Assembly: GCA_965235115.1 (NCBI GenBank) | Contig: OZ249436.1 | Coordinates: 2,792,001-2,856,000 of the forward strand | DNA length: 64,000 nucleotides | Source of the DNA: Laetmonice hystrix | Lineage: Eukaryota | Direction of reading: 5' to 3' | Part shown: positions 1 through 64,000 of the stretch, in pieces | Numbering within the stretch: the stretch's first letter is position 1 | How the letters are laid out: each line of letters opens with the position of its first letter | Program-made: the position numbers and the translations under genes | The notes under the pieces: model-generated | Database searches by the model: none | What the model was told of the DNA's origin: nothing | What the model saw: only the letters and a program-made list of their open reading frames with translations

Positions 1-487
1 CAAGTTACCGTTAAAAGCTGTAATTGTCAAGTTACCGTTAAAAGCTGTACTTGTCCTTAGAAGATGTTCTTGTCACGTTACCGTTAAAAGCTGTATTTGT
101 CCTTACATGTACTTGTCAAGTTACCGTTAAAAGCTGTACTTGTCAAGTTACCGTTAAAAGCTGTATTTGTCCTTACATGTACTTGTCAAGTTACCGTTAA
201 AAGCTGTACTTGTCAAGTTACCGTTAAAAGCTGTATTTGTCCTTACATGTACTTGTCAAGTTACCGTTAAAAGCTGTACTTGTCAAGTTACCGTTAAAAG
301 CTGTATTTGTCCTTACATGTACTTGTCAAGTTATCGTTAAAAGATGTACTTGTCAAGTTACCGTTAGAAGCTGTACTTGTCAAGTTACCGTTAAAAGCTG
401 TACTTGTCAAGTTACCGTTAAAAGCTGTAATTGTCAAGTTACCGTTAAAAGATGTACTTGTCAAGTTACCGTTAAAAGATGTACTTG
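1..487. repeat. 27-bp minisatellite with longer variant units, truncated at the window start
   Basis: Unit CAAGTTACCGTTAAAAGCTGTACTTGT repeats in tandem; some units carry an extra segment containing TTTGTCCTTACATGT. This explains ORFs 237..548, 294..626 and 307..612. Confidence 0.95.
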
Positions 488-1032
488 TCGTGTCACTATA
501 CAGACAATTATTTCCAAGCTTCAGGCGGAGAGGGAGTTTTATTTTTAGTGCTACAGATTGGGATAGTATAATAGCTAGCTGTAAGCCTCTAGGTTGGATC
601 CCCATTCCATGAACGATCCATGACAAAGAGCCTATAGGTCACACAACCCTTGGGTCACTGAACTTGGGGTAAGCAGGTACACACTGATGATTCATTGGCC
701 AATCGGTTCTAGATCTAAACGTAATGATACAATCCTGGTGTAATATGCCATGACTATCGCTGCATGTAGTCAGATGGGAACAGACGGTGAAAGCAGAGAT
801 TCATTCTGAGCGTTGCTCACTGGAGCATGTAATGTCTGTAACGTTGATTGGGTGCGGTAATTGAGCGTTGATGCAACCACACAGCGTGACCGGAGCATCA
901 CTTGTCGGAAATACAGATCATTTCATCCCACAATTAATCTGAAATAATTACTCAAAAAGTTATGATAATTATTATGATTCTACTCGATTAGCTCGAAATG
1001 AATGCATTTCCGACATGTTTCCGTCGTAACGC

Positions 1033-1116
1033 CTCTCTCCGTCTCTGTCTCTCTCTGCCTCTCTCTCTGTCTCCCTGTCTCTCGCTGTCTCTATGTCTCT
1101 CTGCCTCTCTCTCTTT

Positions 1117-1157
<41 letters not shown>

Positions 1158-1266
1158 CTGTCTCTCGCTGTCTCTATGTCTCTCTGCCTCTCTCTCTCTC
1201 TTTCCCCTCTCTCTCTCTCTCTATCTCTCTAGCTCTCTCTTCCCCTTCTCTCTCTCTATCTCTCTC
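1033..1266. repeat. Imperfect (CT)n microsatellite
   Basis: Directly visible CT/CTGT runs. Confidence 0.95.
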
Positions 1267-1432
1267 ATATAAACATCTACATAGACTGTATATCATTACT
1301 TTTACATTTACACTGAAAATCAGCATAATTTTGATTACTATAATCCTAAGTATTTCGAAATGTTTTTATAATTTCTTTGACCCCTATAGTTATTTTTCGA
1401 TGACGGATCTCATGCACTTTCTCTTTGTCATG

Positions 1433-2224
1433 CAGTTGAGTCTAGTCTCGTTTGTTGAGGTGACCCCTGTCTCATCATAGAACTGTCTCATGTCTCATGT
1501 CTACACAAGACTCTTGCAATCAGTTGAGTCTAGTCTCGTTCGTTGAGGTGACCCCTGTCTCATCATAGAACTGTCTCATGTCTCATGTCTACACAAGACT
1601 CTTGCAATCAGTTGAGTCTAGTCTCGTTCGTTGAGGTGACCCCTGTCTCATCATAGAACTGTCTCATGTCTCATGTCTACACAAGACTCTTGCAATCAAT
1701 TGAGTCTAGTCTCGTTCGTTGAGGTGACCCCTGTCTCATCATAGAACTGTCTCATGTCTCATGTCTACACAAGACTCTTGCAATCAGTTGAGTCTAGTCT
1801 CGTTCGTTGAGGTGACCCCTGTCTCATCATAGAACTGTCTCATGTCTCATGTCTACACAAGACTATTGCAATCAGTTGAGTCTAGTCTCGTTCGTTGAGG
1901 TGACCCCTGTCTCATCATAGAACTGTCTCATGTCTCATGTCTACACAAGACTCTTGCAATCAGTTGAGTCTAGTCTCGTTCGTTGAGGTGACCCCTGTCT
2001 CATCATAGAACTGTCTCATGTCTCATGTCTTCACAAGACTCTTGCAATCAGTTGAGTCTAGTCTCGTTCGTTGAGGTGACCCCTGTCTCATCATAGAACT
2101 GTCTCATGTCTCATGTCTACACAAGACTCTTGCAATCAGTTGAGTCTAGTATCGTTCGTTGAGGTGACCCCTGTCTCATCATAGAACTGTCTCATGTCTC
2201 ATGTCTACACAAGACTCTTGCAAT
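1433..2224. repeat. 88-bp tandem repeat, 9 near-identical copies
   Basis: CAGTTGAGTCTAGTCTCG... recurs at 1433, 1521, 1609 and onward (period 88). Confidence 0.95.
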
Positions 2225-5142
2225 CCAGTCTTTTCACCTCCAGCTTCAGCATAACTGACCCGCAATATTCATAGTTACACGTATAACTAGCATTACTTAT
2301 ACGCTGTGTGGGTGAAGAGAACGCTATGCTGATGTAGCATTATTCAGCACATTAAAGTTTTATGGTCGATTTTCGTGTAGCACCATGGTGCACACATGTA
2401 AGCTACCATTGGTTGCCAGGAGGCTGCATGGCACTCTGTACAGTTCAGCCACATGTTGGGGACTCCACCCAACGTTGATAAGTAGCTATAGGGGCGCTGT
2501 CCAACGTCGGCTCAATGAGTTCCCACGTCAGCGTCTGTATGCCTCCCTGGAATATAACTGCCCTTGGTGGCGAAGATTTGGCCAATGCCTCCGTCTTTGG
2601 CCTGCGAATTTAGACTGTCCACACATGTGTGAAACGAGCTGGTTTGACTGTCCGCCTGACTCGAGTGTGGTCAAGAGGAACATTGGCCCGCGTTTAATGA
2701 CTGGTTTTGGGGTTATTCAGTTGTCGATCAGTCTGAGCTGAATGAGCACGTCTAGCGATCAAGAGGTCGAGGAACTGTGTACTTTTGGATGTAGAGCACG
2801 AGGTTCTCCAGGTCTGTGAATAGGTGTTTGCCGCCGATCCTGGCACCCAAAGTGTGTTTGCCGCTGACCCTGCCACCCAAAGCAGGAAGAGGGCTGCGTG
2901 ACAACATCACGGACAGCATGCTGGGTTGTTGTGACCACAGAACGCGCGCCGGGTCGACATATGAGACACGTGTGACGTCGAGACGCATCGTCTGCTGCGG
3001 CTACCGGCTGAACGCGCTGTAACGTGCGTCACGACGTACCGGAACAACTCGAGCGTGACCAGCAGCCGAGCACCGGTCGGCGAACGCTGCACTGACACTG
3101 AAGACATCAGCAGAAGACAATCAGGGAGAACAAGCCGTGTTGTCATGGTGCTTGCTACCAACTCGTCATGCTCTGCTCGCCCCTGGACAGCAGGATAACG
3201 TTCACACAAACGTCCCCTTTACAGTAACACACGACCTTTACCGTGCTGATATTAGGACAAAACGCGGGAGTACTCGTCCAACCAACAGGCTAATGTACCG
3301 GGAATGACAACATCGCCCTTCACAGGACAAGGTAAAGAGTCCGGTTTTTTCTTTGCTATCATCTGTTTGTTTGTTCAAAGCTACTTTATCCCGGAAGGAG
3401 AGTTACAAAGAACGGTAGCAAAAATAAACGGGTTTCAAAACGGCAGTGCTCGTAAATAATGGAAAAATGATAACGTTTTTATTGGAATATTACCACAGTC
3501 CACCTATTCTGTGATATTACTGCCTGCGTGAGGTTCTGTACTGGCACACTTCTATATACAGAATGGCAAAAAAAGAGCGCACTTACATTCCTGTCGTAGA
3601 AACGGCCTCACTTTTCTGATACCTGGGCAATCTATATTCTTTTACTCATAGACTCTCTGTCTGATATCATGAAAGTATATAAGGTAACGACAACAGGCAA
3701 TACTTGTCCAAGGTTTACGTATTGGTTGTTAAATAATAATCGGTAGAGCGCACATTGTCGATTTTCGCAATTTGCATGCTTTTCAGTTTGTGCGAGTTTC
3801 CATCGATCGCGACTATTGGCGAATGATACCGAAATATGATGGCGTTTATAGGCTGGAGTTGTTCATTACACATCGATTCAAACCTTGGCCTAGATATAGT
3901 TTGTAGTGTTCGAGAGCTCTCGGATGGGGGCGTGGGGAATGGGGTGCCTAGGGCAGAGTAAGAACGCCAGATAGTGCCCGCAGGAAGGTCCGACAATAAT
4001 GTATGTTGTTACCTTCAATTTTCTTTATACTATAGTGTTCGGACTTCTTCAACACTTCAGTTTGAATACAGGGTCCTCAGATGGGAGGCATGGCCTGGAG
4101 CATCTCCCATTTTGTTGTGAGCTTATAGGTCGCTGAATATTGGCGTAAAGTCAGTGAATATGACCAATTTCGCTTTGATGTGTCTTATTAGACGGTCTGG
4201 TGCATTACATGCCGTGTACAGGTTGCGATGATGCAGTGTAAAAGATTTTTGGTTTCTTTTGGGTCGCGTGGTCCTATTGTGACAAACCATATGACAGAGC
4301 GTTGAATACACAAACTCTAGTGATGTCCTACTTTCGATGTGATGGCTGCATACATGTGCTTGCGGTGACCCCCCCCCCCCCCCCCCCATACCTGTGTGAC
4401 AGTGATCGCTTCCTTACCAGTGTGACACGGCCACTGGACGAAGGACACAGTCATGTTTCGTGACGACACAATTTACCTGGACGACCAGCTGTGTTTACAT
4501 CCCTAACGCTGTCCGGACAATCAACTACAACTTTGGTCCAAAATGACACATAACTTCCCGAACTACTTTCCCTCTTGTTTTCTGTCCCTAAAAACAGCAA
4601 TATTGGCCTACTTGGCACTCGTCAATGAATTGAATTGTAGCAGATCTCATTATACCTATAAACCCGACTAAGTCAGTAACTCTTCCGGCCCCCGAATAAC
4701 GACCAACTAAGTTGTAGTTTTATGTGTGATATCTTTTCTTGATACGAACCCCCCCCCCCCCCCGCATTTTCTTGATACGAAACAAATTTACATCTTTCCG
4801 TGTTATTCATTACAAGATATAAATTGTAAAGAGTTTTGAGAGCCCGGGAGCTCAGTTTGAGTACTTGTCCTATTTGATTAAGGGGGCACCAGGATATGGT
4901 TGAACAGTCAGGAAATGTTTTCAGCAGTTTCACCCGGTATTACGTGATTACGGATTACGCATCTGTTAAGCCGATAATCCACAATACCAGATCGGATTTG
5001 TTTTGACCCTGAGACACGGACCTCAGGTCCATCAGAGAATTTATCCTTTAGTAAAAAATGTGTCCAACTCCGATGCTTTCCTTGAGAATAAGAACCAAGT
5101 CAAGCAAACATTTGCACCTGATGCTCATCCTGGTTTACTTAC

Positions 5143-5228
5143 CTGTTATAGATGTAGTGTTCATTCATGCCAGAATCCAGCTCGTGGGGGCGGGGGTGGG
5201 GGTTGTCTGAACGAGGTACAAAGGCCAT
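5143..5228 (-). CDS. Putative first coding exon of an unknown gene (full exon 5143-5378), encoding MAFVPRSDNPHPRPHELDSGMNEHYIYN, phase 2
   Basis: On the minus strand there is a strong acceptor TTTTTTTTGTTGTGTTCAG before 5378, an ATG in AAGAATGG context at 5228, and an open frame up to a consensus donor CAG|GTAAGT after 5143. No homology recognised. Confidence 0.4.
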
Positions 5229-6166
5229 TCTTGTTGATGGTAAACCTTGTGAAGACACTCGTGACAGACACTGGGGACGGTGGCTGTCTGACCTCACTGT
5301 GTCTTATTGTTCTCCCTGCCTCCCGCAAACCCAACTTCTTACCGCAAATATCACCAACAACAAACAGAGGTTGTGCTACTGAACACAACAAAAAAAACGT
5401 GCAGAGCTGCACTTGCTGGCACCCTATCGGCTTGTAGGGTAACTACCCTCACCACCTCTCTGGTCAGGTATGTAAGGGACCTTGTCTCATTGAGAAAAAG
5501 AGATTCTTATAATCGGACCTTGAGCATTTTAAAGTGTGTACTGTATTGACACCGTCACACTGAGAGCAATGAAAGGTGATTTTACTGTGGGTAAATGCAA
5601 CTTGGAATGTTAGAGGTTGAGGGCCCCTATATAATTTTGTTTGATTAAAGTATGCCCTCTCAGTATGATGGCATGATTCCATGAATGGTACGTCAAAAAC
5701 CTGTTGTTTATAGCATAACATACTTTCAACTAAAAAAATTGGGTTCAACTAAGTTGAACTAGCATGAGATGTGATATCGCCTATGATATGCTATCATATT
5801 ATCTCACAGTAACTGGTATTCTCTAGAACTGTTTAGGCTAACACTTTCCTATCTCCCACCATCAGTAGTATTAGATACGAAAGGGGTAATTTTGTTGTTC
5901 GGCGTGGTTCATCTCTGCTATGTTTCCATGGTTACGGTGAACGGCATCATGTTTTGTTTCCTTCAGCGGTTCCGTGCCAGTGTTGGTCACGTGATGTCCA
6001 CAATATTACATGGCCTCTTGTACATTGGGGACTTTTTTCTAATTAAAGAAGGATCGAAATCGATACGTGAGATTAATATTGTGCTACAAGGAACTTTCTT
6101 TCTAGTTTTATTGTCCCTTGCAAGAGTCGTATACAGTGAAAGTGTATTAGCTTGATAGGGACTTAA

Positions 6167-6495
6167 AGGGGCACAATCGGAATAATCGTACTTTCTAACG
6201 GCTTTTGAATCTTTTATGAGGCATTCTATATACAAAACATTTAAAAATTAGGTGAAAACCGTTGTCTTTACCGAAAAATGACATAACTTTCAACGGGGTC
6301 ACTTGGGGCCACCCCCCCCTACAATGACTAACTACTGAATTTCGGTGTACATGTATACTGAAATTCACTTTGGGGGCTGCCTGTGACTTAATTACAGGCC
6401 AATCAACGCTATTTTCAAGGTAGGAATATTTACTTCGGACCTCTTTGCGCTATTTTATAAGAAAAACGCAAAGTCAGTCGAAAAACTGTGCCCCT
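6167..6495. mobile_element. Kolobok-like non-autonomous DNA transposon (MITE)
   Basis: TTAA|AGGGGCACA... at the left and ...TGTGCCCCT|TTTA at the right: short TIRs with AG termini and a TTAA-like target. Confidence 0.5.
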
Positions 6496-6934
6496 TTTAG
6501 CAGTGTCTGTACATGTTTTCGATGAAGACATTAGGATATTAGCCATTAAACATGGCACATAACATCGCTTGTTCAATCTCAAGTTCACTTTGTATCGCGA
6601 CATCGTCACATGAATGGTTTTGTCATCAATGGGCCTGATTAAGCTAGGGAGTGGGTAACTTTTTCCTTCCATATCCCTAGGTGTTAGTAAGAACCCCACC
6701 AACCTTCCTGAGATTCACTTATGCTCTCTCTAACTCCTCAGCGGGGATTCCAAAACTTCAAGTTGCCATGACTCGTCAGTCTTTCAATCGATATGAGACT
6801 GTGTGAAATAGGAAAGAAAAACGGAATCGGAGAAAGATGTGACGGAGCGCTGATCGTGCTCGGATTGAGTTCAATGACTGAACTACGTGAAAACAACATT
6901 TAATCTGTCGCTTGGCGGTGGTGAAAAACACAAG

Positions 6935-7146
6935 GTAACTATTGTAAGTGGTCGGTACTCAAAGTAATCCTTACAGAAACTGTAACTATTGCGCATGTAA
7001 GTGGTCCGTACTCAAACAAAGTAATCCTTACAGAAATTGTAACTATTGCGCATGTAAGTGGTCCGTACTCAAACAAAGTAATCCTTACAGAAATTGTAAC
7101 TATTGCGCATGTAAGTGGTCCGTACTCAAACAAAGTAATCCTTACC
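6935..7146. repeat. 57-bp tandem repeat, about 3.5 copies
   Basis: GTAACTATTGCGCATGTAAGTGG... at 6982, 7039 and 7096. Confidence 0.9.
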
Positions 7147-7516
7147 GAAACTATCAATTCATTGTACATCATCAAGTAAAGCTCATGAATAGGGTGGTGG
7201 CTTTCATCTATTTTGTTTCATGTGAGGTCAAACGTTTGGAAACCACCCAATCGTTTTGAACATCTGTAGAATGTTTGTGCAAAAACTTCGACTTTCTTAG
7301 AGCTTATTACACCTAAAATATTAGGAAATTGTTTTTTAACGACCTTCGCTCCGTCCGAAGGTCACCTCAGCAGTGCACCGAGTTTGGTACAGAGAATCTC
7401 TGAGGACAAACAGTTTGTAAAACACGGTCTGCGTTTCGTATCGTACGAGTTGTAGGTCTGCTGGTTTTACGATAACCCTACTTGTTCCGATACCGGCGGG
7501 AACTTCGCCTTACAGT

Positions 7517-8468
7517 GATATTCGTGGTGACAATCGAGTTCACAACTACTCTCTTTATGGAGTAGATTTTTAGATATAAGTGGTGACAATCGAGTTCACA
7601 ACTACACTCTTTATGGAGTAGATTTTTAGATATAAGTGGTGACAATCGAGTTCACAACTACACTCTTTATGGAGTAGATTTTTAGATATTAGTGGTGACA
7701 ATCGAGTTCACAACTACACTCTTTATGGAGTAGATTTTTAGATATTCGTGGTGACAATCGAGTTCACAACTACACTCTTTATGGAGTAGATTTTTAGATA
7801 TTCGTGGTGACAATCGAGTTCACAACTACTCTCTTTATGGAGTAGATTTTTAGATATTCGTGGTGACAATCGAGTTCACAACTATACTCTCTATGGAGTA
7901 GATTTTTAGATATTCGTGGTGACAATCGAGTTCACAACTACACTCTTTATGGAGTAGATTTTTAGATATTCGTGGTGACAATCGAGTTCACAACTACACT
8001 CTTTATGGAGTAGATTTTTAGATATTAGTGGTGACAATCGAGTTCACAACTACTCTCTTTATGGAGTAGATTTTTAGATATTAGTGGTGACAATCGAGTT
8101 CACAACTACACTCTTTATGGAGTAGATTTTTAGATATTCGTGGTGACAATCGAGTTCACAACTACTCTCTTTATGGAGTAGATTTTTAGATATTCGTGTT
8201 GACAATCGAGTTCACAACTACACTCTTTGTGGAGTAGATTTTTAGATATTAGTGGTGACAATCGAGTTCACAACTACACTCTTTATGGAGTAGATTTTTA
8301 GATATTAGTGGTGACAATCGAGTTCACAACTACACTCTTTATGGAGTAGATTTTTAGATATTAGTGGTGACAATCGAGTTCACAACTACTCTCTTTATGG
8401 AGTAGATTTTTAGATATTCGTGGTGACAATCGAGTTCACAACTACACTCTTTATGGAGTAGATTTTTA
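7517..8468. repeat. 56-bp tandem repeat, 17 copies
   Basis: Unit GATATTCGTGGTGACAATCGAGTTCACAACTACACTCTTTATGGAGTAGATTTTTA, period 56. Confidence 0.97.
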
Positions 8469-9560
8469 ATCGACCGGTTGATTTTCCCGCGTCCTTAGTC
8501 TGGATCTATACTGACATTTAAGCGTCTAGTGTGATTTAACGTCAGGTTGGTAGAAAGAACATTTAGAATTTGAATTCTCGCCCAATTGGGTCATTTTGTA
8601 CTCCATAATATTGACTTTTTTGGTTGTGCTCTAGGGCCGTAAAATAGTTTGTTCTGCACGATTACCTCCGCGTGTGCTCTCGGTGCACGGGTAAAAAGGT
8701 CTACGGAAATGTCCTCACTACGCATGCCCAGTCACAGAATGAAAAATAAAACAAACACACGTTCTGATTGGTTGGATTATTAATTACATCCGGGGTCATG
8801 GCCGTGGAACGATCTGCTCTCCGAGTTTCATTAATTAGATATTTATTAGGATTATTAATTAGATGTTCATTAGGAATATTATTTATCATAGAAAAATGAT
8901 TTGATTTCATTTGACGTAAAGACAAGTCAAGCTGTTCAGTTAATACTGAAACCAGTGTTTGTGTGGTGTGTCGGCTTGACAGGGAAGTTATGGTCAATAA
9001 GTCTGCCCACCTCGAAGTCGGCAAGTGCCGCTCGCTGACGTTGTAATTGATGTTTAATGCAGTTTTGCCTACAGGTTTTGTAATGAGACATACCTCTCGC
9101 CATCCTACACACACCTACGGGGGCGTGGGACACAGAGAACAGCTGTCACGTGCCCGCCAGGTGAACGCACAGGTAAGGCATGACGTGGTCTGGCAGATGG
9201 TCGGTAGAATGGTTTGGGGGTAATTAGTTATTTAATTACTAAACCTGGTCTGAAATATCTTAACTTTCTGCAGTGTCACACGCCGTGCTTCATACACATG
9301 AAGTCACACTCGTGTAGGAGAATCTAATAAATATGATTTTATATTCCTGTTCGCTTGCCGATTTTAGATGCGACCAATCAGGTCTTGCACAACGTGACTT
9401 GCCACTCACCAAGCTGACTCAGCTATAGACCGGCTAGTGGTCTGGAGTACCCGAGGAAATGGCTGTTGGTCAGTTCTGGCTGGTGTTTCTCCTCACTCGC
9501 CCTTCCTGCTCCAGTGGCGGCGCCAGCCAGTTTTCATAGAGTTGTTCAGGCTGAGACCAG

Positions 9561-9736
9561 GGCCCGGTTTTTAGTTCGTCATTTTACCAATCTTAAGACT
9601 AGAGTTCTAAGACTGACTTGTGTTATGGTCTCTCATTGGCTGGCTTCATTTGAAGGACCAATCAGAAGCTCTGAAACAAGAGTTCAGTCTTAAGATTTGA
9701 ATCTTAAGATTCGGTTTGCAAACTAAAAACCGGGGC
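9561..9736. mobile_element. PIF/Harbinger-like MITE 1 with CAG target duplication
   Basis: TIRs GGCCCGGTTTTTAGTT / AACTAAAAACCGGGGC, a largely palindromic interior, and CAG at 9558-9560 and 9737-9739. Confidence 0.7.
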
Positions 9737-9739
9737 CAG

Positions 9740-9884
9740 GGGCCGGTTTCTCAGTCATTGGACAAGCCCCTTGCCTAACTTGAGCCATGTCTATCCAACT
9801 GCCTGCAAAAATAAACCGCCAAAAAATGGTTATACAAGGATGGTGACAATTTAGGGGTCTCAAATGTGACTGAGAAACCGGCCC
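9740..9884. mobile_element. PIF/Harbinger-like MITE 2 with CAG target duplication
   Basis: Perfect TIRs GGGCCGGTTTCTCAGTCA / TGACTGAGAAACCGGCCC, with CAG at 9737-9739 and 9885-9887. Confidence 0.75.
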
Positions 9885-9937
9885 CAGTAGGCGGACTCCC
9901 TTTGCAGGGATGGCACAGAAAGTGGTATCTTGTTCAG

Positions 9938-12000
9938 TTTTTTAGCCCCCACAACGGGGGGCTTATAATTCGACCTCCGTCCGTCCGTCCGTCCGTCCGT
10001 CCGTGCGTCCGTCCGTCCCTCCGTATGTCCGTAGACAGCGATTTCTCAGAAGTGTATGGGTCGATTTCTTTGAAACTTCACACAAGGATCAGGGATGAAC
10101 TGCGGATGATGCACGTCCAACAGATTTTTGATATCATTCAAAATGGCCGCTTGGCGGCCATCTTGAGTGTAAACACATTTTGAGCAATAACTCAGCCAAA
10201 ACAATCACGATTTCTTTCAAACATGGTGCAGGGATGAGGCATAATGAGGGCCAATATGCATCACAATAAAATTTCAATTCAGATCCAAAATGGCGAGATG
10301 GCGGCCATATTTGTTTCTTGACCCCCACAATGACACTGTTTTGGCTTATATCTCCAAAACGGTGCAAGATAAGGCAATAGTTCCTATTATTGATAGATAG
10401 GAAGTCATATATGACGTTTCATTTGGCGCCATTTTCGATGACCTTGAGCGACCTTGAAAGGTCAATCAAGGTCATGCATATTTGCAATAGCCTGGATCTT
10501 CAAAACAGTTAAAGATAACGACATAATCTTGCATGAAACATTACATAATGATCCGGGAAAGTCCACGGATGAGGCAGGTCAAAGATATTTTTGACATCAG
10601 TCAAAATGGCCGCGTGGTGGCCATCTTGGATGTAAACACATTTGGAGTAATAACTCACACAAAACGATCCCGATTTCTTTCAAATTTGGTGGAAAGAAGG
10701 TGTATATGAGGGGCAATGTATATGCCAATGTATTGCCAGATCAGAGCAAATATGGCGACATGGCGGCCATATTAATATTTTTACCTCCCCCCTATAACAC
10801 TGCTTTGGCTCATATCTCCAAAACGGTGCAAGATAAGGCAATAGTTATTATTATTGACAGATAGGAAGTCATATAATTATGACGTTTCATTTGGCGCCAT
10901 TTTCGATGACCTTGAGCGACCTTGAAATGTCAATCAAGGTCATGCATATTTGCAATAGCCTGGATCTTCAAAACAGTTAGAGATAACGACATAATCTTGC
11001 ATGAAACATTACATAATGATCCGGGACAGTCCACGGATGAGGCAGGTCAAAGATATTTTTGACATCAGTCAAAATGGCCGCGTGGTGGCCATCTTGGATG
11101 TAAACACATTTGGAACAATAACTCAGACAAAACGATCCCGATTTCTTTCAAATTTGGTGGAAAGAAGGTGTATATGAGGGGCAATGTATATGCCAATGTA
11201 TTTCTAGATCAGAGGAAATATGGCGACATGGCGGCCATATTAATATTTTACTCCCCCCCCCATAACACTGCTTTGACTCATATCTCGAAAACGGTGCAAG
11301 ATAAGGCAACAGTTATTATTATTGATAGATAGGAAGTCATATATGAAGTTTCATTTGGTGTCAATTTCCATGACCTTGAGCGACCTTGAAAGGTCAATCA
11401 AGGTCATGCATATTTTAATGGCCTGTACCTCCAAACCAGTTGAAAATAACAACATCTAATCTTGCATGAAACATTGCATAATAACCAGGGACAGTCTAAG
11501 GAGGACACAGGTCAAATATATCATTAAAAATGGCTGCTTGGTGGCCATCATGGATTTAAAGAAATTCGAAGCAATAACATTTTGCTGGATTTCATTCTTG
11601 CTGACAGAAGGCATGAGGGGCAACAAGCGTGCCAAAAGTATGCATAGTTCCTTGACCCACAGATAATTTGTCCCTATACTCAGTTGGTTCACGCCAGACA
11701 ACGCTATTAAACTGTACATAACTGACCTCTAAAGGTCAATCGAGGTCAAGCATGTCTACAACACTTCATGTCGGATAACACTATCAAACTGTACATAACT
11801 GCATAGTTATTGCAGACACATGCATCTTTACGCCGGATAACGCCATCAAGCTGTACATATAACTGCATAGAACTTTACTAAGTTTACAAAGTTTCATTTG
11901 ACAATATTTCCTTTGCCCTTCAAAGATCAATTGAAGTCGTGCATCGTTTTTTCAAGAATCCATAGTTCGTGGTGGGGGCTATAAGCTTCACAAGCTTGTT
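9938..12000 (+). mobile_element. Non-autonomous Helentron (DINE-1/HINE-like) element, family 1
   Basis: It begins in a T-run, then shows a 5' subterminal IR TAGCCCCCACAACG with a fold-back partner (GGGGGCT), a (GTCC)n microsatellite at about 9976-10030, and central ~467-bp tandem repeats. It ends with a 3' subTIR CGTGGTGGGGGCTA, a hairpin AAGCTT-CAC-AAGCTT and GTT. This is the canonical DINE-1 architecture. Confidence 0.85.
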
Positions 12001-15000
12001 CTTCATAGTATGGCGCCGTAGCGAAAGGCGATGTTGTATGGGGTGGCCAGTGGGTGGCCAGACTTTCGCTCCGCCACTACCCCGCTCCCGACTGTTATCA
12101 AAGGTCGGGTGTATAACGATAAGTACACGTTATAGACTCCTTGACACTTATATTGACAAGAGTAGGATGTTGCCCCGGTGTGTGGGTTTCTTCTGTAGCA
12201 TCTTCATAATCAACATTGTCCACGTGGATAGAATATATGAAAGATGAAGGCCGCTAACAGTTGTAGACAGGACGTAGAAAACTGCCAATCCATCCCCCAC
12301 CACAGAACGAGCTGTCGTACACGCCACCTGAGAAATACGAGAGACCATATCAGATCGACAAGACAATACGATGCCTAGTGACAGCAACTAGGAAATAATT
12401 TCACATTGCGATAGCTGTTGTGCCAAGTAAAGCTTTGTGTACGCCGAGCTGAAACATGGCCGGCTCACGTAAACGTCCGATCCGTGACTGATCCTTGGAG
12501 GGATTCCTCGCCAGAGGGCGCACCCGTAAAATATCGGCTGGGCGATCAAAGGGTGTTGACACCGGTGTTAGGTTAGAGAGCTCCGCTGACTGCTCGGTCC
12601 GAGAGCCCCTCACCGGTACATTGTACAGCCCATACTCATATTGCACCATGTTCCGTGCACAGAGGGCAGCCTTCAGGAGAAAGACGGCATGACATTTCTG
12701 TGGTGTAGGCCCTACTGTCTGTGAAAGCGGATATATGCGGTGTTTACTGTGGATGCAAAAGCAGCCCATGTTGCCATCAGCCTCGCTAACCTTTTTTCCT
12801 TAATCTATAGTTTGTAAATATGCGATGAAACTGTGTTTTGTGGCCTAAATGGGAAAAGGTTGCATATTTTTGCCATTGATTATTCTTGTTGCATTGGCAT
12901 TACTACTTTAGTTATGGCCACCAATAGCTACCGTGTCTGGGACGGTTCGCCCCAAAAGGCGTCATTTCCGGTTAAGTATATGTCATGGCGTCTATTATTG
13001 ATAGTCAGTGAAGAGCTCTGGATGTGGGATAAACATAGCGCAACTGATGATGATCAATCGAGCAATAACAGAGGGTAGTCAGGGTAAGTGAAGGTAATAC
13101 TTTGACCTGTCTATATAAGATCTATTCTAGGACGAGTCGGGGAACTGGGACACACCATTATTATAAAAAAATAGTAGGGCCTACATGCTGGAACGTTGAA
13201 CGACGATTACTAAAGTGCACTTCCGACATTTTTTCGTTTGTTTTAAAAGTAGTTTCCATTTTTTAGAGGAAATCTATAGAGGAACCCCACCATTAATTAT
13301 CTCTCTTTATTACATTTATTTAGGCATATTTCCCACTATAAGTGTCCGACAACATGACATGACAATGAACCTTAATTGGTTCTCTTACCTAAATACATTA
13401 AAACTCATGCTACGAATCGATGGTGACCTAGTTAACTCTAACTGCAAACATTGAATACGTAATTAACCCCCCCCCCCCCCCCCTCCCAGCCGAATAGTTC
13501 CCACCAGTACCTGATTCATTGTTGCCACAGCAACTTCCCAAACGATCGATCCGTGTGATAATATTTGCTGGTGTGATTTTTTGCAGAGTTATCAGCGTGT
13601 GATATGGCACAAATAGACGCCATATTACACCAGATGGGGACAATTACCAATTACCCAACCAGGCATTTACCCACCTTGGTCGATACCGCCGGAACGTAGT
13701 TCTCATTACACCATACCCTGACCTATTGACCTTTGACCTCGAAATTAAAGATTGGCGCCAAACAAGAGCCCAACATCGCGAATCTAGGTCACCATAATTT
13801 CCCGGTCTCCTTTCAAGTAATCTTTCTTTACCTTCTATGACCCACTTCATTAAATCAATGAGGTTCTTTTTTTATTGGACCAATTATTTTTTTATTCGAC
13901 CAAGGACAGTTTTACTCCATCTCAACACTACAATGTTTGCTTAAAATATTTCGAAATTTATCTTAAATTTATTTATGCATATCTCTCTATTTTCTGATCG
14001 TATACTGTGAAGCCATGTGTCAGAAAGCAGTTTCGCCTTTGGTATTATTGATGTGCAAAATTTTGTGAAACATTTCGGAAAGAGTCAATCAACCTAATCG
14101 CAAACTTCAGCGGGACAGGAAATTTGTAGGCCGTATCTCATTCAGATGGTAATTGACGTCATCCTTGGAGACAGTGGAACTCGCCGCCGCCAGTACAGCC
14201 GCCTCACACTGACTTGACGTGAATGATGCCGTCTGTAGTCTTCAAATGTCATCACGTGACCTGTGGTCAACATTTTACCCGCCAGGTGGCGTGTCATGGA
14301 AATTCGATGTGGGCGCGAAGTAACGTTATAAATATCAATGAATGCGCCATCTCAGCTATTTCCGTATCCGGCACGGCCCGCGTGCTCGCATCAAGGCCGA
14401 TCTCCAAACTTTGAATGAAAATATCCATCATGCTATATCGCCCGTGATAAAGAAGTCGTGAGCAGTCGGTGTATGTGTAAATGATCCGCGGAGGTCAAGG
14501 GGTCAATTGCCCTTGAGTTGACATTGGGTCAGCCATCTTGAATGTGTCTTGTTGAAAGGCGTCGTACGACGCCGACTGATAGCTTCCCCGGAAACGCTTT
14601 TCTTGGTCGTCCTCGTTCATCAATGGCCATGAATATAAGTGAAGTATATGGGCTCGTTATAGTTTGTGCTGCAGACGCCGCTGCTTACCGTATTAAACTC
14701 ACAGCAGGGGAGCTTATGTTTGTAATACTAAGCATACGCATACAGAGTCGCCAAGCCGAGTGGTAGGCCTAAATAAAAAAATTTCTCTGGAATTTCTAGG
14801 GGACCAACAATTTTTTCAAGAGGTATCTACTGCCCCTACCCCTGACACAGAGTTACAGTTTCCGGTACACTCACAGGGGTGGGGTCCGGCATAACCAGAT
14901 ATAAATATTTAGTGTCTTTGCCACAACTCGACCACTTCCTTTCAAAGTTCCCCTCAAAATATCCCAGAGCCTTCATCTCGTTACTGATTGCACTCACTAT

Positions 15001-15881
15001 TTGCAGTTGAGTTTAATGTAGTATGTGAAAATAAATTATCAAAAGCACCCCGCCCCCCTGCCCTCCTGAGGGGGAATGCCGGAAGTATAGCCCCGTCAGG
15101 TGAGATATATGCGTGGAATGCCTGTACCAGTGCCGGTGTGGTCGCAGTAATCAGGTGTGTTCAGTCAAGGTGAACGCCTCCATCCGGGTATGTTCACAGT
15201 GGGGTACGATTACACGCCCCTGCCGATAGAGGGCGCACTGAAGGTCCCTTTACCCGGTGAATGGTGGCGATGACTGTTTATAGTAAAAATATCTTATTGG
15301 ATGAAGAAAAAGTCTATGCCGGTAATGGACGGAAATCGGGGTGAGATTATAACCCGGACTACCGCCGCTCCGGGGGGGGGGGGGTTGTCACCAGCAGAGA
15401 TCACGTGGGTGGGTCTATAGGAGCGTTCCTCAGATCAAACCATGATTAGGGCCACTGTGCTGCCATCTGTCAGGCCTCACTAATTAATGAAGCCCTCCAA
15501 CAAACATGCTGTCGAATTTCTACGGCTGGTTGTGCGCGTCAGAATGATAAGAAAAGGGGCTGACTAATATCGTATGGCATGTTGAAACGTTAGAGAGGAG
15601 AAAACGAGTATGATCAACCCTAAGAAACTTGCATATACGTATAGTATGGTATGTACAAAGGCCTGGTCTACTGGCCCGGCCGGCTAGCCGATTTGTGTAT
15701 TTCACCCTGATGAATGGCCGTAAAATTAAAAATCACGAATACATGATTTTATATTCGATTATATTATCTTTACATATATACCTACTTTAAATCAGCCAAT
15801 CCCGGGAGAGGTTAGATGTACCTACTTTAAATCAGCCAATCCGGGGAGGTGTTAGATGTATAAAGTGACAACAGAATACCT

Positions 15882-16076
15882 TTAATGATACATCGATGCA
15901 TTCTTGATTTTGTTCACCACGGCCAACATATCTAAATCAGCCAGGATGAACATGCCATTAATGCTGAAGATGAGATTGCCTCTTAAAGTGAGAAGTTTGT
16001 ATTCCCCCACAAGTGGGACTTCGTTCTTTCTCTCCATACCGAGTTTTGTCACGATCTCTGTGTGTAGATCGACTGC
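15882..16076 (-). pseudogene. Possible degenerate PDZ-like coding fragment
   Basis: One minus frame reads AVDLHTEIVTKLGMERKNEVPLVGEYKLLTLRGNLIFSINGMFILADLDMLAVVNKIKNASMYH*. The C-terminal part resembles the PDZ G-D-x-I-x-x-I-N-G...V-x-x-I-K pattern. Judged by eye only, and the frame is bounded by stops. Confidence 0.2.
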
Positions 16077-18580
16077 CTATAATGCTCTGTCCCGTGACAT
16101 TTGACATTTGTGTACCTCTTGATGCCCTCTGCCCTCGTTTTGGGTCGTCCAAAGAAATCCCCACGTCGTCCTCAGACTGAAGCCTTCTGAGTGTCTTCGA
16201 CCTCAGCCACATTACGTAGGCATTGTGGGCGACATAAACATGTTGATGGATTAAGTCGACCAACGTATACCATCCACTAACACTTTTACCATTCGTCTGG
16301 TGTTAAACAGACCCGCATTCTATCGCCACCTTTGTCTCGTTGTCTTCAAGTCTCTGGGTCGTACTCATGAGGTTTGCCATTGACTCTGAGGCCCGCTTGG
16401 GTCACAACGTCCCCTGCAACTAGACACTTTACAATCCTTTCTATTTCTATTTGTTTTTGAGTCTATATTTCAAACGTTGGTGAAGACACTTCGGGTGGTC
16501 AGCGGGCCCCCGTGGGGGTCTGTAGTGGACTGTAGCTGCCGCCAGGGGGCCGTTGACGTAATGTCGTGAATTGTTTCCTGTGACATACCGTCATGCCCCC
16601 TGGTGGCGGTGCCCAACAACTTAACATCCTGGTCGTTGTCATTCCGCGCATGGCTTTACGTGGTCATTTCATGCGCCATAAACGTTGGTGGCGTCTAGCA
16701 GTGTCTGGGGAAACTTGAGGTCGGCACCGCGTTTATTGCAGCGGGGGAGAAACTCTATAGGCTGAGATAAGACACGTGACGTGTTCATTTTGTCGGGTAG
16801 ATGTTAACTTCAAACATCACGGCATTGTTTGAGGCTAGGCTCCGCTGATTACGTAAAGTACTGACTAGTTTTATTTTACCTGAACCATTTTTATCAATAC
16901 TTAAGTTGGTCTAAGTCACCTTTATCTAACTGAAGGGCGTCACCATCCCCTGTGGAGGTTTTAGCACAATGAGTATAGTGACCCCCAGATTCAGTCGGGA
17001 CCCTAAAGGGTGATGTATACCTACCCCCTACCCCTCCATGTCCAAAGGTTACCTAGGACAGGACAATACCAACCAATAGTATGCACCTGTAGCAGGGTAC
17101 TTAAACCGCTCACGCACAGAATTCACAATTATTCACTACCAAACGCTCCTACAACAAAAAGAGAAGAAAGGAAAGACAAAAACTTTCAACTCTTCAAGCA
17201 TTTCAAACTATTCCCATTTAACTAACAGAAAGTTTACAGAGCCTACACACTGTAGGGCCTATATAAGCAAAGTACCGAGACTGTTCGATACACAACCAAT
17301 AGGGGATTTATTGATAGCCGATCACTGATATCAATTGTGTCGGGACAAGTCAATGAATCGAGAGTCGATTTGAAATGGATCTTTCTGTCGGGCGTCATTT
17401 CCTATTCTAAATTAAGGATTGTATACCGCGAAATAAACCATGTAGCAGTGTAGTTTTTCCGAGGTTATTGACGAGCATTGTCTTGGTGATGCATGAGTAT
17501 CGCTTTATACATTATGTTGGAATTAGTCATTCCTAAAGTTCTGTAGACTTGCCATGAACCAGTTTTACATTCTTACTTACGGAGTGCTTGTTGTGTACAC
17601 ATTTCGCTTCATACCTTTTGAAAACGTTCGCACTATTTCCTTTATCCGGAGATATCCAATCCATTCGTCTTCTTGCAATTTATTGTCAGCAAGATTATAA
17701 AATACAATAAGTCTATCAATCAAAATACAACCCCACCTTCTCTCATTCCCGTGAGAATCTTAATCCGAGAACGCCAGGCAATCACGTGACGAATAATTAA
17801 TGAGGAGATAATGAGACACGTGTCTGGATTGCGAGATCGGCCGAGGTATGACGTGAGAGTTAAGGTTTCCGGGGATGCGCGCGCATCCAGCGAGTGGTGA
17901 CGATCGATGGGAAGGGCGCCCTCTGGTGACAATCATCCGTCTTCAGCCCACCTCGCCAGGGCCGCGTTCCCGCGGGAATCCATCAATACCAGAACGGCAG
18001 GAATAAAAACGTTTGGAATGGGTGGGGACAATTTGTTGTGTAAACTTAAGGGTGTGGAGAAAATTAAGTGTGTTCTCTACATCACTTTAATAGTATATTC
18101 ACCATTCTGAACTCCTTGGGTCCTAATGACACATTTAGGATTCAGGAAAATCGATCTCTCATTTATTCAGGGGTGTGATCAGATGAAGGGGAAAAAACCT
18201 GAGCTTTTGTGGTGCAACTTGGGGCGGGTGCGGGAGGGGTGTCCCCTCCCTTAGCGAAAAATGTGACCATTTTATGTTTAAAATGACTGCAATCTGATGC
18301 TTTTGGAGATCTTAATGCTGAAATGTTTTCCAACCATTCACTTTCAAAGTTTTACCCCCACCCCTACATATGAATTATAAGATCTCAACGGATTTGCACC
18401 AAGCACAGAGGGTTAACTTATTGATACAACAAAAACGGAAATCCGGCAAAAACCGGAAAAATCACAGGCCAGTTTATTGCCACCCCGAGGTTGATCTTGT
18501 ACTCCTATTCTTCCTTGTTTTGTGTTCTGTTGTTGCCCCCCCCCCCCCTCCCCCAATTTTCCCCTATCCAAGTAACACTT

Positions 18581-18703
18581 GGGCTCAGTTCCTAAAAACT
18601 TAAGCTGCTGAACTTGCTGAAGTTTAAGTTTAACGCCTCTGATTGGCTGGTATCAGAAGCGTTAAGCTTATGCAAGATCTTAAGTTTTTCGGAACTGGAG
18701 CCC
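18581..18703. mobile_element. Short palindromic MITE (Harbinger-like ends)
   Basis: Inverted termini GGGCTCAGTTCCTAAAAACTTAAG ... CTTAAGTTTTTCGGAACTGGAGCCC. Confidence 0.6.
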
Positions 18704-19266
18704 GATCCTTTGTTCTGTTGACCTGTATATCTCTGTGACGCATGACATGACGGCACGATATTATATACGTGACTGTGAGCAACAGCTGTTACAAATGTTT
18801 CACCTGATTCACAATGAATACTCCCTACATGTTAACATGGCGGAACATGACGGGTGTTTTACTAGTCTATAACACTAACAATAGTTCTTAATTACATCAG
18901 CAATAATCCTAGATCTTTATACACAACGTTCTGTCGCGTCTGTACGTTAAATAACTTCGTCATCTTAAGGGGTAGACTATCTGCTGGGGTAAGGTAATTT
19001 AAGTCGTAAGTAGTCGTGAGGAATGATGAATTGATCAGATCGTCGCTTGGACAGGAGGAAACAGCAGTATCTCGTTACAGTCGGCTTAACTTGCGACTTC
19101 ACACAGTCACATTTAAAATATCATTGCATTCAGATCTTCTGTCATAAATATCAGTACATGGCGGAGATTTAGGTAAGGATCTCGAGTCGCGTGCTGCCGC
19201 CATTAACAATATTTTAGTGTTTTCTTTGTGTAGAATGTCAAGAGACTCGGGAGTGACACAGGTATG

Positions 19267-20344
19267 TTATAGCCAGAGGGTTGTGTCACCAGGCTGAGAC
19301 ATTGACTGGACATGAGTTCTGACCTCAGTGTTTTTAAGAGGACTTTTTGTTTTCTGTGACACTGTCTGGGCATCAGTGGTGACGTCAGTGTTTGTAAGAG
19401 GACTTTTTGTTTTCTGTGACACTGACGGGACATGAGTGGTGACCTCAGTGTTTGTAAGAGGACTTTTTGTTTTCTGTGACACTGACTGGACATCAGTGGT
19501 GACCTCAGTGTTTGTAAGAGGACTTTTTGTTTTCTGTGACACTGACTGGACATGAGTGGTGACCTCAGTGTTTGTAAGAGGACTTTTTGTTTTCTGTGAC
19601 ACTGACTGGACATGAGTGGTGACCTCAGTGTTTGTAAGAGGACTTTTGTTTTCTGTCGTCTCTTCCTTTTGTTTCGTTGTTTTCACTTTGTTCCTACAGC
19701 ATGTTATGATATACACACAAATAGTTGTTCGTATGCCTTCAAATCATATTATACCGCCTCGACTGCATTCAACTGGCTCTGAGTGGCGGCATTCAAGGTT
19801 TAAAAAGCCAGTATCCACGGCTTTATACGTCATTGTTCTGTCCCATTGTGACATTTACTCAGTAAAAAGTCAGAGCTTCTGTTTTTACCCGGTCGATTTG
19901 TTTGCTCTTGTCCTCCGAGAACGAAATTAGAGATAGGACTTAGTCATCACGAGGGCATTACATACAAATAGTTTCCATATAAACCCTACAGTGTCACTGA
20001 ATGCATGGACATCACAAACCAGGTAACACCGGGAAGGGATGAATGCCAGTGATTGCCCTCCATGAAACCATCATCTTTGAAAGAAACCTGAGTACTTAAA
20101 ATGATTAGCTCACCGTATTGGTCTCCAGTGTTTCAGTAAGAAAGACGACCTCTCTTAAAATGATTAGCTCAATGTATTGGTCTCCAGTGTTTCAATAAGA
20201 AAGACGACTTGTGTTACAATGATTAGCTCACCGTATTGGTCTCCAGTGTTTCAGTAAGAAAGACGACCTCTCTTAAAATGATTAGCTCACCGTAGTGGTC
20301 TCCAGTGTTTCAATAAGAAAGACGACTTCTGTTGAAATGTTCAT
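19267..20344 (-). CDS. Tentative spliced gene for a Thr/Ser-rich, mucin-like repeat protein; exons 20344-20291, 20087-20020 and 19693 to about 19290/19267
   Basis: ATG at 20344 to donor ACG|GTGAG (phase 0); acceptor TACTCAG, exon to TG|GTTTGT (phase 2); acceptor GCTGTAG|G. The joined frame is open: MNISTEVVFLIETLETTT-VSFKDDGFMEGNHWHSSLPGVTW-NKVKTTKQKEETTEN(KSPLTNTEVTTHVQSVSQKT)n. No homology recognised. Confidence 0.3.
19300..19652. repeat. 60-bp tandem repeat, about 5.7 copies
   Basis: Lines 19321-19621 are near-identical at period 60. Confidence 0.95.
20097..20337. repeat. 59-bp tandem repeat, 4 copies
   Basis: ATGATTAGCTCA...TGGTCTCCAGTGTTTCA at 20101, 20160, 20219 and 20278. Confidence 0.9.
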
Positions 20345-20484
20345 CCTGGTAGGAATTCACTGTAATATAATTGTAGAATCCACTAGCCTGATTGTCATGG
20401 ATGTGGCATGATACTATGAGTGCACCAATCTTCTCGATTTGTCATACGTGCAGGTTGTAAAGCAAGGGTTATTGCTACCAAATA

Positions 20485-21007
20485 ATGGGACAGACCTGGA
20501 ATGAGTATGTCCCTTTATTAGTGGATGAATATTGGGACAGACCTGGAATGAGTATGTCCCTTTATTAGTGGATGAATATTGGGACAGACCTGGAATGAGT
20601 ATGTCCCTTTATTAGTGGATGAATATTGGGACAGACCTGGAATGAGTATGTCCCTTTATTAGTGGATGAATATTGGGACAGACCTGGAATGAATATGTCC
20701 CTTTATTAGTGGATGAATATTGGGACAGATCTGGAATGAGTATGTCCCTTTATTAGTGGATGAATATTGGGACAGACCTGGAATGAGTATGTCCCTTTAT
20801 TAGTGGATGAATATTGGGACAGACCTGGAATGAGTATGTCCCTTTATTAGAGGATGAATATTGGGACAGATCTGGAATGAGTATGTCCCTTTATTAGTGG
20901 ATGAATATTGGGACAGACCTGGAATGAGTATGTCCCTTTATTAGTGGATGAATATTAGGACAGATCTGGAATGAGTATGTCTCTTTATTAGTGGATGAAT
21001 ATTGGGA
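20485..21007. repeat. 47-bp tandem repeat, 11 copies
   Basis: Unit TGGGACAGACCTGGAATGAGTATGTCCCTTTATTAGTGGATGAATAT, with an internal GGGACA/TGTCCC inverted repeat. Confidence 0.95.
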
Positions 21008-22044
21008 TATCACTGATAAGATCAGCCTGAAATGTCTCCTGGAATTGATCGAAGTCTTCTAGTCAATTATGGAAATTTAAGTTATCTCTGAATTATGACT
21101 GACATTCATATAGGTTCCAGTGATGGCTTAATGAGGCGATCTGACCGGTGGAATAGGACTGCGATAACATTGGTCTGAGATATGATGTGAGTCAAGATTA
21201 AAACTTGCATGCCACGAGTCATAAAGGGCAGCGGGGGGGGGGGGGGTCATTGTGAAGTACAAGGCAAGTCGTGTGAGGGTCATAGAGAAGGAAAGGGACC
21301 GTTGGCTAGAGGCCATCATAAAGTAAATGGCGCTTGGCTAGGAGCAGTCATGAAGTCAGGGCAGTTGGCTAGGAGCAGTCATGAAGTCAGGGCAGTTGGC
21401 TAAGCGCCATCATGAAGTTCAAGGGCCAAGAATGACAATCTATATTGCCACAGTTTTAACACACAACAAAAACAAACACAAAAATAAACAAACAAAAACT
21501 AAAGTAAAAAGGAAAACGAAATAAAGTAATATAATTGTAATAATGTGCAAAAGAAAAACAGAAAAAGCCGCACTCTTCCCCGTCAGGATAGGTTTCACTG
21601 TAATAAATCTTCAGCTTCTCCCATTTATACCATCAGTGCCAAATATTTAGAAACCTCAAACTGCACGTGGAATTTCAGGTCATATGCCAGTATAATTGTT
21701 GGAAACCGCAAGATTCCTTAAGGTTGACGAAGGCATGTGACTGTGCGGGCCGACTTGTCTTAAAACATCCCTCACCCCCACCACCACCCCCACCCCCACC
21801 CTAACCTCCTCCTCATGGCGGCGAGGGGGTTGTCTTGTCATGACGGACGTGGCCCACACATACTGTGATCGCACATCGAGTCTATAAACCCCCAATACCT
21901 CCCCGCTCCGTCCGAAAAATTCGCAGGTTATTGTTGGCTTCTAGCCAGATCTACCCTTGTCTTGCCCTCGGCAACTAGCACTTAATACACTACAGTTCTC
22001 TCTTCATACTGATCGCTATTCCTACTGAGCTCTAAACTTCGTGT

Positions 22045-23135
22045 TGTCCCCTACCTCACCAACTCATGATGTCCCCTACAGAACTACCTCACCATGTCAT
22101 GATGTCCCCTACAGAACTACCCCACCATTTCATGATGTCCCCTACAGAGCTACCCCGCCATTTCATGATGTCCCCTACAGAACTACCCCACCATTTCATG
22201 ATGTCCCCTACAGAACTACCTCACCATTTCATGATGTCCCCTACAGAACTACCCCACCATTTCATGATGTCCCCTACAGAACTACCCCACCATTTCATGA
22301 TGTCCCCTACAGAACTACCCCACCATGTCATGATGTCCCCTACAGAACTACCCCACCATGTCATGATGTCCCCTACAGAACTACCCCACCATTTCATGAT
22401 GTCCCCTACAGAACTACCTCACCATTTCATGATGTCCCCTACAGAACTACCCCACCATTTCATGATGTCCCCTACAGAACTACCTCACCATTTCATGATG
22501 TCCCCTACAGAACTACCCCACCATTTCATGATGTCCCCTACAGAACTACCCCACCATGTCATGATGTCCCCTACAGAACTACCCCACCATTTCATGATGT
22601 CCCCTACAGAACTAACCCACCATTTCATGATGTCCCCTACAGAACTACCCCACCATTTCATGATGTCCCCTACAGAACTACCCCACCGTTTCATGATGTC
22701 CCCTACAGAACTACCTCACTATTTCATGATGTCCCCTACAGAACTACCTCATCATGTCATGATGTCCCCTACAGAACTACCCCACCATTTCATGATGTCC
22801 CCTACAGAACTACTTCACCATTTCATGATGTCCCCCTACAGAACTACCCCACCATTTCATGATGTCCCCTACAGAACTAACCCACCATTTCATCATGTCC
22901 CCCTACAGAACTACCCCACCATGTCATGATGTCCCCTACAGAACTACCCCACCATTTCATGATGTCCCCTACAGAACTACCTCACCATTTCATGATGTCC
23001 CCTACAGAACTACCCCACCATTTCATGATGTCCCCTACAGAACTAACCCACCATTTCATCATGTCCCCCTACAGAACTACCCCACCATGTCATGATGTCC
23101 CCTACAGAACTACCCCACCATTTCATGATGTCCCA
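22045..23135. repeat. 33-bp minisatellite, about 33 copies
   Basis: Unit CATGATGTCCCCTACAGAACTACCCCACCATTT, with occasional +1 C frameshifts. Confidence 0.97.
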
Positions 23136-23780
23136 GCTGCCTGTTCCGCGCCGCTGGGGCTGCAAGCCGGGGCCCGGGTAGCTAACTGTATCCTATTGTT
23201 AATAAGCCGACCTCCTGAACAGAAGAATGCCTGACCCAGCGGGTTGTCGGCTGACATGTAGCCACAACCTTCATTGTAAATGCACGGCCTTGGATCCCAC
23301 CTGGGGTTACTCTTTGCGTGACTCGCAAATCCTAATAGTATGCGGGGGCTTTTACTTTAAAAAAAACAACAGAAAAAGAAATCTTCCCAGAGTGACACAA
23401 GTCTGTTGATTAAAGGACAGACACATAAATCGTGGTTGTAAGCATTTTGTAACGGGCTCAGATTACAGATGAGTCGTTATCGGTTTATCGTGTCAACAGG
23501 AGAAAGACTAGGAGCTTGCGCCATGATTGCGCAGTCGGTCCAATGCCACCACCATGCTTCAAGGATTTACAGATTTAAAATTTAACGGACAAGCTTAAAA
23601 CTTTTTTATACTGGTCGTTTCTCCTATTTCCTCGCTCATTTATTTCATCTTGTGAAGTTCTACTGATGGTGACACAGTGAGACAATAATCTCCTTACTTC
23701 TGGAGATTGACCCTGATAATCCAAACATGTATAGAAATCTTCAACAAACTATTGATACACCATGGTGTAAAATATTAATT

Positions 23781-24245
23781 ACAATTTGTTACAATATCCA
23801 GTGATTAACAAGGCGTTTGTTATAACCAACAGGTAAAGATAAACTAACAATTTGTCACAATATCCAGTGATTAACAAGGCTTTTGTTATAACCAACAGGT
23901 AAAGATAAACTCACAATTTGTTACAATATCCAGTGATTAACAAGGCGTTTGTTATAACCAACAGGTAAAGATAAACTAACAATTTGTCACAATATCCAGT
24001 GATTAACAAGGCTTTTGTTATAACCAACAGGTAAAGATAAACTCACAATTTGTTACAATATCCAGTGATTAACAAGGCCTTTGTTATAACCAACAGGTAA
24101 AGATAAACTAACAATTTGTCACAATATCCAGTGATTAACAAGGCTTTTGTTATAACAAACAGGTAAAGATAAACTCACAATTTGTTACAATATCCAGTGA
24201 TTAACAAGGCGTTTGATATATCCAACAGGTAAAGATAAACTCACA
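23781..24245. repeat. 66-bp tandem repeat, 7 copies, alternating A/B variants
   Basis: ACAATTTGT(T/C)ACAATATCCAGTGATTAACAAGGC... at period 66. Confidence 0.95.
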
Positions 24246-24919
24246 CCACGACACCGAATAAAATGATATATCTCTTTTACTTCATCGACTCAGACATATT
24301 ACATTACGTTTGACTCCTGTGACAGAAAGGTTTTGTAGACTTGAGCCTCCGCCATTATGCAATTTTCTACGGTGTGTTTAAGCTATTATTATGTTATGTG
24401 ACGTGATAATCTAGACAGCGGAACCGACCGACGAAGTAAAGAAATCGATTTTGTAAAGTAATTTACATGTATAGCATATATCTTTATGGATATAGCACAC
24501 GCATGGATAAAGTTCACAGCCATTGAACAGTGTTCACGTGGCCGTATCTCCGAGATCGTTTGCAAACACAATACTGTGTGTATTTACATTCAAATAGGAC
24601 GTGACACTCCCATATTAAATTATTTAACTGTTCTCAGAGTGAGCACTTAGCTTCTATAAATCGCACCAGGGCCATAGTCAGAATTTCCAAATGGTGTGTT
24701 TTATTTCATAAAAAGACCGCCATTATTTTAGAAAAACTGGAGTAATTGAACTGTAGCCAGGGCCTTCATTGAAGGAGGGGTCGCCCTTTAAGAGCATAAA
24801 AGGAAAGGTTTTTCCCGAACATCTATGTGGACCTCTGTCCATTTGGAGTAACCAGAGCCATCCCAGCCCCGTTCACCCCCTGCATGGTTACGGGCATGAT
24901 TACGACTTCGTCATTTGCT

Positions 24920-25483
24920 TAGAAAACGTAATGGTTACGTAGTAGCGTATAGTGTAGAAATACGTACGTAATGGTTACGTAGTATAAGGTAGAGTGCAGA
25001 AAACGTAATGGTTACGTAGTATAAGGTAGAGTGCAGAAAACGTAATGGTTACGTAGTATAAGGTAGAGTGCAGAAAGCGTAATGGTTACGTAGTATAAGG
25101 TAGAGTGCAGAAAGCGTAATGGTTACGTAGTATAAGGTAGAGTGCAGAAATCGTAATGGTTACGTAGTATAAGGTAGAGTGCAGAAAGCGTAATGGTTAC
25201 GTAGTATAAGGTAAAGTGCAGAAATCGTAATGGTTACGTAGTATAAGGTAGAGTGCAGAAAGCGTAATGGTTACGTAGTATAAGGTAGAGTGCAGAAAAA
25301 CGTACGAAATGGTTACGTAGTATAAGGTAGAGTGCAGAAAGCGTAATGGTTACGTAGTATAAGGTATAGTTCAGAAAGCGTAATGGTTACGTAGTATAAG
25401 GTAGAGTGCAGAAAGCGTAATGGTTACGTAGTATAAGGTAGAGTGCAGAAAGCGTAATGGTTACGTAGTATAAGGTAGAGTGC
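24920..25483. repeat. 37-bp tandem repeat, about 15 copies
   Basis: Unit CGTAATGGTTACGTAGTATAAGGTAGAGTGCAGAAAG. Confidence 0.95.
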
Positions 25484-25692
25484 CGGATTTAAGATGATCC
25501 TTTGATGGAATGCCATTATCCATTCATCCATACCATGATTAGATATGAAGGGATTGTGAATGATGTGTCAGATCACTTTTATAGCGCCAGACGCCAGGCC
25601 TTTAATGACCAGGCCCACGCGTCTCTCCTCAATAGGTATCATAACGTATGCTCTTAGATCAGACTGACCCCGTGTAATCTCTGTGCGGATTT

Positions 25693-28600
25693 TTATCCCA
25701 TTCACCTTCTAGGTGAATGGGATTTTGAAATTGTATGGTTTCATCTTCCTTTTTTTTTTTCATTATTATTATCCCATTCACCTTCTAGGTGAATGGGATT
25801 TTGAAATTGTATGGTTTCATCTTCCTTATACATTATTATTATTCCCGTAGATGTAGTAGTAGTAGTAGTAGTAGTAGTTGTTAACTTTGTACCCCTAATT
25901 GGTATTATTATTCAAGATATCTCGATGAAACTTGGCACATAGGTTGGCCATGGGAAGATGAGTTGGCAATGTGACCCATGACGTCGTATGACGTAACGTC
26001 GTGACGTAATGACGTAAAAACCTTTCCAGATATATAGGCCTGTATTTAATGGTAAATTAGACTTTTTGAAAAACTATTGCCACCGTCAGTATTGGACAAG
26101 GGCCTAGCAAAATTGGGGAGGGCAGTTTGACCTTTGACCTTTGACCTATATGAGAACTAGGTCAAAATGTCCCAATCACCTAAATCCTTTCCAGTCCATC
26201 AATTTTTAAAGAAATCCCTTCAAATTTGGCTCATTGATAGACAAGGGAGGCCACATTACAGGTAAGATATGGCTAATTGATTTGACCTATATTTAAAGAG
26301 TCACGTGACTTCAAAGTTAAGAAAAATTTGCTAGAAGGCAATATAGGGCTATAACTCAAGAACGGTGCAAGATAGAGACAAAGTTACTATAGAACGAGTA
26401 TAGGAAGTCATATATATTCTTTCATTATCCACCATTATTTTTCAGGTCACGTGACCTATGACGTCATAAGGAGGTCACCTATATTTTCCAAGAGCTATAA
26501 CTAGTAAATGGTTGAAGATAGAGCCATAGTTACTATTAAACACTAATAGGAAGTCATGTATGATCTTTCATTATACAGCTTTATTTTTCAGGTCACGTGA
26601 CCTAATGACGTCATAAGGAGGTGACCTGTATTTTACCAGGGCTATAACTAGTAAATGGTTGAAGATAGAGCCATAGTTACTATTACACACAAATATGAAG
26701 TCATATATGATCTTTCATTATGGAGCTTTATTTTTCAGGTCACGTGACCTAATGACGTCATAAGGAGCTGACCTGTATTTTACCATGGCTATAACTAGTA
26801 AATGGTTGAAGATAGAGCTATAGTTACTATTAAACACTAATAGGAAGTCATACATGGTCTTTCATTATGCACCTTTATTTTTCAGGTCACGTGACCTATG
26901 ACGTCATAAGGAGGTCACCTATATTTTCCAAGGGCTATGACTATTAAATGGTTAAAGATAGAGCCAAAGTTACTATAGAACATGTATAGGAAGTCATATA
27001 TGCTCTTCCATTATACACCATTATTTTATAGGTCACGTGACCTATGACGTCATAACGAGGTCACCTATATTTTCTCAGGGCTATAACTTGTAAATGGTTG
27101 AAGTTAGAGGTATAGTTACTATTAAACACGTATAGGAAGTCATGTATGGTCTTTCATTATACACCTTTATTTTTTAGGTCACGTGACCTATGACGTCATA
27201 ACGAGGTCACCTATATTTTCTCAGGGCTATAACTTGTAAATGGTTAAAGTTAGAGGTATAGTTACTATTAAACACATATAGGAAGTCATGTATGGCCTTT
27301 CGAATGATACCATTTTTATTTAGGTCACGTGACCCTACGTGACCCTATGACGTCATCGGTATTTTCAGATAGCAGTATCTTGGAAACAGAGCCAGATAGA
27401 CCCTTAGTTACTATTGAAGACAGATAGGAAGTCATGTATGGCCTTTCAAATGATACCATTTTTATTTAGGTCACGTGACCCTACGTGACCCTATGACGTC
27501 ATCGGTATTTTCAGATAGCAGTAACTTGGAAACAGAGCCAGATAGACCCTTAGTTACTATTGAAGACAGATAGGAAGTCATGTATGGCCTTTCAAATGAT
27601 ACCATTTTTATTTAGGTCACGTGACCCTACGTGACCCTATGACGTCATCGATATTTTCAGATAGCAGTAACTTGGAAACAGAGCTAGATAGGCCCATAGT
27701 TACTATTGGGGACAGATAGGAAGTCATATATGGCCTTTCAAATGACACCATTTTTATTTAGGTCACCTGGCTCTACCTGACCCTATGACGTCATCGGTAA
27801 TTTCAGATGACTGTAACTTGGTAAAAGAGCCAGATGTGTGCATGGTTACTAATTAAACTCATGGGACATCTTATATCACCTTTCATTTCCCTATTTAAAT
27901 GCTGTCACGTGACCCCATCTGGCTCCATGACCCTTTTTACGTCATTTTCAACCAAAAATCAGTAATATCTCGAAAACGGTTAAAGATATCAACGTCTGGT
28001 TTTCGCCATTGGGGTTAAGATGGAAAACTTGACCCATTTTCCTCGAATTTGAAAAATCCAAGATGGCGGCCAAGTTGACCTAATTTTTTATTATAACACC
28101 ATTGGATTGGGTAATGGGTCAGCTATCTCTGACACCGAGATGGCTCCCCTAAAATCAATAGTTTTCATGTTATGGCCCCTCAAAGTTGGCCCTTTTAGGT
28201 CATTTTCAACCAAAAATCATTGATAACTCTAAAACGGTTAAAGATATCAACGTCTGGTTTTCGCCATTGGGGTTAGGATGGAAAACTTGACCCATTTTCC
28301 TCAAATTTGAAAAATCCAAGATGGCGGCCAAGTTGACCTAATTTTTGATTTTAAGACCATTGGATTGGGTAATGGGTCAGCTGTCTCTGACACCGAGATG
28401 GCTCCCCTAAAATCAATAGTTTTCATGTTATGGCCCCTCAAAGTTGGCCCTTTTACGTCATTTTCAACCAAAAATCAGTGATATCTCGAAAACGGTTTAA
28501 GATATCAACGTCTGGTTTTCGCCATTGGGGTTAAGATGGAAAACTTGACCCATTTTCCTCGAATTTGAAAAATCCAAGATGGCGGCCAAGTTGACCTAAT

Positions 28601-30624
28601 ATGTTGGATAATTGCCGGGAATCCTCCAAAACATGTTTCATAGTATGTCCCTTTAAATCCTTTCAACTCCCTCAAATTTAAAAGAAATTCTATGAAACTC
28701 ATGCAAGAACATTAGTGGCCTCAGTACAGGAACGACGGGATTAAGCGATCTGACCTATATTAAGCAAGTCACGTGTCCTCAAATTTGAGGAAAACTTGTG
28801 AGAAGTCGGTATGGGGCTATAACTGAAGAACGGTGCAAGATAGAGGCAAAGTTACTATAGAACACGTATAGGAAGTTCTATATCCTCTTTCATTGTGCAC
28901 CTTTATTTTTAAGGTAACGTGACCTATGACGTCATACCTAGGTTACCTATATTTTCCCAGGGCTATAACTTGTAAATGGTTGAAGATAGAGTGATAGTTA
29001 CTATTAAACACTAATAGGAAGTCATACATGCTCTTTCATTATGCCCCTTTATTTTTGAGGTCACGTGACCTATGACGTCGTAATGAGGTCACCTATGTTT
29101 TCTCAGGGTTATAACTTGTAAATGGTTGAAGATAGAGCCAGAGTTACTATTAAACACTAATAGGAAGTCATATATGCTTTTTCATCATAAACCTTTATTT
29201 TTCAGGTCACGTGACCTATGACGTCATAAGGAAGTCACCTAGATTTTCTCAGGGTTTTTAACTTCTAAATTATAAATTGTAGGTTCCACATGCCAAGTTG
29301 TCATGACCATCTGATCTATGACCTCAATTGACCTCAAGTAGTAATAAATACAATTACACAATTTTTAACTCGTGAATGGGATTCCTGTGCCATGGCACCT
29401 AGCAACTAGTTATTATTCCTGTAGTTAACTTTTTACCTCTAATTGGTTATAATTGGTCCTTTTTTTCAAGATATCTTAATGAAACTTGGCACATGTATTG
29501 CCCACATGACCCATGACGTCATATGACGTAACGTCATGACGTTATGACATAAAAACGGTTCCACATATATAGGCCTGTATTTCATGGTAAATTAGACTTT
29601 TTGAAAAACTATTGCCACCGTCAGTATTGGACAAGGGTCTAGCAAAATTGTGGAGTCCAGTTTGACCTTTGACCTTTGACCTATATGAGAACTAGGTCAA
29701 AATGTTCCAATCACCTAAATCCTTTCCAGTCCATCAATTTTCAAAGAAATCCCTTCAAACTTGGCTCATTGATAGACAAGGGAGGCCTCATTACAGGTAA
29801 GATAGGCCTAATTGATTTGACCTATATTAAGAGAGTCACGTGACTTCAAAGTTAGGAAAATTTGGCTGGAAGGCAATATTGGGCTATAACTCAAGAACGG
29901 TGCAAGATAGAGGCAAAGTTACTATAGAACACTTATAGGAAGTCATATATCCTCTTTCATTATCCACCATTATTTTTTAGGTCACGTGACCTATGACGTC
30001 ATAAGGAGGTCACCTATAGTTTCCAAGGGCTATAACTAGTAAATGGTTGAATATAGAGCCATAGTTACTATTAAACACTAGTAGGAAGTCATATATGATC
30101 TTTCATTATACAGCTTTATTTTTCAGGTCACGTGACCTAATGACGTCATAAGGAGGTGACCTGTATTTTACCAGGGCTATAACTTGTAAATGGTTGAAGA
30201 TAGAGCCATCGTTACTATTAAACACTAATAGGAAGTCATATATGGTCTTTCATTATGCACCTTTATTTTTTAGGTCACGTGACCTATGACGTCATAATGA
30301 GGTCACCTTGATTTTCTCAGGGTTATAACTTCTGAATGGTTGAAGATACAGTCAAAGTTACTATTAAACACTAATAGGAAGTCATATATGCTCTTTCATT
30401 ATGCACCTTCATTTTTCAGGTCACGTGACCTATGACGTCATAAGGAGGTCACCTAGATTTTCTCTGGGTTTAACTTCTAAATTCTAAATTGTAGGTTCCA
30501 CATGCCAAGTTGTCATGACCATATGATCCATGACCTCAATTGACCTCAAGTAGCAATAAATACAATTACACAATTTTTAATTGGTGAATGGGATACCTGT
30601 GCCCATGGCACCTGGCAACTAGTT
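25693..30624 (+). mobile_element. Non-autonomous Helentron (HINE), family 2, outer copy split by a nested copy
   Basis: 5' hairpin ATCCCATTCACCT-TCT-AGGTGAATGGGAT after a T-run. The body resumes at about 29412. The 3' end has subTIR GGTGAATGGGAT, hairpin GTGCC-CAT-GGCAC and CTAGTT ending at 30624. Confidence 0.85.
25769..29411 (+). mobile_element. HINE family 2, inner nested copy with expanded internal repeats
   Basis: Second identical 5' hairpin at 25771, a (TAG)n microsatellite, ~146-147-bp and 258-bp central tandem repeats, and a 3' end GTGAATGGGAT...GTGCCATGGCAC...CTAGTT ending at 29411. Confidence 0.85.
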
Positions 30625-30724
30625 ATTCCTTGTATTAATATTTTATTGCCAGCCAGTTATGTTCATTGCCATGAATCTGGAATAACTTTAATTAACGTCA
30701 CCATCTGCTGTCATCTGTACGGTG

Positions 30725-31412
30725 GGAACACAGGGTTACTCATGGTAATTACCGTTACTCATGGTTACCAAGATTACCCATGGAAACACACGGTTACTCA
30801 TGGTTACCAAGATTACCCATGGAAACACACGGTTACTCATGGTAATTACCGTTACTCATGGTAACTAAGATTACTCATGGGACACACGGTTACTCATGGT
30901 AACCAAGACTACTCATGGAAACACGGTTACTCATGGTTACCAAGATTACACATGGAAACACAGGGTTACTCATGGTAATTACCGTTACTCATGGTACTCA
31001 TGGGACACACGGTTACTCTTGGTAATTACCGTTACTCATGGTTACCAAGATTACACATGGAAACACAGGGTTACTCATGGTAATTAGTTACTCATGGTTA
31101 CTAAGGTTACTCATGGAAACACACGGTTACTCATGGTAATTACCGTTACTCATGGTTACCAAGATTACCCATGGAAACACACGGTTACTCATGGTTACCA
31201 AGATTACTCATGGAAACACGCGGTTACTCGTGGTAACCAAGACTACTCATGGAAACACACGGTTACTCATGGTAATTACCGTTACTCATGGTAACTAAGA
31301 TTACTCATGGAAACACACGGTTACTCATGGTTACCAAGATTACTCATGGGACACACGGTTACTCTTGGTAACTAAGATTACTCATGGAAACACGCGGTTA
31401 CTCATGGTAACA
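30725..31412. repeat. Complex short-unit minisatellite built on GGTTACTCATGG(T/A)AAC modules
   Basis: Mosaic of ~17-bp modules such as GGTTACTCATGGTTACCAAGATTAC and CATGGAAACACAC. Confidence 0.9.
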
Positions 31413-31422
31413 TTCCAGGAAA

Positions 31423-32345
31423 TCTAGGGTTAGGTTTAGGGGCAGGGATAGGGGTAAGTTATTGGGGGTAGGTTTGTGGAGACCCAGGGTGGGCTGGCTG
31501 AGCCTGCTGGGAGAATGTACCATTATTAGCCAGACAGTCTAGGGTTAGGTTTAGGGGCAGGGATAGGGGTAAATTATTGGGGGTAGGTCTGTGGAGACCC
31601 AGAGTGGGCTGGCTGGGCCTGCTGGGAGAATGCACCATTATTAGCCTGACAGTCTAGGGTTAGGTTTAGGGGCAGGGATAGGGGTAAATTATTGGGGGTA
31701 GGTTTGTGGAGACCCAGAGTGGGCTGGCTGGGCCTGCTGGGAGAATGCACCATTATTAGCCTGACAGTCTAGGGTTAGGTTTAGGGGCAGGGATAGGGGT
31801 AAATTATTGGGGGTAGGTTTGTGGAGACCCAGGGTGGGCTGGCTGAGCCTGCTGGGAGAATGCACTATTATTAGCCTGACAGTCTAGGGTTAGGTTTAGG
31901 GGCAGGGATAGGGGTAAATTATTGGGGGTAGGTTTGTGGAGACCCAGGGTGGGCTGGCTGAGCCTGCTGGGAGAATGCACTATTATTAGCCTGACAGTCT
32001 AGGGTTAGGTTTAGGGGCAGGGATAGGGGTAAATTATTGGGGGTAGGTCTGTGGAGACCCAGGGTGGGCTGGCTGAGCCTGCTGGGAGAATGCACCATTA
32101 TTAGCCTGACAGTCTAGGGTTAGGTTTAGGGGCAGGGATAGGGGTAAATTATTGGGGGTAGGTCTGTGGAGACCCAGGGTGGGCTGGCTGGGCCTGCTGG
32201 GAGAATGTACCATTATTAGCCAGACAGTCTAGGGTTAGGTTTAGGGGCAGGGATAGGGGTAAATTATTGGGGGTAGGTTTGTGGATACCCAGGGTGGGCT
32301 GGCTGAGCCTGCTGGGAGAATGCACTATTATTAGCCCGACAGTCT
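31423..32345. repeat. 115-bp G-rich tandem repeat, 8 copies, with telomere-like TAGGGTTAGG
   Basis: TCTAGGGTTAGGTTTAGGGGCAGGGATAGGGG... at 31423, 31538, 31653 and onward. Confidence 0.95.
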
Positions 32346-34712
32346 GGACCGTGATTATCTTGTTTGACTTGACACTAACTATCTTTTCTACGATTAAATT
32401 TATACGGTAAAAACTGCAACGATAAGCAGAATTGTGATGAGCAGTGGATTGGCCTTACTGCCTGACAACTAACAACCAGACATGGCCGTACAGGTTTCAC
32501 TTAGATAAAAGATGATCTGCCATTAGAAGCTCACGGTCAACTAGGTGCAGTTGGTATTTCAGGAGCACTCGGTGCTGCCATCCGATCAACAGTGGGAGTT
32601 TCTGCAGGACAACTATGTCGGTTAGATCACTCCCGAACTAGACACGTTGTGGCGATACCACAATTGATCCCATCCCCGGGGAGTCACGTGATATATGACA
32701 TGTTCTGAGTAGGGTAAACTATGGCTCGATCTTGCACAGTTAATGACCTATAAGCTTCAGAAGATGCCAATGACGTAATTATGAGGTGACACGTCATACT
32801 ATGTAATGAATCTTGGTCTCAAATGAAAGAGCATGTAGGCTATATGACTTCCTATTACTGTTTAATAGTAACTATAGCTCTAACTTCTACCATTTACAAG
32901 TTATAGCCCTGAGAAAAATACCTAAAAAAATGTCAAGTGAAAGATCATATATGACTTCCTATTAGGGTTAAATGGTAACCATTGCTCTATCTTGAATGGT
33001 TTAGGATTTAGAAACCTTCGAAGATGTCAATGGCATCATTATGACATAATAATGATACATTACATCATAAATCTTGGTGTCAATTGAAAGAGCATACAAT
33101 GTATATGACTTCCTATTCCTGTTCAATAGTAACCATGGCTCCATCTTGCACCGTTTACAAGTTATAGGCTGAAGAAATAATGATAACATCATAACGTCAT
33201 GCTCCTCCCGCAGGCATGCACAGATCCAGGTATCGAGATTCTTTGCTGGAATTTAGAAGGTCAAAAAACGCTATTTCTGGAGATAGATGTAAAGTTTCTC
33301 AAAGTATTTAAGGCGCGTGTCGGTAGACCCCATTCTCCGCCAGAACATAGATTCTTTTTCCCTTCAACACGGAACGAACAGGTGCAAAGCATTCCGGCTA
33401 TTTTCAACTAGTTGAGTGATGAATCCACAAAATATAATGCCCTAAAATGGCCCTAAAAGGCGGAAAATCGTTTTATAAGAGCTTTTAATTTTTTAAGATT
33501 TCCCGAGACCCCTCTGCTGAAAATCCTGGACCCGTGGCTAGCCTAACAATAATTTTTTGTCAATTCTTCAAAAAGAAAGAGTGGGGGTATAGAGGGATGT
33601 GCCCACGCCGGGCGGCGCCGGGCGGCGCCACCCGGCACCGATTTTAGCCGCCTGGCACAAAACTAAAATGGTTTAAGTGCTGCCCGGCAGGAATTTTTAT
33701 CAGGCCTATCATCTGAAAAAATATCTCCCCATCTGCACCCCTTGCCAACTGAAAACCTTGCGCCTTCGCTGCTAGCGGAAAACTACCGCCCGGCACTCAT
33801 TTTTTTCTGGGCGCATCTGCCCATGGCAAGTTGACTTGTGCACTGAAAAGTGCTTTCCTATATATTTTAGTATTATACAAAAATGATAGCCTCATAACAT
33901 AACAGTTCAATGTGTCTAATTACAGTGCTAATTTTCTCTTCACCCTTGTTAACATTTCTTCTTGGTAGTAGAGTCGTCGCTTGAGTTTTGAAGCTTTTAT
34001 TCCTGAGGCACACGGTTGTCCCGCTTCGACCAATATGTCACTAGGCAGTCAGTGTCTATATGTTCCTCATAGACAAATCTATATCTCTGTCCTTTCTCTG
34101 CTCCTTCTCCCCTAGTCTCTCTCTCTCTCTCTCTTGGTGCTCTCATATATCCCCTCGTTCCCGTTTTTGCCCCAGTCCCAGTTTAAAGGATGGTCACTGG
34201 TCATTGGCCGGTGGCCCACGTCCAATTAACTGACCGCCCCCTGACCGGCTCCTCTGATTGAGAGCTGCCGCCCTATGGCTGGCATGTTATATGACTGAGA
34301 AGGTACCTCTTCTATAAACAGTCCTTAAGTATTTCTCACAGAGCGTTCCCCTTCTCCCTTCCGCAGACCCGCTCAAGTGATTGCTGCATCTATTGTGTGT
34401 GCTGCTCGCCAGGACGACTGCATACCTGTCTACTGTGCACACCGTTCGTTCACTTCTATCTCTCGCCATTTAGCCAACACGTAGTCATACATCATGAAAC
34501 TTTACCAATAGGTGCGAATGTCATCCACACCAGACTGTTGGCTCAGGCTAAACCAAGTGCAGCTGACCAAAAGCTTGTCGTGTCACTTGAACTCCACAAC
34601 CAACAATCAGTAGTATTGTTTTATTCAGCTCTCCTACATAAGATTCAAAAACAAATGCATTAGGCAGTTACACCTACAGTTCAAAGGCACAGCTAAGTCA
34701 GTTCTGAATACA

Positions 34713-34915
34713 GGTATATCGCCCATGATAACTTAAACTCCACGAAATTTGGTGGAAAGGAAAGATTCATGGCCCTGACCTTATCCCTAACCCCTAACCC
34801 CTAACCCCAGTTCCTACACCTCCCCAAAACATATCCCTACCCTACCCCTATCCCTGATATTAACCCTAACCCCTGCCCAAACATTTCGTGGAAAGTTATC
34901 ATGGGGGATAGAACC
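34713..34915. mobile_element. GG...CC MITE with 8-bp TSD and telomere-like (TAACCC) interior, Merlin- or MULE-like; cargo in the type-A HINE
   Basis: TIRs GGTATATCGCCCATGATAACTT / AAGTTATCATGGGGGATAGAACC flanked by TGAATACA on both sides. The empty site with a single TGAATACA is present in the B units at 37059 and 42619. Confidence 0.8.
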
Positions 34916-37900
34916 TGAATACACAATCATATTCCTCCCTCACTGGGAGGGAGGGGGAGTAGGCCGGCCGGCCGGCCCTTATCACCAGCACTTACGTAAC
35001 TCTCTCCCGGCCTGGCCAGGGACCGGCGGCCGCATCACAGTGGGAGATCTGTGTATTCAGAGATGCCAACAGTCAGACGGCAAAAATATTATTGTGAAGA
35101 CTATACCCATTAAAACTTACAATTCTGGCCATATTACCTTTCCAAAACAAGAACTAAACAGCCAGTGGTATACCTGAATCTATACACTTTGTAATTGTTG
35201 TATTTGTATATGGCTATCTTAAACAGGTTTAAGGTAGAGCCTGTCAACGTCAGATTACATTATTTCATCATAAATAAAAAAGATATTGGTAAATTTATGA
35301 AAAGAAATATGCAAAGTGATCAATCGTCAATAGCAGCACATATCTATTGACCAAATACACGATTCCTATATGACTAAAGCAGTTTTAGAAAAAAATGTCA
35401 AAAGTGACAAACTTCAAAGTCACGTGGTTCGGTAAAAATAGGTCAAATCGCTAATCCTTGGAATCGTATTGTGAACCTTTCGTTAGAGAGTGTTTCTGCC
35501 GAATATTGTCGAATTTTACCAAAAAATAGAAAAGGAGAAGCAATTTAACTGATTTGTGACCAATGACCCAGTTCACCCTAAGGTCAAAGGTCAAAGGTCA
35601 AATCAAGACTCAAATTGAGGCAGCACCTATGGCCGATTATGAGGCCATGACGGGTTTTAAAAAAAATTCCCAATATGAGCTTAAAAATGGCTTCAATTTT
35701 CATAATACGTTTGACGTCATCACGTTATGACGTGACGTCACATGACGTCAGGATTCTATGCCTGACCATACTTCGTCATTGTCAAGATGTGTGCCAAATT
35801 TCATTTCGATATTTTGAAAATTGACTGAGATAGACATACAAGTTTACTACTACTACTACTACTACTACTACAACTACGACGCCAAAAACTAGACACGTTG
35901 TGGCGATACCACAATAGATCCCATCCCCGGGGAGTCACGTGATATATGACTTCCTATTCCTGTTCAATAGTAACCATGGCTCAATCTTTCACCGTTTACG
36001 AGTTGGAGGCTTAGGAAAATAATCTTAATATCATTATAATCTCATACGTCATGATCCTGCTTTCATGCAGGCTCAGATCCAGTACCGCAAGAAAGGAGGG
36101 GCACCAAAGGTGCAAGGCAAACATGGGCGCGGGGGGGGGGGACTTGAATTTAGAAAGTCAAAGAACGTTACTTCTGGAGCTAGATGTGAAGTTTCTCAAA
36201 GTATTTCAGGCGCATGTAGGGGTCCGGGGGTTGGACCCCCTCTCCTGCTCCCCCAGAGCATAGATTCATTTTTCCTTAGATTCAGCGGGACACCATCGAA
36301 CGAACAGGTGCAAAGCATTCTGCCTATTTTAAACTGGTTGAGTGATGAATAGGCCTACAAAAAATATAGTGCACTAAATGGGTCCATAAAAGGCTTCTAA
36401 TTTAAAAAAAAAAACATTTCGGCGACCACCCTGCTGAAAATCCTAGATACGTGGCTGTATTTAGACCTAGCCTAACAATAATGTCAATTCTTTAAAAAGA
36501 AAGAGTGCAGATACGCCCCTGACATGTCGAAAGGGATCATAGATATCTACTGCATGGTATATCTACCTATTTTGATATTAATCATTGTGGAAGGATACAT
36601 TAAAATCGTAATTATATATCTAGAGACTCTGATTGCCAAGCAATACAGGTAGGTCCCATTTCCCGAATGGTTTTCTATCATTACCTACATTTTTCTCTCA
36701 TTTAATTATTGTCCCAACAATAGCGTCATTTCCATTCACATGGAAGTTACTAAGTATTCTTTTGACATTATGAAATATTATAGTCCTGATGGATTATATG
36801 GATTATACCCGTTACGGGCATCATGACAAATATCACAGACTCAAGAACAATAGGTGCGAATGCCATCCACACCAGGCTGTTGGCTCACGCTGAAACCAAG
36901 TGCAGCTGGCCAAAAGTTTGCCGTGTCTCTTGAACTCCACAGCCAACAATCAGTAGTAGCCTAGTGTTTTATTCAGCTCTCCTATGTAAGATTTAAAAAC
37001 AAATGCATGGAGACAGTAACACAGTTCAAAGGCACAGCTAATTCAGTTATGTCAGTTCTGAATACACAATCATCCTCCACCAAACCGACCCTGACTGGGA
37101 GGGAGGGGGCGGAGTCACAACCCGCCTGCCGACCCGGCCGCCTGGCCGGCCCTTATCACCAGCGCTTACGTAACCCTCTGCCGACCCTGGCTCTGGCCTC
37201 CCAGCAGGTGATTTGTGTATTCAGAGATGCCACCTGTCAGAGTGTAAAAATATTATAGTGAAGACTATACCCATTAAAACTTACAATTCTGGCCATATTA
37301 CCTTTCCAAAACAAGAACTAAACAGTCAGTGGTATACCTGAATCTATACACTTTGTAATTGTTGTATTTGTATATGGCTATCTTAAACAGGTTTAAGGTA
37401 GAGCCTGTCAACGTCAGATTACATTATTTCATCATAAATAAAAAAGATATTGGTAAATTTATGAAAAGAAATATGCAAAGTGACCAATCGTCAATAGCAG
37501 CACATATCTAGTGACCAAATACACGATTCCTATATGACTAAAGCAGTTTTAGAAAAAAATGTCAAAAGTGACAAACTTCAAAGTCACGTGGTTCGGCGAA
37601 AATAGGTCAAATCGCTAATCCTTGGAATCGTATTGTGAACCTTTCGTTAGAGAGTGTTTTTGCCGAATATTGTCGAATTTTACCAAAAAATAGAGAAGGA
37701 GAAGCAATTTAACCGATTTGTGACCAATGACCCAGTTCACCCTAAGGTCAAAGGTCAAAGGTCAAATCAAGACTCAAATTGAGGCAGCACCTTTGGCCGA
37801 TTATGAGGGCATGGCGGGTTTTTAAAAAAAATTCCCAATATGAGCTTAAAAATGGCTTCAATTTTCATAATACGTTTGACGTCATCACGTCATGACGTGA

Positions 37901-39632
37901 CGTTACATGACGTCAGGATTCGATGCCTGACCATACTTTGTCATTGTCAAGATGTGTGCCAAATTTCATTTTGATATTTTGAAAATTGACTGAGATAGAC
38001 ATACAAGTTTACTACTACTACTACTACAACTACGACGCCAAAAACTAGACACGTTGTGGCGATACCACAATTGATCCCATCCCCGGGGAGTCACGTGATA
38101 GGCCTATATGACATGTTCTGAGTAGGGTAAACTATGGCTCGATCTTGCACAGTTAATGACCTATAAGCTTTAGAAGATGCCAATGACGTAATTATGAGGT
38201 GACACGTCATACTGCGTAATGAATCTTGGTCTCAAATGAAAGAGCATGTAGGCTATATGACTTCCTATTACTGTTTAGGCTAATAGTAACTATAGCTCTA
38301 ACTTCTACCATTTACAAGTTATAGCCCTGAGAAAAATACCTATGACACCTTATGATGCCAGTCAAGTCACGTAAAAAAATGTCAAGTGAAAGATCATATA
38401 TGACTTCCTATTAGGGTTAAATGGTAACCATTGCTCTATCTTGAATGGTTTAGGATTTAGAAACCTTCGAAGATGTCAATGGCATCATTATGACATAATA
38501 ATGATAGGGGCCTTACATTACATCATAAATCTTGGTGTCAATTGAAAGAGCATACAATGTATATGACTTCCTATTCCTGTTCAATAGTAACCATGGCTCC
38601 ATCTTGCACCGTTTACAAGTTATAGGCTGAAGAAATAATGATAACATCATAACGTCATGCTCCTCCCGCAGGCATGCACAGATCCAGCACTGCACAAAAG
38701 GAGGGGCACCAGAGGTGCGAGGCGAACATGTGGGCGGGGACTTGAATCAGAGAACCTCGATATGGTATCGAGGTTCTTTGCTGGAATTTAGAAGGTCAAA
38801 AAACGCTATTTCTGGAGATAGATGTAAAGTTTCTCAAAGTATTTAAGGCGCGTGTCGGTAGACCCCATTCTCCGCCAGAACATAGATTCTTTTTCCCTTC
38901 AACACGGAACGAACAGGTGCAAAGCATTCCGGCTATTTTCAACTGGTTGAGTGATGAATCAACAAAATATAATGCCCTAAAATGGCCCTAAAAGGCGGAA
39001 AATCGCTTCTAAGAGCTTTTAATTTTTAAAGATTTCCCGAGACCCCTCTGCTGAAAATCCTGGACCCGTGGCTAGCCTAACAATAATTTTTTGTCAATTC
39101 TTCAAAAAGAAAGAGTGGGGGTATAGAGGGATGTGCCCACGCCGGGCGGCGCCACCCGGCACCGATTTTAGCCGCCTGGCACAAAACTAAAATGGTTTAA
39201 GTGCTGCCCGGCAGGAATTTTTATCAGGCCTATCATCTGAAAAAATATCTCCCCATCTGCACCCCTTGCCAACTGAAAACCTTGCGCCTTCGCTGCTAGC
39301 GCAAAACTACCGCCCGGCATTCATTTTTTTCTGGGCGCATCTGCCCATGGCAAGTTGACATGTGCACTGACAAGTGCTTTCCTATATATTTTAGTATTAT
39401 ACAAAAATGATAGCATCATAACATAACAGTTCAATGTGTCTAATTACAGTGCTAATTTTCTCTTCACCCTTGTTAACATTTCTTTTTGGTAGTAGAGTCG
39501 TCGCTTGAGTTTTGAAGTTTTTATTCCTGAGGCACACGGTTGTCCCGCTTCGACCAATATGTCACTAGGCAGTCAGTGTCTATCCTCATAGTCAAATCTA
39601 TATCTCTGTCCTTTCTCTGCTCCTTTTCCCCT

Positions 39633-39694
<62 letters not shown>

Positions 39695-40254
39695 TGCTCT
39701 TATATATCCCCTCGTTCACGTTTTTGCCCCAGTCCCAGTTTAAAGGATGGTCACTGGTCATTGGCCGGTGGCCCACGTCCAATTAACTGACCGCCCCCTG
39801 ACCGGCTCCTTTGATTGAGAGCTGCCGCCCGATGGCTGGCATGTTATATGACTGAGAAGGTACCTCTTAAGTATTTCTCACAGAGCGTTCCCCTTCTCCC
39901 TTCCGCAGACCCGCTCAAGTGATTGCTGCATCTATTGTGTGTGCTGCTCGCCAGGACGACTGCATACCTGTATACTGTGCACACCGTTCGTTCACTTCTA
40001 TCTCTCGCCATTCAGCCAACACGTAGTCATACATCATGAAACTTTACCAATAGGTGCGAATGTCATCCACACCAGACTGTTGGCTCAGGCTAAACCAAGT
40101 GCAGCTGACCAAAAGCTTGTCGTGTCACTTGAACTCCACAACCAACAATCAGTAGTATTGTTTTATTCAGCTCTCCTACATAAGATTAAAAAACAAATGC
40201 ATTAGGCAGTTACACCTACAGTTCAAAGGCACAGCTAAGTCAGTTCTGAATACA

Positions 40255-40457
40255 GGTATATCGCCCATGATAACTTAAACTCCACGAAATTTGGTGGAAA
40301 GGAAAGATCCATGGCCCTGACCTTATCCCTAACCCCTAACCCCTAACCCCAGTTCCTACACCTCCCCAAAACATATCCCTACCCTACCCCTATCCCTGAC
40401 ATTAACCCTAACCCCTGCCCAAACATTTCGTGGAAAGTTATCATGGGGGATAGAACC
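40255..40457. mobile_element. Second copy of the 8-bp-TSD MITE, carried in HINE body A'
   Basis: Same TIRs and TGAATACA TSD as 34713-34915. Confidence 0.8.
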
Positions 40458-43400
40458 TGAATACACAATCATATTCCTCCCTCACTGGGAGGGAGGGGGG
40501 AGTAGGCCGGCCGGCCGGCCCTTATCACCAGCACTTACGTAACTCTCTCCCGGCCTGGCCAGGGACCGGCGGCCGCATCACAGTGGGAGATCTGTGTATT
40601 CAGAGATGTCAACTGTCAGACGGCAAAAATATTATTGTGAAGACTATACCCATTAAAACTTACAATTCTGGCCATATTACCTTTCCAAAACGAGAACTAA
40701 ACAGCCAGTGGTATACCTGAATCTATACACTTTGTAATTGTTGTATTTGTATATGGCTATCTTAAACAGGTTTAAGCTAGAGCCTGTCAACGTCAGATTA
40801 CATTATTTCATCATAAATAAAAAAGATATTGGTAAATTTATGAAAAGAAATATGCAAAGTGACCAATCGTCAATAGCAGCACATATCTATTGACCAAATA
40901 CACGATTCTTATATGACTAAAGCAGTTTTAGAAAAAAAATGTCAAAAATGACAAACTTCAAAGTCACGTGGTTCGGTGAAAATAGGTCAAATCGCTAATC
41001 CTTGGAATCGTATTGTGAACCTTTCGTTAGAGAGTGTTTCTGCCGAATATTGTCGAATTTTACAAAAAAATAGAAAAGGAGAAGCAATTTAACCGATTTG
41101 TGACCAATGACCCAGTTCACCCTAAGGTCAAAGGTCAAAGGTCAAATCAAGACTCAAATTGAGGCAGCACCTATGGCCGATTATGAGGCCATGACGGGTT
41201 TTTAAAAAAATTCCCAATATGAGCTTAAAAATTGCTTCAATTTTCATAATACGTTTGACGTCATCACGTTATGACGTGACGTCACATGACGTCAGGATTC
41301 GATGCCTGACGATACTTCGTCATTGTCAAGATGTGTGCCAAATTTCATTTCGATATTTTGAAAATTGACTGAGATAGACATACAAGTTTACTACTACTAC
41401 TACTACTACTACTACAACTACGACGCCAAAAACTAGACACGTTGTGGCGATACCACAATTGATCCCATCCCGGGGGAGTCACGTGATATATGACTTCCTA
41501 TTCCTGTTCAATAGTAACCATGGCTCAATCTTTCACCGTTTACGAGTTGGAGGCTTAGGAAAATAATGTTAATATCATTATAATCTCATACGTCGATCAT
41601 GATCCTGCTTTCATGCAGGCTCAGATCCAGTACCGCAAGAAAGGAGGGGCACCAAAGGTGCAAGGCGAACATGGGCGCGGGGGGGGGGGGGACTTGAATT
41701 TAGAAAGTCAAAGAACGTTACTTCTGGAGCTAGATGTGAAGTTTCTCAAAGTATTTCAGGCGCATGTAGGGGTCCGGGGGTTGGACCCCCTCTCCTGCTC
41801 CCCCAGAGCATAGATTCATTTTTCCTTAGATTCAGCGGGACACCATCGAACGAACAGGTGCAAAGCATTCTGCCTATTTTAAACTGGTTGAGTGATGAAT
41901 ACTGAATAGGCCTACACAAAATATAGTGCACTAAATGGGTCCATAAAAGGCTTCTAATTTAAAAAAAAAAACATTTCGGCGACCACCCTGCTGAAAATCC
42001 TAGATACGTGGCTGTATTTAGACCTAGCCTAACAATAATGTCAATTCTTTAAAAAGAAAGAGTGCAGATACGCCCCTGACATGTCGAAAGGGATCATAGA
42101 GATCTACTGCATGGTATATCTACCTATTTTGATATATTAATCATTGTGGAAGGATACATTAAAATCGTAATTATATCTAGAGACTCTGATTGCCAAGCAA
42201 TACAGGTAGGTCCCATTTCCCGAATGGTTTTCTATCATTACCTATATTTTTCTCTCATTTAATTATTGTCCCAACAATAGCGTCATTTCCATTCACATGG
42301 AAGTTACTAAGTATTCTTTTGACATTATGAAATATTATAGTCCTGATGGATTATATGGATTATACCCGTTACGGGCATCATGACAAATATCACAGACTCA
42401 AGAACAATAGGTGCGAATGCCATCCACACCAGGCTGTTGGCTCACGCTGAAACCAAGTGCAGCTGGCCAAAAGTTTGCCGTGTCTCTTGAACTCCACAGC
42501 CAACAATCAGTAGTAGCCTAGTGTTTTATTCAGCTCTCCTATGTAAGATTTAAAAACAAATGCATTAGACAGTTATATCTACAGTTCAAAGGCACAGCTA
42601 ATTCAGTTATGTCAGTTCTGAATACACAATCATCCTCCACCAAACCGACCCTGACTGGGAGGGAGGGGGCGGAGTCACAACCCGCCTGCCAACCCGGCCG
42701 CCTGGCCGGCCCTTATCACCAGCGCTTACGTAACCCTCTGCCGACCCTGGCTCTGGCCTCCCAGCAGGTGATTTGTGTATTCAGAGATGCCACCTGTCAG
42801 AGTGTAAAAATATTATAGTGAAGACTATACCCATTAAAACTTACAATTCTGGCCACATTACCTTTCCAAAACAAGAACTAAACAGTCAGTGGTATACCTG
42901 AATCTATACACTTTGTAATTGTTGTATTTGTATATGGCTATCTTAAACAGGTTTAAGGTAGAGCCTGTCAACGTCAGATTACATTATTTCATCATAAATA
43001 AAAAAGATATTGGTAAATTTATGAAAAGAAATATGCAAAGTGACCAATCGTGAATAGCAGCACATATCTAGTGACCAAATACACGATTCCTATATGACTA
43101 AAGCAGTTTTAGAAAAAAATGTCAAAAGTGACAAACTTCAAAGTCACGTGGTTCGGCGAAAATAGGTCAAATCGCTAATCCTTGGAATCGTATTGTGAAC
43201 CTTTCGTTAGAGAGTGTTTTTGCCGAATATTGTCGAATTTTACCAAAAAATAGAGAAGGAGAAGCAATTTAACCGATTTGTGACCAATGACCCAGTTCAC
43301 CCTAAGGTCAAAGGTCAAAGGTCAAATCAAGACTCAAATTGAGGCAGCACCTTTGGCCGATTATGAGGGCATGACGGGTTTTTAAAAAAAATTCCCAATA

Positions 43401-45814
43401 TGAGCTTAAAAATGGCTTCAATTTTCATAATACGTTTGACGTCATCACGTCATGACGTGACGTTACATGACGTCAGGATTCGATGCCTGACCATACTTTG
43501 TCATTGTCAGGATGTGTGCCAAATTTCATTTTGATATTTTGAAAATTGACTGAGATAGACATACAAGTTTACTACTACTACTACTACTACAACTACGACG
43601 CCAAAAATAATACAGAAGACGAAACCACACAATTTCTAAATCCCATCCCCTCCGTAGGGGATGGGATAATAATACAGAAGACGAAACCACACAATTTCTA
43701 AATCCCATCCCCTCCGTAGGGGATGGGATAACTAGACACGTTGTGGCGATACCACAATTGATCCCATCCCCGGGGAGTCACGTGATATATGACATGTTCT
43801 GAGTAGGGTAAACTATGGCTCGATCTTGCACAGTTAATGACCTATAAGCTTTAGAAGATGCCAATGACGTAATTATGAGGTGACACGTCATACTATGTAA
43901 TGAATCTTGGTCTCAAATGAAAGAGCATGTAGGCTATATGACTTCCTATTACTGTTTAATAGTAACTATAGCTCTAACTTCTACCATTTACAAGTTATAG
44001 CCCTGAGAAAAATACCTAAAAAAATGTCAAGTGAAAGATCATATATGACTTCCTATTAGGGTTAAATGGTAACCATTGCTCTATCTTGAATGGTTTAGGA
44101 TTTAGAAACCTTCGAAGATGTCAATGGCATCATTATGACATAATAATGATACATTACATCATAAATCTTGGTGTCAATTGAAAGAGCATACAATGTATAT
44201 GACTTCCTATTCCTGTTCAATAGTAACCATGGCTCCATCTTGCACCGTTTACAAGTTATAGGCTGAAGAAATAATGATAACATCATAACGTCATGCTCCT
44301 CCCGCAGGCATGCACAGATCCAGGTATCGAGGTTCTTTGCTGGAATTTAGAAGGTCAAAAAACGCTATTTCTGGAGATAGATGTAAAGTTTCTCAAAGTA
44401 TTTAAGGCGCGTGTCGGTAGACCCCATTCTCCGCCAGAACATAGATTCTTTTTCCCTTCAACACGGAACGAACAGGTGCAAAGCATTCCGGCTATTTTCA
44501 ACTAGTTGAGTGATGAATCCACAAAATATAATGCCCTAAAATGGCCCTAAAAGGCGGAAAATCGTTTTATAAGAGCTTTTAATTTTTTAAGATTTCCCGA
44601 GACCCCTCTGCTGAAAATCCTGGACCCGTGGCTAGCCTAACAATAATTTTTTGTCAATTCTTCAAAAAGAAAGAGTGGGGGTATAGAGGGATGTGCCCAC
44701 GCCGGGCGGCGCCGGGCGGCGCCGGGCGGCGCCACCCGGCACCGATTTTAGCCGCCTGGCACAAAACTAAAATGGTTTAAGTGCTGCCCGGCAGGAATTT
44801 TTATCAGGCCTATCATCTGAAAAAATATCTCCCCATCTGCACCCCTTGCCAACTGAAAACCTTGCGCCTTCGCTGCTAGCGGAAAACTACCGCCCGGCAC
44901 TCATTTTTTTCTGGGCGCATCTGCCCATGGCAAGTTGACTTGTGCACTGAAAAGTGCTTTCCTATATATTTTAGTATTATACAAAAATGATAGCCTCATA
45001 ACATAACAGTTCAATGTGTCTAATTACAGTGCTAATTTTCTCTTCACCCTTGTTAACATTTCTTCTTGGTAGTAGAGTCGTCGCTTGAGTTTTGAAGCTT
45101 TTATTCCTGAGGCACACGGTTGTCCCGCTTCGACCAATATGTCACTAGGCAGTCAGTGTCTATATGTTCCTCATAGACAAATCTATATCTCTGTCCTTTC
45201 TCTGCTCCTTCTCCCCTAGTCTCTCTCTCTCTCTCTTGGTGCTCTCATATATCCCCTCGTTCCCGTTTTGGCCCCAGTCCCAGTTTAAAGGATGGTCACT
45301 GGTCATTGGCCGGTGGCCCACGTCCAATTAACTGACCGCCCCCTGACCGGCTCCTCTGATTGAGAGCTGCCGCCCTATGGCTGGCATGTTATATGACTGA
45401 GAAGGTACCTCTTCTATAAACAGTCCTTAAGTATTTCTCACAGAGCGTTCCCCTTCTCCCTTCCGCAGACCCGCTCAAGTGATTGCTGCATCTATTGTGT
45501 GTGCTGCTCGCCAGGACGACTGCATACCTGTCTACTGTGCACACCGTTCGTTCACTTCTATCTCTCGCCATTTAGCCAACACGTAGTCATACATCATGAA
45601 ACTTTACCAATAGGTGCGAATGTCATCCACACCAGACTGTTGGCTCAGGCTAAACCAAGTGCAGCTGACCAAAAGCTTGTCGTGTCACTTGAACTCCACA
45701 ACCAACAATCAGTAGTATTGTTTTATTCAGCTCTCCTACATAAGATTCAAAAACAAATGCATTAGGCAGTTACACCTACAGTTCAAAGGCACAGCTAAGT
45801 CAGTTCTGAATACA

Positions 45815-46024
45815 GGTATATCGCCCATGATAACTTAAACTCCACGAAATTTGGTGGAAAGGAAAGATTCATGGCCCTGACCTTATCCCTAACCCCTAAC
45901 CCCTAACCCCTAACCCCAGTTCCTACACCTCCCCAAAACATATCCCTACCCTACCCCTATCCCTGATATTAACCCTAACCCCTGCCCAAACATTTCGTGG
46001 AAAGTTATCATGGGGGATAGAACC
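45815..46024. mobile_element. Third copy of the 8-bp-TSD MITE, carried in HINE body A
   Basis: Same TIRs and TSD, with one extra TAACCCC unit. Confidence 0.8.
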
Positions 46025-47257
46025 TGAATACACAATCATATTCCTCCCTCACTGGGAGGGAGGGGGAGTAGGCCGGCCGGCCGGCCCTTATCACCAGCAC
46101 TTACGTAACTCTCTCCCGGCCTGGCCAGGGACCGGCGGCCGCATCACAGTGGGAGATCTGTGTATTCAGAGATGCCAACAGTCAGACGGCAAAAATATTA
46201 TTGTGAAGACTATACCCATTAAAACTTACAATTCTGGCCATATTACCTTTCCAAAACAAGAACTAAACAGCCAGTGGTATACCTGAATCTATACACTTTG
46301 TAATTGTTGTATTTGTATATGGCTATCTTAAACAGGTTTAAGGTAGAGCCTGTCAACGTCAGATTACATTATTTCATCATAAATAAAAAAGATATTGGTA
46401 AATTTATGAAAAGAAATATGCAAAGTGATCAATCGTCAATAGCAGCACATATCTATTGACCAAATACACGATTCCTATATGACTAAAGCAGTTTTAGAAA
46501 AAAATGTCAAAAGTGACAAACTTCAAAGTCACGTGGTTCGGTAAAAATAGGTCAAATCGCTAATCCTTGGAATCGTATTGTGAACCTTTCGTTAGAGAGT
46601 GTTTCTGCCGAATATTGTCGAATTTTACCAAAAAATAGAAAAGGAGAAGCAATTTAACTGATTTGTGACCAATGACCCAGTTCACCCTAAGGTCAAAGGT
46701 CAAAGGTCAAATCAAGACTCAAATTGAGGCAGCACCTATGGCCGATTATGAGGCCATGACGGGCTTTTAAAAAAAATCCCAATATGAGCTTAAAAATGGC
46801 TTCAATTTTCATAATACGTTTGACGTCATCACGTTATGACGTGACGTCACATGACGTCAGGATTCGATGCCTGACCATACTTCGTCATTGTCAAGATGTG
46901 TGCCAAATTTCATTTCGATATTTTGAAAATTGACTGAGATAGACATACAAGTTTACTACTACTACTACTACTACAACTACGACGCCAAAAATAATACAGA
47001 AGACGAAACCACACAATTTCTAAATCCCATCCCCTCCGTAGGGGATGGGATAATAATACAGAAGACGAAACCACACAATTTCTAAATCCCATCCCCTCCG
47101 TAGGGGATGGGATAATTAAGGCGCAGATAAAAAAAATAGTGCCTTGGCCACCCTTAACCTCCGCAATATAATCCCTTCACCAACCCTACCTCCCCCCTCC
47201 CCCCCCCCCCCCTCCACCCAGAGAATACGCCCCGGCCGGCCGTTCCGATCACCTGTT

Positions 47258-48775
47258 GCCCTGCCTCCTCCACCCCTGCCACCGGTCCACACCTGACCGT
47301 GCCGCTTGGCCTGCCTCCTCCTGCCCTCCTACCGGTCCACACCTGACCGTGCCGCTTGGCCTGCCTCCTCCACCCCTCCTACCGGTCCACACCTGACCGT
47401 GCCGCTTGGCCTGCCTCCTCCACCCCTTCCACCGGTCCACACCTGACCGTGCCGCTTGGCCTGCCTCCTCCACCCCTCCTACCGGTCCACACCTCTCCAC
47501 CCCTCCTACCGGTCCACACCTGACCGTGCCGCTTGGCCTGCCTCCTCCACCCCTCCTACCGGTCCACACCTGACCGTGCCGCTTGGCCTGCCTCCTCCAC
47601 CCCTCCTACCGGTCCACACCTGACCGTGCCGCTTGGCCTGCCTCCTCCACCCCTCCTACCGGTCCACACCTGACCGTGCCGCTTGGCCTGCCTCCTCCAC
47701 CCTCCTACCGGTCCACACCTGACCGTGCCGCTTGGCCTGCCTCCTCCACCCTCCTACCGGTCCACACCTGACCGTGCCGCTTGGCCTGCCTCCTACCGGT
47801 CCACACCTGACCGTGCCGCTTGGCCTGCCTCCTCCACCCCTCCTACCGGTCCACACCTGACCGTGCCGCTTGGCCTGCCTCCTCCACCCCTCCTACCGGT
47901 CCACACCTGACCGTGCCGCTTGGCCTGCCTCCTCCACCCCTCCTACCGGTCCACACCTGACCGTGCCGCTTGGCCTGCCTCCTCCACCCTCCTACCGGTC
48001 CACACCTGACCGTGCCGCTTGGCCTGCCTCCTCCCCCTTCCTACCGGTCCACACCTGACCGTGCCGCTTGGCCTGCCTCCTCCACCCCTCCCACCGGTCC
48101 ACACCTGACCGTGCCGCTTGGCCTGCCTCCTCCACCCCTTCCACCGGTCCACACCTGACCGTGCCGCTTGGCCTGCCTCCTCCACCCCTCCCACCGGTCC
48201 ACACCTGACCGTGCCGCTTGGCCTGCCTCCTCCACCCCTTCCACCGGTCCACACCTGACCGTGCCGCTTGGCCTGCCTCCTCCACCCCTCCTACCGGTCC
48301 ACACCTGACCGTGCCGCTTGGCCTGCCTCCTCCAACCCTCCTACCGGTCCACACCTGACCGTGCCGCTTGGCCTGCCTCCTCCACCCCTCCTACCGGTCC
48401 ACACCTGACCGTGTCGCTTGGCCTGCCTGCCTCCACCCTCCTACCGGTCCACACCTGACCGTGCCGCTTGGCCTGCCTCCTCCACCCTTCTACCGGTCCA
48501 CACCTGACCGTGCCGCTTGGCCTGCCTTCTCCACCCCTCCTACCGGTCCACACCTGACCGTGCCGGTTGGCCTGCCTCCTCCACCCCTCCTACCGGTCCA
48601 CACCTGACCGTGCCGCTTGGCCTGCCTCCTCCACCCCTCCTACTGGTCCACACCTGACCAGCTACCGTGCCGGTTGGCCTGCCTCCTCCACCCCTCCTAC
48701 CGGTCCACACCTGACCGTGCCGCTTGGCCAGCCTCCTACCGGTCCACACCTGACCAGCTACCGTGCCGGTTGGCA
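47258..48775. repeat. 50-bp GC-rich minisatellite, about 30 copies
   Basis: Unit CCTGCCTCCTCCACCCCTCCTACCGGTCCACACCTGACCGTGCCGCTTGG. Confidence 0.97.
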
Positions 48776-48981
48776 TGCCCCGCCGCCCGCCACGCTGTCA
48801 CCCCGACTCGCCCGCTGCTGGTGACCGCCGCCATACCGCTCGCCTCAGCCGAACTGGGTTGCGATGGTCTACCAGCCGGAACGACCAAGCATTAAGCCTC
48901 AGCAAGTGAACAGTCCAGGATTGGAGGTGGAAAGTTTACCTCAACCCGCCCACACTGACTGGAAACCGTGTTGTCTTCCAG

Positions 48982-49118
48982 ACCCGGCCTCGTGGGTGGC
49001 AGATTGTCCTACCGGAGCTGGCACGAGGAACACCTCACGGACGCTATCAGCAGAGACGCACTCATCACTGGACACGGAGTTTACCTGGACAGTGGCCCGC
49101 GCTGGCCAGTAGTTGGAC
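48982..49118 (+). other. Candidate 137-nt internal exon, coding status unknown
   Basis: Acceptor TTGTCTTCCAG and donor GAC|GTGAGT. Two frames are open across it, e.g. PGLVGGRLSYRSWHEEHLTDAISRDALITGHGVYLDSGPRWPVVG. Confidence 0.3.
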
Positions 49119-49856
49119 GTGAGTGTTTCTATACCACCCTTCCTTTTTTAGGGTAGAAAATGTGGACTGACCAGTCTGCTGTGGGGTTATGGGCCGATCA
49201 GAGGGGCGTGTTGGCAGCGGTCACGACTTGACCACTGGCCAGCGGTCAGCGGACGCCTGGAGGGTGAGTCGAGCGTCTCACAGAGGGGTGTTGTAGGTGT
49301 AGGGGGGGGGGTGAGGAAGTTTACCGGCAGAGCGACAGGTGACACTACCCGCCCAGGTATGTCAGATAATAACATGACTATGTACACATTCCCTACCAGA
49401 AAATGATACATGCTGCCCGTATTTCGGTAGGAAGGTATTCCCTACTCACGGTCAGATCTATAATGGTCGGATTAGGGTACCAGGCCGGGGTTTCAGGGCG
49501 GAGAGAGGGGGTTAAACCTGCCACCCCGCCATGCAGAACCAGCGGGGTTACCACCATCTAGGGTAGATCGAGATACACCGCGCTGGCCTTTGATCCATTG
49601 TTACGTAACGCATTATGACGTAGTTATATACGCTGTTACGTAACGCATGATGACGTAGTTATATAGTATTACGCTGTTGTTGTTACTGATACCTTCGAGT
49701 ATTTGACTCGGGAGAAGCATATGGCTGTGATCCTTGAGTAATTAACTGTGATCATTAGAGCCAGGTGGTATAAGCGACCTGTGGGTCAGAGATCAAAGTG
49801 TTGCCAGGTACAGGGCCAGGCGCTCTCGGTTGGATCATGGAGGTCATTTCAGGATG

Positions 49857-49858
<2 letters not shown>

Positions 49859-49919
<61 letters not shown>

Positions 49920-50050
49920 AAACAGAGGGGAGAGAGGGGAGGGAGGGGGGAGGGAGAGAGGGAGGGAGAGAGAGAGAGAGGGAGAGAGGGGAGGGAGAGA
50001 GAGCGAGAGAGAGAGAAAGAGAGAGACAGAGACAGAGACAGAGACAGACA
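49859..50050. repeat. (GA)n / purine-rich microsatellite
   Basis: Directly visible. Confidence 0.95.
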
Positions 50051-51147
50051 GAAACTAACTGCAGGGTAACAAAGTTAGAACCCCAAACACTAAGTGAACA
50101 ATGCGCCCCTGTCAATGTTAGTTGAGTGGTGGACTCTGCCCATTGGTTTGATTAATTGTTGTTAGATCCTTAATTTAAACACTGGTGTTTTATGGCATGT
50201 GTACCCTCTATACGGTACCTGTCAACTAGGATTACGTCATGTAAACCTGGCCTTTGTTAGCCCTCTGTGTGTTAGTGTAAAACACTGCCCTGTTTGTCAC
50301 AGCATACGGAACCCGACGACGGTGGCTATAATACCGGTAGAATCTTGCGTGTGTTCTGTTTAACACTGAACTCCCTTCAGATACTAACTCTACTGAACAC
50401 GAAACGCTCCAGCTCGCTTCCTCCGTCCGGCTGGCTTGTTTAATCTGTATGATGTAAGATATCTTGGGACGACCTGTTCCGACCCACTCGGAGCTAAATT
50501 AAGCACACGGACTGACTGCCCCTGCCTCACCCCATCTTTTTACCCTCCTATCTGAAGACCTCTGGGTAATTAGGCCGAGTAGTTGACAACCCCTAGGACA
50601 GGCGATGGTGTTGACAAGGTGGTATGAGGGTAATGGAAGGGGTAGGGTGTAAGGGGTTGACAAGGTGGTATGAGGGTAATGGAAGGGGTAGGGTGTAAGG
50701 GGTTGGCAAGGACTGGGGGTAATCGTAAGAAGGGTAGGGTGAGGTTTATACCCTGGTCACGACGAGCCGAACGCTGGCGTCCCCGGCACACGGAAGATCA
50801 CCGGGTATGTTGACAAGGAGGGCCGCGGGATCAACAATAGCATGTCACACGCGAGTCCCCCCCCCCCCCCCCCCACCAGGTGTACATGGAGCTAGGACAA
50901 AACCAACTTCCGTGAACTGCTAATACCCACCGCTCCCCATGGGATGTATGTTCAGACATACACATCCCAAAATACCACACAACTCTCTATACCTGCACCT
51001 GGACTATATTTGTTGTATTGAAAAACGCACACCCAACCATAGGCAAATAAACTCTGTGTAATATCAAGGCTCTAAATAACGTACTCTCATTAGGTGTGCT
51101 CCGGGTAACACTAGAGCATGTTTTTGATTTTGATAGGGACCCTTATT

Positions 51148-51748
51148 AGAACACAGGTAGGATCAGAACACAGGTAGGATCAGACCACAGGTAGGACCAG
51201 AACACAGGTAGGATCAGACCACAGGTAGGACCAGAACACAGGTAGGACCAGAACACAGGTAGGACCAGAACACAGGTAGGATCAGAACACAGGTAGTATC
51301 AGAACACAGGTGGGATCAGAACACAGGTAGGATCAGAACACAGGTAGGATCAGAACACAGGTAGGATCAGAACACATGTAGGATCAGAACACAGGTAGTA
51401 TCAGAACACAGGTAGGATCAGAACACAGGTAGGATCAGAACACAGGTAGGATCAGAACACAGGTAGGACCAGAACACAGGTAGGACCAGAACACAGGTAG
51501 GACCAGAACACAGGTAGGTCAGAACACAGGTAGGACCAGAACACAGGTAGGACCAGAACACAGGTAGGACCAGAACACAGGTAGGATCAGAACACGGGTA
51601 GGACCAGAACACAGGTAGGATCAGAACACAGGTAGGATCAGAACACAGGTAGGATCAGAACACAGGTAGGATCAGAACACAGGTAGGATCAGAACACAGG
51701 TAGGACCAGAACACAGGTAGGGTCAGAACACAGGTAGGATCAGAACAC
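51148..51748. repeat. 17-bp minisatellite, about 35 copies
   Basis: Unit AGAACACAGGTAGGA(T/C)C. Confidence 0.97.
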
Positions 51749-51841
51749 CGAGGGTCAGCAGGGCTTACTCGGAGGTCACGGTCTGATGGAGACCACATCA
51801 ATGTCTCCTCACGCCGCGCCTAACTTTTAACTCGCCCTGGC

Positions 51842-52292
51842 CTAACCACAGAACTATCCCTAAACCACAGAACTATCCCTTAACCACAAAACTATCCCTT
51901 AACCACAAAACTATCCCTTAACCACAAACTGTCCCTTAACCACAGAAATATCTCTTAACCACAGAAATATCTCTTAACCACAGAAATATCTCTTAACCAC
52001 AGAAATAGTTCTTAATCCTAGAACTGGGCCTTCCAATCAACCACAGAACTTTATATTTACCGCAGAAATATCTTTTAACCACAGAACAGGGCCTTCCAAT
52101 CAACCTCAGAACTATCCCTAAACCACAAAACTATCCCTTAACCACAGAACTGGGCCATCCAATTAAGGTAACTATATCTTAACCACGGAACTAGCCCTTA
52201 ACCACAAAAAATCTCTTAACTACAGAAATATTTCCTAATCGTAGAACTGGGCCTTTCAGTTAACCACAGAACTCTATCTTAACCACAAAACT
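51842..52292. repeat. Degenerate ~20-bp minisatellite
   Basis: Recurring TTAACCACAGAACTATCCC-like units; older and more diverged than the neighbouring arrays. Confidence 0.85.
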
Positions 52293-52774
52293 TTCTCCTC
52301 TCTCTATCCACCACCCAGACTGTCGGCTTGGAGGTGATCGAGGTAAACAGAATATAAAATCAACAAATCAAAAAATAATAAAACCAACATATAAAACGAT
52401 TTCCCATATAAACGAATATAAAAACATATAAAACGAATCTTTCCTGAATATGTCGGCAGATAGAGCACCAAGCCTCTGCAAGTATTTAATATGTGGGCTG
52501 GGAGTGGTCGTACATACACTTTGAAATGAAGAAATCTTGCCAAGACTGAATTACTGAATACATGTATTTAGCCGGGCCAGCATACAATAGACACTGCAAT
52601 GCCCAGGGTCGGCCTAGCTGTGTTTCTATCTACTATTTTGGGCCTGGCTCGCCGTAGAAGTAAGTGTTCGGCAGAGATGAATAACTACTCCTGTATACTA
52701 CCATTGTAAACCGACCGAGGACTGGTTTTCGAAGTGTGTTGTATTTTTGGGCCAGTTGATGACAGGATTAGTGT

Positions 52775-55700
52775 TGTGTATAGGCGGTTTGCCGTAAGTA
52801 CTGGCCGTTACCCCAGTGAGGTGACTGCCTGGTGTAGGCGGGTTGCCGTAAGTACTGGCCGTTGCCCCAGTGAGGGGACTGCCTGGTGTAGGCGGGTTGC
52901 CGTAAGTACTGACCGTTACCCCAGTGAGGTGACTGCCTGGTGTAGGCGGGTTGCCGTAAGTACTGGCCGTTACCCCAGTGAGGTGACTGCCTGGTGTAGG
53001 CGGGTTGCCGTAAGTACTGGCCGTTGCCCCAGTGAGGGGACTGCCTGGTGTAGGCGGGTTGCCGTAAGTACTGACCGTTACCCCAGTGAGGTGACTGCCT
53101 GGTGTAGGCGGGTTGCCGTAAGTACTGACCGTTACCCCAGTGAGGTGACTGCCTGGTGTAGGCGGGTTGCCGTAAGTACTGGCCGTTACCCCAGTGAGGT
53201 GACTGCCTGGTGTAGGCGGGTTGCCGTAAGTACTGTCCGTTACCCCAGTGAGGTGACTGCAGGGTGTAGGCGTGTTGCCGTCAGTACTGTCCGTTACCCC
53301 AGTGAGGTGACTGCCTGGTGTAGGCGGGTTGCCGTAAGTACTGGCCGTTACCCCAGTGAGGGGACTGCCTGGTGTAGGCGGGTTGCCGTAAGTACTGGCC
53401 GTTACCCCAGTGAGGTGACTGCCTGGTGTAGGCGGGTTGCCGTAAGTACTGGCCGTTACCCCCAGTGAGGTGACTGCCTGGTGTAGGCGGGTTGCCGTAA
53501 GTACTGGCCGTTACCCCAGTGAGGTGACTGCCTGGTGTAGGCGGGTTGCCGTAAGTACTGGCCGTTACCCCAGTGAGGTGACTGCCTGGTGTAGGCGGGT
53601 TGCCGTAAGTACTGGCCGTTACCCCAGTGAGGTGACTGCCTGGTGTAGGCGGGTTGCCGTAAGTACTGGCCGTTACCCCCAGTGAGGTGACTGCCTGGTG
53701 TAGGCAGGCTGCCGTAAGTACTGGCCGTTACCCCAGTGAGGTGACTGCCTGGTGTAGGCGGGTTGCCGTAAGTACTGGCCGTTACCCCCAGTGAGGTGAC
53801 TGCCTGGTGTAGGCGGGTTGCCGTAAGTACTGGCCGTTACCCCAGTGAGGTGACTGCCTGGTGTAGGCGGGTTGCCGTAAGTACTGGCCGTTACCCCAGT
53901 AAGGTGACTACAGGGTGTAGGCGGGTTGCCGTAAGTACTGGCCGTTACCCCAGTGAGGTGACTGCCTGGTGTAGGCGGGTTGCCGTAAGTACTGGCCGTT
54001 ACCCCAGTGAGGTGACTGCCTGGTGTAGGCGGGTTGCCGTAAGTACTGGCCGTTACCCCCAGTGAGGTGACTGCCTGGTGTAGGCGGGTTGCCGTAAGTA
54101 CTGGCCGTTACCCCAGTGAGGTGACTGCCTGGTGTAGGCGGGTTGCCGTAAGTACTGGCCGTTGCCCCAGTGAGGGGACTGCCTGGTGTAGGCGGGTTGC
54201 CGTAAGTACTGGCCGTTACCCCCAGTGAGGTGACTGCAGGGTGTAGGCGTGTTGCCGTAAGTACTGCCCGTTACCCCAGTGAGGTGACTGCCTGGTGTAG
54301 GCGGGTTGCCGTAAGTACTGGCCGTTACCCCAGTGAGGTGACTGCCTGGTGTAGGCGGGTTGCCGTAGGTACTGGCCGTTACCCCAGTGAGGTGACTGCC
54401 TGGTGTAGGCGGGTTGCCGTAAGTACTGGCCGTTACCCCAGTGAGGTGACTGCCTGGTGTAGGCGGGTTGCCGTAAGTACTGGCCGTTACCCCCAGTGAG
54501 GTGACTGCCTGGTGTAGGCGGGTTGCCGTAAGTACTGGCCGTTACCCCAGTGAGGTGACTGCCTGGTGTAGGCGGGTTGCTGTAAGTACTGGCCGTTACC
54601 CCAGTGAGGTGACTGCCTGGTGTAGGCGGGTTGCCGTAAGTACTGGCCGTTACCCCCAGTGAGGTGACTGCCTGGTGTAGGCGGGTTGCCGTAAGTACTG
54701 ACCGTTACCCCAGTGAGGGGACTGCCTGGTGTAGGTGGGTTGCCGTAAGTACTGGCCGTTACCCCAGTGAGGTGACTGCAGGGTGTAGGCGGGTTGCCGT
54801 AAGTACTGCCCGTTACCCCAGTGAGGTGACTGCCTGGTGTAGGCGGGTTGCCGTAAGTACTGGCCGTTACCCCAGTGAGGTGACTGCCTGGTGTAGGCGG
54901 GTTGCCGTAAGTACTGGCCGTTACCCCAGTGAGGTGACTGCAGGGTGTAGGCGGGTTGCCGTAAGTACTGGCCGTTACCCCAGTGAGGTGACTGCCTGGT
55001 GTAGGCGGGTTGCCGTAAGTACTGGCCGTTACCCCCAGTGATCGAGGGGACTGCCTGGTGTAGGTGGGTTGCCGTAAGTACTGGCCGTTACCCCAGTGAG
55101 GTGACTGCCTGGTGTAGGCGGGTTGCCGTAAGTACTGGCCGTTACCCCAGTGAGGTGACTGCCTGGTGTAGGCGGGTTGCCGTAAGTACTGGCCGTTACC
55201 CCAGTGAGGTGACTGTAGGCGGGTTGCCGTAAGTACTGGCCGTTACCCCAGTGAGGTGACTGCAGGGTGTAGGCGGGTTGCCGTAAGTACTGCCCGTTAC
55301 CCCAGTGAGGTGACTGCCTGGTGTAGGCGGGTTGCCGTAAGTACTGGCCGTTACCCCAGTGAGGGGACTGCCTGGTGTAGGCGGGTTGCCGTAAGTACTG
55401 CCCGTTACCCCAGTGAGGTGACTGCCTGGTGTAGGCGGGTTGCCGTAAGTACTGGCCGTTACCCCCAGTGAGGTGACTGCCTGGTGTAGGCGGGTTGCCG
55501 TAAGTACTGGCCGTTACCCCAGTGAGGTGACTGCCTGGTGTAGGCGGGTTGCCGTAAGTACTGGCCGTTACCCCAGTGAGGTGACTGCCTGGTGTAGGCG
55601 GGTTGCCGTAGGTACTGGCCGTTACCCCCAGTGAGGTGACTGCCTGGTGTAGGCGGGTTGCCGTAAGTACTGGCCGTTACCCCAGTGAGGTGACTGCCTG

Positions 55701-58700
55701 GTGTAGGCGGGTTGCCGTAAGTACTGGCCGTTACCCCCAGTGAGGTGACTGCCTGGTGTAGGCGGGTTGCCGTAAGTACTGGCCGTTACCCCAGTGAGGT
55801 GACTGCCTGGTGTAGGCGGGTTGCCGTAAGTACTGGCCGTTACCCCAGTGAGGTGACTGCCTGGTGTAGGCGGGTTGCCGTAAGTACTGGCCGTTACCCC
55901 AGTGAGGTGACTGCCTGGTGTAGGCGGGTTGCCGTAAGTACTGGCCGTTACCCCCAGTGAGGTGACTGCCTGGTGTAGGCGGGTTGCCGTAAGTACTGAC
56001 CGTTACCCCAGTGAGGTGACTGCCTGGTGTAGGCGGGTTGCCGTAAGTACTGGCCGTTACCCCAGTGAGATGACTGCAGGGTGTAGGCGGGTTGCCGTAA
56101 GTACTGGCCGTTACCCCAGTGAGGTGACTGCCTGGTGTAGGCGGGTTGCCGTAGGTACTGGCCGTTACCCCAGTGAGGTGACTGCAGGGTGTAGGCGGGT
56201 TGCCGTAGGTACTGGCCGTTACCCCAGTGAGGGGACTGCCTGGTGTAGGCGGGTTGCCGTAAGTACTGGCCGTTACCCCAGTGAGGTGACTGCCTGGTGT
56301 AGGCGGGTTGCCGTAAGTACTGGCCGTTACCCCAGTGAGGTGACTGCCTGGTGTAGGCGTGTTGCCGTAAGTACTGGCCGTTACCCCAGTGAGGTGACTG
56401 CCTGGTGTAGGCGGGTTGCCGTAAGTACTGGCCGTTACCCCAGTGAGGTGACTGCCTGGTGTAGGCGTGTTGCCGTAAGTACTGGCCGTTACCCCAGTGA
56501 GGTGACTGCCTGGTGTAGGCGGGTTGCCGTAAGTACTGGCCGTTACCCCAGTGAGGTGACTGTAGGCGGGTTGCCGTAAGTACTGCCCGTTACCCCAGTG
56601 AGGTGACTGCCTGGTGTAGGCGGGTTGCCGTAAGTACTGGCCGTTACCCCAGTGAGGTGACTGCCTGGTGTAGGCGGGTTGCCGTAAGTACTGGCCGTTA
56701 CCCCAGTGAGGTGACTGCAGGGTGTAGGCGGGTTGCCGTAAGTACTGGCCGTTACCCCCAGTGAGGTGACTGCCTGGTGTAGGCGGGTTGCCGTAAGTAC
56801 TGGCCGTTACCCCAGTGAGGTGACTGCCTGGTGTAGGCGGGTTGCCGTAAGTACTGTCCGTTACCCCAGTGAGGTGACTGCAGGGTGTAGGCGGGTTGCC
56901 GTAAGTACTGGCCGTTACCCCAGTGAGGTGACTGCCTGGTGTAGGCGGGTTGCCGTAAGTACTGGCCGTTACCCCAGTGAGGTGACTGCCTGGTGTAGGC
57001 GGGTTGCCGTAAGTACTGGCCGTTACCCCAGTGAGGTGACTGCCTGGTGTAGGCGTGTTGCCGTAAGTACTGTCCGTTACCCCAGTGAGGTGACTGCAGG
57101 GTGTAGGCGTGTTGCCGTAAGTACTGGCCGTTACCCCCAGTGAGGTGACTGCCTGGTGTAGGCGGGTTGCCGTAAGTACTGACCGTTACCCCAGTGAGGT
57201 GACTGCCTGGTGTAGGCGGGTTGCCGTAAGTACTGGCCGTTACCCCAGTGAGATGACTGCAGGGTGTAGGCGGGTTGCCGTAAGTACTGGCCGTTACCCC
57301 AGTGAGGTGACTGCCTGGTGTAGGCGGGTTGCCGTAGGTACTGGCCGTTACCCCAGTGAGGTGACTGCAGGGTGTAGGCGGGTTGCCGTAGGTACTGGCC
57401 GTTACCCCAGTGAGGGGACTGCCTGGTGTAGGCGGGTTGCCGTAAGTACTGGCCGTTACCCCAGTGAGGTGACTGCCTGGTGTAGGCGGGTTGCCGTAAG
57501 TACTGGCCGTTACCCCAGTGAGGTGACTGCCTGGTGTAGGCGTGTTGCCGTAAGTACTGGCCGTTACCCCAGTGAGGTGACTGCCTGGTGTAGGCGGGTT
57601 GCCGTAAGTACTGGCCGTTACCCCAGTGAGGTGACTGCCTGGTGTAGGCGTGTTGCCGTAAGTACTGGCCGTTACCCCAGTGAGGTGACTGCCTGGTGTA
57701 GGCGGGTTGCCGTAAGTACTGGCCGTTACCCCAGTGAGGTGACTGTAGGCGGGTTGCCGTAAGTACTGCCCGTTACCCCAGTGAGGTGACTGCCTGGTGT
57801 AGGCGGGTTGCCGTAAGTACTGGCCGTTACCCCAGTGAGGTGACTGCCTGGTGTAGGCGGGTTGCCGTAAGTACTGGCCGTTACCCCAGTGAGGTGACTG
57901 CAGGGTGTAGGCGGGTTGCCGTAAGTACTGGCCGTTACCCCCAGTGAGGTGACTGCCTGGTGTAGGCGGGTTGCCGTAAGTACTGGCCGTTACCCCAGTG
58001 AGGTGACTGCCTGGTGTAGGCGGGTTGCCGTAAGTACTGTCCGTTACCCCAGTGAGGTGACTGCAGGGTGTAGGCGGGTTGCCGTAAGTACTGGCCGTTA
58101 CCCCAGTGAGGTGACTGCCTGGTGTAGGCGGGTTGCCGTAAGTACTGGCCGTTACCCCAGTGAGGTGACTGCCTGGTGTAGGCGGGTTGCCGTAAGTACT
58201 GGCCGTTACCCCAGTGAGGTGACTGCCTGGTGTAGGCGTGTTGCCGTAAGTACTGTCCGTTACCCCAGTGAGGTGACTGCAGGGTGTAGGCGTGTTGCCG
58301 TAAGTACTGTCCGTTACCCCAGTGAGGTGACTGCAGGGTGTAGGCGGGTTGCCGTAAGTACTGGCCGCTACCCCAGTGAGGTGACTGCCTGGTGTAGGCG
58401 GGTTGCCGTAAGTACTTGCCGTTACCCCAGTGAGGTGACTGCCTGGTGTAGGCGGGTTGCCGTAAGTACTGGCCGTTACCCCAGTGAGGGGACTGCCTGG
58501 TGTGTGCGGGTTGCCGTAAGTACTGGCCGTTACCCCAGTGAGGGGACTGCCTGGTGTAGGCGGGTTGCCGTAAGTACTGGCCGTTACCCCAGTGAGGTGA
58601 CTGCCTGGTGTAGGCGGGTTGCCGTAAGTACTGGCCGTTACCCCAGTGAGGTGACTGCCTGGTGTAGGCGGGTTGCCGTAAGTACTGGCCGTTACCCCCA

Positions 58701-59197
58701 GTGAGGTGACTGCAGGGTGTAGGCGGGTTGCCGTAAGTACAGGCCGTTACCCCAGTGAGGTGACTGCCTGGTGTAGGCGGGTTGCCGTAAGTACTGGCCG
58801 TTACCCCAGTGAGGTGACTGCCTGGTGTAGGCGGGTTGCCGTAAGTACTGGCCGTTACCCCAGTGAGGTGACTGCAGGGTGTAGGCGGGTTGCCGTAAGT
58901 ACTGGCCGTTACCCCAGTGAGGTGACTGCAGGGTGTGGGCGGGTTGCCGTAGGTACTGGCCGTTACCCCAGTGAGGGGACTGCCTGGTGTAGGCGGGTTG
59001 CCGTAAGTACTGGCCGTTACCCCAGTGAGGGGACTGCAGGGTGTAGGCGGGTTGCCGTAAGTACTGGCCGTTACCCCAGTGAGGTGACTGCCTGGTGTAG
59101 GCGGGTTGCCGTAAGTACTGGCCGTTACCCCAGTAAGGTGACTGCCTGGTGTAGGCGGGTTGCCGTAGGTACTGCCCGTTACCCCAGTGAGGTGACT
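52775..59197. repeat. 54-bp GC-rich satellite, about 119 copies (6.4 kb)
   Basis: Unit GTGAGGTGACTGCCTGGTGTAGGCGGGTTGCCGTAAGTACTGGCCGTTACCCCA, with frequent C4/C5 indels. Confidence 0.98.
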
Positions 59198-60238
59198 CGC
59201 TGGCCTCGGCTGCCCCGGACTCCTGACACGATGACTTCTTGGAAAGGTCTGGTTTTATACTGAGGTGTGAGGGGGTGAATGATCTTTACCCTGGTCAGGG
59301 TTAGCAGGGTACGTGTTAATCTCCACCCCCTCCACCCACACACACATACAAGCTGTACTAACGGCTACAACCCTGGCAGGATCCAGGATTCTGCAAATGG
59401 ATAGGGGAGGGGGTCGATGGGGGGGGGGGGGGGTCGATGGGGGGGGGAGGCCAGACCGTCCAAGGTGTGCGCACTGCAGGGGGGGGTTTATATGGAGCCC
59501 CCCCCCCCCCCCCCCCCCCCCAGAATATTAGAATTTTAGCAGGTCAGCTTGAGGGACGCACAGGGCACCACTAGACCAGCAACTCCAACTATCCGGGGAC
59601 TTTAACTCCCTCTCTATCTTCTCTATATGTATAGGTCAGACACGCATATCCCGCCCCCAAGCTATCTTCTCTATATGTATAGATCTTCACTATATGTATA
59701 GGTCACACACGCCTATCCCCCCACTCCAACTCCCTCTCTATCTTCTCTATATGTATAGGTCACACACGCCTACCCCCACCCCCACCCCCAACATTGAAAC
59801 ATCTAATGGCAGTGCGTAACGAAGCCTTGCCGAGGTGTACACCCAATGACTACGAACCAATCGTGACACTGCCTTTCAACCCGTTATTGACTTTCATTTC
59901 CGTCAGACCTCCTGCCCTTAGATTCCAGGTATTGTGTGTGCCTACCCAGCCTGACTCGGTCACAATGAGATATAGTCTACGATCAGGGTAAACGCTACGC
60001 TCGGGGTGAATTCTAGTTTTCTGTTTCCTATGTTCATTGAAACGAAGTTAAATCGGTTCTGGCGTGAAATCAATTGAATACTCGGTAAAGTGAGGAATAT
60101 ACGGCCGGAGGAAAATTGAATGATTATGACGATTACCAGGACTACAAATATATTGCCGAATGAGGATACAAAAATAGAATACAGTTAATTGGAGGTTATG
60201 GTTTTCATGCATGCATCGTCCCCTTGCCAGGTCGTCCA

Positions 60239-61091
60239 GGGCCGACGTTATCAGGGAGTCGTACGGTTTCTGTCATAACCTCAAGGTTTATAAGCCGACG
60301 TTATCAGGGAGTCGTACGGTTTCTGTCATAACCTCAAGGTTTACAGGCCGCCTTATCAGGGAGTCGTACGGTTTGTGTCATAACCTCACGGTTTATAGGC
60401 TGACGTTATCAGGGAGTCGTACGGTTTCTGTCATAACCTCAAGGTTTATAGGCCGACGTTATCAGGGAGTCGTACGGTTTCTGTCATAACCTCAAGGTTT
60501 ATAGGCCGACGTTATCAGGGAGTCGTACGGTTTCTGTCATAACCTCAAGGTTTATAGGCTGACGTTATCAGGGAGTCGTACGGTTTGTGTCATAACCTCA
60601 AGGTTTATAGGCTGACGTTATCAGGGAGTCGTACGGTTTGTGTCATAACCTCAAGGTTTATAGGCCGACGTTACCAGGGAGTCGTACGGTTTCTGTCATA
60701 ACCTCAAGGTTTATAGGCTGACGTTATCAGGGAGTCGTACGGTTTCTGTCATAACCTCAAGGTTTATAGGCCGACGTTATCAGGGAGTCGTACGGTTTGT
60801 GTCATAACCTCAAGGTTTATAGGCCGACGTTATCAGGGAGTCGTACGGTTTGTGTCATAACCTCAAGGTTTATAGGCTGACGTTATCAGGGAATCGTACG
60901 GTTTCTGTCATAACCTCAAGGTTTATAGGCTGACGTTATCGGGGAGTCGTACGGTTTGTGTCATAACCTCAAGGTTTATAGGCTGACGTTATCAGGGAGT
61001 CGTACGGTTTGTGTCATAACCTCAAGGTTTATAGGCTGACGTTATCAGGGAGTCGTACGGTTTGTGTCATAACCTCAAGGTTTATAGGCTG
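60239..61091. repeat. 53-bp tandem repeat, about 16 copies
   Basis: Unit GGCCGACGTTATCAGGGAGTCGTACGGTTTCTGTCATAACCTCAAGGTTTATA. Confidence 0.97.
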
Positions 61092-61454
61092 TGGGGGCAG
61101 AAAGACAATAACACAAATATCAAGGTTATTGTGTTATTTGTACACACACCTTGACACGTATCCAGGTGTATATATAACCACAATAACTCTTCTTTCTGTC
61201 TTTCTTTCCGTCATTCCGTAAATGCTCACAGTTAAATGGTTTCGCTACACTGCACCCGTTCCACTTTCGGTGTTTTTACTGCCTCGTCGACTAGCTGCTG
61301 TACACGTCTTCTTGTCCAATTATCCATCATCATTTCTAAACTAGCATTTAACAAGAATAAGTTCATATTTTTTCATATTCACGGAGTATTTGTGATGCCT
61401 AATTCCTAAGTACAAACAGGTGAACTAGGGTTGACTGCGTGTAATTGTGATAAC

Positions 61455-62136
61455 AAGTTTATAATAACAAGTGTAGACACTTATAATAAGTTTATAATAA
61501 CAAGTGTAAACACTTATAATAAGTTTATAATAACAAGTGTAGACACTTATAATAAGTTTATAATAACAAGTGTAGACACTTATAATAAGTTTATAATAAC
61601 AATGTAGACACTTATAATAAGTTTATAATAACAAGTGTAGACACTTATAATAAGTTTATAATAACAAGTTTAGACACTTATAATAAGTTTATAATAACAA
61701 GTGTAGACACTTATAATAAGTTTATAATAACAATGTAGACACTTATAATAAGTTTATAATAACAAGTGTAGACACTTATAATAAGTTTATAATAACAAGT
61801 GTAGACACTTATAATAAGTTTATAATAACAAGTGTAGACACTTATAATAAGTTTATAATAACAAGTGTAGACACTTATAATAAGTTTATAATAACAAGTG
61901 TAGACACTTATAATAAGTTTAAAATAACAAGTGTAGACACTTATAATAAGTTTTTAATAACAAGTGTAGACACTTATAATAAGTTTATAATAACAAGTGT
62001 AGACACTTATAATAAGTTTATAATAACAAGTGTAGACACTTATAATAAGTTTATAATAACAAGTGTAGACACTTATAATAAGTTTATAATAACAAGTGTA
62101 GACACTTATAATAAGTTTATAATAACAAGTGTAGAT
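61455..62136. repeat. 33-bp AT-rich tandem repeat, about 20 copies, with an internal hairpin
   Basis: Unit AAGTTTATAATAACAAGTGTAGACACTTATAAT, containing AAGTGT-AG-ACACTT. Confidence 0.97.
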
Positions 62137-62344
62137 ACAGGAAGATTATAGAACTCTCTCATGGCATTACTTTAGAATTTATGTCTATTACACCTGATTT
62201 TTGTTAAAGTGAGGCGTATGATTGATCCTGAAAGTCCACGCTACCATAAACTCCTTGCCGTTATGTATAACATCGACACCGTCTCCCTTTCCTTGCGGCA
62301 TCCGTGTGTGAACATGCCCACACATTACTCGGAATGTGGATCGG

Positions 62345-63441
62345 TGTGTTATGTTTCTGTAATCAACCCCAGCAGAGATCATACCCCCACTTATCCCATC
62401 GTAGATCGGTGTGTTATGTTTCTGTAATCAACCCCAGCAGAGTGTGTTATGTTTCTGTAATCAACCCCAGCAGAGATCATGCCCCCACTTATCCCATCGT
62501 AGATCGGTGTGTTATGTTTCTGTAATCAACCCCAGCAGAGTGTGTTATGTTTCTGTAATCAACCCCAGCAGAGATCATGCCCCCACTTATCCCATCGTAG
62601 ATCGGTGTGTTATGTTTCTGTAATCAACCCCAGCAGAGATCATACCCCCACTTATCCCATCGTTGTTCGGTGTGTTATGTTTCTGTAATCAACCCCAGCA
62701 GAGATCATACCCCCACTTATCCCATCGTGGATCGGTGTGTTATGTTTCTGTAATCAACCCCAGCAGAGTGTGTTATGTTTCTGTAATCAACCCCAGCAGA
62801 GATCATACCCCCACTTATCCCATCGTAGATCGGTGTGTTATGTTTCTGTAATCAACCCCAGCAGAGATCATACCCCCACTTATCCCATCGTGGATCGGTG
62901 TGTTATGTTTCTGTAATCAACCCCAGCAGAGTGTGTTATGTTTCTGTAATCAACCCCAGCAGAGATCATGCCCCCACTTATCCCATCGTAGATCGGTGTG
63001 TTATGTTTCTGTAATCAACCCCAGCAGAGATCATACCCCCACTTATCCCATCGTGGATGGGTGTGTTATGTTTCTGTAATCAACCCCAGCAGAGTGTGTT
63101 ATGTTTCTGTAATCAACCCCAGCAGAGATCATGCCCCCACTTATCCCATCGTAGATCGGTGTGTTATGTTTCTGTAATCAACCCCAGCAGAGATCATACC
63201 CTCACTTATCCCATCGTGGATCAGTGTGTTATGTTTCTGTAATCAACCCCAGCAGAGATCATACCCCCACTTATCCCATCGTAGATCGGTGTGTTATGTT
63301 TCTGTAATCAACCCCAGCAGAGTGTGTTATGTTTCTGTAATCAACCCCAGCAGAGTGTGTTATGTTTCTGTAATCAACCCCAGCAGAGTGTGTTATGTTT
63401 CTGTAATCAACCCCAGCAGACATCATACCCCCACTTATCCC
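62345..63441. repeat. Composite tandem repeat of a 33-bp module A and a 32-bp module B
   Basis: A = GTGTGTTATGTTTCTGTAATCAACCCCAGCAGA, B = GATCATACCCCCACTTATCCCATCGTAGATCG, arranged as AB, AAB and AAAA. Confidence 0.95.
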
Positions 63442-63894
63442 CAGGATGACACTGTGCGATCCTCACCGCCCGTACAAAGAGTACATTTGATGGTGACATG
63501 CACTGTGTATGACACGAGTCTTAGTTTGATCAAGTGAACATCGCGGACCTGGAGAGGTGCCCAGAGAACCTCCGTCAGGTTATACTGAAGTGGTAGTCCG
63601 TGCCAAGTGTGCTAAGAGACCCTCATTAATGTGAACCCGTTCTCCAGTAGCAGTTCGAGGATGGTTGAAAACACCAAGTATTTACCGTCACGTGACTGTG
63701 TGTCAGGGGTACTTATAACCAGGCACGTCGTGTGCACGCCCCCAGGGGGCGCTCGGCACGCGCTAGAACCACGTGAAATATTAGTTTGCGTTTTTTGATG
63801 TCTTGTACGCCGACATAATTAGATTCCCACGTAGCTCGGGGGGAATGGGAAGGCCGAGGGGGTCCCGAAGGTGGGAAATCTGGATTTTGATTCA

Positions 63895-64000
63895 GATTTG
63901 GGGGTTACGCCTCGGAAATAATGAGGGGCATGCATATCTAGGCGACCAGTTTTACTGGTAGAGGAACCTGGACTACCCTGTAGAAAACTACCGACAGCAG
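63895..64000 (-). mobile_element. Probable SINE fragment (V-SINE-like central domain), running off the window end
   Basis: CAGTTTTACTGGTAGAGGAACCTGGACTACCCCTGTAGAAAACTACCGAC resembles the reverse complement of the V-SINE core (GGAGGAAACCGGAGTACCCGGAGAAAACC). Recognised from memory, not aligned. Confidence 0.45.

Follow-up and report, generated by a model that had tools for sequence, protein, structure and literature searches.

The window, i.e., the whole stretch of 64,000 bp of Laetmonice hystrix DNA analysed here (contig OZ249436.1), revealed two copies of one repeat family (family 3) on its plus strand. Directly behind a run of five T (25690–25694), the outer copy begins with a 5' hairpin (25695..25723; 13-bp stem, 3-nt loop), which was detected by a perfect-hairpin scan and a DNA fold and is made up of the 5' subterminal inverted repeat (subTIR) and its inverted arm. 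It is followed by the remainder of the outer head (25724..25770), comprising a 26-nt motif common with another family of the window (family 2), T11, a C, and (ATT)3, and its end at 25770 represents the insertion point. There, the inner copy of 3641 nt (25771..29411) starts with a complete 5' hairpin and runs to a terminal CTAGTT. Its head (25771..25843) carries the hairpin (25771–25799), the common motif, and TTATAC-(ATT)4, followed by a (GTA)n microsatellite (25853..25878), which is collapsed in the outer copy, a central array of about ten 146-nt repeats (26369..27835), 2.6 copies of a 258-nt repeat present in the inner copy only (27935..28600), a second 146-nt array of 3.1 copies (28814..29270), and the 3' end (29372..29411) with an 11-nt subTIR (29372–29382), a 12-nt palindrome (29387–29398), CTAG (29406–29409), and TT. 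Afterwards, the outer copy is resumed (29412..30624) with ATTATT, its post-head body, a 146-nt array of 4.1 copies (29881–30482), and its own 3' end, displaying a subTIR (30584–30594), an imperfect palindrome (30599–30611), and CTAGTT to 30624. Altogether, the outer copy (25695–25770 plus 29412–30624) has a size of 1.29 kb. In both copies, the right arm of the hairpin is repeated in direct orientation as the 3' subTIR (at 29372 and 30584), and each 3' subTIR is followed by a short palindrome and the CTAGTT ending at 29411 or 30624. Within the inner copy, 28654–29270 repeats 26181–26803 at about 82%, so that this copy itself seems to be an old internal duplication or composite.

The assignment of these copies to the HINEs in the initial annotation was borne out by their subTIRs, hairpin, microsatellite, 146-nt repeats, 3' palindrome, TT flanks, and non-coding nature. 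As defined in the accessible part of PMC4067079, HINEs possess subterminal inverted repeats of 11–15 nt, the 5' one lying 2–4 nt and the 3' one about 38–60 nt from the respective end, an inverted arm beside the 5' subTIR that makes a hairpin, and a 3' palindrome or stem-loop 8–35 nt from the end; a definition of HLE2 is given in the accessible part of PMC11417382. In family 3, the 11-nt subTIR was found right after TT at 25695 and 25771, with the 3' copies located 40 and 41 nt from the ends, and the 5' hairpins display a 13-bp stem with a 3-nt loop. The perfect 12-nt palindrome of the inner copy lies 13 nt from the end and recurs in the outer copy with a single additional base; the minimum-energy fold of its 56-nt stretch is a different one. 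Microsatellite and central repeats are represented by (GTA)n and the 146-nt arrays. TT was found on both sides of all ends, and comparison with unbroken heads in the window fits a gain of two T. The longest stop-free stretch comprises 68 codons in the whole family-3 nest and 128 in family 2, a search of 25400–47400 against Rfam resulted in no matches, and no autonomous partner, which would encode a Rep-helicase with or without an endonuclease domain between the same ends, was found in the examined parts of the window. Judged by this sequence anatomy, both family-3 copies can be classified as non-autonomous Helentron/HLE2 elements (HINEs), filed here as HLE2/HINE-like with neither Helentron nor Helitron2 chosen.

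As the initial annotation had stated, the two hairpins, both with perfect 13-bp stems and 3-nt loops, start 76 bp apart at 25695 and 25771, and two 3' ends with CTAGTT finish at 29411 and 30624. A prefix of 57 nt is identical in the outer and inner heads, past which they diverge into T11-C-(ATT)3 and TTATAC-(ATT)4, respectively. The outer copy was also correctly described as resuming in its ATT tract, since the text from 29412 can be aligned with the inner copy, beginning at the last two ATT units of the latter; thus, the head at 25695 and the body ending at 30624 belong to one interrupted element of about 1.29 kb. Comparison of the inner with the outer copy revealed differences at 40 of 459 post-head sites and at 9 of 164 tail sites, and as they are also unlike in module content, they represent distinct lineages. 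Heads and complete 3' ends, two each, follow a last-in-first-out order, and the junction falls exactly at CTAGTT, with the ATT phase kept and two T gained. The diverged bodies and the outer copy resuming in the phase of its tract argue for nesting and not for a duplication of the head: a second tail does not arise from a tandem duplication of the head, nor would a tandemly duplicated body finish at CTAGTT. A head doublet lacking a second 3' end, named beforehand as the mark of simple tandem duplication, is not what the family-3 locus displays, as the second tail is present. On the evidence of these junctions, the family-3 pair is very probably a real nest, in which a HINE of 3.64 kb interrupts another member of its family at a TT of the (ATT)n tract, 76 nt into the latter.

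Sequencing contigs of four runs were placed on 25520–26345 (509, 455, 394, and 1), with 25842–25888 and doubly fitting reads skipped. Three of these runs belong to one sample and contain 0.37–0.45 of the sequence words, while run X1 (share of 0.06, one contig) provided no evidence. Summed contig depth amounted to 10^4–10^5 on the element versus 30–49 on the unique flank, which is a sign of a large family but not a copy number. Loose contig ends at 25793 revealed further head variants with other hairpin cores and the same post-hairpin motif. Among the positions listed, the outer copy has the contig-majority base at 9 of 14, the inner copy being further from the majority, so that the nest requires an inner copy from a divergent subfamily. 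In two of the four runs, a single-depth contig tracks the left flank to 25692 and then continues with 142 or 135 non-fitting letters; this contig is likely to represent an allele without the nest, and it stops about 4 nt earlier than a gain of two T predicts. The head-to-head (go-back) joint was absent from the nine joints listed, for which doubly fitting reads and 25842–25888 had been skipped, and none of the contigs placed on 25520–26345 spans the whole nest locus.

Searching collections for the head pattern of the two families resulted in a single match in a metagenome scan, which was not a hairpin, and in no matches in two viral-contig scans. A prokaryote-genome scan revealed 18 matches, small hairpins in Flavobacteriaceae-type records, which were judged unrelated, with the HINE tail absent at 17 of the 18 loci. 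These bacterial matches (18 records, mostly Psychroserpens) display a conserved hairpin with the same 7-nt outer arms, which was judged a chance likeness.

On the minus strand, family 2 forms a stack (32636..47115) in the order H H A1 H H B1 A2 B2 A3, consisting of four identical heads (H) of 62 nt (starts at 47113, 47051, 43729, and 43667) and five bodies (A and B), each ending in CTAGTT (43730, 41431, 38043, 35887, and 32636). The kinship of its heads with those of family 3 was confirmed by alignment of the post-hairpin motif (score of 42, reached by 0 of 2000 shuffles), and its opposite orientation and unlike hairpin core proved to be as described. The proposal that both families were entered at an equivalent position stood with regard to the kind of tract, but not to the distance, which is +76 (47 nt past the hairpin) in family 3 and +62 (34 nt) in family 2. 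Self-nesting of family 2 was likewise upheld in part, as its junctions are of the same types as in family 3, but the stack is unbalanced, with four heads for five tails. Its head-head junctions (2/2) and its tail-body junctions (3/3) are mutually identical, and the tail-body junction plus the head end gives exactly the unbroken head-body text, with two T gained. Considering the four heads for five tails and the identical junctions, the stack may record a single self-insertion event that was multiplied later by copying. A pure last-in-first-out parse fails by one head, and either one head was lost from a tandem or a read-through composite with one head and two tails moved. Comparison of body A1 with A3 revealed 7 differences in 3208 sites (microsatellite trimmed), that of B1 with B2 15 in 2121, and A2 is distinct from A1 and A3 at 40–41 of about 3180. 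A1 as a recombinant of B and A was ruled out, as it carries A alleles throughout, with the seven differences from A3 just given.

Family 2 revealed further features. At 43730/43729 (minus strand), a tail is joined directly to a head, as expected from a circle or from an insertion right behind a 3' end. All three A bodies harbor a MITE of about 203–210 nt (34705–34923, 40247–40465, and 45807–46032, minus strand) which has imperfect terminal inverted repeats and is flanked by a target duplication of 8 nt, while the B bodies have a single copy of the target. The 146-nt repeat of family 3 (26369–30482) is about 67–72% like degenerate repeats near the 3' ends of the A bodies (32841–33167, 38254–38625, and 43935–44261).

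A third HINE (9944–about 12002) is un-nested and consists of T6, a hairpin head, a (TCCG)n microsatellite, 468-nt repeats, a 3' subTIR at 11972, and a 3' stem-loop, with one head and one tail. Two of the three HINE loci in the window are thus nested, both with their own family. Since our generic scan recovered families 2 and 3 and missed the third HINE, further HINEs in the window may have been missed as well. Minisatellites are very dense in the window, with 84 Tandem Repeats Finder rows (e.g., 7517–8468, 22051–23134, 31423–32345, and 52781–59197), one of them displaying 119 copies of a 54-nt unit.

The initial annotation had taken the repeated self-insertion as an argument for a mechanism rather than chance. 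This is likely, though only two events are surely independent and the window was picked as odd. On both strands, only 5 of the 258 TT steps of the outer copy are located in the ATT tract. For a passive target, we estimated 7e-5 to 7.5e-3 per insertion (TT or WATT; 1,000–20,000 copies and 0.5–1.5 Gb assumed), and the chance of two of three loci being nested was between 1e-8 for a TT target and 4e-2 for a strict ATTATT target with 20,000 copies in 0.5 Gb, again with assumed sizes. According to this rough null with its assumed copy number and genome size, passive TT targeting is unlikely. T5, TTAATT, and T6, which are the window's three un-nested left flanks, indicate that the target is not strictly ATTATT, which speaks against the generous corner of the null. 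Family 3 bypassed ten nearer TT steps in its T11 run, and together with the unequal offsets, this fits a sequence preference for ATT as well as a ruler measuring from the hairpin. The same orientation would come automatically with a strand-specific T-rich target. A homology of the post-hairpin stretch of the head to the stretch behind the 3' subTIR was not significant (scores reached by 119 and 1972 of 2000 shuffles), so that mimicry of the 3' end seems limited to the subTIR itself.

On balance, though by a narrow measure, we favor the joint explanation of a nest plus an active insertion bias; regarded separately, aimed insertion into heads is plausible, and an active bias is slightly better than even. 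A transposase supplied in trans would have copied the 3.64-kb element, presumably via a joined-end intermediate, which has been reported for FoHeli1 (PMC5148889, accessible part), and the copy would have been joined into a resident 1.29-kb relative, in the (ATT)n tract that closely follows its 5' hairpin. The sequence of this insertion revealed a T^T step of the head tract as the site, the same orientation, complete ends, two T added, and no other target duplication. The head tract would be a probable hot spot beyond its TT content, and, speculatively, the resident hairpin or subTIR may recruit the transposase, the nearest favourable TT downstream being used. Recruitment by the resident hairpin is proposed because its right arm equals the 3' subTIR in sequence and orientation, and the normal 3' cut is located 27–29 nt behind the latter. 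If copying later ran from the outer head to the first tail, a two-headed composite would arise, and if it ran from an inner head through to the second tail, a two-tailed one; such composites could account for the unbalanced stack of family 2. As a tentative and rather unlikely generalization, HLE2/Helentron transposases might choose their targets by binding a resident 5' hairpin, the right arm of which mimics a 3' subTIR, and joining at a TT 30–50 nt downstream, the head serving as a family-specific landing pad conserved from fungi to animals; in the accessible part of PMC4067079, target choice by these transposases is treated as a hypothesis only.

Among the alternatives, a real nest with a passive cause survives best, though we regard it as unlikely: the element would carry its own preferred ATT/T target, and very many copies, local clustering, and the selection of the window would do the rest, with the hairpin not being recognized at all. 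This agrees with the TT/T-rich preference published for HINEs (accessible parts of PMC4067079 and PMC7492417), with left flanks of heads ending in TATT in four of the seven seen, with the contig depth of 10^4–10^5 versus 30–49, which suggests a large family though it is no copy number, with offsets from the hairpin that are not fixed, and with maize helitrons, which reportedly land close to or within other helitrons (accessible part of PMC3288121, citing another paper). However, this reading depends on the most generous assumptions of the null, in both independent nests the inner and outer copies are of one family even though the organism has further head variants, and short doubled 5' ends recur in Fusarium (PMC5148889). 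We consider it improbable that the transposase cuts or terminates cryptically in the head tract by reading the right arm as a 3' subTIR, thereby releasing head-only and headless body-tail units that would be joined separately, nests being one outcome of several. While the right arm equals the 3' subTIR in sequence and orientation and is followed by a 4–5-bp stem and TT, and family 2 has one body more than heads, heads and tails are equal in number in family 3, the two heads of which differ in their tracts, the imbalance of family 2 would also be settled by read-through composites or the loss of one 62-nt tandem head, and the likeness of head to tail is not significant beyond the subTIR. Finally, it is very improbable that separate tandem duplications of head and body or an assembly error imitate the nest, for although the heads are identical over 57 nt with bodies 8.7% apart (p of about 0.006 for the whole prefix and 0.08 outside the hairpin) and the locus is spanned by none of the placed contigs, the bodies have diverged with unlike modules, the tracts of the two heads are not the same, the junction coincides exactly with CTAGTT and keeps the ATT phase, and misassembly does not make two diverged lineages with exact element ends.

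If the head insertion is aimed and family-specific, it allows an inexpensive test, across the genome, of the way in which these enzymes recognize their ends. Heads acting as landing pads would stack copies in occupied ground, make chimeric multi-ended elements, and seed satellite-bearing nests, and the chimeric consensus sequences arising from such nests would then matter for repeat annotation. If the cause is passive, the locus represents an ordinary nested repeat.

In the literature, mostly without subscription journals and without supplements (including Table S6 of PMC5148889), we found no report of HINEs inserting into their own heads in an aimed and family-specific manner, and the accessible part of PMC12001565 revealed nothing on head nesting. 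With the oyster element Cg_HINE (PMC7492417) and the HINE/DINE-1-like elements of Thomas et al. 2014 (PMC4067079), the copies described here share the 5' subTIR with inverted arm, the microsatellite, the 3' palindrome, the TT flanks, and the lack of coding sequences, a likeness by anatomy as described in the accessible parts of both papers. The 3' subTIR about 40 nt from the end is common to these HINEs as well, and the central repeats are of about 146 nt here compared to mostly 140–180 nt in Cg_HINE (same parts of these papers). In contrast, the insertion of copies into their own head is not described in those parts of either paper. In maize, multiple 5' termini were found in 17.6% of the helAs and derived from nests according to the accessible part of PMC3288121; these helitrons resemble our elements in having extra termini from nested copies and remobilised composites, but they are canonical HLE1, and a fixed head site is not described in that part. 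The autonomous HLE2 element HelenXT233 of Xenopus has two left ends in direct repeat (PMC11417382, accessible part) and thus shares doubled left ends with family 3, but its left ends are non-identical and a second tail is not mentioned in that part, whereas the family-3 heads share an identical 57-nt prefix and are accompanied by two tails. The FoHelis, non-canonical Helitrons of Fusarium, repeat their first 31, 65, 73, or 85 nt (Chellapan et al. 2016, PMC5148889); according to the authors, a self-insertion was followed by a transposition that started at the outermost 5' end and stopped at the first 3' end. These short repeated 5' termini of 31–85 nt are similar to the doubled heads of our study, but while FoHelis have several 5' ends per one 3' end and the nest was mostly inferred, an intact nest with both tails was found here in an animal-type HINE, and two families are concerned. 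Self-insertion has thus already been inferred for this class of transposons, of which the family-3 nest is a clean animal example, its intact state giving a direct view of the intermediate proposed for the doubled 5' ends in Fusarium.

Follow-up and report, generated by a model that had tools for sequence, protein, structure and literature searches.

Stacked Helentron-type elements of Laetmonice hystrix and their probable origin by repeated insertion into a landing pad in resident 5' ends

In this study, we followed up a minus-strand stack of repeats at positions 32636–47115 of a 64,000-nucleotide stretch of Laetmonice hystrix DNA (hereafter the window). The sequence evidence makes it probable that the stack was built by repeated, targeted insertion of Helentrons and their non-autonomous derivatives (HINEs) into a fixed pad in the 5' end of resident relatives. 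The stack is neither a product of chance nor an oddity of a single locus, because 212 head-to-head and 88 tail-to-headless-body junctions of exactly the window type occur on many contigs, with reversed-pattern controls yielding 0. The pad itself is fixed, is used across families and is rebuilt by the first four bases of the newcomer, and it yields both nested and sibling insertions.

Composition and class of the stacked elements

Read on the minus strand from 47115 to 32636, the stack runs head, head, body A, head, head, body B, body A', body B, body A, and re-reading of the window confirmed the order, the four heads and the five bodies (here counted as five tails) given in the initial annotation. 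All four heads are identical and 62 nt long, each with a TT start, a hairpin whose 12-bp stem (4-nt loop) contains the 5' subTIR, a conserved box of about 30 nt, TATTA at the start of the (TAT)n pad, and then a T5 run. Head 1 (47054–47115, minus strand, as are all parts of the stack) is the outermost 5' end, head 2 (46992–47053) sits at its pad, and body A1 (43732–46991) is next. Head 3 (43670–43731), immediately behind the A1 tail, is a sibling at the pad of head 1, and head 4 (43608–43669) sits at the pad of head 3, ahead of body B1 (41433–43607). Three bodies that are headless in place complete the stack: A' (38045–41432), which belongs to a separate 3.38-kb subfamily, B2 (35889–38044), and A2 (32638–35888), which bears the last tail and is adjoined by host TT at 32636–32637. 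From 5' to 3', the bodies measure about 3258 (A), 2173 (B), 3386 (A'), 2154 (B) and 3249 (A) nt. They begin in the T5 run, bear a (GTA)n microsatellite, and finish with the complementary 3' subTIR, a hairpin with a 6-bp stem and the terminal CTAG. The three tail-to-body junctions (41432, 38044 and 35888) all fall at the T5 run, as had been noticed at the outset. A fifth head is missing; a 62-nt unit may have been lost, as initially presumed, or read-through of an inner 3' end may have produced an outer element that already had two bodies behind a single head when it inserted. B2 and A2 resemble the B and A pair of the copy L049 (3 and 5 mismatches, respectively), and B2 is nearer still to L037. 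The A-type bodies also hold short telomere-like GGGGTTA repeats (45880–45920, 40320–40345 and 34790–34815).

By every feature tested, the window element is an ordinary HINE, that is, a non-autonomous Helentron. Its 11-bp subTIR begins at nt 3 and the complement begins 40 nt from the 3' end, and the available text of Thomas et al. 2014 (PMC4067079) places HINE subTIRs 2–4 nt from the 5' end and ~38–60 nt from the 3' end. As in the Helentrons and HINEs described there, subTIRs, an inverted repeat by the 5' subTIR, a 3' stem-loop and a microsatellite near the 5' end are present, the last as (GTA)n behind each pad; insertion is at a TT or T-rich site without target duplication, and a Rep-helicase-endonuclease partner exists. 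Coding capacity is absent (the longest ATG frame anywhere in the stack is 95 aa). A canonical Helitron (HLE1, which starts with 5'-TC and has no subTIRs) was ruled out by the TT start and the subTIRs, although the CTAG end and the A|T cut are still traits in common with that class. The Helentron-type identity initially assigned is supported.

The initial annotation had called for a search for an autonomous partner with a shared subTIR, and a 20.7-kb Rep/PIF1/endonuclease element (C1:18662713–18683455), itself nested at a pad, was found. It has the same 11-bp subTIR as the window family, with 52 of 60 terminal columns identical and 74% identity over the first 540 nt. Helitron_like_N, DUF6570, PIF1 and Exo_endo_phos (AP endonuclease) domains score over the cut-off, and the coding sequence lies in two frames, split within the helicase. 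In the available text of PMC4067079, the family and subfamily definitions cover both this element and the window family, and DUF6570 is a marker of HLE2. Helitron_like_N matches were obtained at 125 places, about 100 of them in open frames of 2000 aa or more (mostly 2000–3600 aa), and the domain scan covered one of the 125. Another Rep match, at C1:5331348, is flanked by a nested head and tail separated by 26.7 kb, and is linked to family ends by coordinates only. In the transposase (L052:756–8312), consecutive 17-residue repeats rich in lysine and glutamine precede the Rep domain.

Stack order and the landing pad across the genome

The assembly searched comprises 627 Mb in 35 contigs, with the window on contig C1. 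The exact window family has 587 heads genome-wide at no more than 1 mismatch, and 829 tails at no more than 3 mismatches, the latter including sister families. Clade-wide, a hairpin-head pattern gave 4449 matches (control, 1) and a tail pattern 4898 (control, 282), with heads and tails roughly balanced. As many as 2618 of the 4449 heads (59%) sit 25–55 nt behind a TGGGAT motif, which marks the head or tail of another element (control, 0); this is a floor for nesting, because heads of families outside the pattern are missed. Judged by eye among the 100 matches listed, the preceding end was a head in 67 and a tail in 33. Direct tail-to-head junctions, with a head immediately behind CTAG, number 706. 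All these counts are pattern matches in one assembly and should not be taken as independent events, since flanks are shared in three pairs of the 20 sampled loci. The sequence sample (~0.3 Mb, mostly contig C1) was partly picked for stacks, and unbiased statements therefore rest on the whole-genome counts and on the analysis of listed heads and tails. Dense one-strand runs of heads and tails of many families extend over 80–100 kb or more at C1 23.75–23.95 Mb and 25.66–25.99 Mb, and are possibly very deep stacks forming repeat blocks. Tails are near-evenly spaced at C6:33757529–33766265 (~2160 nt), C2:38673972–38686469 (~4152 nt) and C1:42762464–42769441 (~3469 nt), suggesting that tandem body amplification by rolling circle or unequal crossover also occurs.

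An insertion at the pad splits the resident into a head and a headless body, and stacks therefore close last-in-first-out. Order was analysed with 94 of the 100 listed heads, the other 6 being located past the end of the tail list, and with 95 of the 100 listed tails, the 5 without a tail hairpin having been dropped; families were labelled by eye from hairpin loops and tail sequences with solo elements as keys. Seven independent mixed-family stacks (C1:2491084, 5350279, 7851696, 17340634, 18650203, 19774878 and 22487980) close in reverse order; C1:2491084 and 2517707 are a duplicate nest with a common flank and were counted once. Two of the seven contain Rep-helicase elements of 21–27 kb. The largest stack read fully spans 34.7 kb, comprises 7 heads and 7 tails of four families, and restores a clean empty site. 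Four stacks fail to balance or could not be parsed: the window lacks one head, C1:13567040 and C1:20413195 each lack one tail, and C1:18411259 could not be parsed. One 1.46-kb family is outermost in six of the seven mixed stacks (2491084, 5350279, 17340634, 18650203, 19774878 and 22487980), which suggests that stack order dates families.

Heads and tails differ in what follows them. Another head follows 28 of the 94 heads and 0 of the 33 stack-closing tails (Fisher p 1.2e-4), or 1 of 34 closing tails if one ambiguous case is included (Fisher p 7e-4); most of the 33 were judged from coordinates only, where a head outside the pattern would be missed, and two of the 33 stacks come after the tail of another family. 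The 0 of 33 led us to reject a scheme in which every subTIR with its following ~30 nt makes a hot target, so that tails would be hit as heads are. A better reading of the 706 direct tail-to-head junctions is that they join siblings at a regenerated pad. The order analysis included 12 such junctions: 10 fall within stacks that are still open, one is ambiguous and another lacks context.

These data bear on an improbable alternative, in which a few founder nests multiplied as composites, through read-through of inner 3' ends or segmental duplication, and the targeting is only apparent. The nest with the same flank at C1:2491084 and 2517707 fits such multiplication, as do the likeness of window B2 and A2 to the L049 pair, where read-through would give the extra body, and the equal tail spacing at several loci, which suggests tandem amplification. 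Against this, L033 and L038 have outer B bodies 3 mismatches apart but inner bodies 18 apart, the 20 or more head types appear in many different orders, and the host flanks of the stacks are unrelated. Repeated targeted insertion is the preferred reading.

The host sites of 27 outermost heads (28 rows, less one truncated head; one pair shares a flank) have T at −3 in 27/27 and A at −1 in 24/27, and none of the 27 ends in TATTA. Two copies (L043 and L085) carry a single T after the terminal CTAG, and the 5' TT therefore belongs to the element, the cut being made at A|T without duplication. Intact and interrupted pads differ by the inserted element only. The ordinary host target is thus T-N-A|T, without target duplication, and the element is 5'-TT...CTAG-3'; this target replaces the unspecified TT site proposed before. 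In most heads, the pad is a (TAT)n tract 29–45 nt past the 5' hairpin, a tandem row of T-N-A-T targets. Measured from the hairpin, 43 of 45 junctions have offsets of 29–45 nt that peak at 32, 35 and 38 nt, and the remaining two lie at 1 and 55 nt. The TTAT of the newcomer rebuilds the repeat behind the outer head, so that the pad is reusable, and approximately four in ten heads have another element in the pad.

Genome-wide, TATTATT has 230,229 matches, and 1898 heads are preceded by TATTA, 1641 of them with the TGGGAT subTIR motif upstream. If 4–2 TATTATT matches are assumed per head (the measured mean is 1.6 in 86 heads), pad use per site is at least 76–159-fold above that of the same heptamer elsewhere, a floor because some of the other 257 TATTA-preceded heads follow heads outside the pattern. 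This tabulation of insertion sites supports the self-targeting claim of the initial annotation; the safe-harbour role put forward with it stands as a conjecture. Both subfamilies to which that claim was attached use the pad, but use is not limited to the two, since families with different subTIRs and autonomous elements share pads. Inside the five window bodies, all 135 T-H-A-T-T sites are unused, as is the single TATTATT in each of the three A-type bodies. Selection against insertions into host DNA does not account for the emptiness of these 135 consensus sites. The host site before the outermost head has the same local letters as the re-used pad, yet is not re-used; what distinguishes the two is the upstream hairpin and box. 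Sequence alone does not account for pad use.

A plain preference for (TAT)n microsatellites, with the element merely carrying such a tract, has little probability and is already largely refuted. It would fit the arrangement of the pad as a row of T-N-A-T targets and the offset peaks that are in register with it. The five heads without a (TAT)n tract (L064, L065, L068, L040-42 and L044+45) are never followed by a head, although the number is small; such heads are possible pad-less, insertion-immune variants. On the other side, at most 257 of the 1898 TATTA-preceded heads lack the upstream motif, though more than 90% of the 230,229 TATTATT sites lie outside heads, and neither the absence of TATTA from the host sites nor the unused TATTATT of the A-type bodies agrees with this preference.

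Unequal crossover was considered through a comparison of 22 bodies of the window stack's family, in which each of the five window bodies is nearest, by mismatch counts, to a copy at another locus. A1 has 3 mismatches to the L047 copy versus 7 to A2, and A2 has 5 to its nearest copy elsewhere versus 7 to A1, a small margin for the A pair. B1 has 7 mismatches to the L038 copy and B2 has 1 to the L037 copy, versus 15 between B1 and B2. A' has 23 mismatches to the L035+36 copy versus 40–41 to A1 and A2, and represents a dispersed subfamily of its own. Because the nearest copy of every body is at a different locus, the window stack is read as repeated insertion and not duplication, and tandem duplication of the window B+A block is ruled out by the same distances. 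An origin of the stack from one insertion, with slippage of heads and unequal crossover thereafter, is consequently very improbable: that history would agree with the 97% likeness of the B+A' and B+A blocks and with the identity of the four heads, but the body distances refute it for the window, A' is a separate dispersed subfamily, and heterologous heads stack in the order opposite to their tails. The nesting initially proposed survives this alternative, and both the body relationships and the last-in-first-out order fit it.

Repeat mis-assembly is the least probable explanation: in four public runs, none of the contigs listed against window positions 32400–35950 spans the stretch and none shown bridges the flank junction, but hundreds of loci share the same grammar, the 34.7-kb stack balances its heads and tails around a clean empty site, and one low-depth contig from a second study (run X1) bears a tail-to-headless-body junction.

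Proposed mechanism and relation to known systems

An incoming element enters the (TAT)n pad of a resident at T-N-A|T, and later arrivals land ahead of earlier ones, which gives the tail-to-head junctions inside stacks. We propose that a Rep-helicase-endonuclease bound to the resident hairpin/subTIR and box would nick the first T-N-A|T ~30–45 nt downstream, and the incoming strand would be handed over by the transposase bound at the resident head. Such tethering at the resident hairpin and box, which we infer to direct the nick, has about an even chance of being correct. Among listed tails, the subTIR lies 27–36 nt ahead of the 3' cut, and its 5'-hairpin copy lies 29–45 nt ahead of the pad; tethering is favoured because the hairpin-to-pad spacing resembles the 3' subTIR-to-cut spacing, both cuts leaving a downstream T. 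From HUH chemistry, a 3'-OH is expected on the upstream side of both the target nick and the 3'-end nick, with the protein attached to the downstream T. Tails, which end in G|T, do not match the consensus, and this would account for their coldness as targets. In a weaker variant, which we regard as a distinctly less likely possibility, extrusion of the hairpin simply unwinds the adjacent AT-rich tract.

We tentatively suggest, as a possibility that falls somewhat short of even, that HLE2 transposases have a built-in homing mode to a self-regenerating pad, acting clade-wide through the resident 5' hairpin and box, and that this mode may be general for Helentrons. In that case, the Fusarium and Xenopus elements with stacked 5' termini would preserve remnants of this mode, which would also cost roughly four resident copies in ten their heads and would seed repeat blocks of 100 kb or more. 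The nests would keep a record of the order in which families were active, and the pad would supply a eukaryotic rolling-circle integrase with a short landing site that is portable.

Direction to a resident copy is likewise found in other transposase classes (DDE, retroelement and tyrosine recombinase), of which the present elements are not members: IS911 and IS30 insert next to their own ends, and Zepp and DIRS-1 self-nest. In maize, Helitrons insert preferentially into Helitrons.

For Helentrons, HINEs and DINE-1 (HLE2), a TT or T-rich preference is described in the available text of Thomas et al. (PMC4067079), in which nesting at a fixed internal site does not appear; in contrast, the host target here is T-N-A|T, and 59% of 5' ends are preceded by the end of a relative. 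A precedent is the Fusarium FoHeli HLE2 group, for which Chellapan et al. 2016 (PMC5148889), as far as the available text goes, report a TNAT target and 2–5 stacked 5' termini, read as self-insertion near the 5' end, a reading also given in the available text of PMC13342296. In Fusarium the repeated lengths vary (31, 65, 73 and 85 nt), there is usually one 3' end, and copies number in the tens, whereas here both ends are kept, closure is in reverse order, the site is fixed and cross-family, and thousands of ends were compared with background. One triple copy in Metarhizium is described in the same literature as a possible double insertion into a 5' end. The Xenopus HelenXT233, an autonomous HLE2 element, has two non-identical, directly repeated 5' termini, each typical of another subfamily; the part of the HELIANO paper at hand (PMC11417382) gives this as a structural note, without a nesting or targeting model. 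According to the accessible portion of a review (PMC12628747), plant arrays of truncated Helitrons are rolling-circle concatemers with many 5' ends and one 3' end (Xiong 2016), and Drosophila TE dimers reflect a target preference that gives double insertions at a shared host site (McGurk and Barbash 2018). Both are arrays of element parts, but neither forms heterologous last-in-first-out nests. No such pad is reported in the available parts of the oyster HINE paper (PMC7492417) or of a Paramecium paper (PMC13085455), the latter describing telomere-repeat targeting by another clade. In the mostly open-access literature searched, we found no report of a fixed, cross-family landing site in majority use. 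Self-insertion near the 5' end has thus already been proposed, in Fusarium, and a precise, cross-family, majority pad goes beyond the scattered cases described. A single scan of metagenome contigs for other species returned 9 loci, and neither a pad nor a second hairpin head was present at any of them, which speaks neither for nor against pad use outside this genome.

Thomas et al. (PMC4067079, available text) call for biochemistry on Helentron target choice and on the role of the endonuclease. The present reading predicts that a head of ~65 nt should draw insertions at one register. If it is true, most insertions spare host sequence and sever related elements from their 5' ends, with relevance for copy-number control and for the nucleation of repeat blocks. 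Stack order would then serve as a relative chronology of families, and annotation tools that join each terminus to its nearest partner will mis-call nests.

Neighbouring repeats in the window

A second, independent stack (head, head, body, body) lies on the plus strand at 25693–30622 of the window and belongs to a diverged family with a different subTIR, 146-nt internal repeats and a junction in its own (TTA)n tract. The 146-nt repeat unit, in diverged form, is common to both window families and the autonomous element (L051, first 2 kb), as in satellite-bearing oyster HINEs; in the window it occupies 26345–27931, 28814–30482 and 32717–33200. The window is also crowded with minisatellites (84 listed rows, e.g., 52781–59197 and 47256–48737), among them a 54-mer present in 119 copies and, adjoining the left flank of the stack, an array of a GC-rich 50-mer.
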